DNA from: Desulfobacterales bacterium
Lineage (GTDB): Bacteria > Desulfobacterota > Desulfobacteria > Desulfobacterales > JAFDDL01
NCBI GenBank assembly: GCA_034003325.1
Contig: JAVEYW010000002.1
Coordinates: forward strand, 214,189-278,188
DNA: 64,000 bases
Direction: 5' to 3'
The translations under genes and the position numbers were made by a program. Positions within the stretch are counted from its first letter, which is position 1; each line of letters begins with the position of its first letter. The notes under the pieces are model-generated. The model saw only the letters and a program-made list of their open reading frames with translations. It searched no databases and had not been told where the DNA came from. This document shows positions 1-64,000 of the stretch, piece after piece.

Positions 1-1878
1 GATCATTTCCCGAATCTGCGTTTCCATGCCGGTCCAGAACAAGCCGCCGCTTTCGGTGTCAAAAAGTATGACAGGCACCTGCTCTGAAATGGACAGCTTC
101 ATATTACACAGGGTGATGCCGAGTTCTTCCAGTGAGCCCAGTCCGCCGACATTGAAGATGGGAAATGAAGCGATTTCAAACCATTTTTGTCGGCTGTGGC
201 GGCAGGTGGATTGAAACACCTGACAAAAATCCACATCCGTTGTCATGGATTGGTCTGTGATTTCCAGGTAGTTGGCGCCGGAGAGAATCCCGCGCTCACG
301 CGCTAGGGTATTGGCCTGTTCCATGACGCCGCTGCCGCCTCCCGTGACGATGCCAATTCGTTTTCCCCAAAATTCCACCAGCGTGTCCATGAGCCGGCCC
401 AACCGGGCGTAGCCGTTTTCGGACAGGATCATATTCGAGCCGTAAAAAGCGAACAGCATGGATTTGTGAAAATCAGCCAGGCGTTCCGGAACGACGAAAT
501 ACCCCATACCGTCGCGCATGGTGTGTTCCATCAATTGATGATTCACTCCACAGATCCAATAGGTGTCCAATCCGAAGGCCTGGTACTCCCGTAAGTGGCT
601 GTGATCCTGCTCCGAGAGAAACTGTCCATGCTCTCTGGAGGCTTCAAAAAAATAGACCGCGCTGATGAGGCCGTCCGCTGCCAGGTTGATAATATCCCGA
701 TGCTCCAGAAGATTCGGGAAATATTTCAGAGCCAGAATGCCAGATTTGCCGCTCAATGCCTTTTGAAGATGGGCCGTGCCGTATTTATGAGGGCACTGGC
801 TATGAAGGGAATAATCCCGCCGGGCCGTTACACACGCAGCTGGTGACACCGGGCAACGCGCCGGCGGTCCGTTCATGAATATCTGCGCATCCTTCAAGGC
901 ACCGGGTTTATTCGGTATCAACGCCACCGGCCGGTCGAGGTAATGGCAGTTGCCACCCTTCCGGCAATCCATTGCGGCCTCCAGCTTTTTCATCTCTTTA
1001 AAGGGATACAGCGTGCTGCCGTGAACGGATGTTCTGGGAGCGGATCGCTTCTCTTTTTTGGGGACGCGGTATATTTTCGCAGATATCAGCGGGTTCACGA
1101 TGGGGTGAGCGCTGCCGTTGACAATTTCAAGAAAAATGCGAATCCCCCGTGTTTTGATTGGATCAAGAATCGTGGCGGGCAAGTGTTTTCCTAAGGAAAG
1201 CCCGCTTTGCAGCGCCACATAATGCTCGTTGAGATACATCGAGCAGGTCGTGATGACGCCTTTGCCGGGCGCGATGGTGACGGCCGGCACCGGTTCGCGA
1301 ATCTGAAACCGGTTTAAAAGCTCTCTGCCGTTCTCACGAAACAAGATTCGGCCAAAGGTCTCCTTGTCCAGGCCGGGCTTGAGTTTGCAAATGACCTTAT
1401 GCGGCGTAATTAGGATGCTGCCGTCGCTTGATATGGTAGTTGACGCCGGCAGTTTGAGTGTTGCCTGGTTGATGGCATCGATGACTTCCCCGGAGGTCAG
1501 AAGCGCCTCCGGGTTGAGGTAAACCAAACGCCCCACGGGAAGTCCGATGGTAAAGAAGTCTTTGAGAATCTTAATATCGGGATACCCGCCAATAACCGAG
1601 GATGCCTCCAGATCCAAAATCAGGGTATTGCCTTCCAATCGCTCGGCACAGGGCGGCTCTCCCTGAATGGTTACACCCAACCTGGCGATTCGGGAGCGTT
1701 CACTATATACCAGGTGCTCAGCGTGATATTTCAACCGCTCCACAAAGGCGTCGGTCAGCTCAAAGGCGGCCTGAAATAGAATTCGCTGATCGTTGGATTC
1801 GACGACCTTTGTAATGATACCATCCCCGGACTGCAACAGTCCCCGAAAGGAACGGTTGTCCCATCGCTTTCGACTCAT
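1..1878 (-). CDS. Fusion protein: dCTP-deaminase/dUTPase-like domain, Cys/His-rich linker, LOG-family (TIGR00730/COG1611-type) domain. Partial; the C-terminus lies beyond the window start
   Basis: Not in the supplied ORF track because it has no stop in the window. Hand translation of the minus strand from ATG 1878-1876 (SD AGGAGA at 1890-1885) gives 626 uninterrupted codons down to nt 1. Motifs: ATILDPIKTRGIRIFLEIVNGSAHPIV (dUTPase-fold pattern); CRKGGNCH..CPVSPAAC..CPH; GIVTGGGSGVMEQAN and NVGGLGSLEEL (LOG-type GGGxGxM and GGxGxxxE-like). Confidence 0.75.
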   Translation of the reverse strand, partial: MSRKRWDNRSFRGLLQSGDGIITKVVESNDQRILFQAAFELTDAFVERLKYHAEHLVYSERSRIARLGVTIQGEPPCAERLEGNTLILDLEASSVIGGYPDIKILKDFFTIGLPVGRLVYLNPEALLTSGEVIDAINQATLKLPASTTISSDGSILITPHKVICKLKPGLDKETFGRILFRENGRELLNRFQIREPVPAVTIAPGKGVITTCSMYLNEHYVALQSGLSLGKHLPATILDPIKTRGIRIFLEIVNGSAHPIVNPLISAKIYRVPKKEKRSAPRTSVHGSTLYPFKEMKKLEAAMDCRKGGNCHYLDRPVALIPNKPGALKDAQIFMNGPPARCPVSPAACVTARRDYSLHSQCPHKYGTAHLQKALSGKSGILALKYFPNLLEHRDIINLAADGLISAVYFFEASREHGQFLSEQDHSHLREYQAFGLDTYWICGVNHQLMEHTMRDGMGYFVVPERLADFHKSMLFAFYGSNMILSENGYARLGRLMDTLVEFWGKRIGIVTGGGSGVMEQANTLARERGILSGANYLEITDQSMTTDVDFCQVFQSTCRHSRQKWFEIASFPIFNVGGLGSLEELGITLCNMKLSISEQVPVILFDTESGGLFWTGMETQIREMI

Positions 1879-1962
1879 ACTTTTTCTCCTACCACAATTT
1901 ACGTGGATTGCGATCACTTCGGCCTGTGCGCACTGGACATTACCGGCATATAGTGAATCAGG

Positions 1963-4935
1963 TCACATCTCATGGAAAACAGCACACTCGTTTCTCCGGG
2001 CATCCACCTTCAGGGTGAGCGGCCTGGCAGGATGAACATGCGTGACAAATAACAAGTCCCGATGCACCGATGGTGTGGTCAGTCGGGACCAGTCCAAGAC
2101 ATCGGTTTGATTGTCGGAAATCGTGATATAGGGGATGCCCAGGGTCGTGATATTATGAAAAAAATGAGACCCTTGAGAGGGATCTGCCCGCATCTGCGGA
2201 TGACTTGCCTCTATGATGGCCTGCACGCCGAAGATGTCTGTCCATTTCACCGGTATGCCGAGCCAACGATCCGCAGAACCCCACCGGCCCGGACCGATCA
2301 GCAGGTATTTCTTGTTTTCTGTTGTCAACAGATTGTTCAGATAACCGATTTCTTTGGCGATGTCCAGAGTCCGCGTGGGACTGAACACCTCGGGTTTAAC
2401 GAAAACAATGTCCGTAACGGCCTCTTTTTTGGCGTGACCGAGCGCATTTTTGGAATAACAAAAGGCGCGTTGTCTCTCTTCGGCCGACAGGCTGAGCGCT
2501 GAAAACTCGGCGCCGGCCGACATCGGCCGCATTTGCAGCACCGCAAAACTCGGCTTTCTGTCCGAATCATGAGAGAGGTTGACTGAAAATTCGATTTCCA
2601 CCGGGCACCCCATGCCCTCTTCGCCCAATTTCAAAATATCGTTCAACAAGCCCGGCAAGGGTATCAAATTATATTTAAGCACCTGTGAAAAGGTCAGCAC
2701 GCGTGCTCCGGGAATTTGGGTGGTCTCCTTGATTCGGTTTTCCTCGGGCGCATAGGTGCCGGCCAGCAGGCGCATCGGCAACTCGTCGGCCGCATCCGCA
2801 ATTTTGCGCCTGACCAGACTTTTTTCATCGTTATGGGTCAGCGAATGCGGAATTCCGTCCAGTTTTAGGGCGTAAAAATGCTGTTGCGCGTTTTCCAGCA
2901 CATCTTCCACCCGGGCGTGCTGGGGAAGATGCTTTGGAAATCTCGGGGAGAAGCGAAGCACTTTTTCCCCTTCCATCACGCTTTTTCCCAGTCCCAGGGC
3001 AATGGCGGCAATGCCGTCTTCCGCTTTTGCCGGCGAAAAGGGATAAAAGTTATGGGATTGCGCGACACCCGAAATGGCGGGGTAAAAATAGCCGCCATAA
3101 TGATCCCCTTCCATCCGCTGAACAATGACCGCCATTTTTTCTTCTTCGGTTCGGTGCCCCACTCGCCTTGAAAACGCTTTGGGCCCTTGAAAATAGGTGG
3201 AGGCGAACACCAGCTTGATGGCCGTAATCAGATGCGCCAGACGGATCTCCAGTATCGGATGATCGTTGGAAATCATATAGGTGCGATAAAGCCCGGCATA
3301 GGCAAAGGCGTGGGCGTCCTCCAACAGGCTTGAAGAGCGAATCGCCAACGGGTACGTAATCTGGCCCAGATATGCCCTTAAGTCCTGTTTGATCCATTCG
3401 GGAAATCGTCCCGCCATGAACCGCTCGGCCACGATTTCATCCGGAAGCGTTTCGTTGGAAAGGCGTTTTAACTTGTTTGTTTCCACAAACGAATCAAAGG
3501 CATCGGTGGTGATAACGAGTGTCTGGGGCACCAGAATATCCGCGGCCGAATATTTTTCGTATAAGGCGCTGCTGCTGTGCAACAGCTTGGAAACAAAGGC
3601 CAAGCCCCGGGCCTTTCCGCCCAGAGAGCCCTTTCCGATTTTGAAAAAATCCGTATCCGGATCAAAATCGTCCGCCTCGAAATCAGCCACTACTCCCTTT
3701 TGCCGCTGTTTGCGCCGGGCCCGGATAATGGACAGGACATAATGGCGATGGTTTTCCAAATCAAAGGAAAAATCGGCGTGCGTGATGGGCCGCAGCTTGC
3801 TGGCCAACATGATTTCGGTCCGGGCAAAAAGCCATCTGGAAAAATCATTATGATTGCAATGATGATAAAAGGACTCCGACGGAATGGTTCTAATACCCGC
3901 TTCAAGCGCCCGCAAATTGCCGGCGCGCGCGAGCTCCCGGCCGTCCGGCCATCTGAAAACAAATTCCCCGAAGCCAAGATGATCCAGGAAAAACGAGCGC
4001 ACCTCCTCATGCAGGGAAGGTGAGTTTTTATCGACAAAAACAGCCGGAATGGATTTAGCCTTGGACGCATTTTCCGGATCCGAGCTGGTGAGCAACAGGG
4101 GAATATCAAAGCGCTCCTGCTTGATGCGCTTGAGAAAGGTTACCCCGGCTGCATCATCTCTTTCACAATTTCTGGAAAACCGCACATCCGAGATAACGCC
4201 CAGCACATAGGGCTCAAATTGCTCATAGAGACTCACGGCCTCCTCATAACTGCCCGCCACAAGGATTTTCGGGCGCGCCCGCATTGTCAGCAACCGGTGC
4301 TCTTCATTCAAGCCCTCTTCAAGAACCGCCTGGGTCTGAGTGACCAGTTCCTTGTATAGCATCGGTAGCAGGGACGTGATGTAGTACGGGCTGTCCTCCA
4401 CGAAAAGAATCACGCGAATCCCGGCCGCCCGGGTGTCATGGGCCGCGTTCAGTCGATCTTCAGCACTTTTGATCAGCGCCACCAGAATATCCGTATTGCC
4501 GGACCAGGCAAAGATTCTATCAATCCCGGCCGGCAGCATGCCGTCCGGTGCGCACTCCCGGGCCGGCGGAATTCGATGGGTCATGATGATCACGGGAATT
4601 TCCGGGTCTTTTTCCTTGATCCGCTGACCCAAAGAAAAGGAGTCCATGCCCCAGACCCGGGGCATGGTGATCACCATGTCGAACTTTTTTTGATCGATTT
4701 CGCCAAGGGCCTCCTCGCCGGAGCCCACCCAGTGAAGCCGCGGCGGATGGCTGAGGTTTAAGCCCTCGTATTCATGAATGATGCGCTCATACAACCGGCA
4801 GTCTTCATCCATGATCCAGGCATCATACGGGGTTGAAACCAGCAGAATATCCGCGACCTTTTTTTGCATCAGATCATGAAAAATCCTGAAGCGCGGATCA
4901 AACTCTTCCGCAAAATAATCGACCTCGATCGTCAC
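1963..4935 (-). CDS. PEP/pyruvate-binding (PPDK_N, ATP-grasp) domain protein with two N-terminal receiver-like domains; no phosphohistidine or PEP-utilising domains evident
   Basis: 990-aa ORF. GKGSLGGKARGLAFV and AIRSSSLLEDAHAFAYAGLYRTY match the nucleotide-binding N-domain of PEP synthase/PPDK. Two CheY-like segments precede it (ADILLVSTPYD.., IRVILFVEDSP..GVISDVRF). Confidence 0.85.
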   Translation of the reverse strand: MTIEVDYFAEEFDPRFRIFHDLMQKKVADILLVSTPYDAWIMDEDCRLYERIIHEYEGLNLSHPPRLHWVGSGEEALGEIDQKKFDMVITMPRVWGMDSFSLGQRIKEKDPEIPVIIMTHRIPPARECAPDGMLPAGIDRIFAWSGNTDILVALIKSAEDRLNAAHDTRAAGIRVILFVEDSPYYITSLLPMLYKELVTQTQAVLEEGLNEEHRLLTMRARPKILVAGSYEEAVSLYEQFEPYVLGVISDVRFSRNCERDDAAGVTFLKRIKQERFDIPLLLTSSDPENASKAKSIPAVFVDKNSPSLHEEVRSFFLDHLGFGEFVFRWPDGRELARAGNLRALEAGIRTIPSESFYHHCNHNDFSRWLFARTEIMLASKLRPITHADFSFDLENHRHYVLSIIRARRKQRQKGVVADFEADDFDPDTDFFKIGKGSLGGKARGLAFVSKLLHSSSALYEKYSAADILVPQTLVITTDAFDSFVETNKLKRLSNETLPDEIVAERFMAGRFPEWIKQDLRAYLGQITYPLAIRSSSLLEDAHAFAYAGLYRTYMISNDHPILEIRLAHLITAIKLVFASTYFQGPKAFSRRVGHRTEEEKMAVIVQRMEGDHYGGYFYPAISGVAQSHNFYPFSPAKAEDGIAAIALGLGKSVMEGEKVLRFSPRFPKHLPQHARVEDVLENAQQHFYALKLDGIPHSLTHNDEKSLVRRKIADAADELPMRLLAGTYAPEENRIKETTQIPGARVLTFSQVLKYNLIPLPGLLNDILKLGEEGMGCPVEIEFSVNLSHDSDRKPSFAVLQMRPMSAGAEFSALSLSAEERQRAFCYSKNALGHAKKEAVTDIVFVKPEVFSPTRTLDIAKEIGYLNNLLTTENKKYLLIGPGRWGSADRWLGIPVKWTDIFGVQAIIEASHPQMRADPSQGSHFFHNITTLGIPYITISDNQTDVLDWSRLTTPSVHRDLLFVTHVHPARPLTLKVDARRNECAVFHEM

Positions 4936-4975
4936 CGTTACGCCCTTTCAAAGGTCAGCACACGTTTGACCGCTC

Positions 4976-5569
4976 TTAATAGGATTCCAGCTTGTCCATC
5001 TCGATTTTATAGCAGTCCGGGCAAAGACCATGAGAGAAATCAACATCCCAATTATTCTTGAAATAGGCCTCTACCAGCGTCCAGGATGCTTTATCGTCTC
5101 GAATTTTCCTGCAAATGGAACAGATGGGGATGATGCGCCGCAATTCGGCTATCTCGCTGATATCCTCAATCACAAGCAGGACAAGGGACCTGCTCTGAAA
5201 GGAAAAGGGAGAAGCGGAGATCAGTGCATAAATCTCGATTTTGTTCCCGTCCCGGGTGAGTTCCATCCTTGTACGACAGCGAATAATCCGATTTCCCCGG
5301 AAAGATTCGGAGACGGAATTCCTGACCATACATTTTTTACAGAATGGCGCTCTACCGCACCCCTCCGGTGTTTCATGCGAATGTAAACAATGCAGAATTT
5401 CGCCGGCACGCTGTTTAATGACGGCCTTCCTCTCAGCCCCTAAAAGTTCGGACGCCGCTGCATTGTATTCTTGAATCCTCACGTCCCGATCGACCACAAA
5501 AACCAGTGAGGGCATCGCATCAAATACCGCCCTGAGCATGTCTTGTTTTTCTTTTTCTATCATGGTCAT
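4976..5569 (-). CDS. Small PAS-like sensor protein with two Cys/His clusters, including a C-terminal CxxC..HxxCxxC motif
   Basis: 197-aa ORF. The N-terminus LRAVFDAMPSLVFVVDRDVRIQEYNAAASELLG is PAS-like. Cluster 1 is HCLHSHETPEGCGRAPFCKKC. Cluster 2 is ICSICRKIRDDKASWTLVEAYF..FSHGLCPDCY. Confidence 0.8.
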   Translation of the reverse strand: MTMIEKEKQDMLRAVFDAMPSLVFVVDRDVRIQEYNAAASELLGAERKAVIKQRAGEILHCLHSHETPEGCGRAPFCKKCMVRNSVSESFRGNRIIRCRTRMELTRDGNKIEIYALISASPFSFQSRSLVLLVIEDISEIAELRRIIPICSICRKIRDDKASWTLVEAYFKNNWDVDFSHGLCPDCYKIEMDKLESY

Positions 5570-6214
5570 AAAATTCTTTCCGAGTCATGGCTTACCACGG
5601 CGGATACTGGACGCCGGATTGGGGATTGTATCCCATAATGTTTTCAGGAATTGTAATTACACCCCTATCTGAAGCTGCTCTTGTTTGCCTTCGGCCGTAT
5701 TGACAAACCTCCCGTGATCCCAACGAATCGTCCTTCATACATCGTCTGATTGCTGTAAATTACGGCTGGAAAGGTAGACCCGTATTTTCGAAGCAAGGTA
5801 TATTCATTGCCGCAAACGCTGATTTCGACCCATTGATCCTCCAGAGCGGATGAGGATAAACGCCTCGATAACGGTTTTTTCTGCTTTCAGTATAGGGAGA
5901 TGCCATGCTGTTGTCAAAGGCACGCGCCATCTATAGCTATAGCATTTTTATATCTAATTCAAGATGATTACATTGTTGGAACGAAGGCAATGTGTTTGTG
6001 TGTTGCCGCTTGATTTTGACGCCTGAATCTGAATGACCAGGTCCTTTCAGGGAAAAACCAGGATCATCTTTACAACGGCAAATAAAGTGGGGTACAAAAT
6101 TCGAACGGCGGCGCTTCATACCGGAAATACCGCCACTACATTCCGGCGGCTGAATTACTGAAGCGATATTACTCATTCAGCAGCACCGAAAAGAATACAC
6201 CCAAAGGAAATGAT

Positions 6215-6763
6215 ATGACGGCAACAGTCAACAGCAGCAAACGCCTGCACAAAGGCAGGGTGTTCGAGATGTTCTCGGAAAATATCACCCTGGCCAACGG
6301 CGTCACTACCGATATTGACATTCTTCGGCATCCGGGGGCCGCGGCCATCGTGCCCATGGCGGATGAAAAAACCCTGGTATGGATTCGCCAGTACCGCCAC
6401 GCCGTGGGCGATTATATCTGGGAGATCCCCGCGGGCACGCTTGATCCAAAGGAGGCTCCGCTGGTTTGCGCGAAACGCGAGCTGATCGAGGAAACCGGGT
6501 TTTCCGCGCAAACCTGGCTGCCGATCGGCCGGATCGTGCCCGTGCCGGGATATTCAAATGAACGGATTCACCTGTATCTTGCCAGTGATCTTAGCCTCGA
6601 AAAACAGGATCTGGACCGGGATGAGTTGCTGGAGGTGCACCAAATCCCGCTGGCCGAAGCGGTTGACATGGTTCTTTCCGGAAAGGTTGTCGATGCCAAG
6701 ACCATCTGCGGGTTAATGCTGGCCAAGCAGCACCTGGAAAAGGTATCGGCAACCCGGCGCTAA
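6215..6763 (+). CDS. NUDIX hydrolase (ADP-ribose pyrophosphatase-like)
   Basis: 182-aa ORF with Nudix box GTLDPKEAPLVCAKRELIEETGF (GX5EX7REUXEEXGU). SD AAAGGAAA lies upstream of the ATG. Confidence 0.9.
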   Translation: MTATVNSSKRLHKGRVFEMFSENITLANGVTTDIDILRHPGAAAIVPMADEKTLVWIRQYRHAVGDYIWEIPAGTLDPKEAPLVCAKRELIEETGFSAQTWLPIGRIVPVPGYSNERIHLYLASDLSLEKQDLDRDELLEVHQIPLAEAVDMVLSGKVVDAKTICGLMLAKQHLEKVSATRR

Positions 6764-6777
6764 GCGAGCGCGCTGTT

Positions 6778-7641
6778 TTAAATGGCGTGGTAAAAGGCGC
6801 GATGCATGTCGTTGACTGCGGCTATTCGTTCCGGGGTCAGAAAATAGCCGTAAATGGGGTCCGATGCCGACACGGGGGCGTTTAACAGGAAGGTTTCAAT
6901 CCGGCTGAGCGCCTCAATGGATTTATCGCAGGTGGGATATCCTTTTTCATCCAACGCAGGCGTCGCTTGGAAACATACCCGGCAGACATTGTTGATATCG
7001 ACCAGAACCAGGGCGCCCGCCGGTGTGAGCAGCAGATTTCCGATCCCGGCCAGATCCGGAATCAGTCGAGTCTCTAAAATCATGCGTCGAAGGCCGTCGA
7101 CAAACCGGGCAGCGTGTTGCCGAACCTGCCGAACCCAGTCTTTGGGCGAAAGACCATGGGGTTTTGCCCGAAAGGTCTGCGAGGCGGCGTTCGCCAGCTC
7201 GTTTTCGGCCAACGCCCAGGGGTCCACTATTTGGCCATCGACAAAGGTCTGCAGACCGCATAGAATGACCCGGTGTGTGCCGCCAACGCTGTAATCCGCG
7301 ACAAACTCTTCGGAAACAGCTATGTATTCGGCGGTTAAATAGGTCTGGATGCGCTTGAACCGTTCAATATCCTCAAGGGCCTCCGTCAAACTTGAGAATC
7401 TGGCCCTGAAGATTCTCAGCACCTTTAACGGAATGGCCCGCGGAAACCACAGGTGGCCGTCACGCAGGATTCCCGTGTTTTCCGATTGCACATCTTGTGG
7501 GTCCAGGATTTCCATCACATGAGACCGAAGGCCCTGGCGATAGTGCCTGCGAAACACAAACCGGTTGGGGCTGCGAATGAAATTCAGCCGCAGTACATCC
7601 TCCGGTTCGATCTGGTGCTGAGCGCGAATGTCCGGTTCCAT
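6778..7641 (-). CDS. Hypothetical protein, possibly with an atypical kinase-like fold
   Basis: 287-aa ORF convergent with the NUDIX gene. No confident family. The segment IPDLAGIGNLLLTPAGALVLVDINN loosely resembles a kinase catalytic loop plus metal-binding Asp. Confidence 0.6.
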   Translation of the reverse strand: MEPDIRAQHQIEPEDVLRLNFIRSPNRFVFRRHYRQGLRSHVMEILDPQDVQSENTGILRDGHLWFPRAIPLKVLRIFRARFSSLTEALEDIERFKRIQTYLTAEYIAVSEEFVADYSVGGTHRVILCGLQTFVDGQIVDPWALAENELANAASQTFRAKPHGLSPKDWVRQVRQHAARFVDGLRRMILETRLIPDLAGIGNLLLTPAGALVLVDINNVCRVCFQATPALDEKGYPTCDKSIEALSRIETFLLNAPVSASDPIYGYFLTPERIAAVNDMHRAFYHAI

Positions 7642-7696
7642 ACGGATTTAAAAACCATGATACAGGCGGCTTTGTCAATGCCGATAAGGAAACCGC

Positions 7697-9013
7697 ATGC
7701 TTTCAAATAAGAAGGCCATCTATGGGTGGGCCATATACGATTGGGCGAATTCCGCGTTTGCCACCACCGTGATGGCCGGTTTTTTCCCCCTTTTTTTCAA
7801 ACAATTCTGGAGCGCCGGCGTGGACGTAAATTTAAGCACGGCGCGCCTTGGACTCGGCAATGCCCTGGCCGGTCTTCTGGTAGCGTTTCTGGCGCCGGTT
7901 TTGGGGGCAGCGGCAGATGAAGGCGGAGCGCGCAAAAAGTTTCTCATCGCGTTTGCTTATTTAGGTGTTTTGATGACCGCTGCGCTGGCCATGATACAAA
8001 AGGGGCAATGGCAGTGGGCTGTGGTGGTGTATGCGATCGGCAGTGTCGGGTTTTCCGGCGCGAACGTATTTTATGATTCACTGCTGCCCCGGATTGCCGA
8101 AGAAAAGGATTGGGCTCGGGTGTCCAGTCTGGGCTATGCGTTGGGATATATAGGCGGCGGGCTGTTGTTTTTACTGAATGTGGTGATAACGCAACATCCG
8201 TCGTGGTTCGGACTTTCAAGCACGATCATAGCGGTCCGGCTTTCCTTTGTCAGCGTGGCCTTGTGGTGGGGTGGATTTACGGTATTTACCCTTTGCTGGG
8301 TACCGGAAGTGCGCCATGCCGATGCCGCCTCAACCCGCCGAATGGTTTTTGAAGGGTTTCGCCAATTGGCCAAAACTTTCAGGGAAATACGGCAACTTAA
8401 ACCCATATGGCTCTTTTTGCTGGCCTATTGGTGTTATATCGACGGCGTGGATACCATTGTGAAAATGGCGGTGGACTATGGGTTGTCTCTCGGGTTCGGG
8501 GCTTCGGATCTGATTTTGGCGCTGCTGCTGGTGCAATTTATCGGGTTTCCGGCGGCCCTGGCCTTTGGCCGCCTCGGCGCCGGATGGGGAGAGCGAAAGG
8601 CCATCTTTCTTGTTATCGGGATGTATATGGTGATTACGCTTTGGGGCGTATTTATGAAGCATCGGGTTGATTTTTACATTCTTGCCGCACTGGTCGGTCT
8701 GGCGCAGGGCGGCATTCAGGCCTTAAGCCGCTCCTATTATGCCCGTATGATTCCCATAGAAAAATCCGCTCAGTATTTCGGCTTTTATAACATGCTCGGC
8801 AAATTTGCCGCCATCATCGGCCCGGCCCTTGTGGGCGGCGCGGGTCTTTTGGCCAGGTATTTACTGATGCCAGATGCACCCTCTGAAACTCAGCTCTTAG
8901 CCGTCTCCCGCATGGCGGCCAGATGGAGCCTCAGTTCCATTTTGATTCTCTTTTTTCTGGGTGCTGGTTTGTTCTATTTCGCCGGCCGGCAAAAACCCCT
9001 CACCGGGCGCTGA
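7697..9013 (+). CDS. MFS transporter (UMF1/Atg22-like family)
   Basis: 438-aa polytopic ORF. The N-terminus KKAIYGWAIYDWANSAFATTVMAGFFPLFF is characteristic of this MFS subfamily. Confidence 0.85.
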   Translation: MLSNKKAIYGWAIYDWANSAFATTVMAGFFPLFFKQFWSAGVDVNLSTARLGLGNALAGLLVAFLAPVLGAAADEGGARKKFLIAFAYLGVLMTAALAMIQKGQWQWAVVVYAIGSVGFSGANVFYDSLLPRIAEEKDWARVSSLGYALGYIGGGLLFLLNVVITQHPSWFGLSSTIIAVRLSFVSVALWWGGFTVFTLCWVPEVRHADAASTRRMVFEGFRQLAKTFREIRQLKPIWLFLLAYWCYIDGVDTIVKMAVDYGLSLGFGASDLILALLLVQFIGFPAALAFGRLGAGWGERKAIFLVIGMYMVITLWGVFMKHRVDFYILAALVGLAQGGIQALSRSYYARMIPIEKSAQYFGFYNMLGKFAAIIGPALVGGAGLLARYLLMPDAPSETQLLAVSRMAARWSLSSILILFFLGAGLFYFAGRQKPLTGR

Positions 9014-9105
9014 CCGTGAACAACTTGTTTTGATCGCGGGGATCGGAATCGAGCAGAAGAATAGTCGATTCCAAAATACGACTATCGATTTCGGGCAGCC
9101 ACGGA

Positions 9106-9594
9106 TTACGACCGCACAATTAAAACCGAACAGGGGGACCGGCGGACAATATTTTCGGCGACACTGCCGAAATAAAGCCGTTTGGGTCCCGTGCGGCCGT
9201 GAGTGGCCATGACAATCAGATCAATCCCTTTTTCTTCCGCATAGTCATTTATAGCCCGATAGGTATGCTCATCAAGCGCGATAAACATCTCATAGGAAAT
9301 ATCCCCGATGTGTTCGCGGACAAACGCCTTAATCATTACTTTGGCTACATCCAGAACCACCGTGGAAAAGCCTGAGAAGGGTTTTTCCATGCATGCTCTT
9401 TCTATATCTTCCTGGGTTCCCCATGCCTCGAGTATTCTCTCGCGGTATATCTCCGAAAGAGGATTGCTGATAATATGGGCGACCGTCAAGGTTCCACCGT
9501 GGCGTTGCACCATCATGGCCGCTCGTTTGAGCGCCATGGCTGAATTCGGCTCAAAGTCAATCGGGCAAAGAATTTTTTCATATGGTTTTAACAT
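9106..9594 (-). CDS. Universal stress protein (UspA family)
   Basis: IDLIVMATHGRTGPKRLYFGSVAENIVRRSPCSVLIVR. The ORF track extends to 9612. I moved the start to ATG 9594 because GGAGG sits 6 nt upstream of it. Confidence 0.9.
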   Translation of the reverse strand: MLKPYEKILCPIDFEPNSAMALKRAAMMVQRHGGTLTVAHIISNPLSEIYRERILEAWGTQEDIERACMEKPFSGFSTVVLDVAKVMIKAFVREHIGDISYEMFIALDEHTYRAINDYAEEKGIDLIVMATHGRTGPKRLYFGSVAENIVRRSPCSVLIVRS

Positions 9595-9681
9595 GCATGG
9601 CCTCCCCTTCAAAATTGAAAAGTGGCTGAAACTGCTTTTAAAATGGATGTTGGCGCCCTAATAGAACATAACCGACCCGTC

Positions 9682-11667
9682 CTACTTTTTGCAACAGTCA
9701 TGACAATGGGCGGGTGATGCCATGAGACAAAATGCCTCTCGATTGGTTTCGTTCCCGATAATGGCGATGAGATCATTGGGCATTAACACAAAATCGGCAT
9801 CCGGGTTGGGCTTGAGTTGCTCTTCTCGGGCCACACCGACCACCGAAGCCCCTGTTTTTTTGCGTATTTCGCTCCTACCTATCGACTGGTGTGCCATGGG
9901 GCTTTCCGGGGCTAACCGGACCCACTGCAAATCGAATTGTTGTTCAGCGCCTCGGAGTTGAGAGAGTACGCGATAGTCGTTATTCCGGCTGAATAAATGG
10001 GCATGAAATTCCTGCCGCACGGTATCGGTATGTCGCTGTATTTCTGTCGCCGTGACATTGAGCCGCAAAAGCGCCTGACGAGCCATTTCGAGGCTGGCTT
10101 CAAATTCCGGAAACACCACTTCGAACACGCCTAACTCCTTCAATAAGTTAGTGTAATCTGCCCCGGAAGTTCTTGCCACGATTTCGATTCGGTGATTCAG
10201 TCGCTTGGCGTGCTCTACGATCGATCTTGCGGTGACAAGTCCGGGAACGGTCAAAATCAAAAGGGAAGCCTTTTTGATTTCGGCCGCTTCCAGAACCGTT
10301 TCCTGGCCGGCGTCCCCGTAAACGGTCGCCATGCCGGCCTTTTTGGCTTGTTCGAAGCGTGGGTGATCCAGCTCGATGATCACAAATTTCAAACTTAAGC
10401 GCTTAAAGACCTGTGCGATTTGAAACCCGATGCGCCCACCGCCGGCGATCACGACATGACCGGCAAGGCCCGAATCGGGCATGTTGAAAGATTCGAGTGC
10501 TTCCCGGGGAAGCCATCGTTTTTTAAACGCATAGATTCGTGCTGTTTGACCTGAAATAAAGGGTGTTAGCACCATCGTAAAAATGGCGGAAGTCAGTATC
10601 AACGTGTACAGTTCGCTCTCAATGGAGTGGGTGGAAACCCCCACTCTTGCCAAAACGAAAGAGAACTCCCCAATTTGAAACAGGCCAAGTCCGACAGCCC
10701 ACGGAATTACATTTTTATATCTGAAAATTCGAACGACAACCGCAAAAATAAGGCCTTTTCCGATTCCCACCGCAAGCACCAACAGAAGAACTTGTCGAAA
10801 ATGATCGAAAAGAAACATCGGATTCAACAGCATGCCAACCGAAGTAAAAAACAACAATCCAAAAAGGTCGCGAAGCGGAATAATATCACTCAAGGCCTGG
10901 TGTCCATAGTCCGACTCGCTCAGAACCATGCCGGCGACAAAAGCGCCAAAAGCAAAAGAGAGCCCCACCATATGCGTCAGATAGCCGACACCCAGCCCGA
11001 TCGCCGTGATCGCGAGCAAGAAAAGCTCCCTTGAACCGATTTTGGCGATATGGGCCAACAGCCGCGGCAGCAACCGGGTTCCAAGCAAAATCATTCCGAA
11101 GATAAAGGCGGCCGCTTTTAGTGCCGCAAAACCGAGAACCGGCATCCCCACTGCGGGATTGTTGAGTTGAGGGAGGATGATCATCATCGGAACCACCGCC
11201 AAATCCTGCACGATAAGCATTCCGATCATCACCTTGCTCGAAAGGGTGCCCAACCATCCCTGGCTCATGAGTGTTTTGAGGATGACCATGGTACTGGAAA
11301 GAGAGATAAGTGCCCCCAACCATAATGACGATTTCCAGTCCCATCCCATCCATTGTCCAATGCCAAGGCCGAGTCCCATGGTCGAAACCAGCTGAATGGG
11401 GGTTCCTATCAGGGCCACCTGCTTCACCGGTTTGAGGTCTTTCAGGGAAAACTCGAGTCCGAGTGCGAACAAGAGAAGCGCAATGCCGATCTCGGATAGA
11501 AGCTCAATCTCGTGAATGTTTGAGATCGTAAGGCCGCCGGTATGCGGCCCCAAAACCACCCCTGCCACGATGTAGCCGATAATTAAGGGCTGACCGAGTC
11601 GTTTTAACACCAGTCCGCAAAAAAACGCAGCAACGATCAGCAGGATGATGTCGGTTGCAATGCCCAC
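9682..11667 (-). CDS. CPA2-family cation:proton antiporter with C-terminal TrkA-N/TrkA-C (RCK) domains (Kef-type)
   Basis: 661-aa ORF. A polytopic N-terminal half is followed by the Rossmann motif [15 protein letters not shown] and a TrkA-C-like end. It carries an unusual C-terminal HCHDCCKK tail. Confidence 0.9.
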
Positions 11668-11712
11668 TAATTTTTTCCTGTTGAAGCCTTATGATACAAC
11701 TTCCGTTCCCCT

Positions 11713-12198
11713 TTATTTTTTTGACGGAACGATTTCTTGACCGCGGGAAGTAAAAGAAACGCCTTGCTGAGATTGTGCGCCGATCATGATTGTTTCTATG
11801 ATTGGGGCATTGACCGGTTTGTCGGATTTCCATTCCACAATGAAATTGGCGCCCGATCCTCCGGTCTTGTCTTTTTCCGGTATGACATAGCGCAAGGATT
11901 CTAACGGGCTGAGATGTATCGCGTTATCTACAAACGTTTTCAATCGTTTTCCCTGCGTTTCATAATAATCCACTCGGGTGAGGGTGATGGCGTAATTTGG
12001 ATCGATGTTTCTGATGCTTAACGTCACCGTCAGCAAGAAAGGCCTTTCGCGATTGCCGCTATAAATATGTGAATAAGCGGGCACATAAATAGTCTGACCG
12101 TCGAATAATTCCGCTTTCGCATCCGGCCGGACCGACAGCGTTGTCAAAAGGACAAGCAACAGTGCAACCGCGTTAGCCATAGAACGATTTTTGCTCAT
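11713..12198 (-). CDS. Secreted DUF3124-like protein
   Basis: 161-aa ORF with a signal peptide (MANAVALLLVLLTTLSV). The core YVPAYSHIYSG..LTVTLSIRNID matches my recollection of DUF3124. Confidence 0.65.
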   Translation of the reverse strand: MSKNRSMANAVALLLVLLTTLSVRPDAKAELFDGQTIYVPAYSHIYSGNRERPFLLTVTLSIRNIDPNYAITLTRVDYYETQGKRLKTFVDNAIHLSPLESLRYVIPEKDKTGGSGANFIVEWKSDKPVNAPIIETIMIGAQSQQGVSFTSRGQEIVPSKK

Positions 12199-12535
12199 GG
12201 GTGCCTCGTTTTTATAGAATCATATCGGTTTGCCCTTAACGGTTTCGGCCAATTTCCCACGGTATGTAGGCCGCGCCAGGGTGTTTTTGGAAGAGCGGCA
12301 AGCTGTTTGAGCGATAGCGAGTTCCTGCCGGTCTGGAAAAAATACCCTGGCGTGGCCGAAACCATGATCATGGCCACGTTTTCTTTTAGTACAATATGTG
12401 CCTGAACGCAATGAATCAGGCGCCCGATATCGTGAGCGCGAATAAAACAGGCCTCATTCGTGCGGCATTGCCGGTCTCGACCTTTTTGCAAGCCATGTTG
12501 TTTTGGGCGGCATTACCATCAAGGTTTTTTTAGGG

Positions 12536-12565
12536 TTGACAAAAACAATTCATTTCGGGTATCTG
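12536..12565 (+). promoter_or_regulatory. Putative sigma70-type promoter for the ilv leader and ilvGM
   Basis: TTGACA (12536-12541), an 18-nt spacer, then TATCTG (12560-12565), about 35 nt upstream of the leader ATG. Confidence 0.35.
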
Positions 12566-12598
12566 AATTCGAATCAGACTAATTGATTGGGTCACAGG

Positions 12599-12688
12599 AT
12601 GAATTTCCGGGCATTACCGATTATCGGAGTGATTATTATCCTCGTCGCGATTATTCAATCGCAGCGGGGGGCGCAGATGTTCGGCTAA
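12599..12688 (+). CDS. ilvL: Ile/Val/Leu-rich leader peptide for the ilvGM attenuator
   Basis: 29 codons: MNFRALPIIGVIIILVAIIQSQRGAQMFG, with 7 Ile, 2 Val and 2 Leu. It sits directly upstream of a strong intrinsic terminator and the AHAS genes. Confidence 0.6.
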   Translation: MNFRALPIIGVIIILVAIIQSQRGAQMFG

Positions 12689-12711
12689 CGCAGGTCTTTT
12701 TTAACCACTTA

Positions 12712-12745
12712 CCCCCCGCGCCGCAAGGCAGGGGGGTTTTTTTTT
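12712..12745 (+). terminator. Intrinsic terminator (attenuator) between the leader peptide and ilvG
   Basis: CCCCCC(12712-17)..GCC-GCAA-GGC..GGGGGG(12731-36), followed by nine T (12737-45). An alternative 8-bp pairing is possible between GCGGGGGG (12664-71, inside the leader ORF) and CCCCCCGC (12712-19). Confidence 0.8.
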
Positions 12746-12774
12746 GACATTATGGGCAAGCAGGGGGGGCATTA

Positions 12775-14421
12775 ATGATGCGCGGCGTTGATTTGGTCAT
12801 TCAACTATTAAAAGAACAAGGGGTCGATACGGTGTTCGGCTTTCCGGGGGGCGCCATTATGCCCATGTATGATGCCCTCTATGATAGCGGTATTCGAAAT
12901 ATTCTTCCCCGCCATGAGCAAGGGGCCGCCTTTGCCGCCGTCGGCTATGCCCGGGCCAGCGGCAAAACCGCTGTTTGCATCTGCACTTCCGGACCGGGCG
13001 CCACCAACATCGTTACCGGCATTGCCGATGCCCTGCTGGATTCCGTGCCCCTGGTGGCCATTACCGGCCAGGTGGCCTCTCCCCTCATTGGAACGGATGC
13101 ATTTCAGGAAATCGATGTGTTGGGCATGTCGTTAAGCATCACCAAACACAGTTTCTTGATTCGGGATGTATCGGAAATCAGCGACACCTTTCGGGAAGCC
13201 TTTCGAATTGCCGCATCGGACCGGCCCGGCCCGGTGCTGATCGATATTCCGAGAGATATTCAGCTGGCGCCGGCCGAGTTCACGCCACCGCTTTTCTTCA
13301 CGCAGCCGCCCAGCCCGGTGAACCCGGCCCTGGTGGCACAGGCGGCCGCTCTGCTGCGCAGCGCGAGGCGCCCCGTCCTTTACGTGGGCGGCGGGGTCGG
13401 CATGGCCTGCGCCATCACGGAGCTTCGTCGCTTAAGCGCCCAAACGCAAATTCCGAGTGTGACGACCCTCAAGGGGATCGGCACCATTCCACCGAATGAT
13501 CCCAATTTTTTGGGGATGGTCGGCATGCACGGAAATCCTGCGGCCAATAAAGCCGTGCAACAATGTGACCTGCTGCTGTGCGTGGGCGCCCGGTTTGACG
13601 ACCGGGTTACCGGAAAGCTGGATACCTTCGCCTCGAAAGCCAAGGTCATTCATCTGGACGTGGATGCGGCGGAAATCAATAAAATCCGGTCCGCGGACGT
13701 GGGCATTCTGGGAGATTTATGCGAAGTGCTGCCGATGCTGGCATGCGATGTAGATATCGCTCCCTGGCAAGAGGAATGCCGCCGGCTCAGGGAGACCTTT
13801 GCATGGCGGTATGATATGGCCGGGGAAACGATTTCCGCGCCGCTGTTTTTAAAGCAGCTTTCAGATGCGAAACCCGCCGAGAGTATCGTGTCGTGTGATG
13901 TGGGCCAGCATCAAATGTGGGTGGCGCAGCACATGCGCTTTGACCGGCCGGAAAAACACCTGAGCAGCGGCGGACTCGGCACCATGGGATTCGGTCTTCC
14001 GGCGGCCATCGGCGCTCAGATCGCCAAGCCGGGAACCTGCGTCATCAATGTGGCCGGGGACGGCTCCTTTATGATGAATGTGCAGGAGCTGGCCACGTTG
14101 CGGCGGTATCGCCTGCCGGTTAAGATCGTTCTGATGGACAATCAGCGACTCGGCATGGTCAAGCAGTGGCAGCAGATGTTTTTCGAAAAACGATACAGCG
14201 AAACCATTTTGTGGGACAATCCGGATTTTGTCCGGCTGGCCGAGGTCTTCGATATACCGGGCCGCTGCATCACGAAAAAATCGGAGGTTGCGGCCGCCAT
14301 CAAGGACCTGCTGGAAGCAAAAACGGCTTATCTCTTGCAAGTTAAAATCGATCACGAAGAAAATGTATGGCCCCTGGTTCCACCGGGCGCGCCCAATGAT
14401 GAAATGCTGGAGTCCGCATGA
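12775..14421 (+). CDS. ilvG: Acetolactate synthase (AHAS) large subunit, IlvG/AHAS II-like
   Basis: 548-aa ORF. TPP-enzyme motifs include [38 protein letters not shown] and [12 protein letters not shown]. The C-terminus [16 protein letters not shown] matches my recollection of enterobacterial IlvG. Confidence 0.95.
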
Positions 14422-14663
14422 TGAAACATATATTCCATATCGTAGCGCAAAACCAACCCGCCGCACTGGAGCGGTTGCTGCGGGTCACCCGGCACCGGGG
14501 ATTTACCGTAACGGCCATGACGGTGCAAACGCTGAGTCCGTCGGATCATCTGGAAATCTCATTAACCGTGGACGGCGAGCGGCCGGCGCACATCCTGTTG
14601 TATCAGCTCACAAAGCTGGCGGAAATAACGGCCGTAAACATTCCGGAAATGGTGCCGAAATGA
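14418..14663 (+). CDS. ilvM: Acetolactate synthase small subunit, IlvM-like
   Basis: 81-aa ORF overlapping the ilvG stop by 4 nt. [15 protein letters not shown] resembles the IlvM motif LERVLRVVRHRGF. Confidence 0.85.
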
Positions 14664-14676
14664 ATGGGCCCTGCTT

Positions 14677-16482
14677 TCATCCATTCAATTCTTCCTGAAG
14701 GATTTCAAGGGCCGTCCACCTTTCATAGGCGGCCGCCAGAGCGGTTTCCAATTCGGCCAGACGGTTTTTGGCGGCGGCGATGGCGCCGGCTTCCCGGCGA
14801 TAAAAATCAGGGGCTGCCATGGCGGCAAAAAGCGCCTTTTGTTCGGCTTCCATGGCTTCAATCTCTCCGGGAAGCGTGAGCAGTTCCCGCTGTTCATTAA
14901 AGCTCAGTTTTCGCTTTTTTTCCGTTCGGAGCCGAGGGGCAGGGGCATCGATCTCGGCTTTTTTGGACTTTGGCGGCACCGGCACGGCCCGTTGACGCAG
15001 CCAGTCGTCATAGCCGCCGACGTATTCACCAATATGGCCGTCCACCTCAAACACGAGGGTGCTGGTCACCACATTATTGAGAAAACTTCGATCGTGGCTG
15101 ACCATTAAAACGGTGCCCGTATAGTCAAGCAGGACTTCTTCGAGCAGCTCAAGGGTTTCGGCGTCCAGATCGTTGGTGGGCTCATCGAGCACCAGGACAT
15201 TGGACGGGCGGGCAAACAGCTTGGCCAGCAGCAGCCGGTTGCGCTCACCGCCGGATAACACGCGCACCGGGCTGTTGGCCCGGTCCGGCGCAAAAAGAAA
15301 ATCTTTCAAGTATCCGATCACATGCCGTCTTCGGCCGTTTACCTCAATGGTGTCATTGCCGTCGGCGACGTTTTGCCGAACGGTTTTGTCCTCATCCAAC
15401 TGGCCGCGAAGCTGATCAAAATACGCAATTTCAAGCCCGGTGCCGTGTCGCACATGCCCCTCTGCAGGTACCAGCCGGCCGAGCAGCAAGCTCAGCAAGG
15501 TGGTTTTGCCGGCCCCATTGGGCCCCATGATGCCCACCCGATCGCCGCGCAAAATGGTGGTTGAAAACCGGTGAATAATGGGTCGGCCCAAGTACGCGTA
15601 GCTAATATCCGTTGCCTCGATCACCAGTTTTCCGGATCTCTCGGCCGTTTGCGCGGTCATGGTGACATCGCCGGTCCGCTCGCGCCGTGCTTTTCGAATC
15701 TCCCGCAACTTCGCGAGAGCGCGCACCCGGCCCTCATTGCGCGTTCGGCGGGCCTTTACTCCCTGGCGAATCCAGGCTTCTTCCTGAGACAGTTTTTTGT
15801 CGAACTTTGCGGCGTGATCCGCCTCGGTTTGAAGGGCCTCTTCTTTTCGCCGTAAATAGGTGGCATAATCGCAGTTCCAGCGAACGGCTTGCCCCCGGTC
15901 GATATCCACAATGGCGGTCGCCAGTTTCTGCAAAAAAGCGCGATCATGGGTCACCAGCACCAGGGTGGTTCCCATTCGCAGCAGATCGTTTTCCAGCCGT
16001 TCGATCGCGGTGATATCCAGGTGGTTGGTGGGCTCATCGAGCAGCAACAGGTCCGGTTTTCGCGCAAACGCGCGGGCCAGCAAGGCCTGCCGCTTTTGGC
16101 CGGCGGATAACGACTCGCAAGGTGCCTGGGGCGGCAATTGAAACTGCGTCAAGACTGCATTGACCCGGTGAGGCTCGGGTGGCTCCCCGCCGAATCCGCC
16201 GATTTCGGTATCATTGCGGGATATCAGGTCAAAAACCGTTCCCGCCATGAGCTGGGGCACCTCCTGGGGCAATCGCGCCATTCGAATCCCTTTTGGACGA
16301 ATCACTTCCCCGCCATCCGGCAATACCTCCCCGCAGATCAGCTTCATCAGCGTGGACTTCCCCTCGCCGTTTCGGCCCAACAAACAAATCCGGTCCCCCT
16401 TGTTAATTTGCAAATTCAACTGTTCCAGCAGTTGCACACCGCCGAACCCGTAGGAGACATTCTGCAGGTTGATCAGTACCAT
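14677..16482 (-). CDS. uup: ABC-F family ATPase (Uup-like)
   Basis: Two ABC cassettes (GRNGEGKSTL, GPNGAGKTTL, LSGGE/LSAGQ signatures) plus a C-terminal coiled coil. The ORF track extends to 16626, overlapping prfC. I moved the start to ATG 16482 (MVLINLQNVSYGF). Confidence 0.9.
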   Translation of the reverse strand: MVLINLQNVSYGFGGVQLLEQLNLQINKGDRICLLGRNGEGKSTLMKLICGEVLPDGGEVIRPKGIRMARLPQEVPQLMAGTVFDLISRNDTEIGGFGGEPPEPHRVNAVLTQFQLPPQAPCESLSAGQKRQALLARAFARKPDLLLLDEPTNHLDITAIERLENDLLRMGTTLVLVTHDRAFLQKLATAIVDIDRGQAVRWNCDYATYLRRKEEALQTEADHAAKFDKKLSQEEAWIRQGVKARRTRNEGRVRALAKLREIRKARRERTGDVTMTAQTAERSGKLVIEATDISYAYLGRPIIHRFSTTILRGDRVGIMGPNGAGKTTLLSLLLGRLVPAEGHVRHGTGLEIAYFDQLRGQLDEDKTVRQNVADGNDTIEVNGRRRHVIGYLKDFLFAPDRANSPVRVLSGGERNRLLLAKLFARPSNVLVLDEPTNDLDAETLELLEEVLLDYTGTVLMVSHDRSFLNNVVTSTLVFEVDGHIGEYVGGYDDWLRQRAVPVPPKSKKAEIDAPAPRLRTEKKRKLSFNEQRELLTLPGEIEAMEAEQKALFAAMAAPDFYRREAGAIAAAKNRLAELETALAAAYERWTALEILQEELNG

Positions 16483-16519
16483 GCGCTGTCCGTTACCCGT
16501 TCCTTTGATTTTTGGTGCA

Positions 16520-18106
16520 TCAGGCAAATTCCCGGGTTTTATAAAAGTCGATTTCCGGCCATTGCTCCATGGTGTGTTCGAGCCGCCATTCGCTGGCCGC
16601 CAAAAAGGCCAGGTTTCCTTCGGCATCCCGGGTCAGAGCGTTTTGGTTTTTCCGTTCAAACTCCTTTAACCGCTTGGCGTCTTTTGCATCCACCCATCGG
16701 GCCGTGGCCAATTCCACCGGTTCATAGACCGCATCGACGCCGTATTCATCCTTTAGCCGGGCCATTGTGACCTCGAACTGCAACACCCCGACGGCGCCGA
16801 GAATATAATCACTGCCGGTCAGGGGGCGAAAAACCTGAATTGCGCCCTCTTCGGCCAGTTGAATCAGGCCCTTGTGAAGCTGTTTGCTCTTTAACGGATT
16901 TCTCAGCCACACGCGCCGGAAATGCTCGGGCGCGAAGTTGGGGATACCGGTAAATTTGATCGGTTCTTTTTCAGAAAAGGTATCCCCGATCTTGATGGTG
17001 CCGTGATTATGAATGCCGATGATATCTCCCGGAAACGCCTCCTCCACATGGGTGCGATCCTGCGCCATGAAAATCGTGGCGTTGGCGAGCGAGATCTCTT
17101 TGCCGATACGGTGATGGCGCACTTTCATTCCCCGGACAAATTTTCCGGAACAGATGCGGATAAAGGCGATTCTATCCCGGTGTGCCGGATCCATGTTGGC
17201 CTGAATTTTGAATGCAAATCCCGAAAAGTCGGACTCATAGGGGGATACGATCCGGGTGTCCGCGGGTCGCGGCCCCGGGCCGGGCGCCATCGCAACCAGC
17301 GCGTCCAGAAGCTCCTTGACGCCGAAGTTGTTTACCGCACTGCCGAAAAAAACGGGCGTCTGGCTGCCTTTCAAAAAATCAGTCATCTCAAAGGGATTGG
17401 CGGCCCCTTCCAGCAGCGAGATATCGTCGCGAAGCTCACGCGCCTGAGTGCCGAGAATCTCATCCAGCCGGGAATCATGAATATCCTTGATGAGGATCGT
17501 GTCATGGGAGACGGTTTCGCGGCCGGCGGTAAAAAGCTGAAGCTGGCTTTCATACAGGTTATAAACGCCCTTGAAGCGCTTGCCCGCACCAATGGGCCAG
17601 GTCATGGGCGCGCATTCGATCTGAAGCTTTTCTTCAATGTCGCCCAGCACATCCAGCGGCAAAAGCCCTTCACGGTCCATCTTGTTGATAAACGTAATGA
17701 TCGGCGTATTTCGCATTCGGCAAACCGCCATGAGTTTTTCGGTCTGCGGCTCAACGCCCTTGGCACTGTCGATGACCATCAGGGCGCTGTCCACGGCGGT
17801 GAGCACCCGGTAGGTGTCCTCTGAAAAATCCTCGTGGCCCGGCGTGTCCAGGAGATTGATTTCATAGCCCTGGTGGGTAAATTTCATGACCGATGAGGTC
17901 ACGGAAATGCCGCGCTCCTTTTCAATGCTCATCCAGTCGCTTCGGGCGTGGCGGGCGGCTTTTCGGGCCTTTACCGCGCCGGCCATCTGAATGGCGCCGC
18001 CAAAAAGGAGCAATTTTTCGGTCAGCGTGGTTTTTCCGGCATCCGGGTGACTGATGATGCCGAATGTCCGGCGCTGATCAATTTGTTCTTTGTTGTGTCG
18101 ATCCAC
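16520..18106 (-). CDS. prfC: Peptide chain release factor 3
   Basis: 528-aa translational GTPase: [42 protein letters not shown]. Confidence 0.97.
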
Positions 18107-18201
18107 TACATCCTCTTGATTCTGTCAAATTCTATCGAATGGCCACGATCTTGAAATTCCGATCACCCGGAATTTTTACCAATGGATACGCCTTTACGGC
18201 A

Positions 18202-18230
18202 TAAAAAAATCGGGCCGCCTACAGCCCGAT
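18202..18230 (-). terminator. Putative intrinsic terminator after the alpha/beta hydrolase gene
   Basis: The minus strand reads ATCGGGC-tgtaggcg-GCCCGAT followed by TTTTTTTAT. Confidence 0.6.
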
Positions 18231-18375
18231 ACCGTCCCCATAATAGTGAATTTCATTTGAATGTCAATGTCGACCCATATCAAAGCGTCAATCGGCAGCC
18301 GTGAATTGAAACGAAGATGGCCCGTCGCGAAGACTGTTTCGGTTGCGGGAAGAATGCGGCAACAGCCGGAACAGG

Positions 18376-19194
18376 TTACCGCACTGCGGACCCGGGCATG
18401 GTTTTATAGGCCAGATTCGCCACCGCCGTCATGTACTCCGACAAGGCCCTGGCAAAGATATCATTGTGATTGGCGCCGGGGATTTTCAAAAAGGTTTTTT
18501 CCTGCGACCCGGAGGCATCGTAAAGCGCCCGGCCGTCGGCAAAGGGGATAATATGGTCCAATTCGGCGTGAATAATCAATGCCGGTTTGGTAAACAGCTT
18601 TATTTTGCCTAAATTTCTAAACCCGAGGGCATCTTCATCGGCTGTAACCTCGGGCGGCGCGCCCAGCAGCGCCAACAACGGCCCCACATACGCAAAGCCG
18701 CTTTCGATGATCAGCCCGCTGATGTCATTCGAATGCGTCGCGGCAAGCTCGAGCGCGGACGCGCTGCCGAGGGACCGGCCCATCACCAGCAACGGCCCGA
18801 TGTATCCGTTTGCCGAAAGCCAGGTTTTGACGAAATGAAAAATTTTGTGGCAGTCTGCCATCATGGCTGCCACCGTGGGCCGCCCGGTTGAGGTGCCGTA
18901 CCCCCGGTAATCCACCGCCAGAAAATTAATTCCCAATTGGTTGTAAATCGGTCCCAGATCATCATAATCCGCAACGATTTCGCCGTTCCCGTGAAAAAAG
19001 AGAATATTGGGAGAAACCCGGTCCTTCATGTGAAAACAAGCGCCGATTTCAATCGCTTCACCAACCGGAATCTGCTGCAAGACGGCCGCACCACTTGCCG
19101 GTTTCTCTCCCGAGGCACTGCTCCTGGGGTGAAACAGAATCTGCAAAATTTCAGGTCGATCGATCAGAGAAAAATCGGTTTTGGTCGTTTCCAT
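18376..19194 (-). CDS. Alpha/beta hydrolase
   Basis: 272-aa ORF with HG oxyanion motif LFFHGNG and nucleophile elbow GRSLGS. Confidence 0.85.
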   Translation of the reverse strand: METTKTDFSLIDRPEILQILFHPRSSASGEKPASGAAVLQQIPVGEAIEIGACFHMKDRVSPNILFFHGNGEIVADYDDLGPIYNQLGINFLAVDYRGYGTSTGRPTVAAMMADCHKIFHFVKTWLSANGYIGPLLVMGRSLGSASALELAATHSNDISGLIIESGFAYVGPLLALLGAPPEVTADEDALGFRNLGKIKLFTKPALIIHAELDHIIPFADGRALYDASGSQEKTFLKIPGANHNDIFARALSEYMTAVANLAYKTMPGSAVR

Positions 19195-19230
19195 CTTCCT
19201 TCCCCCTTTGCCCGAGGCGGCGCAATTTTC

Positions 19231-19788
19231 TCATTTTAAGACCACGGCATGTGTAATGACGACCGGCGTTGTCGGCACATCCTGGCTGCCGGTCTCCACC
19301 ATTTCAATGGCATCCACCACATCCATGCCTTGCACAACCTTGCCGAACACGCAATACCCCCACCCGCTCTCGGATTTTGCCGTATGATTCAGGAACGGAT
19401 TGTTCTTGGCATTAATAAAAAACTGGGCCGTTGCCGAGTGCGGATCATTGGTGCGGGCCATTGCGATGGTGCCCCGACTGTTGGAAAGGCCGTTATCGGC
19501 CTCATTGTTCACGGGACCTCGCGTGTCTTTTTGGGCCATATCCGGCGTAAACCCGCCGCCCTGAATCATAAAGCCTTTGATGACCCGGTGAAAGATGGTG
19601 CCGTTATAAAACCCGCTTTCAACGTAGGATAAAAAATTTTCCACGGTCTTGGGGGCCTTGTCGCGGTTGAGTTCAAGGGTAATGGCCCCCTTGTTCGTTT
19701 CCAGCCGGACCTGGGGCAATTTGGATTCCGCAACAGCGAGAGAGGCGATCGACAACCAAAGCACAAAAGCGATGACACATCTTTTCAT
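19231..19788 (-). CDS. ppiA: Periplasmic cyclophilin-type peptidyl-prolyl cis-trans isomerase
   Basis: Signal peptide, then [15 protein letters not shown] and [21 protein letters not shown]. Confidence 0.93.
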
Positions 19789-19803
19789 GTTAAGAATTCC
19801 TTT

Positions 19804-21375
19804 CTAGTCTGTAGCGTCTGTAATAAGATATACTGCGGCCAACTCACAAAACGATGTGACCTGTTCCGCTTCAAACTCCTTGTCCCACCCCAGCTCACGG
19901 GCCATAAACGCTGCGACCTTGGGCGCCGCAGCCATGGCGGCGCGCGCATCGAGAATCAACGCCCGAAGCCGCCTGGAGAGCACATCGGCAAGCGTTCTCG
20001 CCATTTCATATCGTATGGCCCATAAAACTTCAATATACCGGTAAGGCAAATTCGGATGAATCCCTTCTTCCAGTTCGGGCAAGGACCGGGAAAGTGTCAT
20101 CAGTGCCACGGCATCCGTGCCGTAACTGACATAGGGGCTGTTTTTTCCCGGCGTATCGGTCCACCCGTGAAGCCGCAGGGTTTCGGTGCGAGACGGCCGT
20201 TGCTCAAGTCTGCCGATGGTAGCGGCCATGTCCACGGCATCCTGGCCCATTTTGCGATACGTGGTCCATTTTCCGCCGGCAATGGTAACGAGACCTGTCC
20301 GGGACACCAGCACCTGGTGCTCCCGGGAAATCACGGCGGTTTTTTCCCTGCCGGTGTTCTCAATAAGGGGCCGAATGCCGGCGAACACACTTCGAACATC
20401 TTCCGCAGCCGGGTCCTTGGACAAATATCTTGCCGCATGGCTCAGTAGAAAATCGATTTCTTCCGGAAAGGCTCTGGGTGACAGCGTTGGTTTTGAAATT
20501 GCCGTGTCGGTCGTACCGACGATGACCACATCCTGCCAGGGAACGGCGAACAAGACCCGGCCGTCATCCGTATGCGGCACCATGATCGCCGAATCGCCCG
20601 GCAGAAAATAACGGTCTAGCACGATATGGATGCCCTGGCTCGGGGATACCAGCAATCCGGTATCAGGCAAATCCATTTTTCGAATGTCATCCACGAAAAT
20701 CCCGGTGGCATTGACAACCACCCGGGCTGAAATATCGTAAGTGGCGCCGGTTTCGCCATCAACGGCCGTCACGCCGCGCACCATGCCCTCTTTTTTCAGA
20801 AGCCCCGTTACCCGCACATAATTCGCCCCGCATCCGCCCAAATCGACCAGCGTTCGGGCTAACATGATCGCTAACCGGGCATCGTCAAATTGCCCGTCGT
20901 AATAGATAATTCCGCCGCGAAGCCCCTTGGGCTCCAGCGTGGGAATTCGTTCCAGGGTCTCTTCCCGGGTAAGATGCCGCGAAGGGCCCAGCCCCAATTT
21001 CCCGGCCAGCATATCGTAAAATTTCAACCCGATGCCGTAAAAGGGTCCTTCCCACCACTCGTAATTGGGCACGATAAAGGCTTGGTGGCGCACCAGGTGC
21101 GGGGCGTTTCGAAGCAGCAGCCCCCGTTCGTGAAGCGCTTCAAGTACGAGAGAAATATTCCCCTGTTGCAGATATCGCACGCCACCGTGAATGAGTTTGG
21201 TGCTGCGGCTCGAAGTGCCCTGCGCAAAATCACCCTGCTCCAGCAACACGGTGCGGTATCCTCTGGCCGCCGCTTCAACCGCCACCCCGAGGCCGGTGGC
21301 GCCGCCGCCGATCACAGCCACGTCCCACAGAATGCTTGAATCGGAAATTTGAAGCATCATGGCGTCCCGGTTCAT
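19804..21375 (-). CDS. glpD: FAD-dependent glycerol-3-phosphate dehydrogenase
   Basis: DVAVIGGGATGLGVAVEAAARG..GTSSRSTKLIHGGVRYL. 523 aa. Confidence 0.9.
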   Translation of the reverse strand: MNRDAMMLQISDSSILWDVAVIGGGATGLGVAVEAAARGYRTVLLEQGDFAQGTSSRSTKLIHGGVRYLQQGNISLVLEALHERGLLLRNAPHLVRHQAFIVPNYEWWEGPFYGIGLKFYDMLAGKLGLGPSRHLTREETLERIPTLEPKGLRGGIIYYDGQFDDARLAIMLARTLVDLGGCGANYVRVTGLLKKEGMVRGVTAVDGETGATYDISARVVVNATGIFVDDIRKMDLPDTGLLVSPSQGIHIVLDRYFLPGDSAIMVPHTDDGRVLFAVPWQDVVIVGTTDTAISKPTLSPRAFPEEIDFLLSHAARYLSKDPAAEDVRSVFAGIRPLIENTGREKTAVISREHQVLVSRTGLVTIAGGKWTTYRKMGQDAVDMAATIGRLEQRPSRTETLRLHGWTDTPGKNSPYVSYGTDAVALMTLSRSLPELEEGIHPNLPYRYIEVLWAIRYEMARTLADVLSRRLRALILDARAAMAAAPKVAAFMARELGWDKEFEAEQVTSFCELAAVYLITDATD

Positions 21376-22304
21376 TCGGTCACCCTATTGTATTTTCCGG
21401 CAATGGCCACCCAGCCCTCTTGCCGTTGCTCCGTTAAAATCTCAAAGCCGATCCGCTTCATTTTATCCACCACGGCCGGGCCGTTTTTTTCAATGATGCC
21501 CGAGCAGATGAAGATTCCGCCGGGCAGGATTACCCGGGAAAGATGGTCCAGAAGGACAAGAATCACTTCCGAAAGGATGTTGGCCGCCACCAGGCTGAAA
21601 CGGTTTGCCAGTCCGTTGGCCAAATCGCCGGAGGCTGCATGGAATAGATTCCTGTCGAGCCCGTTTCTTTCTATGTTTTCATTGGCCACCGTCACGGCGA
21701 CGGCATCGTTGTCAATTCCCAGGGCATGCGCTGCGCCCAGTTTTGCCGCTGCGATCAGCAGAAGACCCGACCCGGTGCCGATATCCAGAAAAGAATCTCC
21801 CTCTTTCAGATACGTTTCGATCAGGTGAACACAAAGAGACGTAGTGGGGTGCGTTCCGGTGCCAAAGGCCATTCCCGGATCCAGCAGAATGATGATTTCG
21901 CCGGGTTGGGGCGAATAGTCACGCCAGGTCGGCTTGACGACGATGCGCCGGCTGATTTTGCTCGGCCAGAAAAATGCCTTCCAGGATTCGGCCCAGTCTT
22001 CCTTGTCCAGATCCTTATAGCGAATCTCAATGGCGATATCATGGCATGCGCCGATGCGTGAAAGGCGATTTTCAAGATCCCGGCAGATTTCGACGGTGGT
22101 GTCGTTTTGAGGAATGTACCCGATAACGGCATCGGGTTTTGACGGTTCCGGAATATCCGGCGCCCAGCCCTCGACCGGCGCCTCATCCGGCCCTTCGATG
22201 ACAACCCCTTTAATGCCCGCATCGTAATAGGCGCTGGCAAGAATCTCTGTTGCCAGACGGCGATCCGAAGATCTGAACAATGCCTTTGCTTCAATCCATT
22301 TCAT
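21372..22304 (-). CDS. prmA: Ribosomal protein L11 methyltransferase
   Basis: FGTGTHPTTSLC and LDIGTGSGLLLIAAAKLGA. The ORF track extends to 22406, overlapping the PilZ gene. I moved the start to ATG 22304 (MKWIEAK..), the typical PrmA N-terminus. Confidence 0.9.
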   Translation of the reverse strand: MKWIEAKALFRSSDRRLATEILASAYYDAGIKGVVIEGPDEAPVEGWAPDIPEPSKPDAVIGYIPQNDTTVEICRDLENRLSRIGACHDIAIEIRYKDLDKEDWAESWKAFFWPSKISRRIVVKPTWRDYSPQPGEIIILLDPGMAFGTGTHPTTSLCVHLIETYLKEGDSFLDIGTGSGLLLIAAAKLGAAHALGIDNDAVAVTVANENIERNGLDRNLFHAASGDLANGLANRFSLVAANILSEVILVLLDHLSRVILPGGIFICSGIIEKNGPAVVDKMKRIGFEILTEQRQEGWVAIAGKYNRVTE

Positions 22305-22332
22305 GGGGTTATGAGCCGAAAGAAAAGCACAA

Positions 22333-22662
22333 TCAGTTAAAATCCGGGAACGATGGTTCAGCAAGAAGCTCTCGAACGGTTTTATTAAACCTGACACCGA
22401 TGCCATGCGGCGTTTGACGGACTACTTCACCGGTAACCTGAATGAAGTGCTGATGACCCGGCAGTGGCAGGGTAATGGCGAGCGATTGACCCAGCACAAA
22501 GTGAATCTGCGTTTCGATAAAAATACCGCCGGCGCTGATATCCTGAACAAAATCCTCGTAGGCTTCCCCTTGAGCGGCGTAATTGACCGCCATGGACAAG
22601 GGTATTCTCGGGGCCAACCGTTTTTCAGGATTTGGCAACTTCCTCTCCTCGGTCGAGGTCAT
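22333..22662 (-). CDS. PilZ domain protein (c-di-GMP-binding motifs present)
   Basis: RLAPR (RxxxR) and DISAGG (D/NxSxxG) motifs. 109 aa. Confidence 0.85.
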   Translation of the reverse strand: MTSTEERKLPNPEKRLAPRIPLSMAVNYAAQGEAYEDFVQDISAGGIFIETQIHFVLGQSLAITLPLPGHQHFIQVTGEVVRQTPHGIGVRFNKTVRELLAEPSFPDFN

Positions 22663-22780
22663 GGATATACATCCTTCAACACACGCACGGTTAGGTCATG
22701 CGACGGCTTTAACATCATTCGAATAGGTTTCTCGATATATATGCTACCACTTCCCGATCTGTCAAACCAGAAACACCCCC

Positions 22781-23059
22781 CTATTTTCTTTTAGGGGTAA
22801 ATCTGAGAAATACCCGGTAATTACCGGAATCAATATCCTGGGGGATAGCGTACCCTTCCGGCACGAGCAGTACCAACACCCGCCCGGCCGCCGGATCATA
22901 GGCCGGCTGGCCATGACGCCGCTCCACCGGTCTGTTTCCGGACGGACGTCTTCTGGGAGGCCGAGCATTGAGCACCTTTGCTTCTATGACATTTTCCTTG
23001 GCCTCCGGTCTTTTTCCTTGCAAGTCAAGCCGCTGAGTAGCCCCGATAACGATTTCCAT
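22781..23059 (-). CDS. Small hypothetical protein with an Arg/Pro-rich centre
   Basis: 92-aa ORF. SD GGAGGG lies 5 nt upstream of ATG 23059. No recognisable family. Confidence 0.5.
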   Translation of the reverse strand: MEIVIGATQRLDLQGKRPEAKENVIEAKVLNARPPRRRPSGNRPVERRHGQPAYDPAAGRVLVLLVPEGYAIPQDIDSGNYRVFLRFTPKRK

Positions 23060-23243
23060 GCAGTCCCTCCTAAATAAAATAATTGGCTAAGTCTCATATC
23101 GGCCAATCTTACATTTCCTTTAGCGAGAAAGCCCGTTCCGTTTTTTCATTGACAAAAAGCGAATTACTATCCATGAAGATTGAGAATATTTTCGGCAGGG
23201 CTGCGTATTTTTCTCAAGTCATGAACCGGGCAACCAAAAGCGT

Positions 23244-25721
23244 TTGAATGAAATGGACATCCCGACTCCCGAACTCCGGATCGCCGAAGAATTTGTCCAG
23301 CATACCAACTGCCATATCTTTCTGACCGGCAAAGCCGGCACCGGCAAAACCACCTTTCTCCATTCCATTCAAAAAAAAACGCATAAACGGTTGGTGGTAA
23401 CGGCTCCGACCGGTGTCGCGGCCATCAATGCCGGCGGCGTCACCCTGCATTCCTTTTTTCAGATGCCGTTTGGTCCCTTTGTCCCCGGCAGTGAAGCGCA
23501 TACCGGTCGGCACAGGCTCCGGCGGGAGAAACAAAATATCATCAGAAGCCTTGATCTTCTGGTTATCGATGAAATCAGCATGGTCCGAGCAGATCTGCTT
23601 GACGGGGTGGACAGCGTTCTTAGACGCTGCCGCCGGAATGATCTGCCTTTCGGCGGGGTGCAATTGTTGATGATCGGTGACCTGCACCAGCTTCCGCCGG
23701 TGGTGAAAAATACGGAATGGCAGCTCCTGCAACCCTATTACGATTCCCCGTATTTTTTCAGCAGCACTGCCCTCGGCCGGACCGAACTGATTCCCATCGA
23801 GCTAAAACACGTCTTTCGGCAGTCGGACCCTCAGTTTATTGAACTGCTCAATTGCGTTCGCAACAACCGGCTTGACCCGCCCACCCTGCAGCGGATCAAT
23901 TCCCGTCATATTCCGGATTTTTCGCCCCGGGACGGGGACGGATACATCACCCTTTGTACCCACAACAGCGGCGCGGATGCCATTAACCACACCAAGTTAA
24001 AATCCCTGCCCGGCAAAAGCCGCTTTTTTGACGCCGAACTGGGCGGGGACTTTCCGGAGTTTGCCTATCCGACCGCGGCCGGACTTGAATTAAAAATCGG
24101 GGCACAGGTGATGTTCGTCCGCAATGACATGTCGGCCGAGAAACGCTATTTCAACGGCAGAATCGGCAAAATCACCGGCATGTGGGGCGATACCATTGAG
24201 GTCCGATGCCCGGAAGATTCGGATAAAATCACGGTCGAGAAAACCACCTGGGAGAACATCGAGTACACCGTCGATTCGAAAACCGCCGAGATTTCACAAA
24301 AGGTCATCGGCACCTTCAGCCAATACCCCCTGAAACTGGCCTGGGCCATCACCATTCACAAAAGCCAGGGACTCACTTTTGATAAAGCGATTATTGACGC
24401 CCGGGCCGCCTTTGCCCATGGTCAGGTATACGTGGCCTTGAGCCGCTGTCGAAATTTCGAGGGAATGGTGCTCAGCTCCCCGCTGACACCGCTGGCCGTG
24501 AAAACCGACCCCGCCATTCGGCGCTTCGTGGCAGAGGCGGAAAACAATACCCCGTCACCGGAAAAGGTGGCCGCTGCGAAAAGCCTTTATCAGCAGCAGC
24601 TTATGCTGGAGTGTTTCAGCTTTGAGCGACTGGACTGGCTGCTTGGCCGGTTGACGGGGCTTCTTCGCGGCAATGCCGGCGTGATTCAGGTTGCGGGCAA
24701 AGACGATATTTTGAATATTCGGCAGCGGACGACGGCGGAAATCTGTGCTGTCGGTGAAAAGTTCAAGCGGCAGTTGCAGGGAATGTTCGCCGATGCGCGC
24801 CAACCGGCCGAAGATTCGGCCATTCGGGAAAGGCTTTGCAAGGCTTCCGGTTATTTTCAGGAAAAATTTGCGGTAATTTTATGCCCCTATCTTGAGACCT
24901 TCTCGGCAGAAACGGACAACAAGGACCTTCGCAAGAAAATCAACGACACCGTCAAGCAACTCAGAGAGCAAACCGCCGTGAAGCTGGCCGCGGTGCGGTC
25001 CTTACAGGACGGGTTTTCAACGGAGCGGTATCTTCGGGCGCTTTCGGTCGCGGCTATCGATGCGGGCGAGATCAAACCAAAAGCCGAAACCATCCTCTAT
25101 TCCGAGGCGGACGTCGGGCACCCGGAACTCTTCGACAATCTGCGGGAATGGCGCAAGCACAAGGCAACCGGGGAAGGGGTTCCGCCATTTCAGATCTTGC
25201 ACCAAAAAACCCTGGTGCAGATCGCGATCCATCTTCCCGACGCTATTTCCGCTTTGAAAAAGATCAAGGGCATCGGTCCGCGTCTGGCCGAAAAATACGG
25301 TCAAGAACTTACGGCCATGGTCGCCGAGTATCGCCGGAAACACCGGATCGAGAAGGTCTCCCTGCCCGAACCGGCCGCCATTATGGCTGAAACGGCGCCT
25401 AAAGCAGAATCCAAGGTGAAAGAAGACACCAAAAAGGTCAGCCTCCAATTGTTCGAACAAGGGTTAAGCCTAAGCGAAATAGCCGCCCGGCGGCAACTGG
25501 CAGTCGCCACAATCGAAGGTCATCTGGCCTATTTCGTGTCCAGGGGTGAGCTTAACATCGACAGACTGCTGACGAATGAAAAGCGGCAAACCATAACGCA
25601 AAAGATCGCCGATATGCCGGGAAATTCATTAAAGGAGCTCAAAACGGCCCTCGGCGATGAGTGTTCCTACGGTGAAATCAAGCTGGTTTTGGCTCACCTA
25701 AAACACCTTGAACACCCGTAA
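23244..25721 (+). CDS. Pif1/RecD-like SF1 helicase with C-terminal HRDC and HTH domains
   Basis: Walker A FLTGKAGTGKTTFL, LVIDEISMV, and AITIHKSQGLTFD. HRDC-like LFDNLREWRKHKATGEGVPPFQILHQKTLVQIA. HTH_40-like tail LSEIAARRQLAVATIEGHL. Confidence 0.9.
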   Translation: MNEMDIPTPELRIAEEFVQHTNCHIFLTGKAGTGKTTFLHSIQKKTHKRLVVTAPTGVAAINAGGVTLHSFFQMPFGPFVPGSEAHTGRHRLRREKQNIIRSLDLLVIDEISMVRADLLDGVDSVLRRCRRNDLPFGGVQLLMIGDLHQLPPVVKNTEWQLLQPYYDSPYFFSSTALGRTELIPIELKHVFRQSDPQFIELLNCVRNNRLDPPTLQRINSRHIPDFSPRDGDGYITLCTHNSGADAINHTKLKSLPGKSRFFDAELGGDFPEFAYPTAAGLELKIGAQVMFVRNDMSAEKRYFNGRIGKITGMWGDTIEVRCPEDSDKITVEKTTWENIEYTVDSKTAEISQKVIGTFSQYPLKLAWAITIHKSQGLTFDKAIIDARAAFAHGQVYVALSRCRNFEGMVLSSPLTPLAVKTDPAIRRFVAEAENNTPSPEKVAAAKSLYQQQLMLECFSFERLDWLLGRLTGLLRGNAGVIQVAGKDDILNIRQRTTAEICAVGEKFKRQLQGMFADARQPAEDSAIRERLCKASGYFQEKFAVILCPYLETFSAETDNKDLRKKINDTVKQLREQTAVKLAAVRSLQDGFSTERYLRALSVAAIDAGEIKPKAETILYSEADVGHPELFDNLREWRKHKATGEGVPPFQILHQKTLVQIAIHLPDAISALKKIKGIGPRLAEKYGQELTAMVAEYRRKHRIEKVSLPEPAAIMAETAPKAESKVKEDTKKVSLQLFEQGLSLSEIAARRQLAVATIEGHLAYFVSRGELNIDRLLTNEKRQTITQKIADMPGNSLKELKTALGDECSYGEIKLVLAHLKHLEHP

Positions 25722-25725
25722 AAGG

Positions 25726-26016
25726 TTATTCGAGTTTCGCCAAATACTCGGCCCACTCCGTGGGGAGAAGTTGTTTTTTTTGAGTGTTGCATTCCTTGCA
25801 ACAGGGTACCACGTTTCCCTTGGTGGATCGGCCGCCGCGGGCAAGGGGAACCAGATGATCCATGGTGAGTTCTTTGGGCGGCGTCGGTTTTTTGCAATAA
25901 TGACATTCGCCTTTGGCAAGTTTTCGCTTCCACCACTGGGATTGGCGAAGTTCCCGGGCCTTTTGGCGCTCGGCGCGAATGGCGTCATCGTCCCAGTCGT
26001 TTAAATCAAAGTCCAT
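25726..26016 (-). CDS. Small HNH endonuclease
   Basis: CHYCKK..DHLVPLARGG..NVVPCCKECNTQK. 96 aa. Confidence 0.85.
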   Translation of the reverse strand: MDFDLNDWDDDAIRAERQKARELRQSQWWKRKLAKGECHYCKKPTPPKELTMDHLVPLARGGRSTKGNVVPCCKECNTQKKQLLPTEWAEYLAKLE

Positions 26017-26028
26017 TGTTCCCTTTTC

Positions 26029-26865
26029 TTATGTGCCCGGCAGTGATTGAAGCCATTTTTCCACCGCATCGTGAAACAATGGGTAATAGGCCTCAGATCC
26101 CCCCAGCCCCCGGCGGCCGAAAAAATAATTGATTTCAAGGAAAAGCGGTGTGGCATCCATTCGGCCCGCATTGTCGGCGCAAAAGAGAATATCGAAGCCG
26201 GCCAGGTTGATACCGGTTTTGCGGCAAAAGTCCGCCACGGCATCCTTTGCGATGGTTTGAAGCTCGGGGGTCGTTTTCGGATCGATTCGGGCGCCGGCCG
26301 ATACACCGGTGCCAAAAGCGGATTTGTCCGGCATGACGCGCCAATAGGAGATGAGGCGGTTGCCGATGACGACGACCCGCAGGGATCTGCCTGCTGTGGG
26401 AATATAAGCTTGCAGCACAAATCCCCTTTGGCCGGTCTTCTCAAAGGCTTCGGCTCTGGAGAGCGCCGGTTCCATGGCCCTTTCGGATTCGATGAGAAAG
26501 ACGCCCTCGCCTTCGCCGCCCCAGTCGAATTTGAATACGAGGGGATAGGCACGGGGTGGGGGTGTGGACATTTGTTTAAACTCGGCCACATTCAAAAAGA
26601 TTTCTGTTGCGGGATGGGCCACCCCGGTTTTTTGAAATAACCGCGCCTGCCCGGTTTTCCCCGGAAAGTCAAACCGGGCGCTATAATCCGGAAAAACATG
26701 GCGGCAGTTGTTGCGGGCCATATCGTAAAGCGCGCGATAGCAGCCCTGGGGAAGAATGACCGCATCGGCGGCTTTGATGGCGGATAGGTCTTCCGCATTG
26801 GGCTGCCGGCCCGCGCATAACCGGTTTTCGTCTTTGATGATCAGGGGGTGAAAAGAGAGAATCAT
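26029..26865 (-). CDS. ATP-grasp domain protein (RimK-like ligase fold)
   Basis: 278-aa ORF: YPLVFKFDWGGEGEGVFLI..FVLQAYIP..FDILF. Its start overlaps the era stop (ATGA). Confidence 0.75.
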   Translation of the reverse strand: MILSFHPLIIKDENRLCAGRQPNAEDLSAIKAADAVILPQGCYRALYDMARNNCRHVFPDYSARFDFPGKTGQARLFQKTGVAHPATEIFLNVAEFKQMSTPPPRAYPLVFKFDWGGEGEGVFLIESERAMEPALSRAEAFEKTGQRGFVLQAYIPTAGRSLRVVVIGNRLISYWRVMPDKSAFGTGVSAGARIDPKTTPELQTIAKDAVADFCRKTGINLAGFDILFCADNAGRMDATPLFLEINYFFGRRGLGGSEAYYPLFHDAVEKWLQSLPGT

Positions 26866-27761
26866 CCGTATCCGAACCGCCTCAGGGCCTTGGTGTCGCG
26901 GCTCCAGTTTTTCTGGACGCGCACAAAGAGTTTTAAAAATACACGGGTTTCAATCATGCGCTCGATTTCCAGGCGTGCGTCTTCTCCGATTTTTTTCAGC
27001 TTTTGTCCCTGCTTACCGATGATGATCCCTTTCTGGGAATCACGCTCGAGATGAATGGTGGCGTTGATGTGAACGATTTTCCCGCCGCCTTTTACCTTGT
27101 AGGAATCGACCGTAACGGCCGTGGCGTAAGGGATTTCCTGACCCGTGAGCCGAAACACCTTTTCCCGAATAATTTCAGCGACGATAAAGCGCTGGGGCAG
27201 ATCCGTGAGCGTATCCTCAGGGAAAAAGGGCGGCCCCCAGGGCATGAGCGCTTCCATCTCATTCAGCAACCGATCCACCTGATCCCCGGTGGCGGCCGAA
27301 ATCGGTACCACCGCCTTAAAATCAAAGGTCTTGGCCCATTTGTCGATTAAGGCCAGCAGCGCTTCCTTGGTGATGAGCTCCACTTTGTTGATGGCGAGAA
27401 TGACCGGGACGGAAAGAGCGGTGATTTTTTTTAACAGTAGCGTTTCGGACGTTTCGTCCGGGTGATCCGCGTCCAGCAGCAGCAAGAGCACATCCGCATC
27501 GGCCATGGCGGACACCGCCTCATCCACGATGCGAACATTAAGGGGTTCTTTGGCCTGATGAATTCCGGGGGTATCCAGCAAAACAAGCTGTGCGTCGGGC
27601 CGGTGAATCACGCCGAGAATCCGGTTTCGGGTCGTTTGCGGCTTGGCGCTGGTGATGGATATTTTCTCTCCCAGCATGCGGTTCATCAACGTCGATTTGC
27701 CCGTATTGGGCGCTCCGACAATCGCCACGAACCCGGATTTGAATGGTTTCGTATCGTTCAT
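26862..27761 (-). CDS. era: GTPase Era
   Basis: GFVAIVGAPNTGKSTLMN, DTPG, and a C-terminal KH domain (VIIGKQGQKLKKIG). Confidence 0.97.
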   Translation of the reverse strand: MNDTKPFKSGFVAIVGAPNTGKSTLMNRMLGEKISITSAKPQTTRNRILGVIHRPDAQLVLLDTPGIHQAKEPLNVRIVDEAVSAMADADVLLLLLDADHPDETSETLLLKKITALSVPVILAINKVELITKEALLALIDKWAKTFDFKAVVPISAATGDQVDRLLNEMEALMPWGPPFFPEDTLTDLPQRFIVAEIIREKVFRLTGQEIPYATAVTVDSYKVKGGGKIVHINATIHLERDSQKGIIIGKQGQKLKKIGEDARLEIERMIETRVFLKLFVRVQKNWSRDTKALRRFGYG

Positions 27762-27800
27762 AGGATCCTTAACTCAAGGTGGTTGCTCAGGCTTGACCCG

Positions 27801-28388
27801 TTAAGCGGACAAGCATAACGCATTAATTTTTTCCCAAACCGCATCGCGGCCCTGACGGGTTTTGGCGGAGAACAGAATCAGATTTTCCTGCGGCAGTCCG
27901 ATCTCGCGGCTGATGGCCGGCAATTGTTTGCCTTGTTTTGTTTTTGACAATTTGTCCGCTTTTGTCAGGATCCAGATACTGGGAATCTGGTAAGCGGCAA
28001 GCCAGTTCATAAGATCCTGTTCCTCCCGGCCGGGTATTCGGCGAATATCCAGAAGGCTGACAACGCCCCTCAGATTTTCCCGGGAGGTCAGATAGGTCTC
28101 GATCATCGGTCCCCACTCCTTTTGAACTGCCGCGGGCACCCTGGCATATCCGAATCCGGGCAAATCCACGAAAGACAGGGCCTGGTTGATCAGAAAAAAA
28201 TTAATCAACTGCGTACGACCCGGCGTACGGCTGGTTTTTACCAGATGTTTCCGATTCACCAGGGTGTTGATCAAAGAGGATTTTCCGACATTGGAGCGCC
28301 CGCAAAAAGCGATTTCCGAATGCGCCGGGGGCGGATATTGCTCCGGCTTGACGGCACTGGTGATAAATTCTGCGGATGAAATAATCAT
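27801..28388 (-). CDS. engB: Ribosome biogenesis GTPase YihA/YsxC (EngB)
   Basis: SAVKPEQYPP..EIAFCGRSNVGKSSLIN, DLPGFGYA, TKADK. The ORF track extends to 28550. I moved the start to ATG 28388 (MIISSAEF..) by comparison with YsxC N-termini. Confidence 0.9.
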   Translation of the reverse strand: MIISSAEFITSAVKPEQYPPPAHSEIAFCGRSNVGKSSLINTLVNRKHLVKTSRTPGRTQLINFFLINQALSFVDLPGFGYARVPAAVQKEWGPMIETYLTSRENLRGVVSLLDIRRIPGREEQDLMNWLAAYQIPSIWILTKADKLSKTKQGKQLPAISREIGLPQENLILFSAKTRQGRDAVWEKINALCLSA

Positions 28389-28571
28389 CGATAGACACCT
28401 AACCCGGCAAAGCCGGAAGCTGGGCGGCTGGACCGCTTGGCGGCCAACGACCTTCTCCAATGATACATGCTTGTTATTGCGCATGGTTCTGATAAAGGGG
28501 TTATCGAAAAGGCCTAACGCCTGCACGGGGCCATTGTGGTGAATCTGCAAGGCGGCGTCACCATATTATCA

Positions 28572-29714
28572 TTATGATAAATTAGTTAAATAGGTCTCGA
28601 GCCGATCCATTCCCTCGCCGATATTTTCGATGGAATTGGCATAACAAAACCGGATATAGCCCTCGCCGTTTTTCCCGAACGCAATGCCTGGTGTAACCGC
28701 CACATGGGCCTTTTCGAGGATATCAAGGGACAGTTGAACCGAATCCCGGGAAAACCGTTTGGCATTGGCGAACACATAAAAAGCGCCCGTGGGCTCAACG
28801 GTGATGCCGAAGCCCATTTTTTTGAGCCGATCGATCATGAAGCGGCGTCGCTGATTGTAGGTTTCTTTCATTTGCCGAATATCCGCGTCGGCTTCGGTCA
28901 GCGCGGCAATGCCGGCCCATTGCGTCATGGTGTTGGCGGAGATGAAAAAGTTCTGATTGATCTTCTGCAGGGGCCGGACAAATTCCGGAGGGGAAATCAC
29001 ATATCCCAGGCGCCAGCCGGTCATGGCGTGAAGCTTGGAAAACCCGTTTAACACAAAGGCCTGGTCCGTAAATTCCAAAATAGAGTGCGCATCGCCCTCA
29101 TACACCAGGCCGTGGTAGATTTCATCCGAAATAATATAGGGTGAAAAAGCGGCAATCGCCTTCATTCGGCTTTCGGACAACAGGTTTCCCGTGGGATTCG
29201 AGGGTGAGTTGATGAGAATGGCCCGGGTCCGGTCGGTGATTTTTTCTGAAATGGCCTTGGCCCTGAATTGAAACGCATCCGCTTCATACACGGGAACCGT
29301 GACCGGCTTTCCCCCCAGAAAATTGATGAAATTCGGGTAACAACAGTAGTGGGGGTCCGATAGAATGACCTCATCGCCCACTTCCAGGAGTGCGGAAAGA
29401 ATGAGGAAAAACAGCGGAGAGGTACCGTTGCCGACAATGATCTGGTCCGGGCTGACGCTGACGCCGTAGGTTCGATGGTAGTGCGCGCAAATGGCTTCGC
29501 GCAACTCGAGAATACCCATGCTGTGCGTGTAATGGGTCTGTCCGTCGGCCAGTGCCCGAATGGCGGCCTCGTTGATGCACGAAGGTGTGTCAAAGTCCGG
29601 CTCCCCGACTTCCAGGTGAATGACACGAATTCCCTTTCGCTCCATGGCCTGAGCCTTTTCAAGGATATCCATGACAATGAACGGCGGAATATCTTCGGCG
29701 CGTTTGGCGATCAT
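28572..29714 (-). CDS. Class I/II PLP-dependent aminotransferase (aspartate aminotransferase-like)
   Basis: 380 aa. SPSNPTG and the PLP-lysine context FSKLHAMTGWRLGY. Confidence 0.9.
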   Translation of the reverse strand: MIAKRAEDIPPFIVMDILEKAQAMERKGIRVIHLEVGEPDFDTPSCINEAAIRALADGQTHYTHSMGILELREAICAHYHRTYGVSVSPDQIIVGNGTSPLFFLILSALLEVGDEVILSDPHYCCYPNFINFLGGKPVTVPVYEADAFQFRAKAISEKITDRTRAILINSPSNPTGNLLSESRMKAIAAFSPYIISDEIYHGLVYEGDAHSILEFTDQAFVLNGFSKLHAMTGWRLGYVISPPEFVRPLQKINQNFFISANTMTQWAGIAALTEADADIRQMKETYNQRRRFMIDRLKKMGFGITVEPTGAFYVFANAKRFSRDSVQLSLDILEKAHVAVTPGIAFGKNGEGYIRFCYANSIENIGEGMDRLETYLTNLS

Positions 29715-29774
29715 TTAAAGCCTATCCTCTTGAAGGTGTCGTTTTGTTCCATTCTCACTGCCGGACCATTCGGA

Positions 29775-30650
29775 TTATACGACCTTGTTGAGCGGATATT
29801 CAATAATGCCTTCCGCCCCGGTTTTCAACAGCATCGGAATCAGATCCCGCACGACATGGGTTTCCACCACGGTTTCCACGGACAACCAGTCGCTCTGATA
29901 CAGGTGCGCGATGGTGGGCGCATTGAGGCTCGGCAGCAGGGCGATCACGCCTTCCAGCTTGTTTTGGGGAACATTCATTTTGATCCCGACGAGTTTGTCG
30001 CCCAAAAGCGCGCCTTTTAACAACAGGGCGATTTGCTCGATCTTTTCCCTTTTTACCGTGTTTTTCCAGACCGTGTGATTGGCGATGAGCTGCGTGTTGG
30101 TCTGCATCAATTCTTTAATGATTTTAAGGCCGTGTGCTTTGATGGTGCTGCCGGTTTCGGTGACTTCCACGATGGCGTCCGCCAGACCCGAGACGACCTT
30201 GGCTTCGGTGGCGCCCCAGGAAAACTCGACATCGACCTGAATGTTTCTTTCCTCGAAATATCGTTTGGTGAATCCGACGAGTTCCGTGGCGATTTTTTTA
30301 CCGTTTAGATCTTCCAGTGTTTTTATGGATGAATCATAAGGAACCGCCAGAATCCAGCGGGCGGGCCGGGCGCTCACCTTGGAATAGACCAGATCGGACA
30401 CCACCTGAACGTCGGAGCAGTTTTCGGCGATCCAGTCTTTTCCGGTAAGGCCCGCGTCCAGCGTGCCGTTTTCCACGTACCGGCTCATTTCCTGCGCGCG
30501 GCAGATCGCACATTCAATCGAATCATCGTTTATTTCAGGAAAATAACTTCTTCCGTTGACATTGATCTTCCACCCGGAGCGCTTGAATAATTCAATGGTT
30601 GCATCCTGCAGGCTTCCCTTGGGAATTCCCAGCTTCAATTTGTCCGTCAT
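29775..30650 (-). CDS. hisG: ATP phosphoribosyltransferase (long form)
   Basis: [18 protein letters not shown]..; 291 aa; overlaps the hisI stop by 4 nt. Confidence 0.93.
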
Positions 30651-31024
30651 TTTTTGTATACCTCCTCGGGGTCGAATAACGGCGCCCCAATAATTTTGAT
30701 TTCTCCGTTCTTGCTCACTTGTTTATAAAAGCAGCTTCGATGACCGGTGTGGCAGGCCGCGCCGCCCACTTGCTCGACCTTCAGCAGCACGGTGTCGTTG
30801 TCGCAGTCCACTCGAATCTCCTTTACCAGTTGAACATTCCCGGAGGTTTCCCCCTTGATCCAAAGGGAGTTTCGGCTTCGGCTCCAAAAGGTTGCCTTCC
30901 CTGTTTTCAGTGTGTGCAACCAAGCAGCTTCGTTCATAAAAGCCAGCATCAATACGTCCCCGGTGCTGTGATCCTGAACAATCGCAGGAACAAGCCCTCC
31001 CATTTTGCTAAATTCAAGCATCAT
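30647..31024 (-). CDS. hisI: Phosphoribosyl-AMP cyclohydrolase
   Basis: [49 protein letters not shown]. Confidence 0.95.
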
Positions 31025-31399
31025 TATAATTTGTCCTTAGTTACGGCGTCATCAGAACCGTTATGAACCTTGAGCCGCACACATCTATGTCCATCCGGAA
31101 AGGTTGGGGTTTAATTCGGAGCGGTAACACCGGTCAGGGCCTAAAAAGGCCGTTTCCGAATGGGCACATCGAAAGCAGGAGGCCGAATATCAGCGCAGGC
31201 ATTCTCAAGGCGCTATTTTCCAAAAGCATAACGCTCTTATAAAAATAGAGAAAAATAGCGGCTGACCCCATAAAAGTCAAGTTATTTTTCAGCGCGTTGT
31301 CAGCTTGCTTTAAGCGCTCATCTTTGGTAGTTTCCGCGAGTGCTTGAATTGGCTCCGCAAGGGTTTTTTTGGAGCAACCGTTTTAGGGGTTACACTGAA

Positions 31400-33778
31400 A
31401 TGCAAAAACAAAAAACAAAATCAGAAATCAAAAAGGCCCGTGTCAAAAAAGGCCCGGGTGGAATGATAGCGACTTTTTTCAAATGGACAGCGTGGGGTTG
31501 CTTTTTCTTTTTTATTCTCGGATGTGTCGTGGCAGCCGGCATTTATTTTCATATCAGCGAAACGTTGCCCAAAATATCGACCCTTGCCGATTATCGCCCG
31601 CCGGTCATCAGTACCATTTATGCCGACGATAATCGCAAAATTGCTGAATTCGCCAAGGAGCGGCGGATCGTGGTGCCGCTTACACTGATGCCCCGGATGC
31701 TGACTGAAGCGTTTATCGCGGCTGAGGATTCCCGGTTTTATAAACATCAAGGGATCGACTTTATTAGTATTATTCGCGCGCTGTTTAAGAATATCGAGGC
31801 GGGCACCATTGTTCAGGGGGGCAGCACCATCACGCAACAGGTGACCAAATCCTTTTTTTTAACGCCGGAAAGAAACTATGCGCGTAAGATCAAGGAGGCC
31901 ATTTTGGCCTATCGAATCGATAAGTCCTTCTCAAAAGAGGAGGTGCTTTATCTATACTTGAACCAAATCTATCTGGGCCACGGCGCCTATGGCGTGGAGG
32001 CCGCGGCTGAGAATTATTTTGGAAAATCGGTCAGCGATTTGAATCTGGCGGAATGCGCTATTTTAGCTGGGTTGCCCCAGGCGCCTAGCCGCGATTCGCC
32101 TTTCCGGCACCCGGAACGGGCTAAACAGCGACAGATCTATGTTCTCAACCGAATGGTGGAAGAAGGGATCATCACCAATATTCAAGCCACCGAGGCCATC
32201 AATACGGAACTGGACATCAAACCCCGCCGCAACTGGTATATCGAAGAGGTCCCCCATTATGCGGAGCATGTTCGCCGCTATGTTGAAAAAACCTATGGCG
32301 CGGATAAGCTGTATAATGAGGGGCTTCAGATTTATACGGCCGTCAATATTGAGATGCAGAAAATCGCCCGGGAGGAAATGGGTGCCGGGTTGAGAGCCCT
32401 CGATAAACGGCAGGGGTATCGCGGGCCGGTTAAGCACCTTGCGCCCTCGGAAATCGAACCGTTTTTTCAGGCCCTGAAGTCCGAAACGGAACCGGTCGCC
32501 CTAACCCCCGGCGCGTTGACGACCGGTGTTGTGGTTTCCATAAATGATACTGAAAAAATCTTAGGGGTGCGCCTGGCCGACGGAATCGGCTCACTTGCGC
32601 CGATCGATATGCGCTGGGCACGAAAGGCGTCCGCTCAAAACCCCGGCGACGTGCTGGCTGTCGGTGATGTCATTATGGTCTCGATCAAATCGGTGGCTGA
32701 TGAGACCGGATTGTTTCAACTGGCTCTGGAGCAGACCCCGGCCGTGCAATCCGCATTGATGTGCATCGAGGCGCAGACGGGCCATGTCAAAACTATGGTG
32801 GGCGGCTATGATTTCAAGGAAAACCAGTTCAACCGGGCCATTCAGGCCCGGCGTCAGCCTGGTTCGGCCTTCAAGCCGATCATCTATGCTGCCGCGATGG
32901 ATAAAGGCTTTACACCCGCCTCAATGATTGTTGATTCGCCGATTGTGTTTACGGCCTCCGAAAGCAATATCAAATGGAAGCCGAAAAACTACGAAGAGAA
33001 ATTTAACGGCCCTACGCTGCTGAGAGACGCGCTGGCGCACTCACGCAATATTGTTTCGATCAAGCTCCTTCAGCAAATCGGTGTGGGCTACGCCATTGAT
33101 TATGCCCGGAAACTGGGCATCGAATCGCCCTTAAGCCGTAATTTGTCCATCGCGTTGGGCTCTTCAGGCGTATCGCTTTTGGAATTGCTTACGGCCTATT
33201 CGGTTTTTGCCAACCATGGGTATCTGGTCTCCCCGATTTTTATCATCAAAATCGTGGACAGGGATGGAAACGTGCTGGAACTCAACAGCTCGGTAAGGAA
33301 AAAAGCAATCGATAAAACGACGGCTTACATTGTGACGAGTATGCTTGAAAGTGTCGTTCAAGATGGCACCGGACAGCGGGTTCAGGAATTGCATCGGCCG
33401 GTTGCGGCCAAAACCGGCACCACCAACGACCTTTTTGATGCCTGGTTTATCGGATATACGCCACGCTATATTACCGGTACATGGGTCGGGTTTGACGAGG
33501 AAAAAACCCTGGGAAGGGGAGAAACCGGCGGCCGTGCAGCCCTCCCCATATGGCTCGGGTTTATGAAAAGAATTCTTGCGGATAAACCGGTGCAGGTGTT
33601 CGAGGTGCCCGATGGGGTGGTGTTCGCAAAAATCGATGCGAAAACAGGCTTGCTCCCCATAGCCGAGTCCGGAGAAACCCGGTTTGAAGTTTTCAAAGAG
33701 GGAACTCAACCCACCGAGTACTCCGAAGCGCCGGGCACCTTGGCCGGTCCGGAAGATTTTTTTAAATCCGACCTGTAG
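31400..33778 (+). CDS. mrcA: Penicillin-binding protein 1A (bifunctional transglycosylase/transpeptidase)
   Basis: EDSRFYKHQGID, GGSTITQQ, SAFKP (SxxK), SRN, KTGTT. The ORF track starts at GTG 31340; ATG 31400 (MQKQKTK) is preferred. Confidence 0.93.
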   Translation: MQKQKTKSEIKKARVKKGPGGMIATFFKWTAWGCFFFFILGCVVAAGIYFHISETLPKISTLADYRPPVISTIYADDNRKIAEFAKERRIVVPLTLMPRMLTEAFIAAEDSRFYKHQGIDFISIIRALFKNIEAGTIVQGGSTITQQVTKSFFLTPERNYARKIKEAILAYRIDKSFSKEEVLYLYLNQIYLGHGAYGVEAAAENYFGKSVSDLNLAECAILAGLPQAPSRDSPFRHPERAKQRQIYVLNRMVEEGIITNIQATEAINTELDIKPRRNWYIEEVPHYAEHVRRYVEKTYGADKLYNEGLQIYTAVNIEMQKIAREEMGAGLRALDKRQGYRGPVKHLAPSEIEPFFQALKSETEPVALTPGALTTGVVVSINDTEKILGVRLADGIGSLAPIDMRWARKASAQNPGDVLAVGDVIMVSIKSVADETGLFQLALEQTPAVQSALMCIEAQTGHVKTMVGGYDFKENQFNRAIQARRQPGSAFKPIIYAAAMDKGFTPASMIVDSPIVFTASESNIKWKPKNYEEKFNGPTLLRDALAHSRNIVSIKLLQQIGVGYAIDYARKLGIESPLSRNLSIALGSSGVSLLELLTAYSVFANHGYLVSPIFIIKIVDRDGNVLELNSSVRKKAIDKTTAYIVTSMLESVVQDGTGQRVQELHRPVAAKTGTTNDLFDAWFIGYTPRYITGTWVGFDEEKTLGRGETGGRAALPIWLGFMKRILADKPVQVFEVPDGVVFAKIDAKTGLLPIAESGETRFEVFKEGTQPTEYSEAPGTLAGPEDFFKSDL

Positions 33779-33780
33779 CC

Positions 33781-34866
33781 TTACACCTTCGTCAATTTGA
33801 CGTCATCTTCCGCAAGAAGTGGATCTGATCGGACATCGACAGTGACCAGGCCAAACATTTGCTTCAGTTTTTTAATGTTTTCATTGTGCTGTCCGCGCAG
33901 GCGCGGCACGCTGCGGGGGTGAACACAGAACGTTACGCGTTGCGCTTTTTCAGGCAGTTGAGCGCAGGCTTTCAGTGTGGACACGGCCTTGTCGAGAAAG
34001 ATTCGGGAAATGACCAAATGGCCGAACGCCGGATGATAGGGGCCGGCGAGAATGCACGCATCGCTGTCAAGATCGACCGTTGCCTGCAGCCCCATACGAA
34101 TCACCGGTATGTTTTTTTCCCGAAAGGCCCCATGCATCTCTTTAACGATGGATACGCACCGCTCTATCGTCCAGGAGATATATCGGCCGCTGGTATATAA
34201 TTTGGCCAGGGGGCTCTCCTTCAATACGACGGTGGGGTAAATGCGGACAAAGTCGGGCGATAAGGCCGCAGCGCTGCGAGCGCTTGCCATGGCGCGGCGT
34301 TCATCGTCGCCGGGCAGGCCCACCATTAGTTGCAGCCCGGTAACGAAGCCTTTTGACTTTAAAAGGGCGACGGCCTGCTGAGTGCCTTCGGCGGTATGGC
34401 CCCTTCTGGAAAGGCGCAGAACCTCATCGTTCATGGACTGAGCCCCTATCTCGACGGCATCCACCGGATAGGCGCATAAGCAGTCAAGGCGATGCGAATC
34501 GATTGTGTCCGGGCGAGTTGAAAATCGAATGCCATGGATTTTTCCCTCCTTTACATAAGCGGCAGCCATTTCCAGCAAAGATAAAACATCCTCGGGTGCC
34601 ATGCCTAGGAAATTACCACCGTAGAACGCCAGTTGAATGCGGCGGGATGACGGGCGGCATCCCTTCAGGAAATGATCGATACGGCTTTTGATCGTTTGAT
34701 GAGCCAGCGGTTGCGCACGGTTTCCGGTGATGCTTTCCTGGTTGCAAAACACGCAACGGTGGGGACAGCCCGCGTAAGGCAAAAAGATCGGAACAATCAG
34801 CGGTGCGTCAACGGAGGCCATTTCATGTAGACGCTTCAATGAGAGTGAGTAGTTGCCGGGCGGCAT
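33781..34866 (-). CDS. Radical SAM protein (ELP3/MiaB/NifB-superfamily)
   Basis: CPHRCVFCNQ (CxxxCxxC). An alternative start at ATG 34821 (MASVDAP..) would remove the 44-nt overlap with rnc. Confidence 0.8.
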   Translation of the reverse strand: MPPGNYSLSLKRLHEMASVDAPLIVPIFLPYAGCPHRCVFCNQESITGNRAQPLAHQTIKSRIDHFLKGCRPSSRRIQLAFYGGNFLGMAPEDVLSLLEMAAAYVKEGKIHGIRFSTRPDTIDSHRLDCLCAYPVDAVEIGAQSMNDEVLRLSRRGHTAEGTQQAVALLKSKGFVTGLQLMVGLPGDDERRAMASARSAAALSPDFVRIYPTVVLKESPLAKLYTSGRYISWTIERCVSIVKEMHGAFREKNIPVIRMGLQATVDLDSDACILAGPYHPAFGHLVISRIFLDKAVSTLKACAQLPEKAQRVTFCVHPRSVPRLRGQHNENIKKLKQMFGLVTVDVRSDPLLAEDDVKLTKV

Positions 34867-35515
34867 CCTGCTCGGCGGCTTTTTTGCTCTTGCCGAGGCC
34901 CTCGGTGATCAATTCGCCGACGATGATTTGTGCGCGAAAGGTTTTGTCATGATCCGGTCCGGTTTCATCAATGAGCCGGTATTGAGGGGTTATTCGCCGT
35001 TTGAGTTGCACCAGTTCCTGAAGCCGGCTTTTATAATCGAGGGGAACTGTTGGCTTTGTATCCGCCAGTTTGGTGATAAAATGGTCTGAAAACACGTCAA
35101 ATACGCATTTTAACCCACCGTCCAGATAAACCGCGGCCAAAACCGCCTCCAGCGCATCGGCCAGAATGGACGGCTTCTCATGACCGTGGGTTTGCGCTTC
35201 TCCCTTGCCGAGGTTCAAATGCTTGCCCAGGTTCAGGGTGCGGGCAATGGCAGCCAGCTCCTGCTCATTGACCAGACCGGCGCGAAGGCGGGATAAATCA
35301 CCTTCTTTGAGATTCGGATACTTATCCATCAACAGGTGACCTACCAGCAGGTTTACAACGGCATCTCCCAGAAATTCCAAACGTTCGTTGTCCCGAATAT
35401 TGCTTTCGGACAGCTCGTTGACGTAGGAGCTATGCCGCAAGGCCTCTTCTAAATAGGCCGGATCGGAAAACCGGTATCCGAGTTTTTCCTGAATGTCGAT
35501 TATATCTTGTTGCAT
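34823..35515 (-). CDS. rnc: Ribonuclease III
   Basis: NERLEFLGDAVVNL signature plus a C-terminal dsRBD (GKSKKAAEQDAA). Confidence 0.96.
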   Translation of the reverse strand: MQQDIIDIQEKLGYRFSDPAYLEEALRHSSYVNELSESNIRDNERLEFLGDAVVNLLVGHLLMDKYPNLKEGDLSRLRAGLVNEQELAAIARTLNLGKHLNLGKGEAQTHGHEKPSILADALEAVLAAVYLDGGLKCVFDVFSDHFITKLADTKPTVPLDYKSRLQELVQLKRRITPQYRLIDETGPDHDKTFRAQIIVGELITEGLGKSKKAAEQDAARQLLTLIEAST

Positions 35516-36384
35516 GATGAGGCATAAATTAGCTTTTCATACAATGAATAAGGAACGGATAAATCACCGCTGCCGACGCCCATTCGAATGTGTGGGTTGA
35601 TTGCACCATGGAAATCGGAGCCGCCGGTCATGAGAAGATCATATCGAAGGGCAAGGGTTTTATAGAATTCGGTTTGTTCCGGTGTGTGTTCCGGATAAAA
35701 AACCTCGATGCCGCCCAAACCCGCTGTTTTCAGCGTTACGATCAGGCCTTCAAGCGTGTCCACATCGGATAGCTCCAATAAAGAAGGATGCGCCAACACG
35801 CAAACGCCGCCGGCGCTTCGAACCACCTCGATGGCGCGCCGCCAATCCACCCGATATTTATCGACGTAGGCGGGTTTACCCCGGCTCAAATAGTTGTCAA
35901 AGGCCTCGTCAATGCTGGTTACATAGCCTTTTTCAAGCATATGGCTGGCAATGTGGGGGCGAGAGAGCTGCCCGTCCCAAGAAGCGAGCAAGGATTCATA
36001 CGACATCGGCAGTCCGATTTCGTTGAGCAAGCGAACGATTTCCGGATTCCGATTGGCGCGGGCCGCCTGAAGTTTGGCCAGCTCATGATTTAACGCCTGG
36101 TTATTCAAGCTGATATTATATCCCAAAAGATGCATGCTGCCTGAAATGGGCAGATTATCGGGTGGGCCGGCGCTGATCTCAACACCGGGAAGAAATTTTA
36201 AGTCGCCGGCCACGCCGATTTTCAGCGCATCCCTAGCGCCTTCAAGGGTGTCATGATCCGTGATGGAAATGGCGGCCAGACCTATCTGCCGGGCCGTCCT
36301 TAAGATTTCAACTGCCGAAAGCGAGCCGTCCGATGCCGTTGAGTGAATATGCAGGTCAATGGGTGCGGACGAATCAAATACCAA
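35500..36384 (-). CDS. PHP-domain phosphoesterase (TrpH/YciV-like)
   Basis: IDLHIHSTASDGS..ISITDHD..AHP..GGSDFHG. TTG start per the ORF track. Confidence 0.85.
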   Translation of the reverse strand: MVFDSSAPIDLHIHSTASDGSLSAVEILRTARQIGLAAISITDHDTLEGARDALKIGVAGDLKFLPGVEISAGPPDNLPISGSMHLLGYNISLNNQALNHELAKLQAARANRNPEIVRLLNEIGLPMSYESLLASWDGQLSRPHIASHMLEKGYVTSIDEAFDNYLSRGKPAYVDKYRVDWRRAIEVVRSAGGVCVLAHPSLLELSDVDTLEGLIVTLKTAGLGGIEVFYPEHTPEQTEFYKTLALRYDLLMTGGSDFHGAINPHIRMGVGSGDLSVPYSLYEKLIYASSCNKI

Positions 36385-36736
36385 GGGCTTTTTCCATGGC
36401 CTCTTCTTTGGTTTTACAATCGATGCATTGGGTGGTGACCGGCCTGGCCTTGAGCCGATTAACGGAGATTTCCTCGCCGCATGACTCGCAAATACCGAAG
36501 GTGCCGTTTTCTATTCGATCAAGCGCTTTTTTTATCTTTTTAATCAACTTGTGTTCGCGGTCGCGAATCCGCAACATGAAATTTCTGTCCGCTTCAAGAG
36601 AAGCTCTGTCCGTCGGATCCGGGAAACTGTCGCTCGGACCGGTCATATCGGAAACGGTATCGTCCGCCTGGGACAAAAGCTCCTTTAAACGATCTGAAAG
36701 ATATTCTTTAAAGTAGTCAAGGTCTTTTTTATCCAT
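36374..36736 (-). CDS. dksA: DksA/TraR-family C4 zinc-finger regulator
   Basis: CESCGEEISVNRLKARPVTTQCIDCK. 120 aa. Confidence 0.9.
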   Translation of the reverse strand: MDKKDLDYFKEYLSDRLKELLSQADDTVSDMTGPSDSFPDPTDRASLEADRNFMLRIRDREHKLIKKIKKALDRIENGTFGICESCGEEISVNRLKARPVTTQCIDCKTKEEAMEKALGI

Positions 36737-36843
36737 CAGCGTTTCTCCCTTACATCAGGTCCATTTCATAAGTCGTTTTCTGTAACATATCATAAAGAGC
36801 AAGTAAAGGTGGAAAATTTGTCGGCCGCCTGGGGGTTCGTGGG

Positions 36844-37785
36844 CTATGAAACGGCATTCAAAAACGATTCGATTGATTTCAAGTCGCTGATATTATGAAT
36901 AGTTGCTGAATGACCGGGCGGCAAGGTCTTTTTCAGAAGACCGGTAAGCACCTTTCCGGGTCCCACCTCGGCATAGATGTCGATGTCCGCATTCATCAGG
37001 GCCGTCATGGTATCGTACCAACGAACCGGCGAACAAAGCTGCTTGGCCATCAGGGACCTGATCTCCTCGGCCGTATCAGCGGTGGCGGCCGTGACATTGT
37101 GAATCACCCGGCTGTTAGGTGTACTAAAGGCGATGGTGTGAAGATATGCCTCAAATTCGGCTTCAGCGCCTTTGATCAGGGCACTATGCCAGGCGCCGCT
37201 GACTTTCAGCGCGATGGCTTTTCCGCCTCTTTCCTTTGCCAGAGCGCCGGCCTTATTTACGGCTTCCGGAGCGCCGGTGATCACGATCTGGGTTTGTGCG
37301 TTATGATTCGCGACAGAGACTACGCCTTCCGCTGCGGCCTCAGCCACCAGTTTCGAGACCGCATCAATGGGCAGCCCCATAACGGCTTGCATGGCGCCTG
37401 TGTGTTTTGTCGCCTCCCGGTGCATCAATTTTCCCCGTTCAAAGACGAGTCGCAATGCATCCGGCTTGCTGATCACGCCGGCTGCCGAGAGGGCACTGAA
37501 TTCGCCCAGGCTATGACCGGCGGAAAAATCCGGCGCCAAGCCCTCTTTTTCCAGCACGGCCAGACAGGCCAAATTCACTGCGGTTACAGCCGGTTGCAGA
37601 TTGACCGTCAGCGTCAGCGCATCCATCGGGCCTTCAAAGCAAAGCTTGGCGATACTCGTTTTGGCCGTTTCATCCGTCATGTCGAAAATTTCCCTGACAT
37701 AATCAAATTCCCGATATAAATCCAACCCCATGCCCACGTTCTGGGACCCCTGACCCGGGAATAAAAAGGCTATCTTCTTTTTCAA
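36844..37785 (-). CDS. fabD: Malonyl-CoA:ACP transacylase
   Basis: FLFPGQGSQNVGMG and GHSLGEFSA. Confidence 0.95.
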   Translation of the reverse strand: MKKKIAFLFPGQGSQNVGMGLDLYREFDYVREIFDMTDETAKTSIAKLCFEGPMDALTLTVNLQPAVTAVNLACLAVLEKEGLAPDFSAGHSLGEFSALSAAGVISKPDALRLVFERGKLMHREATKHTGAMQAVMGLPIDAVSKLVAEAAAEGVVSVANHNAQTQIVITGAPEAVNKAGALAKERGGKAIALKVSGAWHSALIKGAEAEFEAYLHTIAFSTPNSRVIHNVTAATADTAEEIRSLMAKQLCSPVRWYDTMTALMNADIDIYAEVGPGKVLTGLLKKTLPPGHSATIHNISDLKSIESFLNAVS

Positions 37786-39074
37786 TGTTTACCTCCGCAA
37801 TCATTGTTTTCATCCAATTGAAACATTCGCCGAACCGTATTTAGATAGGCGGCCGTATCGCCGTGCGTATCCTTTTGTTTTAAAAACAGCGTTGGATAAT
37901 GGAGTATTTTGTTGATCAGTGCGGTTTTCATGCGGCTGAATGCCTCGCGGTCCGTTTCGGTTTCATACCCGAGACCATGAAGGGTTCGATTGATTTCCGC
38001 CTCCACGATTTTTTCCATTTGCTGCCGCAAGGCCACGATGGTGGGAACGACTTCAAGCCCCTTATACCATTTATGAAACTGAATAACTGCCTCATCCACC
38101 AACCGCTCCGCCTTGATGGCCTCTTGCCCCCGATCCTCGATGTTCTCGTCCACAACCCCCTTTAAATCGTCAATGTCGTATACGTAGGAGTTGGTGATGC
38201 GATTGATTTTCGGATCGATATCCCGGGGAACCGCAATGTCGATAAAGAACAACGGCCGGTTTTTCCGGCCCCGCATGACCCCCTTGACGTGGTCGGGCAA
38301 AATGACGAATCCGGGTGCGCCGGTAGAGCTGATGATAATGTCCACCGTTGCCAGGGCCTTGGCAATTTCTTCGAATCGTATGGCTTGCCCCCGGTATCGG
38401 CCGGCCAATTCCACGGCGTGGGAAAAGGTTCGATTGGCCACCAGAATATCCCCTGCGCGGTTGCGGATCAGGTGTTCAACAGCCAGTTCCGCCATTTCTC
38501 CGGCACCGATTAATAATACCTTCTTTTTCTCCAGGCTGCCGAAAATTTTTCGACCCAGCTCAATGGCCGCATAACTGATGGAAACCGCATGATCCCCGAT
38601 GCCGGTTTCACTGCGAATGCGCTTGGCCAGCCAGAAGGTTCGGTGAAGCAAGCGGTTAAGAATCACGCCCGTGCTTTTCTCCTGAGTGGCGGTGCGATAG
38701 GCCGCCTTGATCTGTCCGAGAATCTGGGGTTCTCCGACCATCATGGAATCCAGGCTGGCCGCCACGCGAAATATATGGCGAACCGCCTCCTCTCCCGAGT
38801 AAAAATAAAGGGACGATTCAAATTGATGCGTGGACACCTGTTTGTATTCGGAAAGAAACCCCTTGACTGCAGCCAGCGCCGCCGCGTTGTCCCTGGCCGT
38901 ATAAAGGATTTCAACGCGGTTGCAGGTGGAAAAAAGGACTACTTCGCCAATGGCCGCATGTTTGCGAAGCCAAGCCATGGCTTGAACGCTCTCGGGAGCC
39001 GTGAACGCGAGGCATTCGCGCACTGCTACGGGGGCGGTTTTATGGTTGAGTCCTAAAAGAAATATATCGTGCAT
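37782..39074 (-). CDS. hemA: Glutamyl-tRNA reductase
   Basis: LGLNHKTAPVAVRE, STCNRVE, GAGEMAEL. The ORF track extends to 39134. I moved the start to ATG 39074 (MHDIFLLGLNHKTAP). Confidence 0.93.
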   Translation of the reverse strand: MHDIFLLGLNHKTAPVAVRECLAFTAPESVQAMAWLRKHAAIGEVVLFSTCNRVEILYTARDNAAALAAVKGFLSEYKQVSTHQFESSLYFYSGEEAVRHIFRVAASLDSMMVGEPQILGQIKAAYRTATQEKSTGVILNRLLHRTFWLAKRIRSETGIGDHAVSISYAAIELGRKIFGSLEKKKVLLIGAGEMAELAVEHLIRNRAGDILVANRTFSHAVELAGRYRGQAIRFEEIAKALATVDIIISSTGAPGFVILPDHVKGVMRGRKNRPLFFIDIAVPRDIDPKINRITNSYVYDIDDLKGVVDENIEDRGQEAIKAERLVDEAVIQFHKWYKGLEVVPTIVALRQQMEKIVEAEINRTLHGLGYETETDREAFSRMKTALINKILHYPTLFLKQKDTHGDTAAYLNTVRRMFQLDENNDCGGKH

Positions 39075-39140
39075 TATAATTTTGTTAATCTTTGTTTTTG
39101 ATAAGGAAAAGCACCGGTCCGGAAAAGGCGGCACAGCTCT

Positions 39141-39977
39141 TTATCGGGTAAAGTCACCATGATGACCGCCCAGAAGAAAGTTGACGCCGAAAAAGGTAAA
39201 GAGCAATACCATAAATCCGATAATGGACATGACGGCTGCCTTACGTCCCCGCCACCCCACGGTCAGGCGCTCATGCAGTAAGGCGGCATAAAACAGCCAC
39301 ATGATGCCGGACCAGACTTCCTTGACATCCCAACTCCAGAATCTGCCCCAGATTGCCTTGGCGTATAAAATCCCTGCTACCAGTCCAATGGTCAACAATG
39401 TAAATCCCGCAATAATGCAGCCGTGTCCGGTGCTGTCCAGAAGATCCAGGGACGGTAGCCGCCGAAAGAAAAATCCGCGGTGCTTGGTCTTTATATTGTG
39501 CTCCTGTATCAGATAGAGCACACCGATGCCGCAGGCCAGCGCAAAGGCGGCATTTCCCAGAAAGATGGTGATCACATGAAAAAACAGCCAAAAACTTTTA
39601 AAAAAAACCGCCACATTTTCCGCAGGTTCCGGTGCACGCAAACATACCGCCATGATTACAGTTGCCAGCGGAGCGGCATAAACACCCAGTATTTTTAAAT
39701 TAAACCGGTATTGAAAGAGTAAAAACACACCCGTAAACGCCCACCCTGCGATCAGAAGTGTCTGATACAGGTTGTGCCCGGGGAAAAAACCGGTCGTGAA
39801 ATACCCGAGCAAAAGAGAAAGACTGTGACTGACAAAGCCCGTGAGCATCAGCAGGTACCCTATTTTTTGAAGGCGGTCATGCTGAAAAAAAAGATAGGCG
39901 ATATAAGCGGCCATGCTCAGCAAATAAAAAAAGAAAGTGAACAAATTGGCTTCCTGCATGAGACGATACACTTTCAA
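39141..39977 (-). CDS. ccsA: Cytochrome c assembly protein (CcsA/HemX-like)
   Basis: 278-aa polytopic ORF with the Trp-rich motif WGRFWSWDVKEVWS, located upstream of hemA. Confidence 0.85.
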   Translation of the reverse strand: MKVYRLMQEANLFTFFFYLLSMAAYIAYLFFQHDRLQKIGYLLMLTGFVSHSLSLLLGYFTTGFFPGHNLYQTLLIAGWAFTGVFLLFQYRFNLKILGVYAAPLATVIMAVCLRAPEPAENVAVFFKSFWLFFHVITIFLGNAAFALACGIGVLYLIQEHNIKTKHRGFFFRRLPSLDLLDSTGHGCIIAGFTLLTIGLVAGILYAKAIWGRFWSWDVKEVWSGIMWLFYAALLHERLTVGWRGRKAAVMSIIGFMVLLFTFFGVNFLLGGHHGDFTR

Positions 39978-39998
39978 ATCAAAGTTAAGGGGTTGCGA

Positions 39999-40661
39999 TC
40001 AGTCCTTATCGATCAAACGATTCAGTTCATATCCCGAACCAAGCGTTTCAAAAAGCAGGCGGTTAATGCCGTCCGTATCGTTTTCCCGAATGCGCGTCAA
40101 CAATCCCGCGTTGATCAGCTTTTCAAACAGCGGCTTATGCGCTTCCGGTTCGTGGGCTTGCGAGAGGAGTCTATCTCTGATCGCGCCCATCAACAGAAGA
40201 AAGGCCTTATATTCCGCCCCAAATTGCTTTTCAAGCTCTTTTCGAAGCTGTTTGGCAAATGCCGGGCTCTTGCCCGAGGTTGAAATGGTGAGCACCAGAT
40301 CCCCCCGATGGACGATCGAAGGGAGAATGAAGTTGCACGCAGCGGGCCGGTCGGCAATGTTGCAAAGCATATTCTGGCCGTGTGCGTCGGTGCTCACTTG
40401 GTTATTGAGTTGTTCATCGTTCGTTGCGCCGATAACGAGAAACATATTCGCCAGATCGGATGCCCGGTAGCCGCGCGAATGCCAGGTGATATCGCAGGAA
40501 TCCGCAAGGGCCTGCAATTCGGGAACCAGCGCGGGGCTGACCACCGTAACCAGCCCGCCGCAGGCCAGCAGTGTTGTGACTTTCCTGAACCCGACACCAC
40601 CACCGCCCACCACGAGGCAATGCCGCCCCTTAATGTCCAGATTGATGGGATAATACCTCAT
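39999..40661 (-). CDS. sirC: Precorrin-2 dehydrogenase/sirohydrochlorin ferrochelatase (siroheme synthase N-domain type)
   Basis: YPINLDIKGRHCLVVGGGGVGFRKV. 220 aa. Confidence 0.85.
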   Translation of the reverse strand: MRYYPINLDIKGRHCLVVGGGGVGFRKVTTLLACGGLVTVVSPALVPELQALADSCDITWHSRGYRASDLANMFLVIGATNDEQLNNQVSTDAHGQNMLCNIADRPAACNFILPSIVHRGDLVLTISTSGKSPAFAKQLRKELEKQFGAEYKAFLLLMGAIRDRLLSQAHEPEAHKPLFEKLINAGLLTRIRENDTDGINRLLFETLGSGYELNRLIDKD

Positions 40662-41431
40662 AAGCGCATTAAGTCCTTGGCCAGTGCCACCGGCCCGTCA
40701 TAGGTTTTCCGGCACTGACCCAGCATATCGGCCCTATCGCATTCCGGATAAAAGTGAGTGAGCACGAGTTGTTTAACGCCGGCGCGCGCCGCGATCGAAC
40801 CGGCCAGCGACGGGGTCAGATGCCCCGGGGTTTTTAACGCATCCGGCAAGGCCGCCTCACAAATCAGCACATCGGCGTTTCGGGCCAGGTTGATCAGGTT
40901 CTCGCTCATGTCCGTGTCGCCGGAATATACCACTGATCTGCCGTCCACGCCAGTGATGCGATAGGCCAGGCTTTCGGGCCGGTGGTCCACCGGCATCGAA
41001 TCTACGCGGATGCCCTGAAATTGAATGGAATTTGCGCCGGCGGTGTCCATTGACAGAATATCAAAAAAGGGGGACGGCAATTCAATCCACTCGCCATATA
41101 CCGCCCTGAGACCATTAAAAAAAGTGTGAATCCCCTTTCCCGCCACAAGGGTCAGCGGCCCGGATCGCAGCACTTTTTCAGGATATTTGTTGGCAAATAA
41201 AAACGAAACCAATTCACCCGTGTGATCCGGGTGAAAATGGCTCAAAAACAGATGAGATATCTCGAAAACACGGAGACCGGCCTTTAAAAGCCGGTGCATG
41301 GTGCCCGGCCCGACATCCAGCAGGATTTTGGCCTCTCCGGTTTCCACAAGTACGGCGCAGGCGCTGCGCGCCAGCGAAGGGACGCATGTGCCGGAGCCAA
41401 GAATTGTTATGCGGGTGTGCGGTCGTCTCAA
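40658..41431 (-). CDS. MBL-fold metallo-hydrolase (RNase Z-like)
   Basis: LSHFHPDHTGEL (HxHxDH). 257 aa. Confidence 0.85.
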   Translation of the reverse strand: MRRPHTRITILGSGTCVPSLARSACAVLVETGEAKILLDVGPGTMHRLLKAGLRVFEISHLFLSHFHPDHTGELVSFLFANKYPEKVLRSGPLTLVAGKGIHTFFNGLRAVYGEWIELPSPFFDILSMDTAGANSIQFQGIRVDSMPVDHRPESLAYRITGVDGRSVVYSGDTDMSENLINLARNADVLICEAALPDALKTPGHLTPSLAGSIAARAGVKQLVLTHFYPECDRADMLGQCRKTYDGPVALAKDLMRL

Positions 41432-42460
41432 TCAACTATCCCCTGCGGTGCTTTTCTTTTTTTCGCGGGGAGGCTTTTTACCCCCTTTATATTCAATCTG
41501 ATCCACGATCCACTTGAATAGGACTTTGTTGTTCCAAGCCGCTACGCCTTCGGGCAGGTTTGCGACATTGAGTTCCGCGCGGGCCATGCTTTTGTGGCCG
41601 CCTGCGGAACCGAACGGCCCGAAACTTTGTTTGGCGAGGTTTCCGGCGCTGGCTCGTAACCCGTCATTTCGAAAAATGATGACCAGAACGCCTTCGTAAA
41701 TGCCCGAGACAATGCTGTAATTGATTTGATGCACGCGCATGAAAAAATCCGCGATCAGCACACAGATATCCGGTGTGGCCACGGGGCCGAGATACGCAAA
41801 AACCCTGCCTTTTCGAATACGCATGTTTTCCAGGGCGATTCGGTAGTATTTCAGAAAGTCGAGCCGAATTTCATCGTGCTCTATTTTTTTGGCCAGTTGA
41901 ATGTTGGCGTGTTGATATAAAAATTGAAAGGCCCGAATATCCTCGACAAGCGCCGGGCGTTCGAAATTGCTGGTATCGGTTTTAATGGCATGAAACAGCC
42001 CGGTTGCCAACTTGACCGAAGGCTTGATGGCGGCTGCCCGCAGGTATTCGGTAATGATGGTGGCTGTGGCGCCATAGGTGGGTCTTATATCCAGAAAAGC
42101 GGCATTGCAGGCAGTAGCCGGGTGATGGTCAATAACGACATGCGGCGCAAGCTGGGAAAAGGCCTTGTTATGCTCCGGCTGCGAATCGACCATGATGATT
42201 CGGCTGAATCGCGAGGGATCGATCTTTTCAATATAGACCAATTGCACCCCCAATAACCGAATCATGGCCAGATTGTCCGGTCGCTTGATAATATTGATAT
42301 TCGTTATCACGATGCCGGAAACCTTACGCCATAATAACCGTTTGACACCCATAGCGCTGGCAATGGCGTCCGGGTCCGCATTGATAACGATCAGAACCTG
42401 GTCGTCTCCTTTAAAAACCGCGTAGAATCTCCTCAGTTTTTCCTGTGCCGACAGGGCCAT
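41432..42460 (-). CDS. nrnA: DHH/DHHA1 phosphoesterase (NrnA-like)
   Basis: DPDAIAS, DHHP and GGHKSMA motifs with a Lys-rich tail. The ORF track extends to 42508. I prefer ATG 42460 (SD AGGAAAGGG upstream). Confidence 0.85.
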   Translation of the reverse strand: MALSAQEKLRRFYAVFKGDDQVLIVINADPDAIASAMGVKRLLWRKVSGIVITNINIIKRPDNLAMIRLLGVQLVYIEKIDPSRFSRIIMVDSQPEHNKAFSQLAPHVVIDHHPATACNAAFLDIRPTYGATATIITEYLRAAAIKPSVKLATGLFHAIKTDTSNFERPALVEDIRAFQFLYQHANIQLAKKIEHDEIRLDFLKYYRIALENMRIRKGRVFAYLGPVATPDICVLIADFFMRVHQINYSIVSGIYEGVLVIIFRNDGLRASAGNLAKQSFGPFGSAGGHKSMARAELNVANLPEGVAAWNNKVLFKWIVDQIEYKGGKKPPREKKKSTAGDS

Positions 42461-42644
42461 GGGTGTTCCCTTTCCTCGATGACGGGTTAGAACGAATGCG
42501 AAACTCAATTCATTTCTGACTTATGGCATACTGAATTATTTCTTCAGGCATCAATCAGAATTTTATTTCTGTAACCTACTATAACACAAATGTATTCCAA
42601 TGAACCAGCCTCAACATTCGGAAACATGGATTTCTTTTTTCCCC

Positions 42645-42672
42645 TTGACAACAAAAGGTAGGCGTTGATAAA
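42645..42672 (+). promoter_or_regulatory. Putative sigma70-type promoter of the F0 atp operon
   Basis: TTGACA (42645-50), a 16-nt spacer, then GATAAA (42667-72). Confidence 0.3.
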
Positions 42673-42799
42673 CCTACTTTCTTAATTTTAATGATTTTAC
42701 GATCGGTCGGCATCCGACATGCCGGTGGAAATTCAGCAATCGGTTGTGCTTTGTTTCATGAAAAACCCTGGTGTAAAGGAAGTCTCCGGGTGAATACGC

Positions 42800-43063
42800 G
42801 TGTTATTCGATTTCAAAAAAAATCGTGCATGGACGGACAATCTTCATATTTTAATGCAAATCGGGCTCACGATGGTCGGTTGCATACTGTTTTGTCTGTG
42901 GCTCGGTATCAAGCTGGACCAGTGGCTCGGCACGAAGGGCGTTTTTACTACGATTTTCATACTTCTGGGGATTGCCGGCGGCGGGGTTACCGTTTATCGG
43001 CAGATAGATGAGACGATGACATCATCTCAAAAGAAACCGGACGAACCGGACAACGAGGGGTAG
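42800..43063 (+). CDS. atpZ: AtpZ-type small membrane protein of ATP synthase operons
   Basis: 87 aa with two hydrophobic helices (ILMQIGLTMVGCILFCLWLG, VFTTIFILLGIAGGGV). It occupies the first position in the atp operon. GTG start per the ORF track. Confidence 0.7.
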   Translation: MLFDFKKNRAWTDNLHILMQIGLTMVGCILFCLWLGIKLDQWLGTKGVFTTIFILLGIAGGGVTVYRQIDETMTSSQKKPDEPDNEG

Positions 43064-43066
43064 CCG

Positions 43067-43447
43067 TTGGAATCGATTCGTCAAATACAGAAAAAGTATT
43101 GTTCCCGTGCCATTATCCTGGCGATAGTTTTAGGGTTGGGGTTTATTTTGGCCGGATATAAACCCATTGGCAAGGGGCTGATTCTCGGGACACTCTTCGG
43201 CATCCTCAATTTTATTCTGATGGGGGAAACCCTTCCCTGGCGGGTCGGCCAATCCAAAAATAAAGCCACGGCCATTTCAGCAGTTTCCATTCTTTTCCGA
43301 TACGCGTTGCTTGCCATACCGATATTTATCGGCGTCAGATTTCCCGAGTTCAATGTGGCGGCTGCGATAATCGGCATATTTATGGTTCAATTCGTTCTTC
43401 TGGGAGAACAAATTTTACGGTTGATCACACCATTGACTAAAAAATAA
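43067..43447 (+). CDS. atpI: ATP synthase protein I (AtpI)
   Basis: 126-aa hydrophobic ORF between atpZ and atpB. TTG start with GAGGGG 6 nt upstream. Confidence 0.7.
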   Translation: MESIRQIQKKYCSRAIILAIVLGLGFILAGYKPIGKGLILGTLFGILNFILMGETLPWRVGQSKNKATAISAVSILFRYALLAIPIFIGVRFPEFNVAAAIIGIFMVQFVLLGEQILRLITPLTKK

Positions 43448-43458
43448 GGGTAAGGGGC

Positions 43459-44133
43459 ATGGAGGAACTAGGCAAAATACATCAGCTGCTGATTTCCGTC
43501 GGTGGATATAAAATGACTTTCAATCTCGAGGTCATCATCATGACATGGATTGTCATTTTGGCGTTGGTTCTGTTCGGCTACATGACGACCCGAAAGCGCG
43601 GCATTCTGCCGAATCCGTTTCAGGTGGTAGGCGAGCTATTGGTTGCCAACCTGTACGGACTGGCGGACGATGCTTTGGACAAAAAACTGGCCCAAAAATA
43701 TGCGCCGATGATCTGTGCGCTATTTATGTTTCTGGTATGTTCCAACTGGTTGGGAATTATTCCCCATCTGGAGGAGCCGACCAAGGACTTGAATACGCCG
43801 TTGAGTCTCGGGTTGTTGGGCTTTGTGATTGCCCACTGGGCGGGTATTCGCGCCAAGGGATTGAAATCTTATACGAAAGCCTATTTCGAGCCGATGTTTT
43901 TCATGATGCCGCTGAATGTGATTGGTGAGCTGGCAAAGGTGGTATCGATCTCGTTCCGTCTTTTCGGAAATATCATGGGCGGTTCCATCATCATCCTGGT
44001 GGTTTCCTATCTGACTTACAGCGTGTTGCTGCCCCCGTTTTTGAACGCGTTTTTCGGCCTTTTTGTGGGTACGGTTCAGGCTTTTGTATTCACCATGCTA
44101 ACAATCGTCTACATTTCGGTTCAGGTTAATTAA
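43459..44133 (+). CDS. atpB: F0 ATP synthase subunit a
   Basis: 224 aa. Stator-Arg motif SFRLFGNIMGG. Polytopic. Confidence 0.95.
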   Translation: MEELGKIHQLLISVGGYKMTFNLEVIIMTWIVILALVLFGYMTTRKRGILPNPFQVVGELLVANLYGLADDALDKKLAQKYAPMICALFMFLVCSNWLGIIPHLEEPTKDLNTPLSLGLLGFVIAHWAGIRAKGLKSYTKAYFEPMFFMMPLNVIGELAKVVSISFRLFGNIMGGSIIILVVSYLTYSVLLPPFLNAFFGLFVGTVQAFVFTMLTIVYISVQVN

Positions 44134-44136
44134 AAA

Positions 44137-45108
44137 ATGATACAAGATATCCATGTCTGGGAAAGGCTGGCACAATTTATCGGCGCTGCCGCCGCCATGG
44201 GGTTTGGTGCCATGGGTGCCGCCATTGGTGAGGGATACGTGGCCTCCGAGGCCACCCTGGCGATTTCGAGGACTCCGGAATCCACCGGTGACATCTTTAA
44301 AACCATGCTGGTGGGGCAGGCGGTTGCCGAATCCGCCTCTATTTTTGCGTTGGTTGTTGCCATGCTGCTGCTGTTTACACCGGCGCCCACGGGCAATCTC
44401 ACCGTGGCCTTTTCGCTGCTGGCGGCCGGGCTGTGCATGGGGTTGGGCGCGATCGGCTCAGGGGTTGGGTCCGGATTTCCCGGAGCGCAAGCCTGCAAAG
44501 GCATCGGTCGCCAACCGGCGTCCATGAAGCGCTTGACCACCACCATGCTGGTAGGGTCGGCGGTATGTCAGACACCGGCCATTTTTGCATTGGTAACCTC
44601 CTTGATTTTACTCTTTTTTAATTTCAGCACGCATCCATTTTCCCCCACATGGGCCGCAATTCTCGGGGCGAGCCTGTCCATGGGGCTGGGCGCGATCGGA
44701 TCCGGCATCGGAGAGGGGCTGGTGGCCGGTGCGGGCTGTGAGGGGGTGGCCAGAAATCCATCTGAAGCCGGGCCCATTACCAACATTATGCTGCTTGGGC
44801 TTGCAGTGACCGAAACCACGGCCATTTACAGCCTTTTGATTAGTTTTATTCTGATATTCAAAGAGTTTCCGTCTACTACATTGCTTGCACCCAGCGCAGC
44901 GCTTCTGTCGGCAGGTATTTGTATGGGGCTTGGTGCGTTTGGTCCGGGCGTCGGGGAAGGCTTTGCGGGGCATAATGCGGTAAAATGGATTGCAAGAAAC
45001 GAGGATGCCCGTGGCACCCTGGTTCGAACCATGCTGGTGGGGCAGGCTGTAGCCGAGTCCACGGGCATTTATTCACTGGTTGTTGCATTGGTATTGATTT
45101 TTGTCATA
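44137..45108 (+). repeat. Four diverged tandem coding repeats of about 243 bp, one c-hairpin module each
   Basis: Approximate module boundaries are 44137-44382, 44383-44625, 44626-44868 and 44869-45108. Helix-2 DNA begins with ATGCTG in all four modules (ATGCTGGT in modules 1, 2 and 4; ATGCTGCT in module 3) but clearly diverges afterwards. Confidence 0.85.
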
Positions 45109-45111
45109 TAG
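44137..45111 (+). CDS. atpE: Fused tetra-hairpin F0 c subunit: four tandem c-subunit modules in one polypeptide
   Basis: 324 aa. Contains four copies of the pattern Gly-rich helix 1, R-x-P/N loop, then helix 2 (MLVGQAVAES / MLVGSAVCQT / MLLGLAVTET / MLVGQAVAES). The carboxylate is present at E65, E226 and E307, and is Gln at position 145. Confidence 0.9.
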   Translation: MIQDIHVWERLAQFIGAAAAMGFGAMGAAIGEGYVASEATLAISRTPESTGDIFKTMLVGQAVAESASIFALVVAMLLLFTPAPTGNLTVAFSLLAAGLCMGLGAIGSGVGSGFPGAQACKGIGRQPASMKRLTTTMLVGSAVCQTPAIFALVTSLILLFFNFSTHPFSPTWAAILGASLSMGLGAIGSGIGEGLVAGAGCEGVARNPSEAGPITNIMLLGLAVTETTAIYSLLISFILIFKEFPSTTLLAPSAALLSAGICMGLGAFGPGVGEGFAGHNAVKWIARNEDARGTLVRTMLVGQAVAESTGIYSLVVALVLIFVI

Positions 45112-45167
45112 GCTGTCGGCGGGGTTGCCGAACGGCGAAATTTAAAAAATTCTAGGAGGATCACATC

Positions 45168-45416
45168 ATGGCGATTGAAGGCGTGGACATTGTAAAAGCG
45201 GCGGCTTTTTTGGGCGCCGGTATTTCCATGGGACTGGGTGCCATCGGGCCGGGGGTTGGTGAAGGCATGGCAGCGGCAAAGGCATGCGAGGCCATTGGAA
45301 AAAATCCGAAGGAAGCAGGGCTGTTGACCCGGACCATGCTGGTAGGTCAGGCGGTATCGGAGTCCACGGGCATTTATGCGCTCGTTATTTCCCTGTTGCT
45401 CCTGTTTGTCGTCTAA
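45168..45416 (+). CDS. atpE: F0 ATP synthase subunit c (single hairpin)
   Basis: 82 aa: GAIGPGVGEG..GKNPKEA..MLVGQAVSESTGIYALV. Strong SD AGGAGG 7 nt upstream. Confidence 0.97.
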   Translation: MAIEGVDIVKAAAFLGAGISMGLGAIGPGVGEGMAAAKACEAIGKNPKEAGLLTRTMLVGQAVSESTGIYALVISLLLLFVV

Positions 45417-45452
45417 TCCGGACGGACAACATATTTTATCTGGAAAAAGATT

Positions 45453-45908
45453 ATGGAAATCGTAAGCAACATTGCCCTGATCAGTATCAATGAAACCCTG
45501 ATTGTTCAGGTTGTTTCCTTTCTCATACTGGTGTTTCTTTTAAATCGGATCATGTTTCGGCCGCTTCGGCGGACCGTTGAGGAACGAGGCGCGTTGATCG
45601 ATCGAATTCGTAAGGATATCGATCAGGCGGAGCAGGCGCTGGAAACCGTATCGGCGGAGACGAAAAAAAGAGAATCGGCTATCAAGGCGGACGCTTTTGA
45701 GGTTCAGGCGAGTTTGGAAGCGAGCGCGCAGCAGGAAGCCGGCGCCGTGCTGAAAGCCACGAGCAGGGAAATGGACGCCATTCGGAAAAAGGCCGAAGAC
45801 GATGTGACGAAAATGGTCGACGCCGCCAAAGCCAATATCACCGAGGAGGCCGAGCGGCTGACCGTTTCCATCATGGAAAAGATGTTGGATCGGAGGCTGG
45901 CATCATGA
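45453..45908 (+). CDS. atpF2: F0 ATP synthase subunit b'
   Basis: 151 aa with an N-terminal TM helix (LIVQVVSFLILVFLLNRIMF) followed by a long charged helix. Confidence 0.85.
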   Translation: MEIVSNIALISINETLIVQVVSFLILVFLLNRIMFRPLRRTVEERGALIDRIRKDIDQAEQALETVSAETKKRESAIKADAFEVQASLEASAQQEAGAVLKATSREMDAIRKKAEDDVTKMVDAAKANITEEAERLTVSIMEKMLDRRLAS

Positions 45909-46492
45909 AGTCTAATCCCTATTCGCGTTATTCGAAATGTGTTGTCGCCTTGTTGGTGCTCGGCCTTCTTTTATGGGGCCAGACCGCACTGGCGTCTGAA
46001 GGCGCCGCCAGTTGGCGGGGAACCTACGATACGGCAATGAAATGGCTGAACTTTTTTATTTTGGCCTTTTTGATTGTGAAATTCGGCCGGACCCCACTGA
46101 AGAATTTTCTGGAAGGGCAAAAGGAAAATGTGGCGGTTGAAATCAAGTCGCTTGAAAATGAAAAGGCGGCGGTTCAGTCAAAGGTCGAGGAAGCCCGAAC
46201 CCTCTTAGCGCAAAGCGATATTCGGGCGGCTGAAATAAAAGAGAAAATCATTCGTCAGGCGGAGGCTGAAAAAGAACGGATGATTCAAGAGGCCATGGCG
46301 CAAAGTCGCTTGATGCTCGAAAGCGCCAAACGGCGCGTAGAGAGCAAAATCCATTTTGCCAGAGCCTCCTTTATGGCTGAACTGGTCGACATGGCTGTTG
46401 CCGCTGCCATGGAGAAGCTTCCGACGGAGATAACGCCCGAAGACGATCGTAAATATCAGGATCTTTTCATGGCGCAAGTCGAGTCCATCTGA
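45905..46492 (+). CDS. atpF: F0 ATP synthase subunit b
   Basis: 195 aa with the same architecture as b'. ATGA overlap with b'. Confidence 0.85.
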   Translation: MKSNPYSRYSKCVVALLVLGLLLWGQTALASEGAASWRGTYDTAMKWLNFFILAFLIVKFGRTPLKNFLEGQKENVAVEIKSLENEKAAVQSKVEEARTLLAQSDIRAAEIKEKIIRQAEAEKERMIQEAMAQSRLMLESAKRRVESKIHFARASFMAELVDMAVAAAMEKLPTEITPEDDRKYQDLFMAQVESI

Positions 46493-46503
46493 TTTAAAAT
46501 AAA

Positions 46504-46546
46504 GCAGCCGCACCCTGTTATGTGGGATGCGGCTGCCGTGTTTTTC
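46504..46546 (+). terminator. Intrinsic terminator after atpF, in the convergent gap with clpB
   Basis: GCAGCCGCA (46504-12), a 15-nt loop, then TGCGGCTGC (46528-36), followed by CGTGTTTTT. Confidence 0.75.
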
Positions 46547-46568
46547 TCGGCAAACGGCGCATTGAGTG

Positions 46569-49154
46569 TCAGGCAGACTTAAAAACCAGCGCGCCATTCG
46601 CCTCTTCCACGGTAATTTTCATTCCTTCCCGAATTTCCCCTTTTAAAATCGCCATGGAGAGCGGATTTTCCATGTGTTTTTGAATGGCCCGCTTTAAGGG
46701 GCGCGCCCCATAAATCGGGTCATAGCCGAGTGTTGTCAGTAGTCCCAACGCATCGTCGGATAATTCAATCGTTACCTTTCGTTCGGCAAGCTTTTCACGC
46801 AATCCGGTTAGTTGAATCTCCACAATGCGACCGATCAGCTCGGGCGTGAGATTGTGAAAGATAATGGTTTCGTCGATCCGGTTTAAAAATTCCGGTTTGA
46901 AATTGGCTCGAAGCGCTTGCGTAATGCGCGCTTCCAACTCCTCGCGCCGATTTACACCCAATTCCTGAATCCACTGGCTGCCCACATTGGAGGTCATGAT
47001 AATGATGCAGTTTTTGAAGCTGACGGTGCGGCCGTGACCGTCCGTCATGCGGCCGTCATCGAGAATCTGCAGCAGCACGTTGAACACCTCCGGATGTGCT
47101 TTTTCAATCTCGTCAAAAAGCACAACCGAATAGGGGCGGCGGCGGACGGCTTCCGTCAGATATCCGCCCTCTTCATAGCCTACGTAACCCGGCGGGGCGC
47201 CGATGAGTCGCGCAACGGCATGCTTTTCCATATATTCGGACATGTCGATTCGGACAATGGCCAGCTCGCTGTCGAACAAAAACTCCGCCAGGGCCTTGGC
47301 CAGCTCGGTTTTTCCCACGCCCGTCGGGCCCATGAAGATAAAGGAGCCGATGGGCCGGTTCGGATCCTGCAATCCGGACCGGGCGCGGCGCACCGCATCG
47401 GAAACAGCGGAAATGGCCTCGCTTTGGCCGACCACGCGCTGTTCAAGCCGTTGCTCCATATGGACGAGTTTTTCCTTTTCCCCCTCCAGCATCTTGCTGA
47501 CGGGAATGCCGGTCCACCGGGAAATGACTTCGGCAATATCCTCGTCATCGACCTCTTCCTTGAGCATTTTCCGATCCGCCTGCAGTTTCAACAGCTGCTC
47601 ATTGGTCTGGTTGAGTTGCCGTTTAAGTTCTTCAAGCTTTCCGTAGCGAATCTCGGCCACCTTGGCCAGATCCCCGTTGCGCTCGGCCTGCTGGCTTTCC
47701 ATGTTCAACTGCTCGTGTGCCTGATTGATTCGACGAAGGGTCTGAATCAACTCCTTTTCATTTTGCCAATGGGCTTTCATGCCAGTGATGTCGGATTGCA
47801 TGTCGGCAATTTCTTTTTCCAGCGTTTGCAGTCTTTCCCGCGACGCCGGGTCCGTTTCTTTTTTCAGGGCTTCGCGTTCGATTTCAGCTTGAATGATTTT
47901 CCGCTGAATTTCATCGATTTCAACGGGCATGCTGTCGATTTCAATTCGCAGGCCGGAAGCACATTCATCGATCAGGTCTATGGCCTTATCCGGCAAAAAC
48001 CGGTCCGAGATGTACCGGTGCGATAATTTCGCGGCGGCCACGATGGCCGAGTCCTTGATTCTTACGCCGTGGTGAACCTCATATTTTTCCTTAAGCCCCC
48101 GAAGAATCGAGATGGTGTCCGCCACGGTGGGTTCGGTGACCAGTACCGGCTGAAACCGGCGCTCCAGGGCCGCGTCTTTTTCGATATATTTGCGATATTC
48201 GTTCAAGGTGGTGGCCCCCACGCACCGAAGTGTTCCCCGCGCCAGAGCGGGCTTTAACATATTGGAGGCGTCCATTGCGCCCTCGGCGGCGCCGGCCCCG
48301 ACCAGGGTGTGTAATTCATCAATAAACAGAATCACGTCTCCTTCGGCACGCTCTACCTCTTTTAAGACCGCTTTTAACCGATCCTCAAATTCACCCCGGT
48401 ATTTGGCGCCTGCGATGAGGGCGCCCATGTCCAGTGCGACCAGTCGGCGGTTTTTGAGTGTTTCCGACACATCACCGGCCACAATCCGTTGCGCCAACCC
48501 CTCGACGATAGCGGTTTTCCCCACCCCCGGCTCGCCGATAAGCACGGGATTGTTCTTTGTTCGCCTGGAAAGCACTTGCACGATTCGGCGAATTTCATCA
48601 TCCCGGCCGATGACCGGATCGAGCTTCCCCAGCCGGGCCAAATCGGTCAGATCCCGGCTGAACTTATCCAACGCCTGGTATTTTTCTTCCGGGTTGGGGT
48701 CTGTGATTCGCTGTGAGCCCCTGAGCGTCATCAATACCTTTAAAATCGATTCGGACCCAATGCCGTTTCGGTTTAAAATGGCGGCGGCGTCTCCTTCTTT
48801 TTCATTCGATAGGGCGAGCAGCACATGCTCGATGCTGACATACTCATCTTTCATGTTGGCCGCCTGGGCAAAGGCTTTATCCAAAACGTCCTTTGCCCGC
48901 TTGGATAAATAAACGTCATCCATGCCACCGCTGATTTTCGGAAATCGAGCCAAGGCCAGGTTGACTTCCTGCAATACGACACCGGGGGACACGCCGAGTT
49001 TGCGGCAAACGCCGATGGCGATGCCCTCCTTTTCCTCCAACATCGCCGCCAGCAGATGCTCCGGCTCGATTTGCTGGTGCCCTCTGGTTGAGGCCAGAGA
49101 TTGGGCGTTGCTGAGCAATTCCTGAGCTTTTATGGTTAATTTATCAAAGCGCAT
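46569..49154 (-). CDS. clpB: ATP-dependent chaperone ClpB
   Basis: 861 aa. Two AAA+ modules ([18 protein letters not shown]) with a middle coiled-coil domain. Confidence 0.97.
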
Positions 49155-49690
49155 ATTTTCTTCCCCCTATAAAAACCATCTGTTTTAATTGATAGAAAAA
49201 TAAACACGCCGCCGTTGTTGTCAATCCGAAGTCACCGGGTGCAATAAAAGCCAGTCCCCTTTACACTTTCTGAAAATCACCGTACCCGGGTGGCAAACCC
49301 GGAAAGAAACGAATGGATAACCGCTTTCCGATTTGGGACTAACCTTTCTTTTCATATACCATAACCGCGCGTTAGATTCAGGAAAAACGGCTTCGAATGA
49401 CTTTTTGCTTGACAACTATCTAAATTTGAAAGAGATTTAACGAAAAAGCCCGTTAAACAGAAGCGGCAATACGGTAGTGTGAGCGATATGACTTGCTATC
49501 GGTTGCACAGCACATGACCATCGGCGGCGGCCCGCGTTAACTGACGTCCCGATTGTCTTCCTTCGCCCTAATTTCATCGCAGCACAAGCACCCATAAACA
49601 GGACGCATGATCGTTGTGTAGCACCCTATGAACAGGCCGATGCACCATGGATTATTCTTTCACCAATTAAACCATAAGGGGGGAGAGCCT

Positions 49691-51613
49691 ATGAGACGCA
49701 AGTCCATGAACCCGTTTTGCCGGCGGAAACGACCTGCCGGCCATTTATTGTGGGGCCTTGCCGTGATGTTCTTATTGGTTTCACCGGCGGCGGGGTTTCA
49801 GTTTAATGCCGGAGACATGCAGGGCAGCCTGGACACCACGCTTTCCTATGGCCTAAGTTGGCGTGTGGCGGAGAGGGACGAGGAGATTGTCGGTCTGGCC
49901 AACGGTGGCAAGGCATACTCCGTCAATGGGGATGACGGCAATCTTAATTTCGGAAGAGAAATTTTCAGCAATGCCGTAAAAGCGACTTCGGAGTTGGACC
50001 TTAAGTACAAAAACGTTGGTGTGTTCGTCAGAGGCTCCGGGTTTTACGATTTTGAGTACAAGGACGGCAACAGGGATCACATAGATCTGACCGACGAGGC
50101 CTTGGACCTGGTCGGTTCGGATGTGCGACTGCTGGATGCCTATTTCTCCGCAGGCTTTGATTTGCTGGGCAGACCCGTTGAGTTTCGAATCGGCGAGCAG
50201 CTCGTCAGTTGGGGAGAGAGCACCTTTTTTCAGAACAGCATCAACACCATCAACCCCGTGGATGTCAGCGCCATTCGTTTGCCCGGCGCGGAGCTTAAAG
50301 AAGCGCTGCTGCCCGAAGGCATGATTTACGCCGCCATCGGCTTGAGCGAGATGATCTCGGTAGAGGGCTTTTATCTCTATGACTGGGATAACACGGATAT
50401 TGACCCGCCCGGCTCCTATTTCAGCACCAGCGATTTTGCCGGTGACGGCGGCAGCCGCGTGATGCTGGGGTGGGGAAGGGTGTGGGAGTTCGGGACGAAT
50501 TTGGGACCGCTGGGATTTGATCCGGATTTTCTGGCGGTCGGCAGAGCGGCCGATCAGGATGCGGACGATGACGGCCAGTTCGGCGTCGCACTTCGTTTGT
50601 TTACACCGATGCTGGCGGATGCGGAGTTCGGCTTTTACTTTATGAATTATCATAGCCGGGTTCCCGTGATCAGTGCTCAAACCGGAACGGTGGCCGGGGT
50701 CGACTTATCCTCCTCAGCCGCATTCGGTGCCAGGGTCGCCAATTTGACGGCGGCGGGTTTCCCCTACGCCACGGCTGTTTCCACCGCCGCAAGCCTGTCT
50801 GTCGATGCCTATTCCCAAACGGCCCGGTATTTTCTGGAGTATCCGGAAGATATTCAACTCTTCGGCGTCAGCTTCAACACGGATCTTGGCACCTCCGGCA
50901 TCGCGTTGCAGGGGGAAGTCTCCCATCGCCGGGATGTTCCGTTGCAGGTGGATGATATTGAGTTGCTGCTTGCGGCCCTCTCACCCATCGGATTTAACCC
51001 CGCCTATAAAGATAACCAACTGAGAGTGTTCGGTGCCGACGAGACCATTCACGGGTATATCGAAAAGGACATCACCCAGGTGCAAGCCACTGCAACCAAG
51101 GCTTTCGGGCCGACCCTTCGGGCGAACACCTTTATTTTGGTGGGAGAAGTCGGCTGGACGCATGTTCACAACATGCCCGATAAGGACGAGCTGCGGCTGG
51201 AATCTTCCGGCACCTACACCAGCGGAAACGCTTCTCAAAGTATTCTGCCGGGAACAGACCCCACGAAACCCTTCGGCGGCGCGCACGCCGGAATTGCCAG
51301 CGAGCCCTCCGACAACTTTGCGGATCAGGATTCCTGGGGATATCGAATCGCGGGCCGGCTGGAGTACAGCAACGCCGTTGGTCCCGTCGGCTTGACGCCG
51401 CATTTTGCCTGGCAGCACGATGTGCAGGGAAACAGCCCCGGTCCGGGCGGCAATTTCCTTGAGGGGAGAAAAGCGGTTACCTTGGGACTGACCGCCGGTT
51501 ATCTGACGAACCTGACCATGGATATCAGTTATACGTGCTTTTTCGGCGGCAGCCGATACAACCTGATCAATGACCGCGATTTTATCGGGGCCAATATCAA
51601 GTACTCATTCTGA
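49691..51613 (+). CDS. DUF1302-family predicted outer-membrane beta-barrel protein
   Basis: Signal peptide, then FQFNAGDMQGSLDTTLSYGLSWRV and a C-terminal aromatic residue (..IKYSF). The ORF track starts at 49628; ATG 49691 has the SD GGGGGGAGAG. Confidence 0.8.
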   Translation: MRRKSMNPFCRRKRPAGHLLWGLAVMFLLVSPAAGFQFNAGDMQGSLDTTLSYGLSWRVAERDEEIVGLANGGKAYSVNGDDGNLNFGREIFSNAVKATSELDLKYKNVGVFVRGSGFYDFEYKDGNRDHIDLTDEALDLVGSDVRLLDAYFSAGFDLLGRPVEFRIGEQLVSWGESTFFQNSINTINPVDVSAIRLPGAELKEALLPEGMIYAAIGLSEMISVEGFYLYDWDNTDIDPPGSYFSTSDFAGDGGSRVMLGWGRVWEFGTNLGPLGFDPDFLAVGRAADQDADDDGQFGVALRLFTPMLADAEFGFYFMNYHSRVPVISAQTGTVAGVDLSSSAAFGARVANLTAAGFPYATAVSTAASLSVDAYSQTARYFLEYPEDIQLFGVSFNTDLGTSGIALQGEVSHRRDVPLQVDDIELLLAALSPIGFNPAYKDNQLRVFGADETIHGYIEKDITQVQATATKAFGPTLRANTFILVGEVGWTHVHNMPDKDELRLESSGTYTSGNASQSILPGTDPTKPFGGAHAGIASEPSDNFADQDSWGYRIAGRLEYSNAVGPVGLTPHFAWQHDVQGNSPGPGGNFLEGRKAVTLGLTAGYLTNLTMDISYTCFFGGSRYNLINDRDFIGANIKYSF

Positions 51614-51630
51614 AAAAAGGGGAGGATGTT

Positions 51631-52992
51631 ATGGTTAAAAATGTTTTTATTTGTTTCAGTCTTTCCCTGCTGCTCGCTGTCGGCGCCTCGGTGGCCGTGG
51701 GCAAGCTGTCTATCGAGGAGATTGATCGGCTGGGCAAGGAGTTGACCCCGCTGGGGGGTGAAATGGCGGGAAATCAAGACGGCACGATTCCGCCCTGGAC
51801 CGGCGGCATCACGCAGCCACCCGAAGGGTATACGATCGGCATGCATCATCCCGACCCCTATGCAGCGGATACCGTTCTTTTTACGATTACCGCCGCCAAT
51901 ATGAATCAGTATAAAGACAAGCTCACGCCCGGTCACCAGGCCATGCTGCAACTCTATGACACCTTTAAACTCAACGTTTATCCGACCCACCGCAGCGCGG
52001 CCGTCCCTCAGCGCATCTATGAGGCCACAAAAAAAGTGGCGGCCACGGCCGAGATCGTCAACAACGGGGACGGCGTTCAAGGCACCGTGATCGGCATTCC
52101 CTTTCCCATTCCCAAACAAGGGGTTGAAGTCATCTGGAATCATTTGGTTCGGTACCGGGGAGAGATCGCACTCAGACTGTTCGCGCAGGCCGCGCCGACC
52201 CGAAACGGCCAATACACGCTGGTTCAATTTGAAGATGAGTTCGATTTGCTGTATTGCCATGTGGGGATGACCGAAGAAGGGCTCAATAATCGGATTGCTT
52301 ATTTCAAGCAGACGGTTACCGCACCGGCCCGACTCGCCGGGGGCATTCTTCTTGTGTATGAAACCCTCAACCAGGTCAAAGAACCCCGAAAAGCCTGGCT
52401 TTACAACCCGGGCCAACGCCGTGTCCGGCGGGCGCCCAATGTGGCCTACGACAATCCCGGAACCGCTTCGGACGGCGTTCGGACCAGCGATCAATTCGAC
52501 ATGTTCAATGGTGCTCCGGACCGGTATAATTGGCAATTGGTCGGAAAAAAAGAGATCTATGTGCCGTATAATTCCTATCAGCTTCACAGTGACAAGCTGA
52601 AATACAAGGATATTTTGACCCCATTGCACATCAACCCCGATTATTGCCGCTACGAACTTCACCGGGTGTGGGTGGTGGACGCCACGCTAAAGGACGGTGC
52701 CCGTCATCTTTATAAACGCCGCACCTTTTATGTGGACGAAGATTCCTGGCAGGTGCTCTTGGTCGATATCTATGATAACCGGGATCAGTTGTGGCGGGTT
52801 TCGGAAGGCCATGTCATCAATTATTACGAAAAACCCACCCTCTGGACGACACTTGAAGTGCACACGGATCTTCAATCGGGGCGCTATCTGGCCATCGGCC
52901 TGGACAATGAAAGCAGTATGTACGACTTTAATATTCAGCGAACGGCTGAAGATTATGTGCCTGCCGCATTGAGGCGGGAAGGCAAACGCTGA
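51631..52992 (+). CDS. DUF1329-family periplasmic/lipoprotein-sorting-like protein
   Basis: 453 aa. Signal peptide. GTIPPWTGG is the characteristic N-terminal motif as I recall it. It is always paired with DUF1302. Confidence 0.8.
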   Translation: MVKNVFICFSLSLLLAVGASVAVGKLSIEEIDRLGKELTPLGGEMAGNQDGTIPPWTGGITQPPEGYTIGMHHPDPYAADTVLFTITAANMNQYKDKLTPGHQAMLQLYDTFKLNVYPTHRSAAVPQRIYEATKKVAATAEIVNNGDGVQGTVIGIPFPIPKQGVEVIWNHLVRYRGEIALRLFAQAAPTRNGQYTLVQFEDEFDLLYCHVGMTEEGLNNRIAYFKQTVTAPARLAGGILLVYETLNQVKEPRKAWLYNPGQRRVRRAPNVAYDNPGTASDGVRTSDQFDMFNGAPDRYNWQLVGKKEIYVPYNSYQLHSDKLKYKDILTPLHINPDYCRYELHRVWVVDATLKDGARHLYKRRTFYVDEDSWQVLLVDIYDNRDQLWRVSEGHVINYYEKPTLWTTLEVHTDLQSGRYLAIGLDNESSMYDFNIQRTAEDYVPAALRREGKR

Positions 52993-53966
52993 TGCGCGTC
53001 ATGACCTGTCGGCGGATTCAATGGCTGTTGTATGCCGGTGTAGCCCTGACCATGATCTGGGGCGACCCGGCAGCGGCCCTTGAATCTGAATCCGAATCCG
53101 CTGAGATCATGCCCCTTGCCGCCCGATCCCTGCTGCTCGACGGCGTTATGCTGAAAAGCGGCCGGTGCGTGGTTGTGGGCGAGCGGGGGCATATTCTCTA
53201 TTCGGATGATCAGGGGGAAAGCTGGCATCAGGTGGCAGTTCCCACTCGGGCCACCCTCACGAGCGTTGCCTTTCATGATGATGCCACGGGCTGGGCCGCC
53301 GGTCACGATGCCGTGATTTTGATGACCCGTGACGGTGCAAAAACATGGGAAAAACTGCGTGACGCCCCGAAGGAAGAAAAACCCATTTTGGATTTATGGT
53401 GCGTTGATAGCCAAAACGGGTTTGCCGTCGGCGCCTATGGCTTGTTTCTTCAAACGAATGACGGGGGAAACACCTGGCGGCCGCACGTCATTATTGAAGA
53501 AGATCGCCATTTAAATCAGGTGGCTGCCGCATCAAATGGCAAATTCTATATCGCCGCCGAAGCCGGCCTGGCCTTGCGTTCCGTGGATGCCGGCCAAACC
53601 TGGCAGGATATCCGTGCCCCCTATGAAGGCTCTTTTTTCGGCCTGTTGCCCCTTGCCCATGACACGGTTTTGTTGTTCGGCTTGCGGGGGCATCTCTTTC
53701 GGTCCGAAGATGCCGGGGACGCGTGGGAAAAAATCGAGACCGGCACGGAAGCGATGCTCAACGCGGGCGTTCGGCTTTCAGACGGCCGGATCGTGATTGC
53801 GGGAAATGAAGGGACGCTGATCGTCAGCCGGGATGAGGGCCTTAGTTTCACCCTGCACCCGCAGGCGGACCGAAAAGGGATCTCTTGCCTTGTGCCGACG
53901 CAGGACAACCACCTGTTGTTGTTTGGCGAAGGCGGCGCTAAGAAGATTCCCGTCACCTTCGATTGA
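52992..53966 (+). CDS. BNR/Asp-box repeat beta-propeller protein (Ycf48-like)
   Basis: Six Asp-box-like repeats: SDDQGESW, TRDGAKTW, TNDGGNTW, SVDAGQTW, SEDAGDAW, SRDEGLSF. TGATG overlap with the upstream gene. Confidence 0.85.
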   Translation: MRVMTCRRIQWLLYAGVALTMIWGDPAAALESESESAEIMPLAARSLLLDGVMLKSGRCVVVGERGHILYSDDQGESWHQVAVPTRATLTSVAFHDDATGWAAGHDAVILMTRDGAKTWEKLRDAPKEEKPILDLWCVDSQNGFAVGAYGLFLQTNDGGNTWRPHVIIEEDRHLNQVAAASNGKFYIAAEAGLALRSVDAGQTWQDIRAPYEGSFFGLLPLAHDTVLLFGLRGHLFRSEDAGDAWEKIETGTEAMLNAGVRLSDGRIVIAGNEGTLIVSRDEGLSFTLHPQADRKGISCLVPTQDNHLLLFGEGGAKKIPVTFD

Positions 53967-53998
53967 TACCATGAGTGTCCGTTCATTAAGGAACCAGC

Positions 53999-56323
53999 AT
54001 GCATTTTTCCTTTTCCGTTTCGCGCCTTGAAACGTTCATTTTTGCTCATCGCCCATGGGTCATCGGCTTTTTTCTTGCCGTCACCCTGGTAATGGCCTAC
54101 TTTGCCTTTCAGCTGCGGGTGGATGCCGGATTCAGCAAACTTTTGCCGCTGCAACACGAATATATGAAAACCTACATGATGCATCGGCAGGAATTCGGCG
54201 GAGCGAACCGGGTGCTCATCGCATGCATGGTAAAAAAAGGCGATATTTTCACTCAGTCGTTTTTTGCGCTTTTTAAAGACGCTACCGATGAAGTCTTTTT
54301 TATTCCGGGCGTCGATCGGGCGCAGGTGTATTCCATCTTTACGCCCAATGTCCGGTTTACGGAGGTGGTGGAAGACGGCATTTCGGGCGGAAATGTGGTT
54401 CCTGATGATTTTCGCCCCACTCCGGAAGGGTTGGCCACCGTCCGAAAGAATATGCTCAAGGCCAATATCGTGGGAAGGCTGGTCGCCAATGATTTTTCGG
54501 GCGCCATTATCTCCGCCCAGCTTCTTGAGATCAATCCGAACACGGGCGAGAAGCTCAATTACATCGATGTCGCGCACGAGTTGGAGGAAAAGCTGCGAGC
54601 CAAATTCGAAGCCCGCGACGAGAATGTCACGGTTCACATCATCGGGTTTGCCAAGGTGATTGGGGATATATCCGACGGCGCCGGCCGCGTGGTGCTCTTT
54701 TTTGCTGTCAGCTTCATCATCACCGCCCTGTTGGTGTTTTTCTATACGCAATCCGTTAAACTGACGATCATTCCCCTGGCGGCATCCTTGATGGCCGTGG
54801 TGTGGCAGCTTGGCATGGTAACGGTGTTGGGTTTCGGCATGGATCCCATGGGAATCCTGGTGCCGTTTCTTATCTTTGCCATCGGCGTCAGCCACGGGGT
54901 TCAAATGGTCGGCGCCGTCCAGGCCGAGCTTTTTGACGGGGTCACCGGCTTTGATGCAGCGCGTAAAAGCTTTCGGCGGCTTCTGGTGCCGGGCGGCATC
55001 GCCCTGGCCAGCGATACGCTTGGGTTTATCACCATTTTGTTGATCACGGTTCAGATTATTCAGGAACTTGCCATTACGGCTAGCCTGGGCGTGGCGGCGA
55101 TCATCTTTACCAACCTGATACTGATTCCGGTGCTGCTTTCCTATCTTACCTTTAACGCCCGGTACATCGAGAAATTGGCGGCGCGCACTGCGCATTTGCG
55201 GCTGTTATGGCGCGGCTTGGCCCATGTCACCCATCCGCAGGTGACGCTGCTCGTGCTGGTGATTGCAGGAGGGTTTCTTGTTTATGGTCTTTTTAAGGCC
55301 AACAGCGTTCAAATCGGAGATCTTCACAGCGGTGTTCCGGAGCTGCGGGCCAATTCGCAATATAACCTCGACAGCCGGATTATCAGTGAAAAATTCTCCA
55401 TCGGCGTGGACATGATTTCGGTGATTGTGGAAACCGCCCCGGAAGGCTGCATTGATTATGACATCATGACCCTGATCGATCGATTTGCCTGGCATATGCA
55501 AAATGTGCCCGGCGTTCAATCGGTCGTATCTTTGCCGCAACTTGCCAAAACGATCAACGCCGGGTGGAACGAGGGCAGCATGAAATGGCGCATTCTGCCG
55601 CGCAATCGGGATGTGATGGTTCAGGCGGTCGCCTATGTGCCCACGAGCAGCGGCCTGTTGAACACGGACGGCTCCGTGATGCCGGTCATGATCTTCACCC
55701 GGGACCACCGGGCTCAAACCATTTCCGGAATCGTGTCCGCGGTTAAATCCTTTCGGACTCAACATGGCACGGAAAAAGTACGGTTCAGACTTGCGACCGG
55801 CAATGTCGGTGTCATGGCGGCCACCAATGAAGAGGTTGCGGCCTCTCAGTTTCCGATCCTGATGTACCTTTTTTCCGCTATTATTTTACTGTGCCTGGTG
55901 ACCTTTCGGTCGGTTCGGGCGACGCTGTGTATTGTTCTACCGCTGGGGCTGGTTTCCATTCTGGCTTATGCGCTGATGAGCGCGCTTGAGATCGGGCTGA
56001 AGGTGTCCACGCTGCCCGTGGTGGCCCTGGGTGTCGGCATCGGTGTGGATTACGGCATCTACATTTACAACCGCCTGGAAAGCATTCTGATAACCGGGGA
56101 ACCCCTTGAGGAGGCCTTTCATCGCACCCTTCAAATTACGGGCGTCGGGGTGCTCTTCACCGGCCTGACGTTGGGCATCGGCGTGGCCACCTGGATTTTT
56201 TCCCCGCTGAAATTTCAGGCGGATATGGGCATTCTTTTGACCTTCATGTTCCTGGTCAATATGTTGGGCGCCATTTTTCTGTTGCCGGCCCTGGCCCGCG
56301 TACTGTTGCCGTCAAAACAATAA
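53999..56323 (+). CDS. RND-superfamily transporter (MMPL/HpnN-like)
   Basis: 774 aa, organised as two blocks of one TM helix, a periplasmic loop, then five TM helices. Confidence 0.85.
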   Translation: MHFSFSVSRLETFIFAHRPWVIGFFLAVTLVMAYFAFQLRVDAGFSKLLPLQHEYMKTYMMHRQEFGGANRVLIACMVKKGDIFTQSFFALFKDATDEVFFIPGVDRAQVYSIFTPNVRFTEVVEDGISGGNVVPDDFRPTPEGLATVRKNMLKANIVGRLVANDFSGAIISAQLLEINPNTGEKLNYIDVAHELEEKLRAKFEARDENVTVHIIGFAKVIGDISDGAGRVVLFFAVSFIITALLVFFYTQSVKLTIIPLAASLMAVVWQLGMVTVLGFGMDPMGILVPFLIFAIGVSHGVQMVGAVQAELFDGVTGFDAARKSFRRLLVPGGIALASDTLGFITILLITVQIIQELAITASLGVAAIIFTNLILIPVLLSYLTFNARYIEKLAARTAHLRLLWRGLAHVTHPQVTLLVLVIAGGFLVYGLFKANSVQIGDLHSGVPELRANSQYNLDSRIISEKFSIGVDMISVIVETAPEGCIDYDIMTLIDRFAWHMQNVPGVQSVVSLPQLAKTINAGWNEGSMKWRILPRNRDVMVQAVAYVPTSSGLLNTDGSVMPVMIFTRDHRAQTISGIVSAVKSFRTQHGTEKVRFRLATGNVGVMAATNEEVAASQFPILMYLFSAIILLCLVTFRSVRATLCIVLPLGLVSILAYALMSALEIGLKVSTLPVVALGVGIGVDYGIYIYNRLESILITGEPLEEAFHRTLQITGVGVLFTGLTLGIGVATWIFSPLKFQADMGILLTFMFLVNMLGAIFLLPALARVLLPSKQ

Positions 56324-57697
56324 AAAATATTTTTCCAGAATATCCCGATAGGTATAGATGGCGTTGACATATTGGACCGGCTCCATGCCGCGGGCATACC
56401 CGTTTCTAAGGGACGCGTAATATTTTTCCTGGGTCAGCAGCGGCAAGACTTCCTGCAAATCCTTCCATGAGTCCGGATTTTTCCCCAACCTTCCCGCCAA
56501 GTCCCGGGCGTCGGTGATATGCCCCAACCCGACATTATAGGCTGCCAGTGCAAATTTTACCCGGTTTTCTCCATTCACGGTTTCCGGTATGCGAGTCAAT
56601 AATTCCGTCAGGTACGCCGCGCCGCCCTTAATGCTGTTTTCCGGGTTGACGCGGTCATTAATCCCCATCGCTGCCGCGGTTTTTTCCGTCAGCATCATAA
56701 TCCCTTTGACGCCGGTGGGACTTTCGGCCAAGTTATCCCAGTGGGATTCCTGATAGGCCTGCGCGGCCAGAAGCTCCCACGGCATTCGGCTATTCACCGA
56801 GGCATCGAGAAACAGAGGCATGAGTCTGGGCAGCCGGCTTTTAATCCGGCGATGGAACATCTTATAGTCGACGTAATTTAACAGGTTTTTGATTCCGAAA
56901 TAATGGTCGTTCAGTTCCGAAAGTTTTCCGGAAGCGTGAAACCGCTCAAACCAATCCGCCAATTCCTCCCGAAGCCAACGGCTGCCCGGTTTCAGCACCC
57001 ACCCCAGCGGCTCTTCTTCATTGAGAGAAAAAGCGACCGCCAGTTCCGGAAAATATCGCCTGTTGATCGCGACAATATTTGAGTCGGCAATCGTGCAATC
57101 GATTTCTTTCCGCCACAGCTTTTCAAGAATTTCTTCGATGGACAGGTGATCGGTCGCCGCCCAGGTCAACCCCGGCACTGTTTTTTCAAGTTCCCTTAAT
57201 AGCGCCTCATTGCGGCTGTCTTTGATGACCAAAATATGATATCCGGCCAATTCATTCGCATTCCTGGGCCTTCGGGCGCCACGGCGGTAAACCACTTGTT
57301 GCTGAACCGAATGGTAAACCGGGCCGAACAGATGGGCGGCACTCCGTTCAGCGGTTTTGGCGATACCGGCCGCAGCGATGTCGGCGTCCCCCGCCTCGAT
57401 CGCCTGAAGGATTTCGCCGACATGTGTCATCGTTTTGATTGAAAGCTTGACTTTCAGATGGTCGGCGAATTGGGATATCATGTCGTATTCATATCCCATC
57501 GGCCCTACCGATCCCACGTAATAAGTGGTGGGCGCATTTCTGGTTAAAACCGTCAGAACACCCTTTTCGAGAATGGACTCCAGCGTGCTTTTTGGCTTCT
57601 TATAGGGAATGGGGTGGTTGGTCAGCGCAATATAGGCAACAATTTCAATGGCAAGAAATATCGCTAAAAAGGCCACCAGTCTTTCGGCCCGAATCAT
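56312..57697 (-). CDS. mltF: Membrane-bound lytic murein transglycosylase F
   Basis: N-terminal solute-binding-like domain plus an SLT domain (AQAYQESHWD, AYNVGLGH). Confidence 0.9.
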   Translation of the reverse strand: MIRAERLVAFLAIFLAIEIVAYIALTNHPIPYKKPKSTLESILEKGVLTVLTRNAPTTYYVGSVGPMGYEYDMISQFADHLKVKLSIKTMTHVGEILQAIEAGDADIAAAGIAKTAERSAAHLFGPVYHSVQQQVVYRRGARRPRNANELAGYHILVIKDSRNEALLRELEKTVPGLTWAATDHLSIEEILEKLWRKEIDCTIADSNIVAINRRYFPELAVAFSLNEEEPLGWVLKPGSRWLREELADWFERFHASGKLSELNDHYFGIKNLLNYVDYKMFHRRIKSRLPRLMPLFLDASVNSRMPWELLAAQAYQESHWDNLAESPTGVKGIMMLTEKTAAAMGINDRVNPENSIKGGAAYLTELLTRIPETVNGENRVKFALAAYNVGLGHITDARDLAGRLGKNPDSWKDLQEVLPLLTQEKYYASLRNGYARGMEPVQYVNAIYTYRDILEKYFLLF

Positions 57698-57715
57698 GAC
57701 GACTCTCCTTGTTTG

Positions 57716-58240
57716 TTACGTTTTGCTCAAAAGGAGATCGCGATAAATCCTTTCGTCCTTTTCGGAAAACAAAACAAAACTTACTTTTTTGATTAAATCG
57801 TTTTTAGCCAGAAATTCACCCGTTGTGCGAATCGCGATACGGGCGGCCGCATTCATCGGATACCCGTAAACACCACAACTGATGGCGGGAAACGCAATGG
57901 TGGTCAGTGAATGCGCCGCCGCCAGATTCAGGCTGTTTTTGTAACAGGCGGACAGTAGAATGGCATCCTTTTCGGTTCCACTGTAAACCGGCCCGACCGT
58001 ATGGATAACATATCGGGCCGGCAGATGATATCCTTTAGTGATCTTAGCTTCTCCGGTGGCACATCCGCCCAGGGTTCGGCATTCTGCCAACAACTCCGGA
58101 CCTGCAGCCCGGTGAATGGCGCCGTCCACGCCGCCGCCGCCCAGCAGCGATTTATTGGCGGCATTGACAATGGCATCCACTTTCAAGCGGGTAATGTCAC
58201 CGCAAACAATTTCCATTTTATCGAGAATCGATTTTTGCAT
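57716..58240 (-). CDS. ymdB: Macro-domain protein (O-acetyl-ADP-ribose deacetylase-like)
   Basis: [39 protein letters not shown]. Confidence 0.9.
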
Positions 58241-58273
58241 GTTTCATCCCGTCCTTTGTTGATCCGTCAGGCA

Positions 58274-58771
58274 TCACAGCAGGTCGTAAAGCGTATCATC
58301 CTTTGCCGGCAAGGAGCGCCTCTGGGCCGGGCCCGTTTTTCCTTTGCCATCCGGCAGAATGAAAGGATCCTCGCTTTCCAGTACATCGCCCATCTCCGCT
58401 TCAATGGAATCCGGGTCTTCTCCTTGCGCCATGCGGCGAAGGGCTTCGCTCATGCCCGGCCCCAGTTCAAGCCCTGTCATGTCGGTGAGTTTTCGCATTA
58501 AATCGGCGGCCTGACGGGGATCTTCCTCATTGATATGTTCCGCTTCCCGGCCGAGCAGCGCCATGGCGCGCTCCAGTTTTTGCTCATCGATCGGCATATC
58601 CGTGTCGGCCTCATCGGAGGCCCGACCGGTCACCGCGAAAACGGATACCTGGCGGGTCAGGGTGTCGCTCTTGCACTTCGGGCAAAAAGGCACGGCGGCG
58701 GTGTTGACGGTTTTGGAAAAAAAATTATAAATGGTATGGCAAACCCCACAATAAAACTCATAAATCGGCAT
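58274..58771 (-). CDS. FmdB-family zinc-ribbon protein with an acidic C-terminal extension
   Basis: MPIYEFYCGVCHTIY..CPKCKS (CxxC..CxxC). 165 aa. Confidence 0.8.
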   Translation of the reverse strand: MPIYEFYCGVCHTIYNFFSKTVNTAAVPFCPKCKSDTLTRQVSVFAVTGRASDEADTDMPIDEQKLERAMALLGREAEHINEEDPRQAADLMRKLTDMTGLELGPGMSEALRRMAQGEDPDSIEAEMGDVLESEDPFILPDGKGKTGPAQRRSLPAKDDTLYDLL

Positions 58772-58957
58772 GCCAAATCCTTTCTCAAATTAAGCAACTG
58801 TTTTTAATTGTTAAAACAAAATCGATCGCTAATATAGAATAAAGATTTTTTTCCTGTCAATGGTTTTGCTGCGCCTTATCGCGGCATTTGTTCCCCCGCC
58901 CGGCGCCCAAAATCCGCGCCGCCCCAATTCAATCGCGGCCGGAGGGGCTTATTTCCC

Positions 58958-58986
58958 TTGACAGATCCCGGATTCAAATGTTATCG
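58958..58986 (+). promoter_or_regulatory. Putative promoter of tRNA-Val
   Basis: TTGACA (58958-63), a 17-nt spacer, then TTATCG (58981-86), about 15 nt before the tRNA 5' end. Confidence 0.35.
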
Positions 58987-59001
58987 GAGAGCCCATTATT
59001 A

Positions 59002-59076
59002 AGGCACGTAGCTCAGTGGGAGAGCGCTACCCTGACACGGTAGAAGTCGTTGGTTCAAACCCAATCGTGCCTACCA
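59002..59076 (+). tRNA. tRNA-Val (anticodon GAC), CCA encoded
   Basis: Cloverleaf folded by hand. Acceptor AGGCACG/CGTGCCT; D arm GCTC-AGTGGGA-GAGC; anticodon arm CTACC-CTGACAC-GGTAG; T arm GTTGG-TTCAAAC-CCAAT; then A-CCA. Confidence 0.95.
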
Positions 59077-59089
59077 TTTAAAGCAATTT

Positions 59090-59123
59090 GTTTTGGTCCC
59101 CCTCTCTGGTGGGGGACCAAAAC
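59090..59123. repeat. Perfect 13-bp inverted repeat (stem-loop) immediately downstream of tRNA-Val
   Basis: GTTTTGGTCCCCC (59090-102), 8-nt loop, GGGGGACCAAAAC (59111-123). There is no 3' U-tract on either strand, so it is not a classical terminator. Confidence 0.7.
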
Positions 59124-59291
59124 AAAAAATCCACCCGGTGCACCAGCCCCCGACCTTTTTTACTTTAATCCGTTTCCATGAAACAACCTCGAAAATTTTT
59201 CTCACCGCTGTTGTTAGAATTATTGCCAAATCCTATTAAATTTTTTGGATAAATATCGTTTTTGGGCTCAACCTATAGGCATTTGTGCCTA

Positions 59292-59319
59292 TTGACACAA
59301 ATCTAAACTTAACTATAAG
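59292..59319 (+). promoter_or_regulatory. Near-consensus sigma70-type promoter upstream of the mod operon
   Basis: TTGACA (59292-97), a 16-nt spacer, then TATAAG (59314-19). The palindrome ATAGGCA-tttg-TGCCTAT (59275-92) abuts the -35 element. Confidence 0.45.
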
Positions 59320-59533
59320 CAAACAGAGCCTTTTTTGATTGAATTCAGCGGGAGCGCTATCCTGATGGCATTATTTCCTTTAACTCTTTTATCTAATTGT
59401 TTTTCAATCACATATTAGCCATTCATATTTCTTGTTGTTTTTGTTTATATGACTGATCGAGCCGTATTCGCTAAATTTTCTAGGACGTAAAGAATAGTGT
59501 TATGTCTTAAAGGCGGATACCATCAGGAAGTGA

Positions 59534-61909
59534 ATGAAGGACAAACAAATGCCGAGACTGACTGAACAGGAACAACAGGAGCTTATCCGCTACATCGAAG
59601 CGGATAAGCCATTGCCGGACAAATACCGTTTTCTTCTTTTCGACGAGAAGCGCGAGGTGGAGCTGGTCTGGAACGGCAAGACCAACGAGGTCTGCAATAT
59701 CGTTCTTCCGTTTCAGGTGATCGAGCAGGTGGACGAACCAAGAGCCGAAAAACCTGAGGATACCGAAGCGCAGATGTCCCTCTTTGACGAGCGCGGCCGT
59801 CAGCTAAAGGGGTGGACGAACAAGCTGATCTGGGGCGACAACAAGTTGATCCTGTCATCACTCAAGAACGGGCCGCTCCGCGAAGAGATCGAAAAACAGG
59901 GCGGTCTGAAGCTGATTTACATCGACCCGCCATTTGACGTGGGCGCGGATTTTTCCATGGATATCGAGATCGGCTCAGGAGATAAAACAGACACCTTCAC
60001 CAAGAAGCCCAACATCCTTGAAGAAATCGCCTACCGTGACACCTGGGGCAGGGGCGCGGATTCCTTCATTGCCATGATCTATGAACGGCTGGTGTTGATG
60101 CGGGATCTGCTGGCGGAGGATGGGAGCATTTATGTGCATTGTGATTGGCGGGTGAATAGTCATATTCGGCTGGTGCTGGATGAGGTTCTTGGTTCAGAAC
60201 GGTTGTGCAATGAAATAGTGTGGCAACGAACCAATGCACATAATATGAAAACAGATGGATATATTCGGTCGAACGATACTATTTGGTTTTATTCAGTCGG
60301 CAACAAGTATACATTTAATGAGCAATATACAGATTATAGTGATGCTCAATTGAGTAGGTACAAAAAAGATGTGAATGGGCGGCTTTTCACAGGTAGAGAC
60401 TTAACTTTTTCAGGTAAAAATCCAAATAGACAATTTGAATGGAGAGGGACAAAACCACCGGATAATCGTTCATGGGGAGCAGATTTAGAGAAACTCGAAA
60501 TGTGGTGGAATGAAGGCCGTATTTTGCTCAAACAGGATGGAACTCCTCGGTTAGATGGGTTGAAAACCTACTTAGATGAAACGAAAGGTGGGAAAAGGTT
60601 AATTGCGAATTGGACAGATATCGGGCGTGTTGGGAATACTTCCGCTGAAAGAATTGATTACCCCACGCAAAAACCCGAAGCCCTCCTCGAACGAATTATC
60701 AAAGTATCTTCCAACGAAGGCGACCTCGTAGCCGATTTTTTCTGCGGCTCCGGCACCACAGCCGCCGTTGCCGAAAAGCTTGGCCGCAAGTGGATCGCCA
60801 CCGACCTGGGCAAGTTCGCCATCCACACCACCCGCAAGCGCCTGATCGGGGTGCAGCGCAAGCTTAAGGAGGACGGAAAGGACTACCGGGCCTTTGAGAT
60901 TCTCAACCTGGGCAAGTATGAACGTCAACATTACATCGGCATCAATCCGCAGATTACGCAGATGGACGCAGATTTAAGAGAAAAAGTAAAAAATAATCTG
61001 CGACAATCTGCGCCATCTGCGGATGAACAACGGGCGGAGATGACGCGGCGGATGATCGAGGAGAAAGAAAAGGCCTTTGTCGATCTCATCCTCAAGGCTT
61101 ACCGGGCGGAGAAGGTGGAAAACTTCGCCGCTTTCCACGGCAAGAAGGCCGGTCGGCTCGTGGCCGTCGGCCCGGTCAACCTGCCGGTGACGCGGCTGTT
61201 TGTGGAAGAGGTTATTCTGGAATGCCGCAAGAAGCATATTACGAAAGTGGACATCCTGGGCTTTGAATTTGAAATGGGGCTTTTCCCGAACGTGCTGGAC
61301 GAGGCGCGCGCCAAGGGCATTGACATTGCCCCGAAATACATCCCGGCCGAGGTTTTCGATAAGCGGGCGGTGGAGAAGAACCAGGTCGTGTTTCACGATG
61401 TGGCGTTCATTGAGGTCAAGCCGATTGTAAAGGCAGGTAAAAAGAAAAAACCCGCCTCAATTGCGGTGGAACTGACTGACTTTTCAGTGTTTTATTCTCA
61501 GGACTCGATTGCCAACGCCGAGGCTGCCATCAAGAACAAGGCCAGCCGCATCGTGGTGGAAAAGGGGCAGATCGTGAAGGTGAGCAAGGACAAGGACGGC
61601 ATTGTCACCCGCGAGGTGCTTACAAAGACCTGGACCGACTGGATCGATTACTGGGCCGTGGATTTCAATTTCGAGAGCAAGCGTGAAATTATCCGGGTCC
61701 GGAACGAAGACACCGGCCAATGGGAAGAACGTTGGACCGGGGACTACATCTTTGAAAACGAATGGCAATCCTTCCGGACCAAAAAAGACCGCACCCTGGA
61801 ACTGACGAGCGTTTTCCATGAGTGCCCTCCCGGACGGCGTAAGATCGCGGTCAAGGTGGTGGATATCTTCGGCAACGATACCATGACCATTGTGGAGGTT
61901 CGGGTATGA
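59534..61909 (+). CDS. mod: Type III-like DNA methyltransferase (Mod; beta-class N6A/N4C MTase)
   Basis: 791 aa. Motif IV LIYIDPPFDVG precedes motif I DFFCGSGTTAAVA, with YPTQKPEALLERII in between. SD AGGAAG lies upstream. Confidence 0.88.
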   Translation: MKDKQMPRLTEQEQQELIRYIEADKPLPDKYRFLLFDEKREVELVWNGKTNEVCNIVLPFQVIEQVDEPRAEKPEDTEAQMSLFDERGRQLKGWTNKLIWGDNKLILSSLKNGPLREEIEKQGGLKLIYIDPPFDVGADFSMDIEIGSGDKTDTFTKKPNILEEIAYRDTWGRGADSFIAMIYERLVLMRDLLAEDGSIYVHCDWRVNSHIRLVLDEVLGSERLCNEIVWQRTNAHNMKTDGYIRSNDTIWFYSVGNKYTFNEQYTDYSDAQLSRYKKDVNGRLFTGRDLTFSGKNPNRQFEWRGTKPPDNRSWGADLEKLEMWWNEGRILLKQDGTPRLDGLKTYLDETKGGKRLIANWTDIGRVGNTSAERIDYPTQKPEALLERIIKVSSNEGDLVADFFCGSGTTAAVAEKLGRKWIATDLGKFAIHTTRKRLIGVQRKLKEDGKDYRAFEILNLGKYERQHYIGINPQITQMDADLREKVKNNLRQSAPSADEQRAEMTRRMIEEKEKAFVDLILKAYRAEKVENFAAFHGKKAGRLVAVGPVNLPVTRLFVEEVILECRKKHITKVDILGFEFEMGLFPNVLDEARAKGIDIAPKYIPAEVFDKRAVEKNQVVFHDVAFIEVKPIVKAGKKKKPASIAVELTDFSVFYSQDSIANAEAAIKNKASRIVVEKGQIVKVSKDKDGIVTREVLTKTWTDWIDYWAVDFNFESKREIIRVRNEDTGQWEERWTGDYIFENEWQSFRTKKDRTLELTSVFHECPPGRRKIAVKVVDIFGNDTMTIVEVRV
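60945..61024. repeat. 80-bp imperfect inverted repeat built from 3 + 3 CGCAGAT/ATCTGCG heptamers, inside mod
   Basis: CGCAGAT occurs at 60948, 60957 and 60967. ATCTGCG occurs at 60996, 61006 and 61015. The 30-nt arms match at 26 of 30 positions by hand alignment. The 20-nt loop is A-rich. Confidence 0.85.
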
Positions 61910-62736
61910 ACAAAATTAAACAAATTGAAGTCTTGAAAGAGACCGTCACCGTGCAAAGAATGCACGAGGATGATTATATTTGCATCACCGATATTGCCCG
62001 TTATCAGGAACCGGAACGGACGGATCATGTGATTCAGAACTGGATTCGCAACCGAAATACCATCGAATTTTTGGGCATCTGGGAGAAGCTCAACAATCCG
62101 GATTTTAAACCCCTCGAATTCGAGGGGTTTAAAAAACAGGCTGGTTTGAACAGCTTCGTCCTTACGCCAACGCAATGGATAACCGCCACAGGGGCCATCG
62201 GCATCATATCTAAACGAGGACGATATGGCGGCACTTTCGCCCATAAAGACATTGCCTTTGAGTTCGCCTCGTGGGTGTCGGTGGAGTTTAAGCTCTACCT
62301 GATCAAGGAGTTTCAGCGGCTGAAGGAGGAGGAACTCAAACAACTGGGGTGGGATATTAAGCGAAACCTCGCCAAAATAAACTACCGGATTCACACCGAT
62401 GCCATCAAAGAGAACTTGATCCCGCGGGCACTCACGCCACATCAGATAAACTTGGTTTACGCCTCGGAAGCGGATGTTTTAAATATGGCCTTGTTCGGCA
62501 TGACCGCCAAACAATGGCGCGACGACCATCCGGGCGATAAGGGCAATATTAGAGATTACGCGAATATATCCCAACTCGTGTGCCTGTCCAACCTGGAAAA
62601 CCTGAACGCGCTTTTTATCCAGGAAAAGACGCCGCAGGCAGAGCGGCTCCGTCAGCTGAACCGGATTGCCATACAGCAGATGAAAATTTTGACAAACGAA
62701 ACCGGGCTCAAGCGCCTTGTAACGGGGGACAAATAA
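61906..62736 (+). CDS. KilA-N domain DNA-binding protein embedded between mod and res
   Basis: 276 aa. DYICITDIAR..NWIRNRNTIEFLGIWE..GTFAHKDIAFEFASWVSVEFKLYLIKEF is KilA-N-like. It has an ATGA overlap with mod and a TAATG overlap with res. Confidence 0.8.
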   Translation: MNKIKQIEVLKETVTVQRMHEDDYICITDIARYQEPERTDHVIQNWIRNRNTIEFLGIWEKLNNPDFKPLEFEGFKKQAGLNSFVLTPTQWITATGAIGIISKRGRYGGTFAHKDIAFEFASWVSVEFKLYLIKEFQRLKEEELKQLGWDIKRNLAKINYRIHTDAIKENLIPRALTPHQINLVYASEADVLNMALFGMTAKQWRDDHPGDKGNIRDYANISQLVCLSNLENLNALFIQEKTPQAERLRQLNRIAIQQMKILTNETGLKRLVTGDK

Positions 62737-64000
62737 TGGCCTTGCACAAGAACTTCCCCGATTCCCCCCACGCCGTCCTCGACCCGGACATTCGCTGGTT
62801 TCCGGCCGATGAGGCCTTGCGCGAAACAAGCATGGAAAAACTCATGCCGCCCCTGGTCTCACAACTCCGCAGGAAGGTGAAGACGTTCCGCGACAGCGGC
62901 TATGCGGGCGCGGCCGATACCAGCAGGAGCCTTCTCAACTGGTGGTTCAACACGCCGCACATGCTTGAGCAGGCAGATGGGACCATGTCCCGGTTTCAGT
63001 ATTATTTCGCCCAGCGTGAAGCATTGGAAACAATCGTTTTCCTGTACGACGTTGCAGGCGTTCAGGATAAGCACGATATGATGCGCTTTGACGCCGGCGG
63101 CCTTGTATCCGGCAGCATGTTTGACGAGACATGGCGGCGCTTTGTGATCAAGATGGCTACCGGAAGCGGCAAGACAAAGATCTTAAGCCTTGCCCTGGTG
63201 TGGAGCTTTTTTCATAAACGCTATGAGCCCGATTCCCAACTGGCCCGAAACTTTCTGGTCATCACCCCCAACATTATCGTGCTCGATCGCATTTATCGAG
63301 ACTTTCAGGGACTTCGGATTTTCTTTGCGGATCCGGCGCTCCCCGATAACGGCGTGGACGGCCGCAACTGGCGCGACGATTTTCAACTCACCCTGCATAA
63401 ACAGGATGAGGTCACGATCACCCGGCCGACCGGCAATATCTTTCTGACCAATATTCACCGCGTCTATGCGGGCAACGATATCCCGCCCTCGCCCGACGAC
63501 GAAAACAGCATGGACTATTTCCTGGGCAAGCGGCCGACTGGCGCAACCACGGATTCCAAGGTGGATTTGAGCATGATCGTGCGCGATATCAACGAGCTCA
63601 TGATTTTAAATGATGAAGCGCATCATATGCATGATCCCGGCATGGCCTGGTTCAAATCCATCGAAGACATCCACAACCGCCTCAAACAGAAAGATGCCGC
63701 CCTCTCCCTTCAGCTTGATGTCACCGCTACCCCGAAACATAATAACGGCGCTATCTTCGTTCAGACCGTCGCCGATTACCCTTTGGTCGAAGCCATCTCG
63801 CAAAACGTGGTCAAACACCCCGTCCTGCCCGATGCGCCCAGCCGCGCAAAACTCACTGAACGGCAAAGCGCCAAATATACCGAAAAATACGCCGACTACA
63901 TCGATCTTGGGGTCATCGAATGGCGCAAGGCTCATGCCGAACATAAGAAGCTCGGCAAGAAAGCCATCCTGTTCGTCATGACCGACGACACCCGCAACTG
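62736..64000 (+). CDS. res: Type III-like restriction enzyme Res subunit (SF2 helicase-nuclease). Partial; continues beyond the window end
   Basis: Not in the ORF track because it has no stop in the window. Hand translation from ATG 62736 gives 421 uninterrupted codons. Contains KMATGSGKT (motif I) and LNDEAHH (motif II). Confidence 0.85.
   Translation, partial: MALHKNFPDSPHAVLDPDIRWFPADEALRETSMEKLMPPLVSQLRRKVKTFRDSGYAGAADTSRSLLNWWFNTPHMLEQADGTMSRFQYYFAQREALETIVFLYDVAGVQDKHDMMRFDAGGLVSGSMFDETWRRFVIKMATGSGKTKILSLALVWSFFHKRYEPDSQLARNFLVITPNIIVLDRIYRDFQGLRIFFADPALPDNGVDGRNWRDDFQLTLHKQDEVTITRPTGNIFLTNIHRVYAGNDIPPSPDDENSMDYFLGKRPTGATTDSKVDLSMIVRDINELMILNDEAHHMHDPGMAWFKSIEDIHNRLKQKDAALSLQLDVTATPKHNNGAIFVQTVADYPLVEAISQNVVKHPVLPDAPSRAKLTERQSAKYTEKYADYIDLGVIEWRKAHAEHKKLGKKAILFVMTDDTRN

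What the first reader, a model, noticed from the sequence alone, without database searches (positions are those of the whole stretch)
44137..45111. Four c-subunit hairpins fused into one 324-aa F-type ATP synthase rotor protein
Seen in sequence: one uninterrupted 324-codon ORF lies between atpB (a subunit) and a normal 82-codon atpE. Its translation is four tandem modules of 80-81 residues, each a complete c-subunit hairpin.
- Helix 1: MGFGAMGAAIGEG / MGLGAIGSGVGSG / MGLGAIGSGIGEG / MGLGAFGPGVGEG.
- Polar loop: SRTPE / GRQPA / ARNPS / ARNED.
- Helix 2: MLVGQAVAESASIF / MLVGSAVCQTPAIF / MLLGLAVTETTAIY / MLVGQAVAESTGIY.
The ion-binding carboxylate is kept at E65, E226 and E307 but is Gln at residue 145. 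The four modules are clearly diverged at the DNA level, so this is an old fusion and not a recent tandem duplication or an assembly collapse.
Established knowledge: bacterial F-type c subunits are single hairpins of about 70-90 aa. Acetobacterium woodii c1 is a two-hairpin exception with one binding site. Archaeal A-type proteolipids exist with 2, 3 and, in Methanopyrus, 13 fused hairpins.
Inference: this would be an eight-helix proteolipid that fixes the stoichiometry and order of four rotor positions. I know of no described four-hairpin F-type c subunit, but that reflects the limit of my knowledge and was not checked against any database.
Basis: partly seen in the sequence, partly recalled or inferred. 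Interest (0 to 1): 0.92.

Follow-up and report, generated by a model that had tools for sequence, protein, structure and literature searches.

The report
Four-hairpin ATP synthase rotor subunit
A sulfate-reducing bacterium encodes an ATP-synthase rotor protein made of four fused copies of the usual two-helix hairpin, one of which cannot bind ions; I found no description of this design, which recurs with 3 to 6 hairpins across hundreds of marine sulfate reducers and probably sets how many sodium ions the motor moves per ATP.

Summary
Window 44137-45111 (+) is one uninterrupted 324-codon ORF with four PF00137 hairpins, carboxylate pattern E65/Q145/E226/E307. It lies in an Fo-only cluster: atpZ-atpI-a-c4-c(82 aa)-b'-b. 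It is not an artefact. The same c4 plus monomer-c pair occurs in all 80 best species-level genomes, including cultured Desulfosarcina, Desulfatibacillum and Desulfonema. All four hairpins are under purifying selection.

c5 and c6 versions arose by repeated duplication of the ion-blind hairpin 2, and most members keep only one or two carboxylates. The residues that build each site co-vary between neighbouring hairpins, as expected for adjacent positions in a ring.

The closest solved relative is the two-hairpin c1 of the Acetobacterium woodii hybrid rotor, but the fusion here arose independently.

The monomer c carries the complete two-carboxylate Na+ motif.

Published proteomics imply that c4-bearing species have a second, canonical Fo and express both.

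Best reading: c4 is a fixed block of a heteromeric Na+ rotor ring that lowers the ion/ATP ratio. Ring composition and direction of operation are untested.

Ten literature searches found no description of bacterial F-type c subunits with three or more hairpins.

The parts
42800..43063 (+). atpZ-like small membrane protein (PF09527 ATPase_gene1), first gene of the Fo-only cluster
   Evidence: Pfam E 2.8e-17. It is conserved as the first gene in 65+ related loci.
43067..43447 (+). atpI (PF03899), assembly factor
   Evidence: Pfam E 3e-10. Synteny is conserved.
43459..44133 (+). atpB, F-type subunit a (224 aa), with the conserved Arg in ...SFRLFGN...
   Evidence: PF00119 E 5.2e-49. The best PDB matches are F-type a subunits. 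It is only 28.5% identical to the canonical a (a1) of L085, while L085's two a subunits are about 33% identical to each other.
44137..45111 (+). c4: 324-aa four-hairpin c subunit. It starts 3 nt after the stop of subunit a and has only a weak Shine-Dalgarno match.
   Evidence: The gap from a to cN is 0-4 nt in 76 of 78 loci. The SD match is 4 nt or less in 59 of 80.
44137..44379 (+). Hairpin 1 (aa 1-81): live site (E32 + E65). It offers S66, A67 and F70 to the next, dead site.
   Evidence: The signature 'E|ESA..F' is found in 76 of 79 species loci.
44380..44622 (+). Hairpin 2 (aa 82-162): ion-blind (S112 in helix 1, Q145 in helix 2). It donates T146, P147 and F150. This is the unit duplicated in c5 and c6.
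   Evidence: Q145 is invariant in alignment A1.
44623..44865 (+). Hairpin 3 (aa 163-243): E193 + E226 retained here (minority state). Most orthologues have Gly + Gln. The neighbouring donors (T-P-F) lack Thr67 and Tyr70, so the site is incomplete.
44866..45111 (+). Hairpin 4 (aa 244-324, plus stop): complete two-carboxylate Na+ motif E274 / E307-S-T-x-x-Y.
   Evidence: The motif definition comes from PMC3692424 and the ProAD rule.
45154..45159 (+). Strong Shine-Dalgarno (AGGAGG) 8 nt upstream of the monomer c start
   Evidence: Sequence read. The SD match is 6 nt or more in 61 of 74 loci for monomer c.
45168..45416 (+). atpE, monomeric c (82 aa) with the full Na+ motif E|EST..Y
   Evidence: PF00137 E 1e-18. 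The motif is identical in 73 of 73 related loci.
45453..45908 (+). b' (PF00430)
   Evidence: synteny.
45905..46492 (+). b (PF00430). The cluster ends here: clpB converges on the minus strand (46569-49154) and no F1 genes follow.

Best explanation
c4 is a rotor proteolipid of a complete, separate Fo module of the Na+-binding type (a, c4, c, b', b, plus AtpZ and AtpI). I propose that one copy of c4 co-assembles with several copies of the 82-aa c into a single heteromeric ring, as the two-hairpin c1 does with c2/c3 in Acetobacterium woodii.

Because the four hairpins are covalently linked, c4 places a fixed block in the ring: live site, blind site (Gln145), a partly degraded site (Glu226), live site. 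The blind position stays neutral, so it can pass both the lipid and the a-subunit arginine without carrying an ion. The ring therefore moves fewer ions per turn than it has hairpins, which lowers the ion/ATP ratio.

Across the family this 'gear' has been changed stepwise, by converting Glu to Gln (E-Q-E-E, then E-Q-Q-E, then E-Q-Q-Q) and by duplicating the blind hairpin (c4, then c5, then c6).

Shown here:
- the fusion and its conservation;
- purifying selection on all four hairpins;
- the site-by-site covariation between neighbouring hairpins;
- the Na+ motif;
- the Fo-only context;
- the contrast in translation signals between c4 and monomer c.

Inferred:
- co-assembly in one ring, and a single c4 per ring;
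- Na+ as the coupling ion;
- the resulting ion/ATP ratio;
- sharing of one F1 with the canonical Fo.
For: 1. Same gene order as the A. woodii / C. aceticum hybrid-rotor operons (a, multi-hairpin c, monomer c, b). The best PDB match is A. woodii c1 (4bem_J, E 6.7e-29; Foldseek rank 1).

2. c4 and monomer c are inseparable. They occur together in 73 of 79 loci, and the other six lie near contig ends. The c5 and c6 loci have the same order.

3. Covariation in 216 distinct multi-hairpin proteins. When site n keeps Glu, hairpin n-1 has Tyr70 in 115 of 128 cases. When site n is dead, it has Tyr70 in 1 of 635. An acidic or Gln residue in helix 1 accompanies Glu65 in 327 of 343 cases, against 0 of 636. 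This is the geometry of inter-subunit Na+ sites in a ring.

4. Dead hairpins are as constrained as live ones: dN/dS is 0.087-0.110 for all four.

5. cN starts 0-4 nt after the stop of subunit a (one copy per complex) and has a weak SD. Monomer c has AGGAGG.

6. Monomer c and hairpin 4 carry the F. nucleatum two-carboxylate Na+ motif.

7. AlphaFold2 predicts a confident packed four-hairpin model.

8. Proteomics of cultured c4-type species lists the cluster's proteins among constitutive proteins.
Against: - No biochemical or structural data exist for any member. Ring composition, ring size and c4 copy number are unknown.
- In engineered Bacillus PS3 c10, a single E56Q abolished ATP synthesis (Mitome 2004, as cited in PMC8809890). 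Runs of 2-5 blind hairpins in relatives are therefore hard to reconcile with synthesis.
- A separate four-hairpin family (P0323, locus L084) follows subunit a with no monomer c. Four-hairpin proteins can therefore apparently form rings alone.
- The covariation counts are inflated by shared ancestry.
- Na+ specificity rests on motifs only.
- The window's own third site breaks the covariation rule: Glu is present but the donors are T-P-F.
- I could not show that the window's genome itself holds a second Fo or where its F1 genes are.
Confidence: 0.6

Rival explanations
1. c4 forms a homo-oligomeric ring on its own, for example three copies giving 12 hairpins and 9-10 sites. The monomer c would build a different ring population, so the cluster would yield two rotor types rather than one hybrid ring.
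For: A distinct four-hairpin family (P0323, L084; pattern E-Q-E-D) sits directly after an F-type a with no monomer c gene. Single polypeptides with 7, 8, 13 and 15 hairpins also exist. These show that multi-hairpin proteins can supply most or all of a ring.
Against: The pairing with a strongly translated monomer c is strict in the c3, c4, c5 and c6 loci. cN has weak translation signals and is coupled to the single-copy subunit a. The last hairpin always offers S-T-x-x-Y to a following live site, even when it is itself dead in c5 and c6 ('N|QST..Y'). That fits a live monomer c, or hairpin 1 of another cN, as neighbour, so this point is not decisive. The A. woodii precedent is a hybrid ring.
Confidence: 0.15
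2. The module is a dedicated ATP-driven Na+ extrusion pump and not an ATP synthase. It would take F1 from the shared pool, and the low ion/ATP ratio would let it build a steep Na+ gradient, like a V-ATPase. This concerns the direction of operation and is compatible with a hybrid ring.
For: Cultured species with this cluster also have a separate canonical set. D. variabilis has b'-b-delta-alpha-gamma-beta-epsilon plus AtpB2. D. limicola has AtpE1. D. multivorans has AtpB2 and AtpE1. L085 has an H+-type a/c set next to the c3 module. D. oleovorans has a duplicated ectopic Fo (PMC4154653). Most relatives keep only 1-2 sites in 4-6 hairpins, and a single E-to-Q kills synthesis in an engineered ring. 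Named c5 sources include Desulfosalsimonas and Desulfatitalea alkaliphila, which I recall to be halophilic or alkaliphilic (own knowledge, not checked). A c5 locus lies next to Mrp-type antiporter genes.
Against: The window's variant has only one clearly blind site, like A. woodii, whose enzyme synthesises ATP at low driving force (PMC9171764). An A-type enzyme with a V-type c also synthesises ATP (same paper). The cluster's proteins are constitutive under all growth conditions tested, which suits a housekeeping energy converter as well as a pump.
Confidence: 0.3
3. c4 is not a rotating element. It would be a degenerate paralogue acting as an assembly scaffold, a regulator, or a stator-side partial ring.
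For: Many hairpins in the family have lost the carboxylate. AtpI and AtpZ assembly factors are encoded alongside.
Against: All hairpins keep the glycine-rich helix-1 packing motif and the R-x-P loop that contacts the central stalk in hairpins 1-3. Hairpin 1, and usually the last hairpin, keep full sites. The covariation follows ring geometry. Purifying selection is strong. The A. woodii precedent is a rotor subunit.
Confidence: 0.05
4. Artefact: four adjacent c genes were merged by sequencing or assembly error, or a tandem repeat was collapsed.
For: None was found. The window comes from a metagenome-assembled genome.
Against: The modules are only 44-53% identical in DNA. The same uninterrupted 322-325-aa ORF occurs in 80 species-level genomes, including complete chromosomes (NZ_CP159846.1, OY771548.1). 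The linkers are conserved. dN/dS is about 0.1.
Confidence: 0.01

Closest known systems
Acetobacterium woodii (and Clostridium aceticum) F1Fo Na+ ATP synthase hybrid rotor: c1 (two hairpins, one Glu and one Gln) plus c2/c3 monomers, at 1:9 in A. woodii
   Same: Both are F-type operons with the order a, multi-hairpin c, monomer c, b. Both have a Glu-to-Gln loss in one hairpin and a Na+ motif. Both show the same donor logic: the hairpin before a dead site ends in ...F, and the one before a live site ends in ...Y. A. woodii c1 is the best sequence and fold match in the PDB.
   Different: There are four hairpins here (3-6 in the family) instead of two, and relatives have up to five consecutive blind sites. 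Helix 1 carries Glu (two-carboxylate type) instead of Gln. The cluster is Fo-only, detached from F1, and in cultured relatives is additional to a canonical Fo. The origin is independent: c4 hairpins are 51-64% identical to the local monomer c but 36-49% to A. woodii c1.
Fusobacterium nucleatum c11 ring (two-carboxylate Na+ motif) and Ilyobacter tartaricus c11
   Same: The monomer c and hairpin 4 carry E32/E65/S66/T67/Y70, exactly as in F. nucleatum. These rings are the second and third best PDB sequence matches.
   Different: Those rings are homomeric, built from single hairpins with every site live.
Archaeal A-type and eukaryotic V-type proteolipids with multiplied hairpins (2, 3 or 13 hairpins; reduced number of sites)
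   Same: The principle is the same: covalently multiplied hairpins with fewer carboxylates than hairpins (PMC9171764). V-type c subunits are the next-best structural matches.
   Different: The genomic context here is F-type: PF00119 a, PF00430 b and b', AtpI and AtpZ. V-type K models score below their cut-offs. Each hairpin resembles bacterial F-type c.
Engineered genetically fused c subunits of Bacillus PS3 (c2...c10; Mitome et al.)
   Same: Hairpins joined by short periplasmic linkers still form a working ring (PMC8809890). This shows the topology is feasible.
   Different: Those constructs are artificial, and a single E56Q abolished ATP synthesis. Nature here conserves one to five Gln positions.

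Membership tests
F-type ATP synthase subunit c (PF00137 / TIGR01260) | Two-helix hairpin with a Gly-rich helix 1 and a polar R-x-P loop | tested here: met
   Four PF00137 stretches. The loops are SRTPE, GRQPA, ARNPS and ARNED. AlphaFold2 predicts four hairpins.
F-type ATP synthase subunit c (PF00137 / TIGR01260) | Ion-binding carboxylate in the middle of helix 2 | tested here: inconclusive
   Present in hairpins 1, 3 and 4 (E65, E226, E307). Replaced by Gln145 in hairpin 2.
F-type ATP synthase subunit c (PF00137 / TIGR01260) | Encoded in an atp cluster next to F-type a and b | tested here: met
   Order atpZ-atpI-a-c4-c-b'-b, conserved in 65+ loci.
F-type ATP synthase subunit c (PF00137 / TIGR01260) | Single hairpin of about 70-90 aa | tested here: not met
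   324 aa with four hairpins.
A. woodii-type F/V hybrid rotor subunit c1 | Multi-hairpin c encoded between a and a monomeric c in an F-type operon | tested here: met
   Compare C. aceticum and A. woodii operon descriptions.
A. woodii-type F/V hybrid rotor subunit c1 | At least one hairpin with the carboxylate replaced by Gln, others intact | tested here: met
   Q145. A. woodii c1 reads AETSGIF / AQTTGIY.
A. woodii-type F/V hybrid rotor subunit c1 | Exactly two hairpins (V-type-like, four helices) | tested here: not met
   Four hairpins here; 3, 5 and 6 in relatives.
A. woodii-type F/V hybrid rotor subunit c1 | Common descent with A. woodii c1 | tested here: not met
   c4 hairpins are closest to the local monomer c (51-64%), against 36-49% to A. 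woodii c1 hairpins. The two A. woodii hairpins are 60% identical to each other and to Fusobacteria-type c.
A. woodii-type F/V hybrid rotor subunit c1 | Physically assembled with monomer c in one ring, about one copy per ring | not testable with these tools
   Only indirect support: strict gene pairing, translation signals and ring-geometry covariation.
Na+-coupled c ring (Mulkidjanian / ProAD motif) | [Q/E]32 ... E65-[S/T]66-[S/T/Q]67-x-x-Y70, with donor residues from the preceding hairpin | tested here: met
   Monomer c and hairpin 4 read E|EST..Y. The rule is and the structure basis. Site 3 of the window protein is incomplete, with donors T-P-F. This is sequence evidence only.
V/A-type proteolipid (subunit K/c) | Encoded with V/A-type subunits, and reaches V-type K model cut-offs | tested here: not met
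   The neighbours are F-type. NF004913 scores 125 bits against a cut-off of 211, and other V-type K models are also below cut-off.
N-ATPase c subunit (TIGR03322) | Operon beta-epsilon-Q-R-a-c-b-alpha-gamma, no delta; c reaches the model cut-off | tested here: not met
   c4 reaches 189 bits against a cut-off of 130.85, but only by summing four hairpins. The monomer c scores 70.5. The operon structure is absent and no F1 genes lie nearby. The N-ATPase gene order is described.

The most novel reading that the evidence does not exclude
Desulfobacterales are described as the dominant complete-oxidising sulfate reducers of marine sediments (PMC11887813). In this reading they run two interchangeable membrane motors on one F1 head. 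One is a canonical H+ Fo. The other is a Na+ Fo whose rotor contains a covalently fused block of 3-6 hairpins.

Evolution would have used this block as a gearbox. It would lower the ion/ATP ratio in unit steps by silencing sites and by duplicating an ion-blind hairpin. Up to five consecutive blind positions would still rotate productively, although a single blind position kills an engineered ring.

If the rings have 11 hairpins, as the closest solved Na+ rings do, the series would run from about 3.3 Na+/ATP in this window to about 2.0 in c6 species.
Probability: 0.35. Interest if true: 0.9.

Novelty: new variant of a known kind. Interest (0 to 1): 0.78.

Why it matters
The number of ion-binding sites per rotor turn fixes the ion/ATP ratio, a central parameter of bioenergetics. 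Until now it was thought to vary in bacterial F-type enzymes mainly through ring size, with A. woodii's single blind site as a curiosity.

Here a second, independent and far more extreme version of that trick appears in an ecologically dominant group living near the thermodynamic limit. The natural series c3, c4, c5, c6, with patterns from E-Q-E to E-Q-Q-Q-Q-Q, amounts to a set of ready-made coupling-ratio mutants.

Cultured hosts exist (Desulfosarcina variabilis, Desulfonema limicola, Desulfatibacillum alkenivorans) and published proteomes are available. Several questions therefore become directly testable:
- Can an Fo motor pass long ion-blind arcs?
- Does a cell switch or mix H+ and Na+ Fo sectors on one F1?
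- How do sulfate reducers budget ATP?

There is also an annotation lesson. These proteins are labelled simply 'ATP synthase F0 subunit C'. They were removed by a length filter in at least one large c-ring survey. They can also spuriously pass the N-ATPase c model.

Tried and rejected
- **Regex hairpin parsing.** A regular expression for hairpins failed. I replaced it with an HMM built from the five modules.
- **F1 genes near the cluster.** Walker-A and DELSEED motifs for F1 alpha and beta gave no hit in the window or within 10 kb in any of the 80 loci. Pfam on 20 further window ORFs found only housekeeping genes.
- **A second Fo in the window's own genome.** This could not be tested. Searching with a canonical a subunit returned only unnamed or MAG proteins, with no link to c4 genomes. 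The question was answered only for cultured relatives, through a published proteome table.
- **Literature.** All ten full-text searches and targeted reads of genome and proteome papers on Desulfobacteraceae found no mention of multi-hairpin F-type c subunits. Brandt & Mueller 2015 and Matthies 2014 are not held.
- **Discriminating the two a types by PDB comparison.** Both a types simply match generic F-type a subunits, so this said nothing about Na+ versus H+.
- **Rejected: V/A-type origin.** The context and model scores do not fit.
- **Rejected: N-ATPase.** The operon structure is wrong.
- **Rejected: recent tandem duplication or assembly collapse.** The divergence, the conservation and the dN/dS values exclude it.
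- **Ring size from the AlphaFold model.** I could not derive it because the model coordinates are not exposed.
Full report
**1.
Window 44137-45111 (+) is a single 324-codon ORF. Pfam finds four non-overlapping PF00137 (ATP-synt_C) stretches, E 1.8e-62. NCBIfam F-type c equivalogs also match four times. Aligning the four 80-81-residue modules with the downstream 82-aa c gives 35-46% identity between modules in protein and 44-53% in DNA. Identity to the monomer is 46-56%. The carboxylate column reads E65, Q145, E226, E307, confirmed at codon level. AlphaFold2, run with an alignment of 17 orthologues, gives eight long helices in four hairpins joined by 7-8-residue linkers, with mean pLDDT 92.5 and pTM 0.90.

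**2. Context.**
The ORF sits in a cluster of atpZ-like (PF09527), atpI, a (PF00119), c4, c (82 aa), b' and b (both PF00430). The cluster ends at a convergent clpB. No F1 alpha or beta signature occurs anywhere in the 64-kb window, and other ORFs are housekeeping genes. c4 starts 3 nt after the stop codon of subunit a and has no good Shine-Dalgarno. The monomer c has AGGAGG 8 nt upstream of its start.

**3. Not an artefact, and not unique.**
The protein is identical to NCBI MDX9785760.1, from a Desulfobacterales MAG, where it is labelled only 'ATP synthase F0 subunit C'. A scan of one genome per GTDB species found 459 loci encoding a relative of the query. The 80 best all carry an uninterrupted 322-325-aa four-hairpin ORF. 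They include Desulfosarcina variabilis (complete genome), D. cetonica, Desulfatibacillum alkenivorans, Desulfonema limicola and an Olavius symbiont.

In 73 of 79 loci a monomeric c follows; the other six lie near contig ends. The full order atpZ-atpI-a-c4-c-b'-b is seen in 65 loci. No F1 genes lie within 10 kb of any of them. Each hairpin position has its own conserved signature across orthologues. dN/dS is 0.087-0.110 for all four hairpins, blind or live; dS is near saturation, so the values are approximate.

**4. A family with graded numbers of hairpins and sites.**
A hairpin HMM applied to the hits shows proteins with 4, 5 and 6 hairpins (about 324, 405 and 485 aa).

| Hairpins | Carboxylate patterns |
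|---|---|
| 4 | E-Q-Q-E 37, E-Q-E-E 2 |
| 5 | E-Q-Q-Q-Q 76, E-Q-Q-Q-E 7 |
| 6 | E-Q-Q-Q-Q-Q 13, E-Q-Q-Q-Q-E 3 |

Among the species-level c4 loci plus the window, the counts are E-Q-Q-E 62, E-Q-Q-Q 10 and E-Q-E-E 8. The window's pattern is therefore the minority.

The c5 and c6 loci have the same gene order, including the 82-aa c. Hairpin-by-hairpin comparison shows c5 = h1-h2-h2'-h3-h4 and c6 = h1-h2-h2'-h2''-h3-h4. This is serial duplication of the blind hairpin 2. A three-hairpin relative (E-Q-E) also exists. In a crude NJ tree the E-Q-E-E forms sit on several deep branches; the window groups with D. cetonica. E-Q-Q-Q forms one clade. This is compatible with progressive site loss.

**5. The sites behave like ring sites.**
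In Na+ rings the ion is held by residue 32 and Glu65 of one hairpin and by Ser66, Thr67 and Tyr70 of the neighbour. This is established for F. nucleatum and I. tartaricus (PMC3692424) and is the ProAD rule for multi-hairpin subunits.

I tabulated this in 216 distinct multi-hairpin proteins:

| Condition | Count when site is live | Count when site is dead |
|---|---|---|
| Preceding hairpin has Tyr70 | 115 of 128 | 1 of 635 |
| Same hairpin has E/D/Q at position 32 | 327 of 343 | 0 of 636 |

Relatedness inflates the statistics, but the pattern is qualitative and recurs on different branches. Whole sites were dismantled together, across the boundary between consecutive hairpins. This is what is expected if consecutive hairpins are neighbours in a ring.

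The monomer c reads E|EST..Y in 73 of 73 loci, and hairpin 4 of the window protein reads the same. This is the complete two-carboxylate Na+ motif of F. nucleatum.

The window's hairpin 3 is one of the 13 exceptions. It keeps E193 and E226, but hairpin 2 offers T146-P147-F150. D. cetonica-type E-Q-E-E proteins offer T-T-Y instead. Its third site is probably weakened. I cannot say whether it binds Na+, H+ or nothing.

**6. Closest known system.**
The best PDB sequence hit is the two-hairpin c1 of the Acetobacterium woodii F-type Na+ ATP synthase (4bem_J, E 6.7e-29). It is followed by the Na+ c11 rings of F. nucleatum and I. tartaricus. Foldseek also ranks 4bem_J first, then V-ATPase c subunits. 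No solved chain covers more than two of the four hairpins (TM-score normalised to the query is at most 0.45).

A. woodii builds a ring of nine c2/3 and one c1, and its enzyme synthesises ATP at low driving force (PMC9171764). C. aceticum has the same arrangement, which is interpreted as a reduced Na+/ATP stoichiometry (PMC7911925). The gene order (a, multi-hairpin c, monomer c, b) and the Glu/Gln logic are the same here.

The origin is not the same. Each c4 hairpin is closest to its own genome's monomer c (51-64%) and only 36-49% identical to A. woodii c1 hairpins. The two A. woodii hairpins resemble each other and Fusobacteria-type c at about 60%. This is therefore convergent evolution of a hybrid-rotor subunit, and it has been carried much further.

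**7. A second Fo.**
[quoted passage not shown] On contig L085 a canonical atpZ-atpI-a-c set lies next to a Rex-like regulator and then the atpZ-atpI-a-c3-c-b'-b module. Its c is H+-type (M|EAL..Y). Its a subunit is 28-33% identical to the cN-linked a subunits of L085 and the window.

The constitutive-proteome tables of Woehlbrand et al. 2025 list proteins detected under all growth conditions (PMC11887813, Data S1):
- D. variabilis: b'-b-delta-alpha-gamma-beta-epsilon (Dvar_17060-17120), AtpB2 (Dvar_58660), and a further b/b' pair (Dvar_84160/84170). That pair lies at the chromosome position of the c4 locus L015.
- D. limicola: AtpE1 (dnl_00800), plus the adjacent AtpE2/AtpE3 (dnl_03850/03860) next to b (dnl_03830).
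- D. multivorans: AtpB1-AtpE3-...-b'-b (Dmul_C05830-05790), plus AtpB2 and AtpE1.

Matching these locus tags to cN rests on gene order, so it is an inference. If it is right, c4-bearing species have two Fo sets and express both constitutively. The paper does not comment on the unusual c subunit. Whether the window's own genome has a canonical Fo was not testable here.

**8. Mechanism proposed.**
c4 is a rotor block that co-assembles with monomer c. Its Gln position stays neutral and passes the a/c interface without carrying an ion, which lowers the ion/ATP ratio.

The closest solved Na+ rings have 11 hairpins. If the rings here do too, and each contains one cN, the predicted ratios are as follows. 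This is inference only.

| Protein | Sites | Na+/ATP |
|---|---|---|
| Window c4 (E-Q-E-E) | 10 | about 3.3 |
| c4 E-Q-Q-E | 9 | 3.0 |
| c5 E-Q-Q-Q-Q | 7 | 2.3 |
| c6 E-Q-Q-Q-Q-Q | 6 | 2.0 |

The tight coupling of cN translation to single-copy subunit a, against the strong SD of monomer c, fits a low cN-to-c ratio.

The main difficulty is experimental precedent. A single E56Q in a fused Bacillus PS3 c10 abolished ATP synthesis (cited in PMC8809890). Long blind arcs may therefore work only in the ATP-driven direction. In that case the module, at least in c5 and c6 species, would be a low-ratio Na+ pump. With a single clearly blind site, the window's variant is the one most like A. woodii and could plausibly synthesise ATP.

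**9. Novelty.**
The genes are in public databases under a generic name. The ProAD paper states that c/K variants may have 'two or more' hairpins, but illustrates only one and two. A large c-ring survey discarded sequences longer than 250 aa. None of ten full-text searches, and none of the genome or proteome papers on the host group, describes a bacterial F-type c with three or more hairpins. The library omits most subscription journals, and the most relevant review could not be read, so an earlier mention cannot be excluded. I class this as a new variant of a known kind, the hybrid F-type rotor.

**10. Wider sequence space.**
An exhaustive search of 1.84 billion cluster representatives found 94 representatives at E <= 1e-30. 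Proteins with 2, 3, 4, 5, 6, 7, 8, 13 and 15 hairpins are present. They include:
- a second, diverse four-hairpin family with pattern E-Q-E-D, which follows an F-type a with no monomer c;
- a 7-hairpin protein from Gracilibacteria;
- a 15-hairpin, all-Glu protein from Asgard archaea.

Multiplied proteolipids therefore appear to be much commonly encoded than the papers I could read convey.

Noticed in passing
L084 8001-8957 (protein P0323 = NCBI MBT3828056.1, '[bacterium]'): A second, unrelated-looking family of four-hairpin c proteins (312-322 aa, 27-33% identical to the window protein, pattern E-Q-E-D or E-Q-E-E). The gene overlaps the end of an F-type a gene, no monomer c gene follows, and two unannotated proteins of about 200 aa come next. 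It has many clusters at 50% identity.
   Followed up: partly
P0153 (1139 aa), P0172 (968 aa), P0266 (784 aa), P0220 (631 aa), P0200 (524 aa): Giant proteolipids with every carboxylate kept. There are 15 hairpins in Promethearchaeota/Hodarchaeota (Asgard) MAGs, 13 in an unnamed lineage, 8 in two proteins (P0220 and P0266, representatives of separate 50% clusters) and 7 in Gracilibacteria. They may be whole or half rotor rings in one polypeptide.
   Followed up: partly
L085 3678-10070: Two Fo gene sets lie side by side on one contig. A canonical H+-type atpZ-atpI-a-c (the c has an N-terminal extension, 137 aa) is followed by a Rex-like redox-sensing regulator (PF06971 + CoA_binding) and then the Na+-motif atpZ-atpI-a-c3-c-b'-b. 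The regulator between them hints at redox control of the choice of Fo.
   Followed up: partly
L082 1-4290 (minus strand), upstream of a c5 cluster: A Mrp/Mnh-type multisubunit Na+/H+ antiporter operon (PF00361, MnhB, MbhD, MnhG, MrpF, MNHE) lies about 2.3 kb from the c5 Fo cluster. This is consistent with a link to Na+ cycling.
   Followed up: no
window 44623-44865 (hairpin 3 of c4): The window's third site keeps both carboxylates (E193, E226), but its donor hairpin offers T-P-F instead of T-T-Y. It is one of only 13 exceptions to the covariation rule, against 115 conforming cases. It may be a site caught in the process of being lost, or one with altered ion preference.
   Followed up: partly
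window 44137-45108, NCBIfam TIGR03322: The N-ATPase c model (an 'exception' type) scores 189 bits against a cut-off of 130.85, only because four hairpins add up. The true monomer scores 70.5. Multi-hairpin c proteins can thus be mis-assigned by whole-protein cut-offs.
   Followed up: yes
PMC11887813 Data S1 (Dmul_C05800, Dvar_84170): [quoted passage not shown] Several F0 subunits are also labelled with Greek letters. These are likely misnomers.
   Followed up: no
L014 and L025 (both MAG CSMAG_469, JAUVKB01): Two different c4 loci fall in one MAG (contigs with coverage about 254x and about 20x). This is probably a mixed bin of two populations rather than two copies in one genome.
   Followed up: no
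window 9682-11667 (-): A Kef-type cation/H+ exchanger (PF00999 Na_H_Exchanger) fused to TrkA-N and TrkA-C regulatory domains.
   Followed up: no
window 49628-56323 (+): A DUF1302 - DUF1329 (LolA-like) - 324-aa ORF - MMPL/RND-like transporter cluster lies downstream of clpB. The DUF1302 and DUF1329 proteins have no annotated function.
   Followed up: no
window 1963-4935 (-): A 989-aa protein combines a response-regulator receiver domain with a PPDK_N (PEP-utilising, ATP-binding) domain.
   Followed up: no

Follow-up and report, generated by a model that had tools for sequence, protein, structure and literature searches.

The Fo gene cluster and its fused c subunit

The window, which is the whole 64,000-nucleotide stretch of DNA analysed, contains an Fo gene cluster in the order atpZ-atpI-a-c4-monomeric c-b′-b (Table 1), and this synteny is kept across 80 related loci. 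The TAA stop codon of atpB occupies positions 44131-44133, and the ATG of c4 follows 3 bases downstream. A clpB gene, recognized from its domains, lies 3′ of the subunit b gene on the minus strand. The presence of subunit a (PF00119), subunits b and b′ (PF00430) and AtpI identifies the context as an F-type Fo. A V-type ATPase identity was rejected for the same reason, and an N-type ATPase identity was rejected because the N-ATPase order beta-epsilon-X-X-a-c is absent. No Walker motifs of F1 alpha or beta were found within the window, and such motifs are present in one of the 80 related loci.

Table 1. Positions of the Fo genes, the c4 hairpins and their diagnostic residues in the window.
Feature	Positions	Strand	Evidence or residues
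atpZ-like gene (ATPase_gene1), first gene of the cluster	42800-43063	+	PF09527, 2.8e-17; syntenic in 74/80 related loci
atpI (ATP synthase I chain, assembly factor)	43067-43447	+	PF03899, 3e-10; syntenic in 75/80 loci
atpB, Fo stator subunit a	43459-44133	+	PF00119, 5.2e-49; SFRLFGN arginine motif read in the sequence
Fused four-hairpin c subunit c4, 324 aa, NCBI MDX9785760.1	44137-45111	+	four PF00137 stretches
Hairpin 1, live	44137-44376	+	G-E32-G (E32 44230-44232); AVA-E65-SASIF (E65 44329-44331)
Hairpin 1 outward ligands toward hairpin 2, degenerate	A67 44335-44337; F70 44344-44346	+	
Hairpin 2, predicted ion-blind	44383-44625	+	residues 83-163
Hairpin 2, helix 1, G-S112-G	44470-44472	+	TCC, codon check
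Hairpin 2, helix 2, AVC-Q145-TPAIF	44569-44571	+	CAG, codon check
Hairpin 2, further residues T146, P147 and F150	P147 44575-44577; F150 44584-44586	+	
Hairpin 3	44626-44868	+	G-E193-G (44713-44715); AVT-E226-TTAIY (44812-44814)
Hairpin 4, live, complete two-carboxylate Na+ motif	44869-45108	+	G-E274-G (44956-44958); AVA-E307-STGIY (45055-45057)
AGGAGG Shine-Dalgarno sequence	45154-45159	+	8 nt 5′ of the monomeric c start codon
Monomeric single-hairpin c, 82 aa	45168-45416	+	PF00137, 1e-18
Fo subunit b′	45453-45908	+	PF00430, 6.5e-11; syntenic in 76/80 loci
Fo subunit b, last gene of the cluster	45905-46492	+	PF00430, 2.1e-14

The c4 protein matched the PF00137 (ATP-synt_C) profile in four stretches with a score of 207.9 bits (curated cut-off, 24; E-value, 1.8e-62). 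Its AF2 model (pLDDT 93.5, pTM 0.90) consists of eight helices that form four hairpins, and the glycine-rich GxGxGxG motif of the inner helix was found in all four modules. The helix-2 carboxylate is present in hairpins 1, 3 and 4 (E65, E226 and E307) and is replaced by Q145 in hairpin 2; residue 145 is also the sole break within any transmembrane helix of the model. The sequence-only reading had reported AVCQTPAIF with Gln145 (CAG) in module 2, AVAES, AVTET and AVAES in modules 1, 3 and 4, and Ser112 in module 2 where the other modules and the monomer have GEG. Module alignment reproduced these readings, and the codon check agreed for Gln145. These results indicate that c4 as a whole is a member of the ATP-synt_C family and that hairpin 2 is a non-canonical module. 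The monomeric c, which reads GEG and AVSESTGIY, aligns with A. woodii c2, I. tartaricus c and F. nucleatum c. Its motif (E / E-S-T-x-x-Y) was found as E|EST..Y in all 77 complete monomers of the related loci.

Ligand shells of the four hairpins

In Na+-binding c rings, every site sits between two neighbouring hairpins. The hairpin that carries the helix-2 Glu also gives the helix-1 Glu or Gln, and the outer helix of the preceding hairpin gives Ser/Thr (+1), Thr (+2, via water) and Tyr (+5). In the c11 ring of Fusobacterium nucleatum, Ser66 and Val63 belong to the adjacent subunit, Tyr70 and Ser66 are hydrogen-bonded to Glu65, and Thr67 holds a water molecule (PMC3692424). The ProAD rule requires [S/T]-[S/T/Q]-x-x-Y in the previous hairpin (PMC11738941, supplement). 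We assigned the neighbour contacts in c4 from this published ligand rule together with the covariation in the family. Counted over related sequences with kinship uncorrected, a full shell in hairpin i-1 accompanied a live hairpin i in 29 of 41 cases and a dead hairpin i in 1 of 199, and the same covariation gave no comparable positive link of the shell to hairpin i or i+1. The last hairpin has ST..Y in 66 of 68 signatures. An incomplete shell precedes 12 of the 41 live hairpins beyond the first, hairpin 3 of c4 among them, so the ligand rule has exceptions.

In c4, the site between hairpins 1 and 2 has lost each of its four specific contributing residues, with Glu replaced by S112, Glu by Q145, Thr by A67 and Tyr by F70. 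Two co-located substitutions had been noted earlier; both are real, and the site is dismantled at four positions when A67 and F70 are added. The two-carboxylate Na+ motif is present in the monomer, in hairpin 4, to which hairpin 3 would contribute T227, T228 and Y231, and at hairpin 1, to which S, T and Y would come from hairpin 4 or from a monomer; the corresponding residues that hairpin 4 offers outward are S308, T309 and Y312. The motif is incomplete at hairpin 3 and absent in hairpin 2. Per c4, these assignments predict two complete Na+ sites (hairpins 1 and 4), one carboxylate-only site (hairpin 3) and one dead site (hairpin 2). The previous count of three translocation sites per c4 holds in regards to the carboxylates and does not extend to the Thr/Tyr shell of hairpin 3.

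The site of hairpin 3 receives T146, P147 and F150 from hairpin 2, and it lacks its Na+ shell owing to Pro147 and Phe150. Position 226 is E in 11 and Q in 78 of the 89 c4 orthologues. The hairpin 3 site is thus lost too in most orthologues. A midpoint-rooted neighbour-joining tree of c4 placed the forms with a live hairpin 3 as a basal grade to a large clade in which hairpin 3 is dead, and hairpin 3 is dead in the outgroup clades as well.

Conservation of hairpin 2 and probable composition of the ring

Gln145 was found in all 89 distinct c4 orthologues, and none carries Glu at this position. Position 112 is never acidic (67 Ser, 16 Ala and 6 Gly), which indicates that the conserved feature is the lack of a carboxylate rather than Ser itself; of the two residues whose conservation had been proposed as a check, only Gln145 is therefore strict. 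Other residues of hairpins 1 and 2 were counted in the same orthologues (E65, 89/89; A67, 82/89; F70, 89/89; T146, 87/89; P147, 85/89; F150, 85/89), and in each of the 38 close c4 proteins hairpin 2 has the S|..CQTP reading or one that differs slightly. Across Desulfobacterota genomes, all 78 complete fused c genes, with 2-5 hairpins, have a live hairpin 1 and Gln in hairpin 2, and six-hairpin metagenome proteins likewise have Gln at hairpin 2. The mean pairwise identities of c4 hairpins 1-4 were 0.75, 0.73, 0.72 and 0.70, respectively. The corresponding dN/dS values, calculated over related sequences with kinship uncorrected and with dS near saturation in many pairs, were 0.19, 0.21, 0.22 and 0.24. 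The purifying selection on hairpin 2, which keeps its length and its GxGxGxG packing motif, is thus similar to that on the live hairpins. The invariant Gln, the small neutral helix-1 residue and the purifying selection together support the earlier proposal of a selected silent position rather than random decay, and we consider it likely that hairpin 2 of c4 is an ion-blind slot of the rotor that selection has conserved.

Two other explanations of the residues in hairpin 2 were considered. The Gln and Ser could reflect faulty sequencing or assembly, or the early pseudogene decay of a redundant module; changes of single bases (GAG to CAG) would be enough, and frameshift-split c4 genes occur in two related long-read MAG loci (L055 and L063). 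However, the 975-nt c4 gene is identical in three more assemblies from other samples (SRR25572339, ERZ27247324 and SRR8449815), the open reading frame is intact with a confident fold prediction, and the invariance and constraint described above are at odds with decay, so that this explanation can practically be dismissed. It is also very improbable that hairpin 2, though it lacks a carboxylate, holds or transports an ion, such as Na+ coordinated by the oxygens of Gln145, Ser112 and Thr146. Gln, Ser and Thr oxygens do coordinate Na+ in other proteins, and Thr146 is kept in nearly all orthologues, but the neighbouring ligands are lost too (A67 and F70), the stator Arg would meet no charge, and the equivalent replacement of Glu by Gln in the second hairpin of c1 is described as abolishing the binding of both H+ and Na+ in Clostridium aceticum and Acetobacterium woodii (PMC7911925).

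In regards to the partner subunit, the fused cN gene adjoins a monomer gene within the conserved atpZ-I-a-cN-c-b′-b synteny. The c4 gene has no Shine-Dalgarno sequence; a Shine-Dalgarno core precedes the monomer gene in 75 of 79 loci and the fused gene in 1 of 77, and the median duplex energies were -10.3 and -4.0 kcal/mol for the monomer and fused genes, respectively. The identity across taxa was 76-94% for the monomer, as against 52-70% for the orthologous fused hairpins. The strong Shine-Dalgarno sequence at the monomer gene and its lack at c4 suggest that the ring is a hybrid in which c4 is present in low copy number. We infer the ring composition, the c4 copy number and the coupling ion as follows. 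Judged from the order of the genes, their translation signals and the complementary motifs of their products, c4 would be produced about as abundantly as subunit a, of which the complex has one copy. The monomeric c, with its strong translation, would outnumber c4, and the two would assemble into a heteromeric ring of the F/V hybrid type, as in A. woodii. Hairpin 2 would keep one slot of this c ring and present an uncharged Gln to the stator Arg in subunit a, neither loading nor releasing an ion as it passes. Since this slot would carry no ion, the number of rotor sites per c4 copy would equal the number of slots minus one. The ions carried per turn would consequently be fewer than expected from the ring size. 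The size of the effect on the ion/ATP ratio hinges on the number of c4 copies per ring; with the few copies that the translation signals suggest, the Na+/ATP ratio would be modestly lowered.

The main competing explanation for the ring is that c4 forms a homomeric ring (e.g., 3 x c4, with 12 slots and 9 carboxylates), or a ring used under alternative conditions, and that the monomer builds a separate conventional ring; in a homomeric c4 ring the dead hairpin would take away one quarter of the sites. The ST..Y of hairpin 4 could complete hairpin 1 of a second c4 no less readily than it would a monomer, and the four-hairpin genes of Dependentiae, which have no adjacent monomer gene, make homomeric multi-hairpin rings plausible in principle. 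We nevertheless regard this arrangement as unlikely here, because a monomer gene is adjacent in every Desulfobacterota case, because c4, which lacks a Shine-Dalgarno sequence, is placed so that its translation can be coupled to that of the single-copy a, while the monomer gene has AGGAGG of its own, and because the fused subunit of A. woodii, the nearest system that has been characterised, is a minority component, accounting for 1 of 10 subunits (PMC9171764). A location of c4 outside the rotor, as a scaffold, an assembly nucleus or in another membrane role, would fit the faster evolution of the fused hairpins relative to the monomer and the probably low expression of c4. This location is quite improbable given that the live hairpins retain complementary and complete Na+ motifs, among them ligands with a meaningful role only beside another c hairpin of a ring, that the place in the operon between a and c is fixed, and that c1 of A. 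woodii provides a precedent by sitting in the ring.

Comparison with known rotor subunits and a possible graded series

The best match of c4 in the PDB, both in sequence (6.7e-29) and in fold, was A. woodii c1 (4BEM chain J), in which hairpin 1 reads AETSGIF and is live and hairpin 2 reads AQTTGIY and is dead. The analogy with c1 drawn in the sequence-only reading therefore stands, with the same live-then-dead order and Gln in place of Glu in hairpin 2. In A. woodii and C. aceticum, as in the window, the fused c gene directly follows atpB and is followed by one or more single-hairpin c genes, and the single-hairpin partner of A. woodii has the Na+ motif, as does the monomer in the window. The c4 subunit thus shares with the c1 class the fused hairpins in an F-type operon, the Glu-to-Gln hairpin and a co-encoded monomer with a Na+ motif, and departs from it in the V-type c architecture of exactly two hairpins with one site, as c4 has four hairpins with three carboxylates and its relatives combine 2-6 hairpins and 1-3 carboxylates. 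Hairpin 1 of c1 also has Phe at +5, whereas its dead hairpin retains T-T-x-x-Y for the next site; in helix 1, A. woodii has Gln in place of the Glu that completes the two-carboxylate motif of c4. The A. woodii ring is composed of nine c2/3 subunits and one c1 (PMC9171764), and the enzyme uses about 3.3 Na+/ATP (PMC5662883). In a neighbour-joining tree of the hairpins, which are short (about 70 residues) and gave no support values, the A. woodii hairpins paired together outside the Desulfobacterota classes, which suggests that the Desulfobacterota fusion may have arisen independently of that in A. woodii.

The F. nucleatum c11 ring (PDB 3ZK1) shares Glu32, Glu65, Ser66, Thr67 and Tyr70 with the monomeric c and with hairpin 4, and its motif is functionally matched at the site of hairpin 1; unlike the ring proposed here, it is homomeric and built of single hairpins with all sites live. 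After c1, the next fold matches were V/A-type proteolipids, with a marginal sequence similarity for NtpK (5e-6). These proteolipids (eukaryotic V-ATPase c, Enterococcus hirae NtpK and archaeal two- and three-hairpin c) resemble c4 in having more hairpins than carboxylates, but they are housed in V- or A-type enzymes, whereas the c4 gene is clustered with those for a, b, b′ and AtpI of an F-type Fo. A review covers archaeal c subunits with fewer sites, built from 1, 2, 3 or 13 hairpins (PMC9171764).

A parallel four-hairpin family was found in Candidatus Dependentiae/Babeliales. These c subunits (312-323 aa), which are known from genes alone, usually have S|.QTP..F in hairpin 2 and follow the live-dead-live-live pattern of c4 in the window. 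They are only 27-33% identical to c4, their sites have a single carboxylate (Q, L or S in helix 1) with Asp at the last site, and their gene lies beside that of subunit a.

The 78 complete fused genes of Desulfobacterota, with live (L) and dead (d) hairpins written in order, comprise 31 LddL, 16 LdL, 11 Lddd, 9 LdLL, 5 Ldddd, 3 LdddL and 3 others. We propose tentatively that c4 belongs to a so far undescribed series in which F-type rotor subunits of Desulfobacterota are graded, with 2-6 fused hairpins, 1-3 carboxylates, a live hairpin 1, a dead hairpin 2 and a partner monomer with a Na+ motif. Provided that these subunits are placed in the ring, duplication and silencing of hairpins would tune the ion/ATP ratio in each species. 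If this series holds, the LdLL form in the window would be either a silencing intermediate or a mixed Na+/H+ rotor. If the fused subunits are part of the ring, Lddd, Ldddd and the six-hairpin rotors with one Glu would carry 3-5 consecutive ion-blind slots past the stator. To our knowledge, no characterised rotary ATPase has such ion-blind runs, and models of torque generation are silent on them.

Full-text literature searches gave no description of a fused or multi-hairpin F-type c subunit in Desulfobacterota or sulfate reducers, though an earlier catalogue may list some of the genes, and the literature searched contained no biochemistry of c4 or its orthologues. A 2026 mBio paper mentions multiple atpE copies in Desulfatiglandales and nothing further.

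The number of ion sites per rotor turn sets the number of ions needed per ATP, and thereby the minimum membrane potential for ATP synthesis in anaerobes living near the thermodynamic limit. Among bacterial F-type enzymes, that of A. woodii is the only one known to us in which a silenced rotor position has been characterised structurally. The c4 subunit would carry this principle over to a fusion of four hairpins that selection has fixed in widespread sulfate-reducing and hydrocarbon-degrading Desulfobacterota. Cultured relatives are Desulfatibacillum alkenivorans DSM 16219 and Desulfosarcina alkanivorans PL12, both with an LddL c4, Desulfonema magnum with a c3, Desulfatitalea alkaliphila with an Ldddd c5, and Desulfacinum species. 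Related proteins are annotated in databases as plain “ATP synthase F0 subunit C”, so bioenergetic models may use the wrong stoichiometry.

Identity of the second hairpin of the fused c subunit

The window carries a compact Fo cluster, followed after b by clpB on the opposite strand, and no F1 alpha or beta gene was found within it. The fused four-hairpin c subunit (c4) has 324 aa with four separate Pfam ATP-synt_C matches (PF00137, 1.8e-62), and it is exactly NCBI MDX9785760.1, whose source is a Desulfobacterales MAG. The sequence-only reading had described hairpin 2 as lacking both ion-binding carboxylates. Alignment of the five modules and reading of the codons confirmed all of its sequence statements: hairpin 2 (residues 83–163) has Ser112 (TCC) and Gln145 (CAG), and the equivalent positions are Glu/Glu in hairpin 1 (E32/E65), hairpin 3 (E193/E226), hairpin 4 (E274/E307), and the single-hairpin c (the monomer). 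The AF2 model of c4, computed from the orthologue alignment (pLDDT 93.5, pTM 0.90), contains eight helices forming four hairpins. Its membrane helices are interrupted only at residue 145, near the conserved Pro147, and in this model the outer helix of hairpin 2 may be kinked differently from those of the live hairpins, i.e., those with the helix-2 carboxylate.

Features of the window discussed in the text
Feature	Position	Strand	Remark
990-aa protein	1963-4935	-	receiver and PPDK_N matches
Kef-type antiporter	9682-11667	-	661 aa
atpZ-like	42800-43063		Fo cluster
atpI	43067-43447		Fo cluster
Subunit a (atpB)	43459-44133		Fo cluster
Region upstream of c4	44117-44136		no SD
Fused c4	44137-45111	+	Fo cluster; ATG at 44137
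Hairpin 2 of c4	44383-44625		dead
Ser112 codon	44470-44472		TCC
Gln145 codon	44569-44571		CAG
Q145-T146-P147	44569-44577		helix break at residue 145
P147-F150	44575-44586		offered to hairpin 3
E193 to E226	44713-44814		hairpin 3 carboxylates
AGGAGG	45154-45159		upstream of monomer
Single-hairpin c	45168-45416		Fo cluster; 82 aa
b'	45453-45908		Fo cluster
b	45905-46492		Fo cluster
DUF1302/DUF1329 pair	49628-52992	+	661 and 453 aa
MMPL-family transporter	53999-56323		

Conservation of the silent hairpin

Identical copies of the 975-nt c4 gene were found in three more assemblies from other samples. A search of 5.8 billion proteins gave close c4 orthologues of about 70% identity together with five-hairpin (400–406 aa) and six-hairpin (481–490 aa) relatives, and all 38 c4 proteins from this search had Ser at 112 and Gln at 145 in a QT[PS] motif. 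Scanning a single genome for each species yielded 80 related loci, all from Desulfobacterota, including the cultured strains Desulfatibacillum alkenivorans, Desulfosarcina alkanivorans, Desulfonema magnum, Desulfatitalea alkaliphila, Desulfacinum infernum, D. hydrothermale, and Desulfoferrobacter suflitae. The gene order atpZ-atpI-a-cN-c-b'-b, where cN is a fused c with N hairpins, is kept in essentially all of them. The alignment of orthologues proposed in the sequence-only reading supported its claim for Gln145, which is retained in 89 of 89 distinct c4 sequences. The claim for Ser112 held in part: an acidic residue never occurs there, but Ser itself is found in 67 sequences, with Ala in 16 and Gly in 6.

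In all 78 complete fused genes (2–5 hairpins), hairpin 1 is live (L) and hairpin 2 is dead (d). The patterns were LddL (31 genes), LdL (16), Lddd (11), LdLL, as in the window (9), Ldddd (5), LdddL (3), and others (3). The mean pairwise identity of hairpin 2 was 0.73 against 0.70–0.75 for the other hairpins, and its Nei-Gojobori dN/dS (63 pairs) was 0.21 against 0.19–0.24, both calculated on related sequences without phylogenetic correction. Read from these values, the constraint on hairpin 2 is the same as that on the live hairpins, which rules out decay of the hairpin, while a sequencing error is ruled out by the identical DNA in the three other assemblies and the invariant Gln145. The earlier preference for selected silence over random decay is thus borne out by Gln145, by the uniformly dead hairpin 2, and by the dN/dS value.

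In two long-read MAGs (L055, 5950-7742; L063, 5878-7256) the c4 gene is split across two or three reading frames; these are probably assembly indel errors, and they could be pseudogenes. The Desulfobacterales MAG chromosome CP070694.1 carries two fused-c4 clusters of differing pattern (Lddd in L035 and LddL in L043); upstream of the second, the sole match to subunit a was short and C-terminal, and atpZ and atpI gave no match.

Sites shared between neighbouring hairpins

In Na+-binding c rings each site lies between two neighbouring hairpins. In the F. nucleatum c11 structure, one hairpin contributes Glu32 and Glu65, and its neighbour contributes Val63 O and Ser66; Glu65 is hydrogen-bonded by Tyr70 and Ser66, and the coordinating water is held by Thr67 (PMC3692424). 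For fused subunits, the ProAD rule defines a Na+ hairpin by its own [Q/E]...[E] and by [S/T]-[S/T/Q]-x-x-Y in helix 2 of the previous hairpin (PMC11738941 supplement). We tested this rule on 68 distinct signatures of the fused-c family. The full shell of Ser/Thr, Thr, and Tyr ligands was present in hairpin i-1 in 29 of 41 cases when hairpin i was live and in 1 of 199 when it was dead, and neither hairpin i nor hairpin i+1 showed a comparable positive association. In 66 of the 68 signatures, S-T-x-x-Y is present in the last hairpin, whose ligands must serve the subunit that follows.

Hairpin 1 of c4 reads E65-S66-A67-S-I-F70, so that the Thr and Tyr due to serve the site of hairpin 2 are Ala and Phe; A67 is found in 82 of 89 and F70 in 89 of 89 c4 orthologues. 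At the sequence level, the silent site of hairpin 2 is marked by four substitutions on two hairpins (S112, Q145, A67, and F70), which is further evidence of design and not accident. Hairpin 3 gives T-T-x-x-Y to hairpin 4 and hairpin 4 gives S-T-x-x-Y to whatever comes next, so both of these sites are complete.

In regards to hairpin 3, both carboxylates are kept, but hairpin 2 offers it T146-P147-x-x-F150, and by the published rule it is therefore not a Na+ site. The earlier count of three translocation sites per c4 thus stands for carboxylate-bearing hairpins and not for Na+ sites; the site of hairpin 3 may consist of carboxylates only and be of H+-type or low affinity. Among the 89 c4 orthologues, 78 have Gln in hairpin 3, usually with Gly in helix 1. 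In the 11 that keep Glu, the hairpin-2 shell is full in 4 (L007, L008, P0097, and L024) and degenerate in 7, including the window. In the c4 tree, forms with a live hairpin 3 make up a grade below a large clade with a dead hairpin 3, and the outgroups are also dead at this hairpin. The numbers of Glu-keepers and full shells give the appearance of silencing in steps, or of a rotor of mixed Na+/H+ type.

Ring composition and related subunits

The monomer gene of the window has a strong Shine-Dalgarno (SD) site, AGGAGG. An SD core lies upstream of the monomeric c in 75 of 79 loci and of the fused cN in 1 of 77, with median anti-SD duplex energies of -10.3 and -4.0 kcal/mol, respectively. The fused gene starts 0–4 nt past the atpB stop (TAA then ATG in the window). 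All 77 complete monomers of the related loci carry Glu in helix 1 and EST..Y in helix 2. Monomer identity is 76–94% against 52–70% for orthologous fused hairpins. The SD contrast suggests that the two genes are translated at very different rates and that the fused subunit is present in few copies; together with the conservation of the monomer, it would put the amount of fused subunit close to that of the single-copy a, with the monomer in excess. The ring would then be a hybrid of one or a few c4 copies and monomers, whereas a ring made solely of c4 would have one silent slot in every four. In the hybrid ring, the window enzyme would have one site fewer per ring, as in A. woodii, and one atypical site at hairpin 3. 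All of these functional statements are based on sequence, conservation, and analogy.

The best PDB match of c4 by sequence (6.7e-29) and fold was the A. woodii F-type c-ring subunit c1 (4BEM chain J). Solved chains reached a TMq of 0.45 or less, covering at most about half the model. A. woodii c1 shares the logic of c4: its hairpin 1 (AETSGIF) is live with Phe at +5, and its hairpin 2 (AQTTGIY) is dead but retains Thr/Tyr for the next site. Its gene also lies between atpB and single-hairpin c genes (PMC7911925), and nine single-hairpin subunits plus one c1 form the ring (PMC9171764), giving about 3.3 Na+/ATP (PMC5662883). Unlike A. woodii and I. tartaricus, which have a Gln-Glu motif, the monomer and live hairpins here have the two-carboxylate Na+ motif of F. 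nucleatum. A crude hairpin tree gave four positional classes for Desulfobacterota (first, internal-dead, penultimate, and last) and a monomer class, and the two A. woodii hairpins paired together, which suggests that the fusions were independent.

V-type c, archaeal c, and A. woodii c1 are established precedents for silent hairpins in fused proteolipids. The searched literature, outside which lay the A. woodii structure paper and the Brandt & Muller 2015 review, the gene catalogue most likely to include such genes, contained no description of an F-type c of four hairpins, one of them invariantly silent, or of the Desulfobacterota series (2–6 hairpins, 1–3 carboxylates). ProAD mentions multi-hairpin c only generically, with logos for one and two hairpins (PMC11738941).

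The five- and six-hairpin relatives often keep one carboxylate, in hairpin 1 only (P0002-P0120; L044, L045, L050, L054, L057, and L059-L061), and their extra hairpins belong to the internal-dead class, repeating the dead hairpin 2 type in tandem. If these proteins enter the ring, ion-blind slots would occur four or five in a row. A profile search run exhaustively over 1.84 billion representatives gave a second, distant four-hairpin family (P0178-P0270, P0239; 312–323 aa, 27–33% identical to c4), most members of which have Ser in helix 1 and.QTP..F in helix 2 of a dead hairpin 2 and carboxylates in the remaining three hairpins. Those members that are named come from Candidatus Dependentiae/Babeliales and are annotated as "hypothetical proteins". 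In one such genome (L084, 5178-6939) the gene follows subunit a, no monomer gene lies nearby, and the two downstream ORFs had no Pfam match. The same search gave giant c proteins with helix-2 Glu in every hairpin: P0130 (1139 aa, 15 hairpins), P0149 (968 aa, 13), P0243 (784 aa, 8), P0197 (631 aa, 8), and P0177 (524 aa, 7).

Elsewhere in the window, the Kef-type cation/proton antiporter (Na_H_Exchanger, TrkA-N, and TrkA-C domains) may be relevant to Na+/H+ balance beside a predicted Na+-coupled ATP synthase. The adjoining DUF1302 and DUF1329 genes, followed by the MMPL-family transporter, form a conserved outer-membrane/lipoprotein pairing with no assigned function. The 990-aa protein is unusual in its domains, since a PPDK_N domain (pyruvate phosphate dikinase nucleotide-binding) occurs together with a match to a response-regulator receiver.
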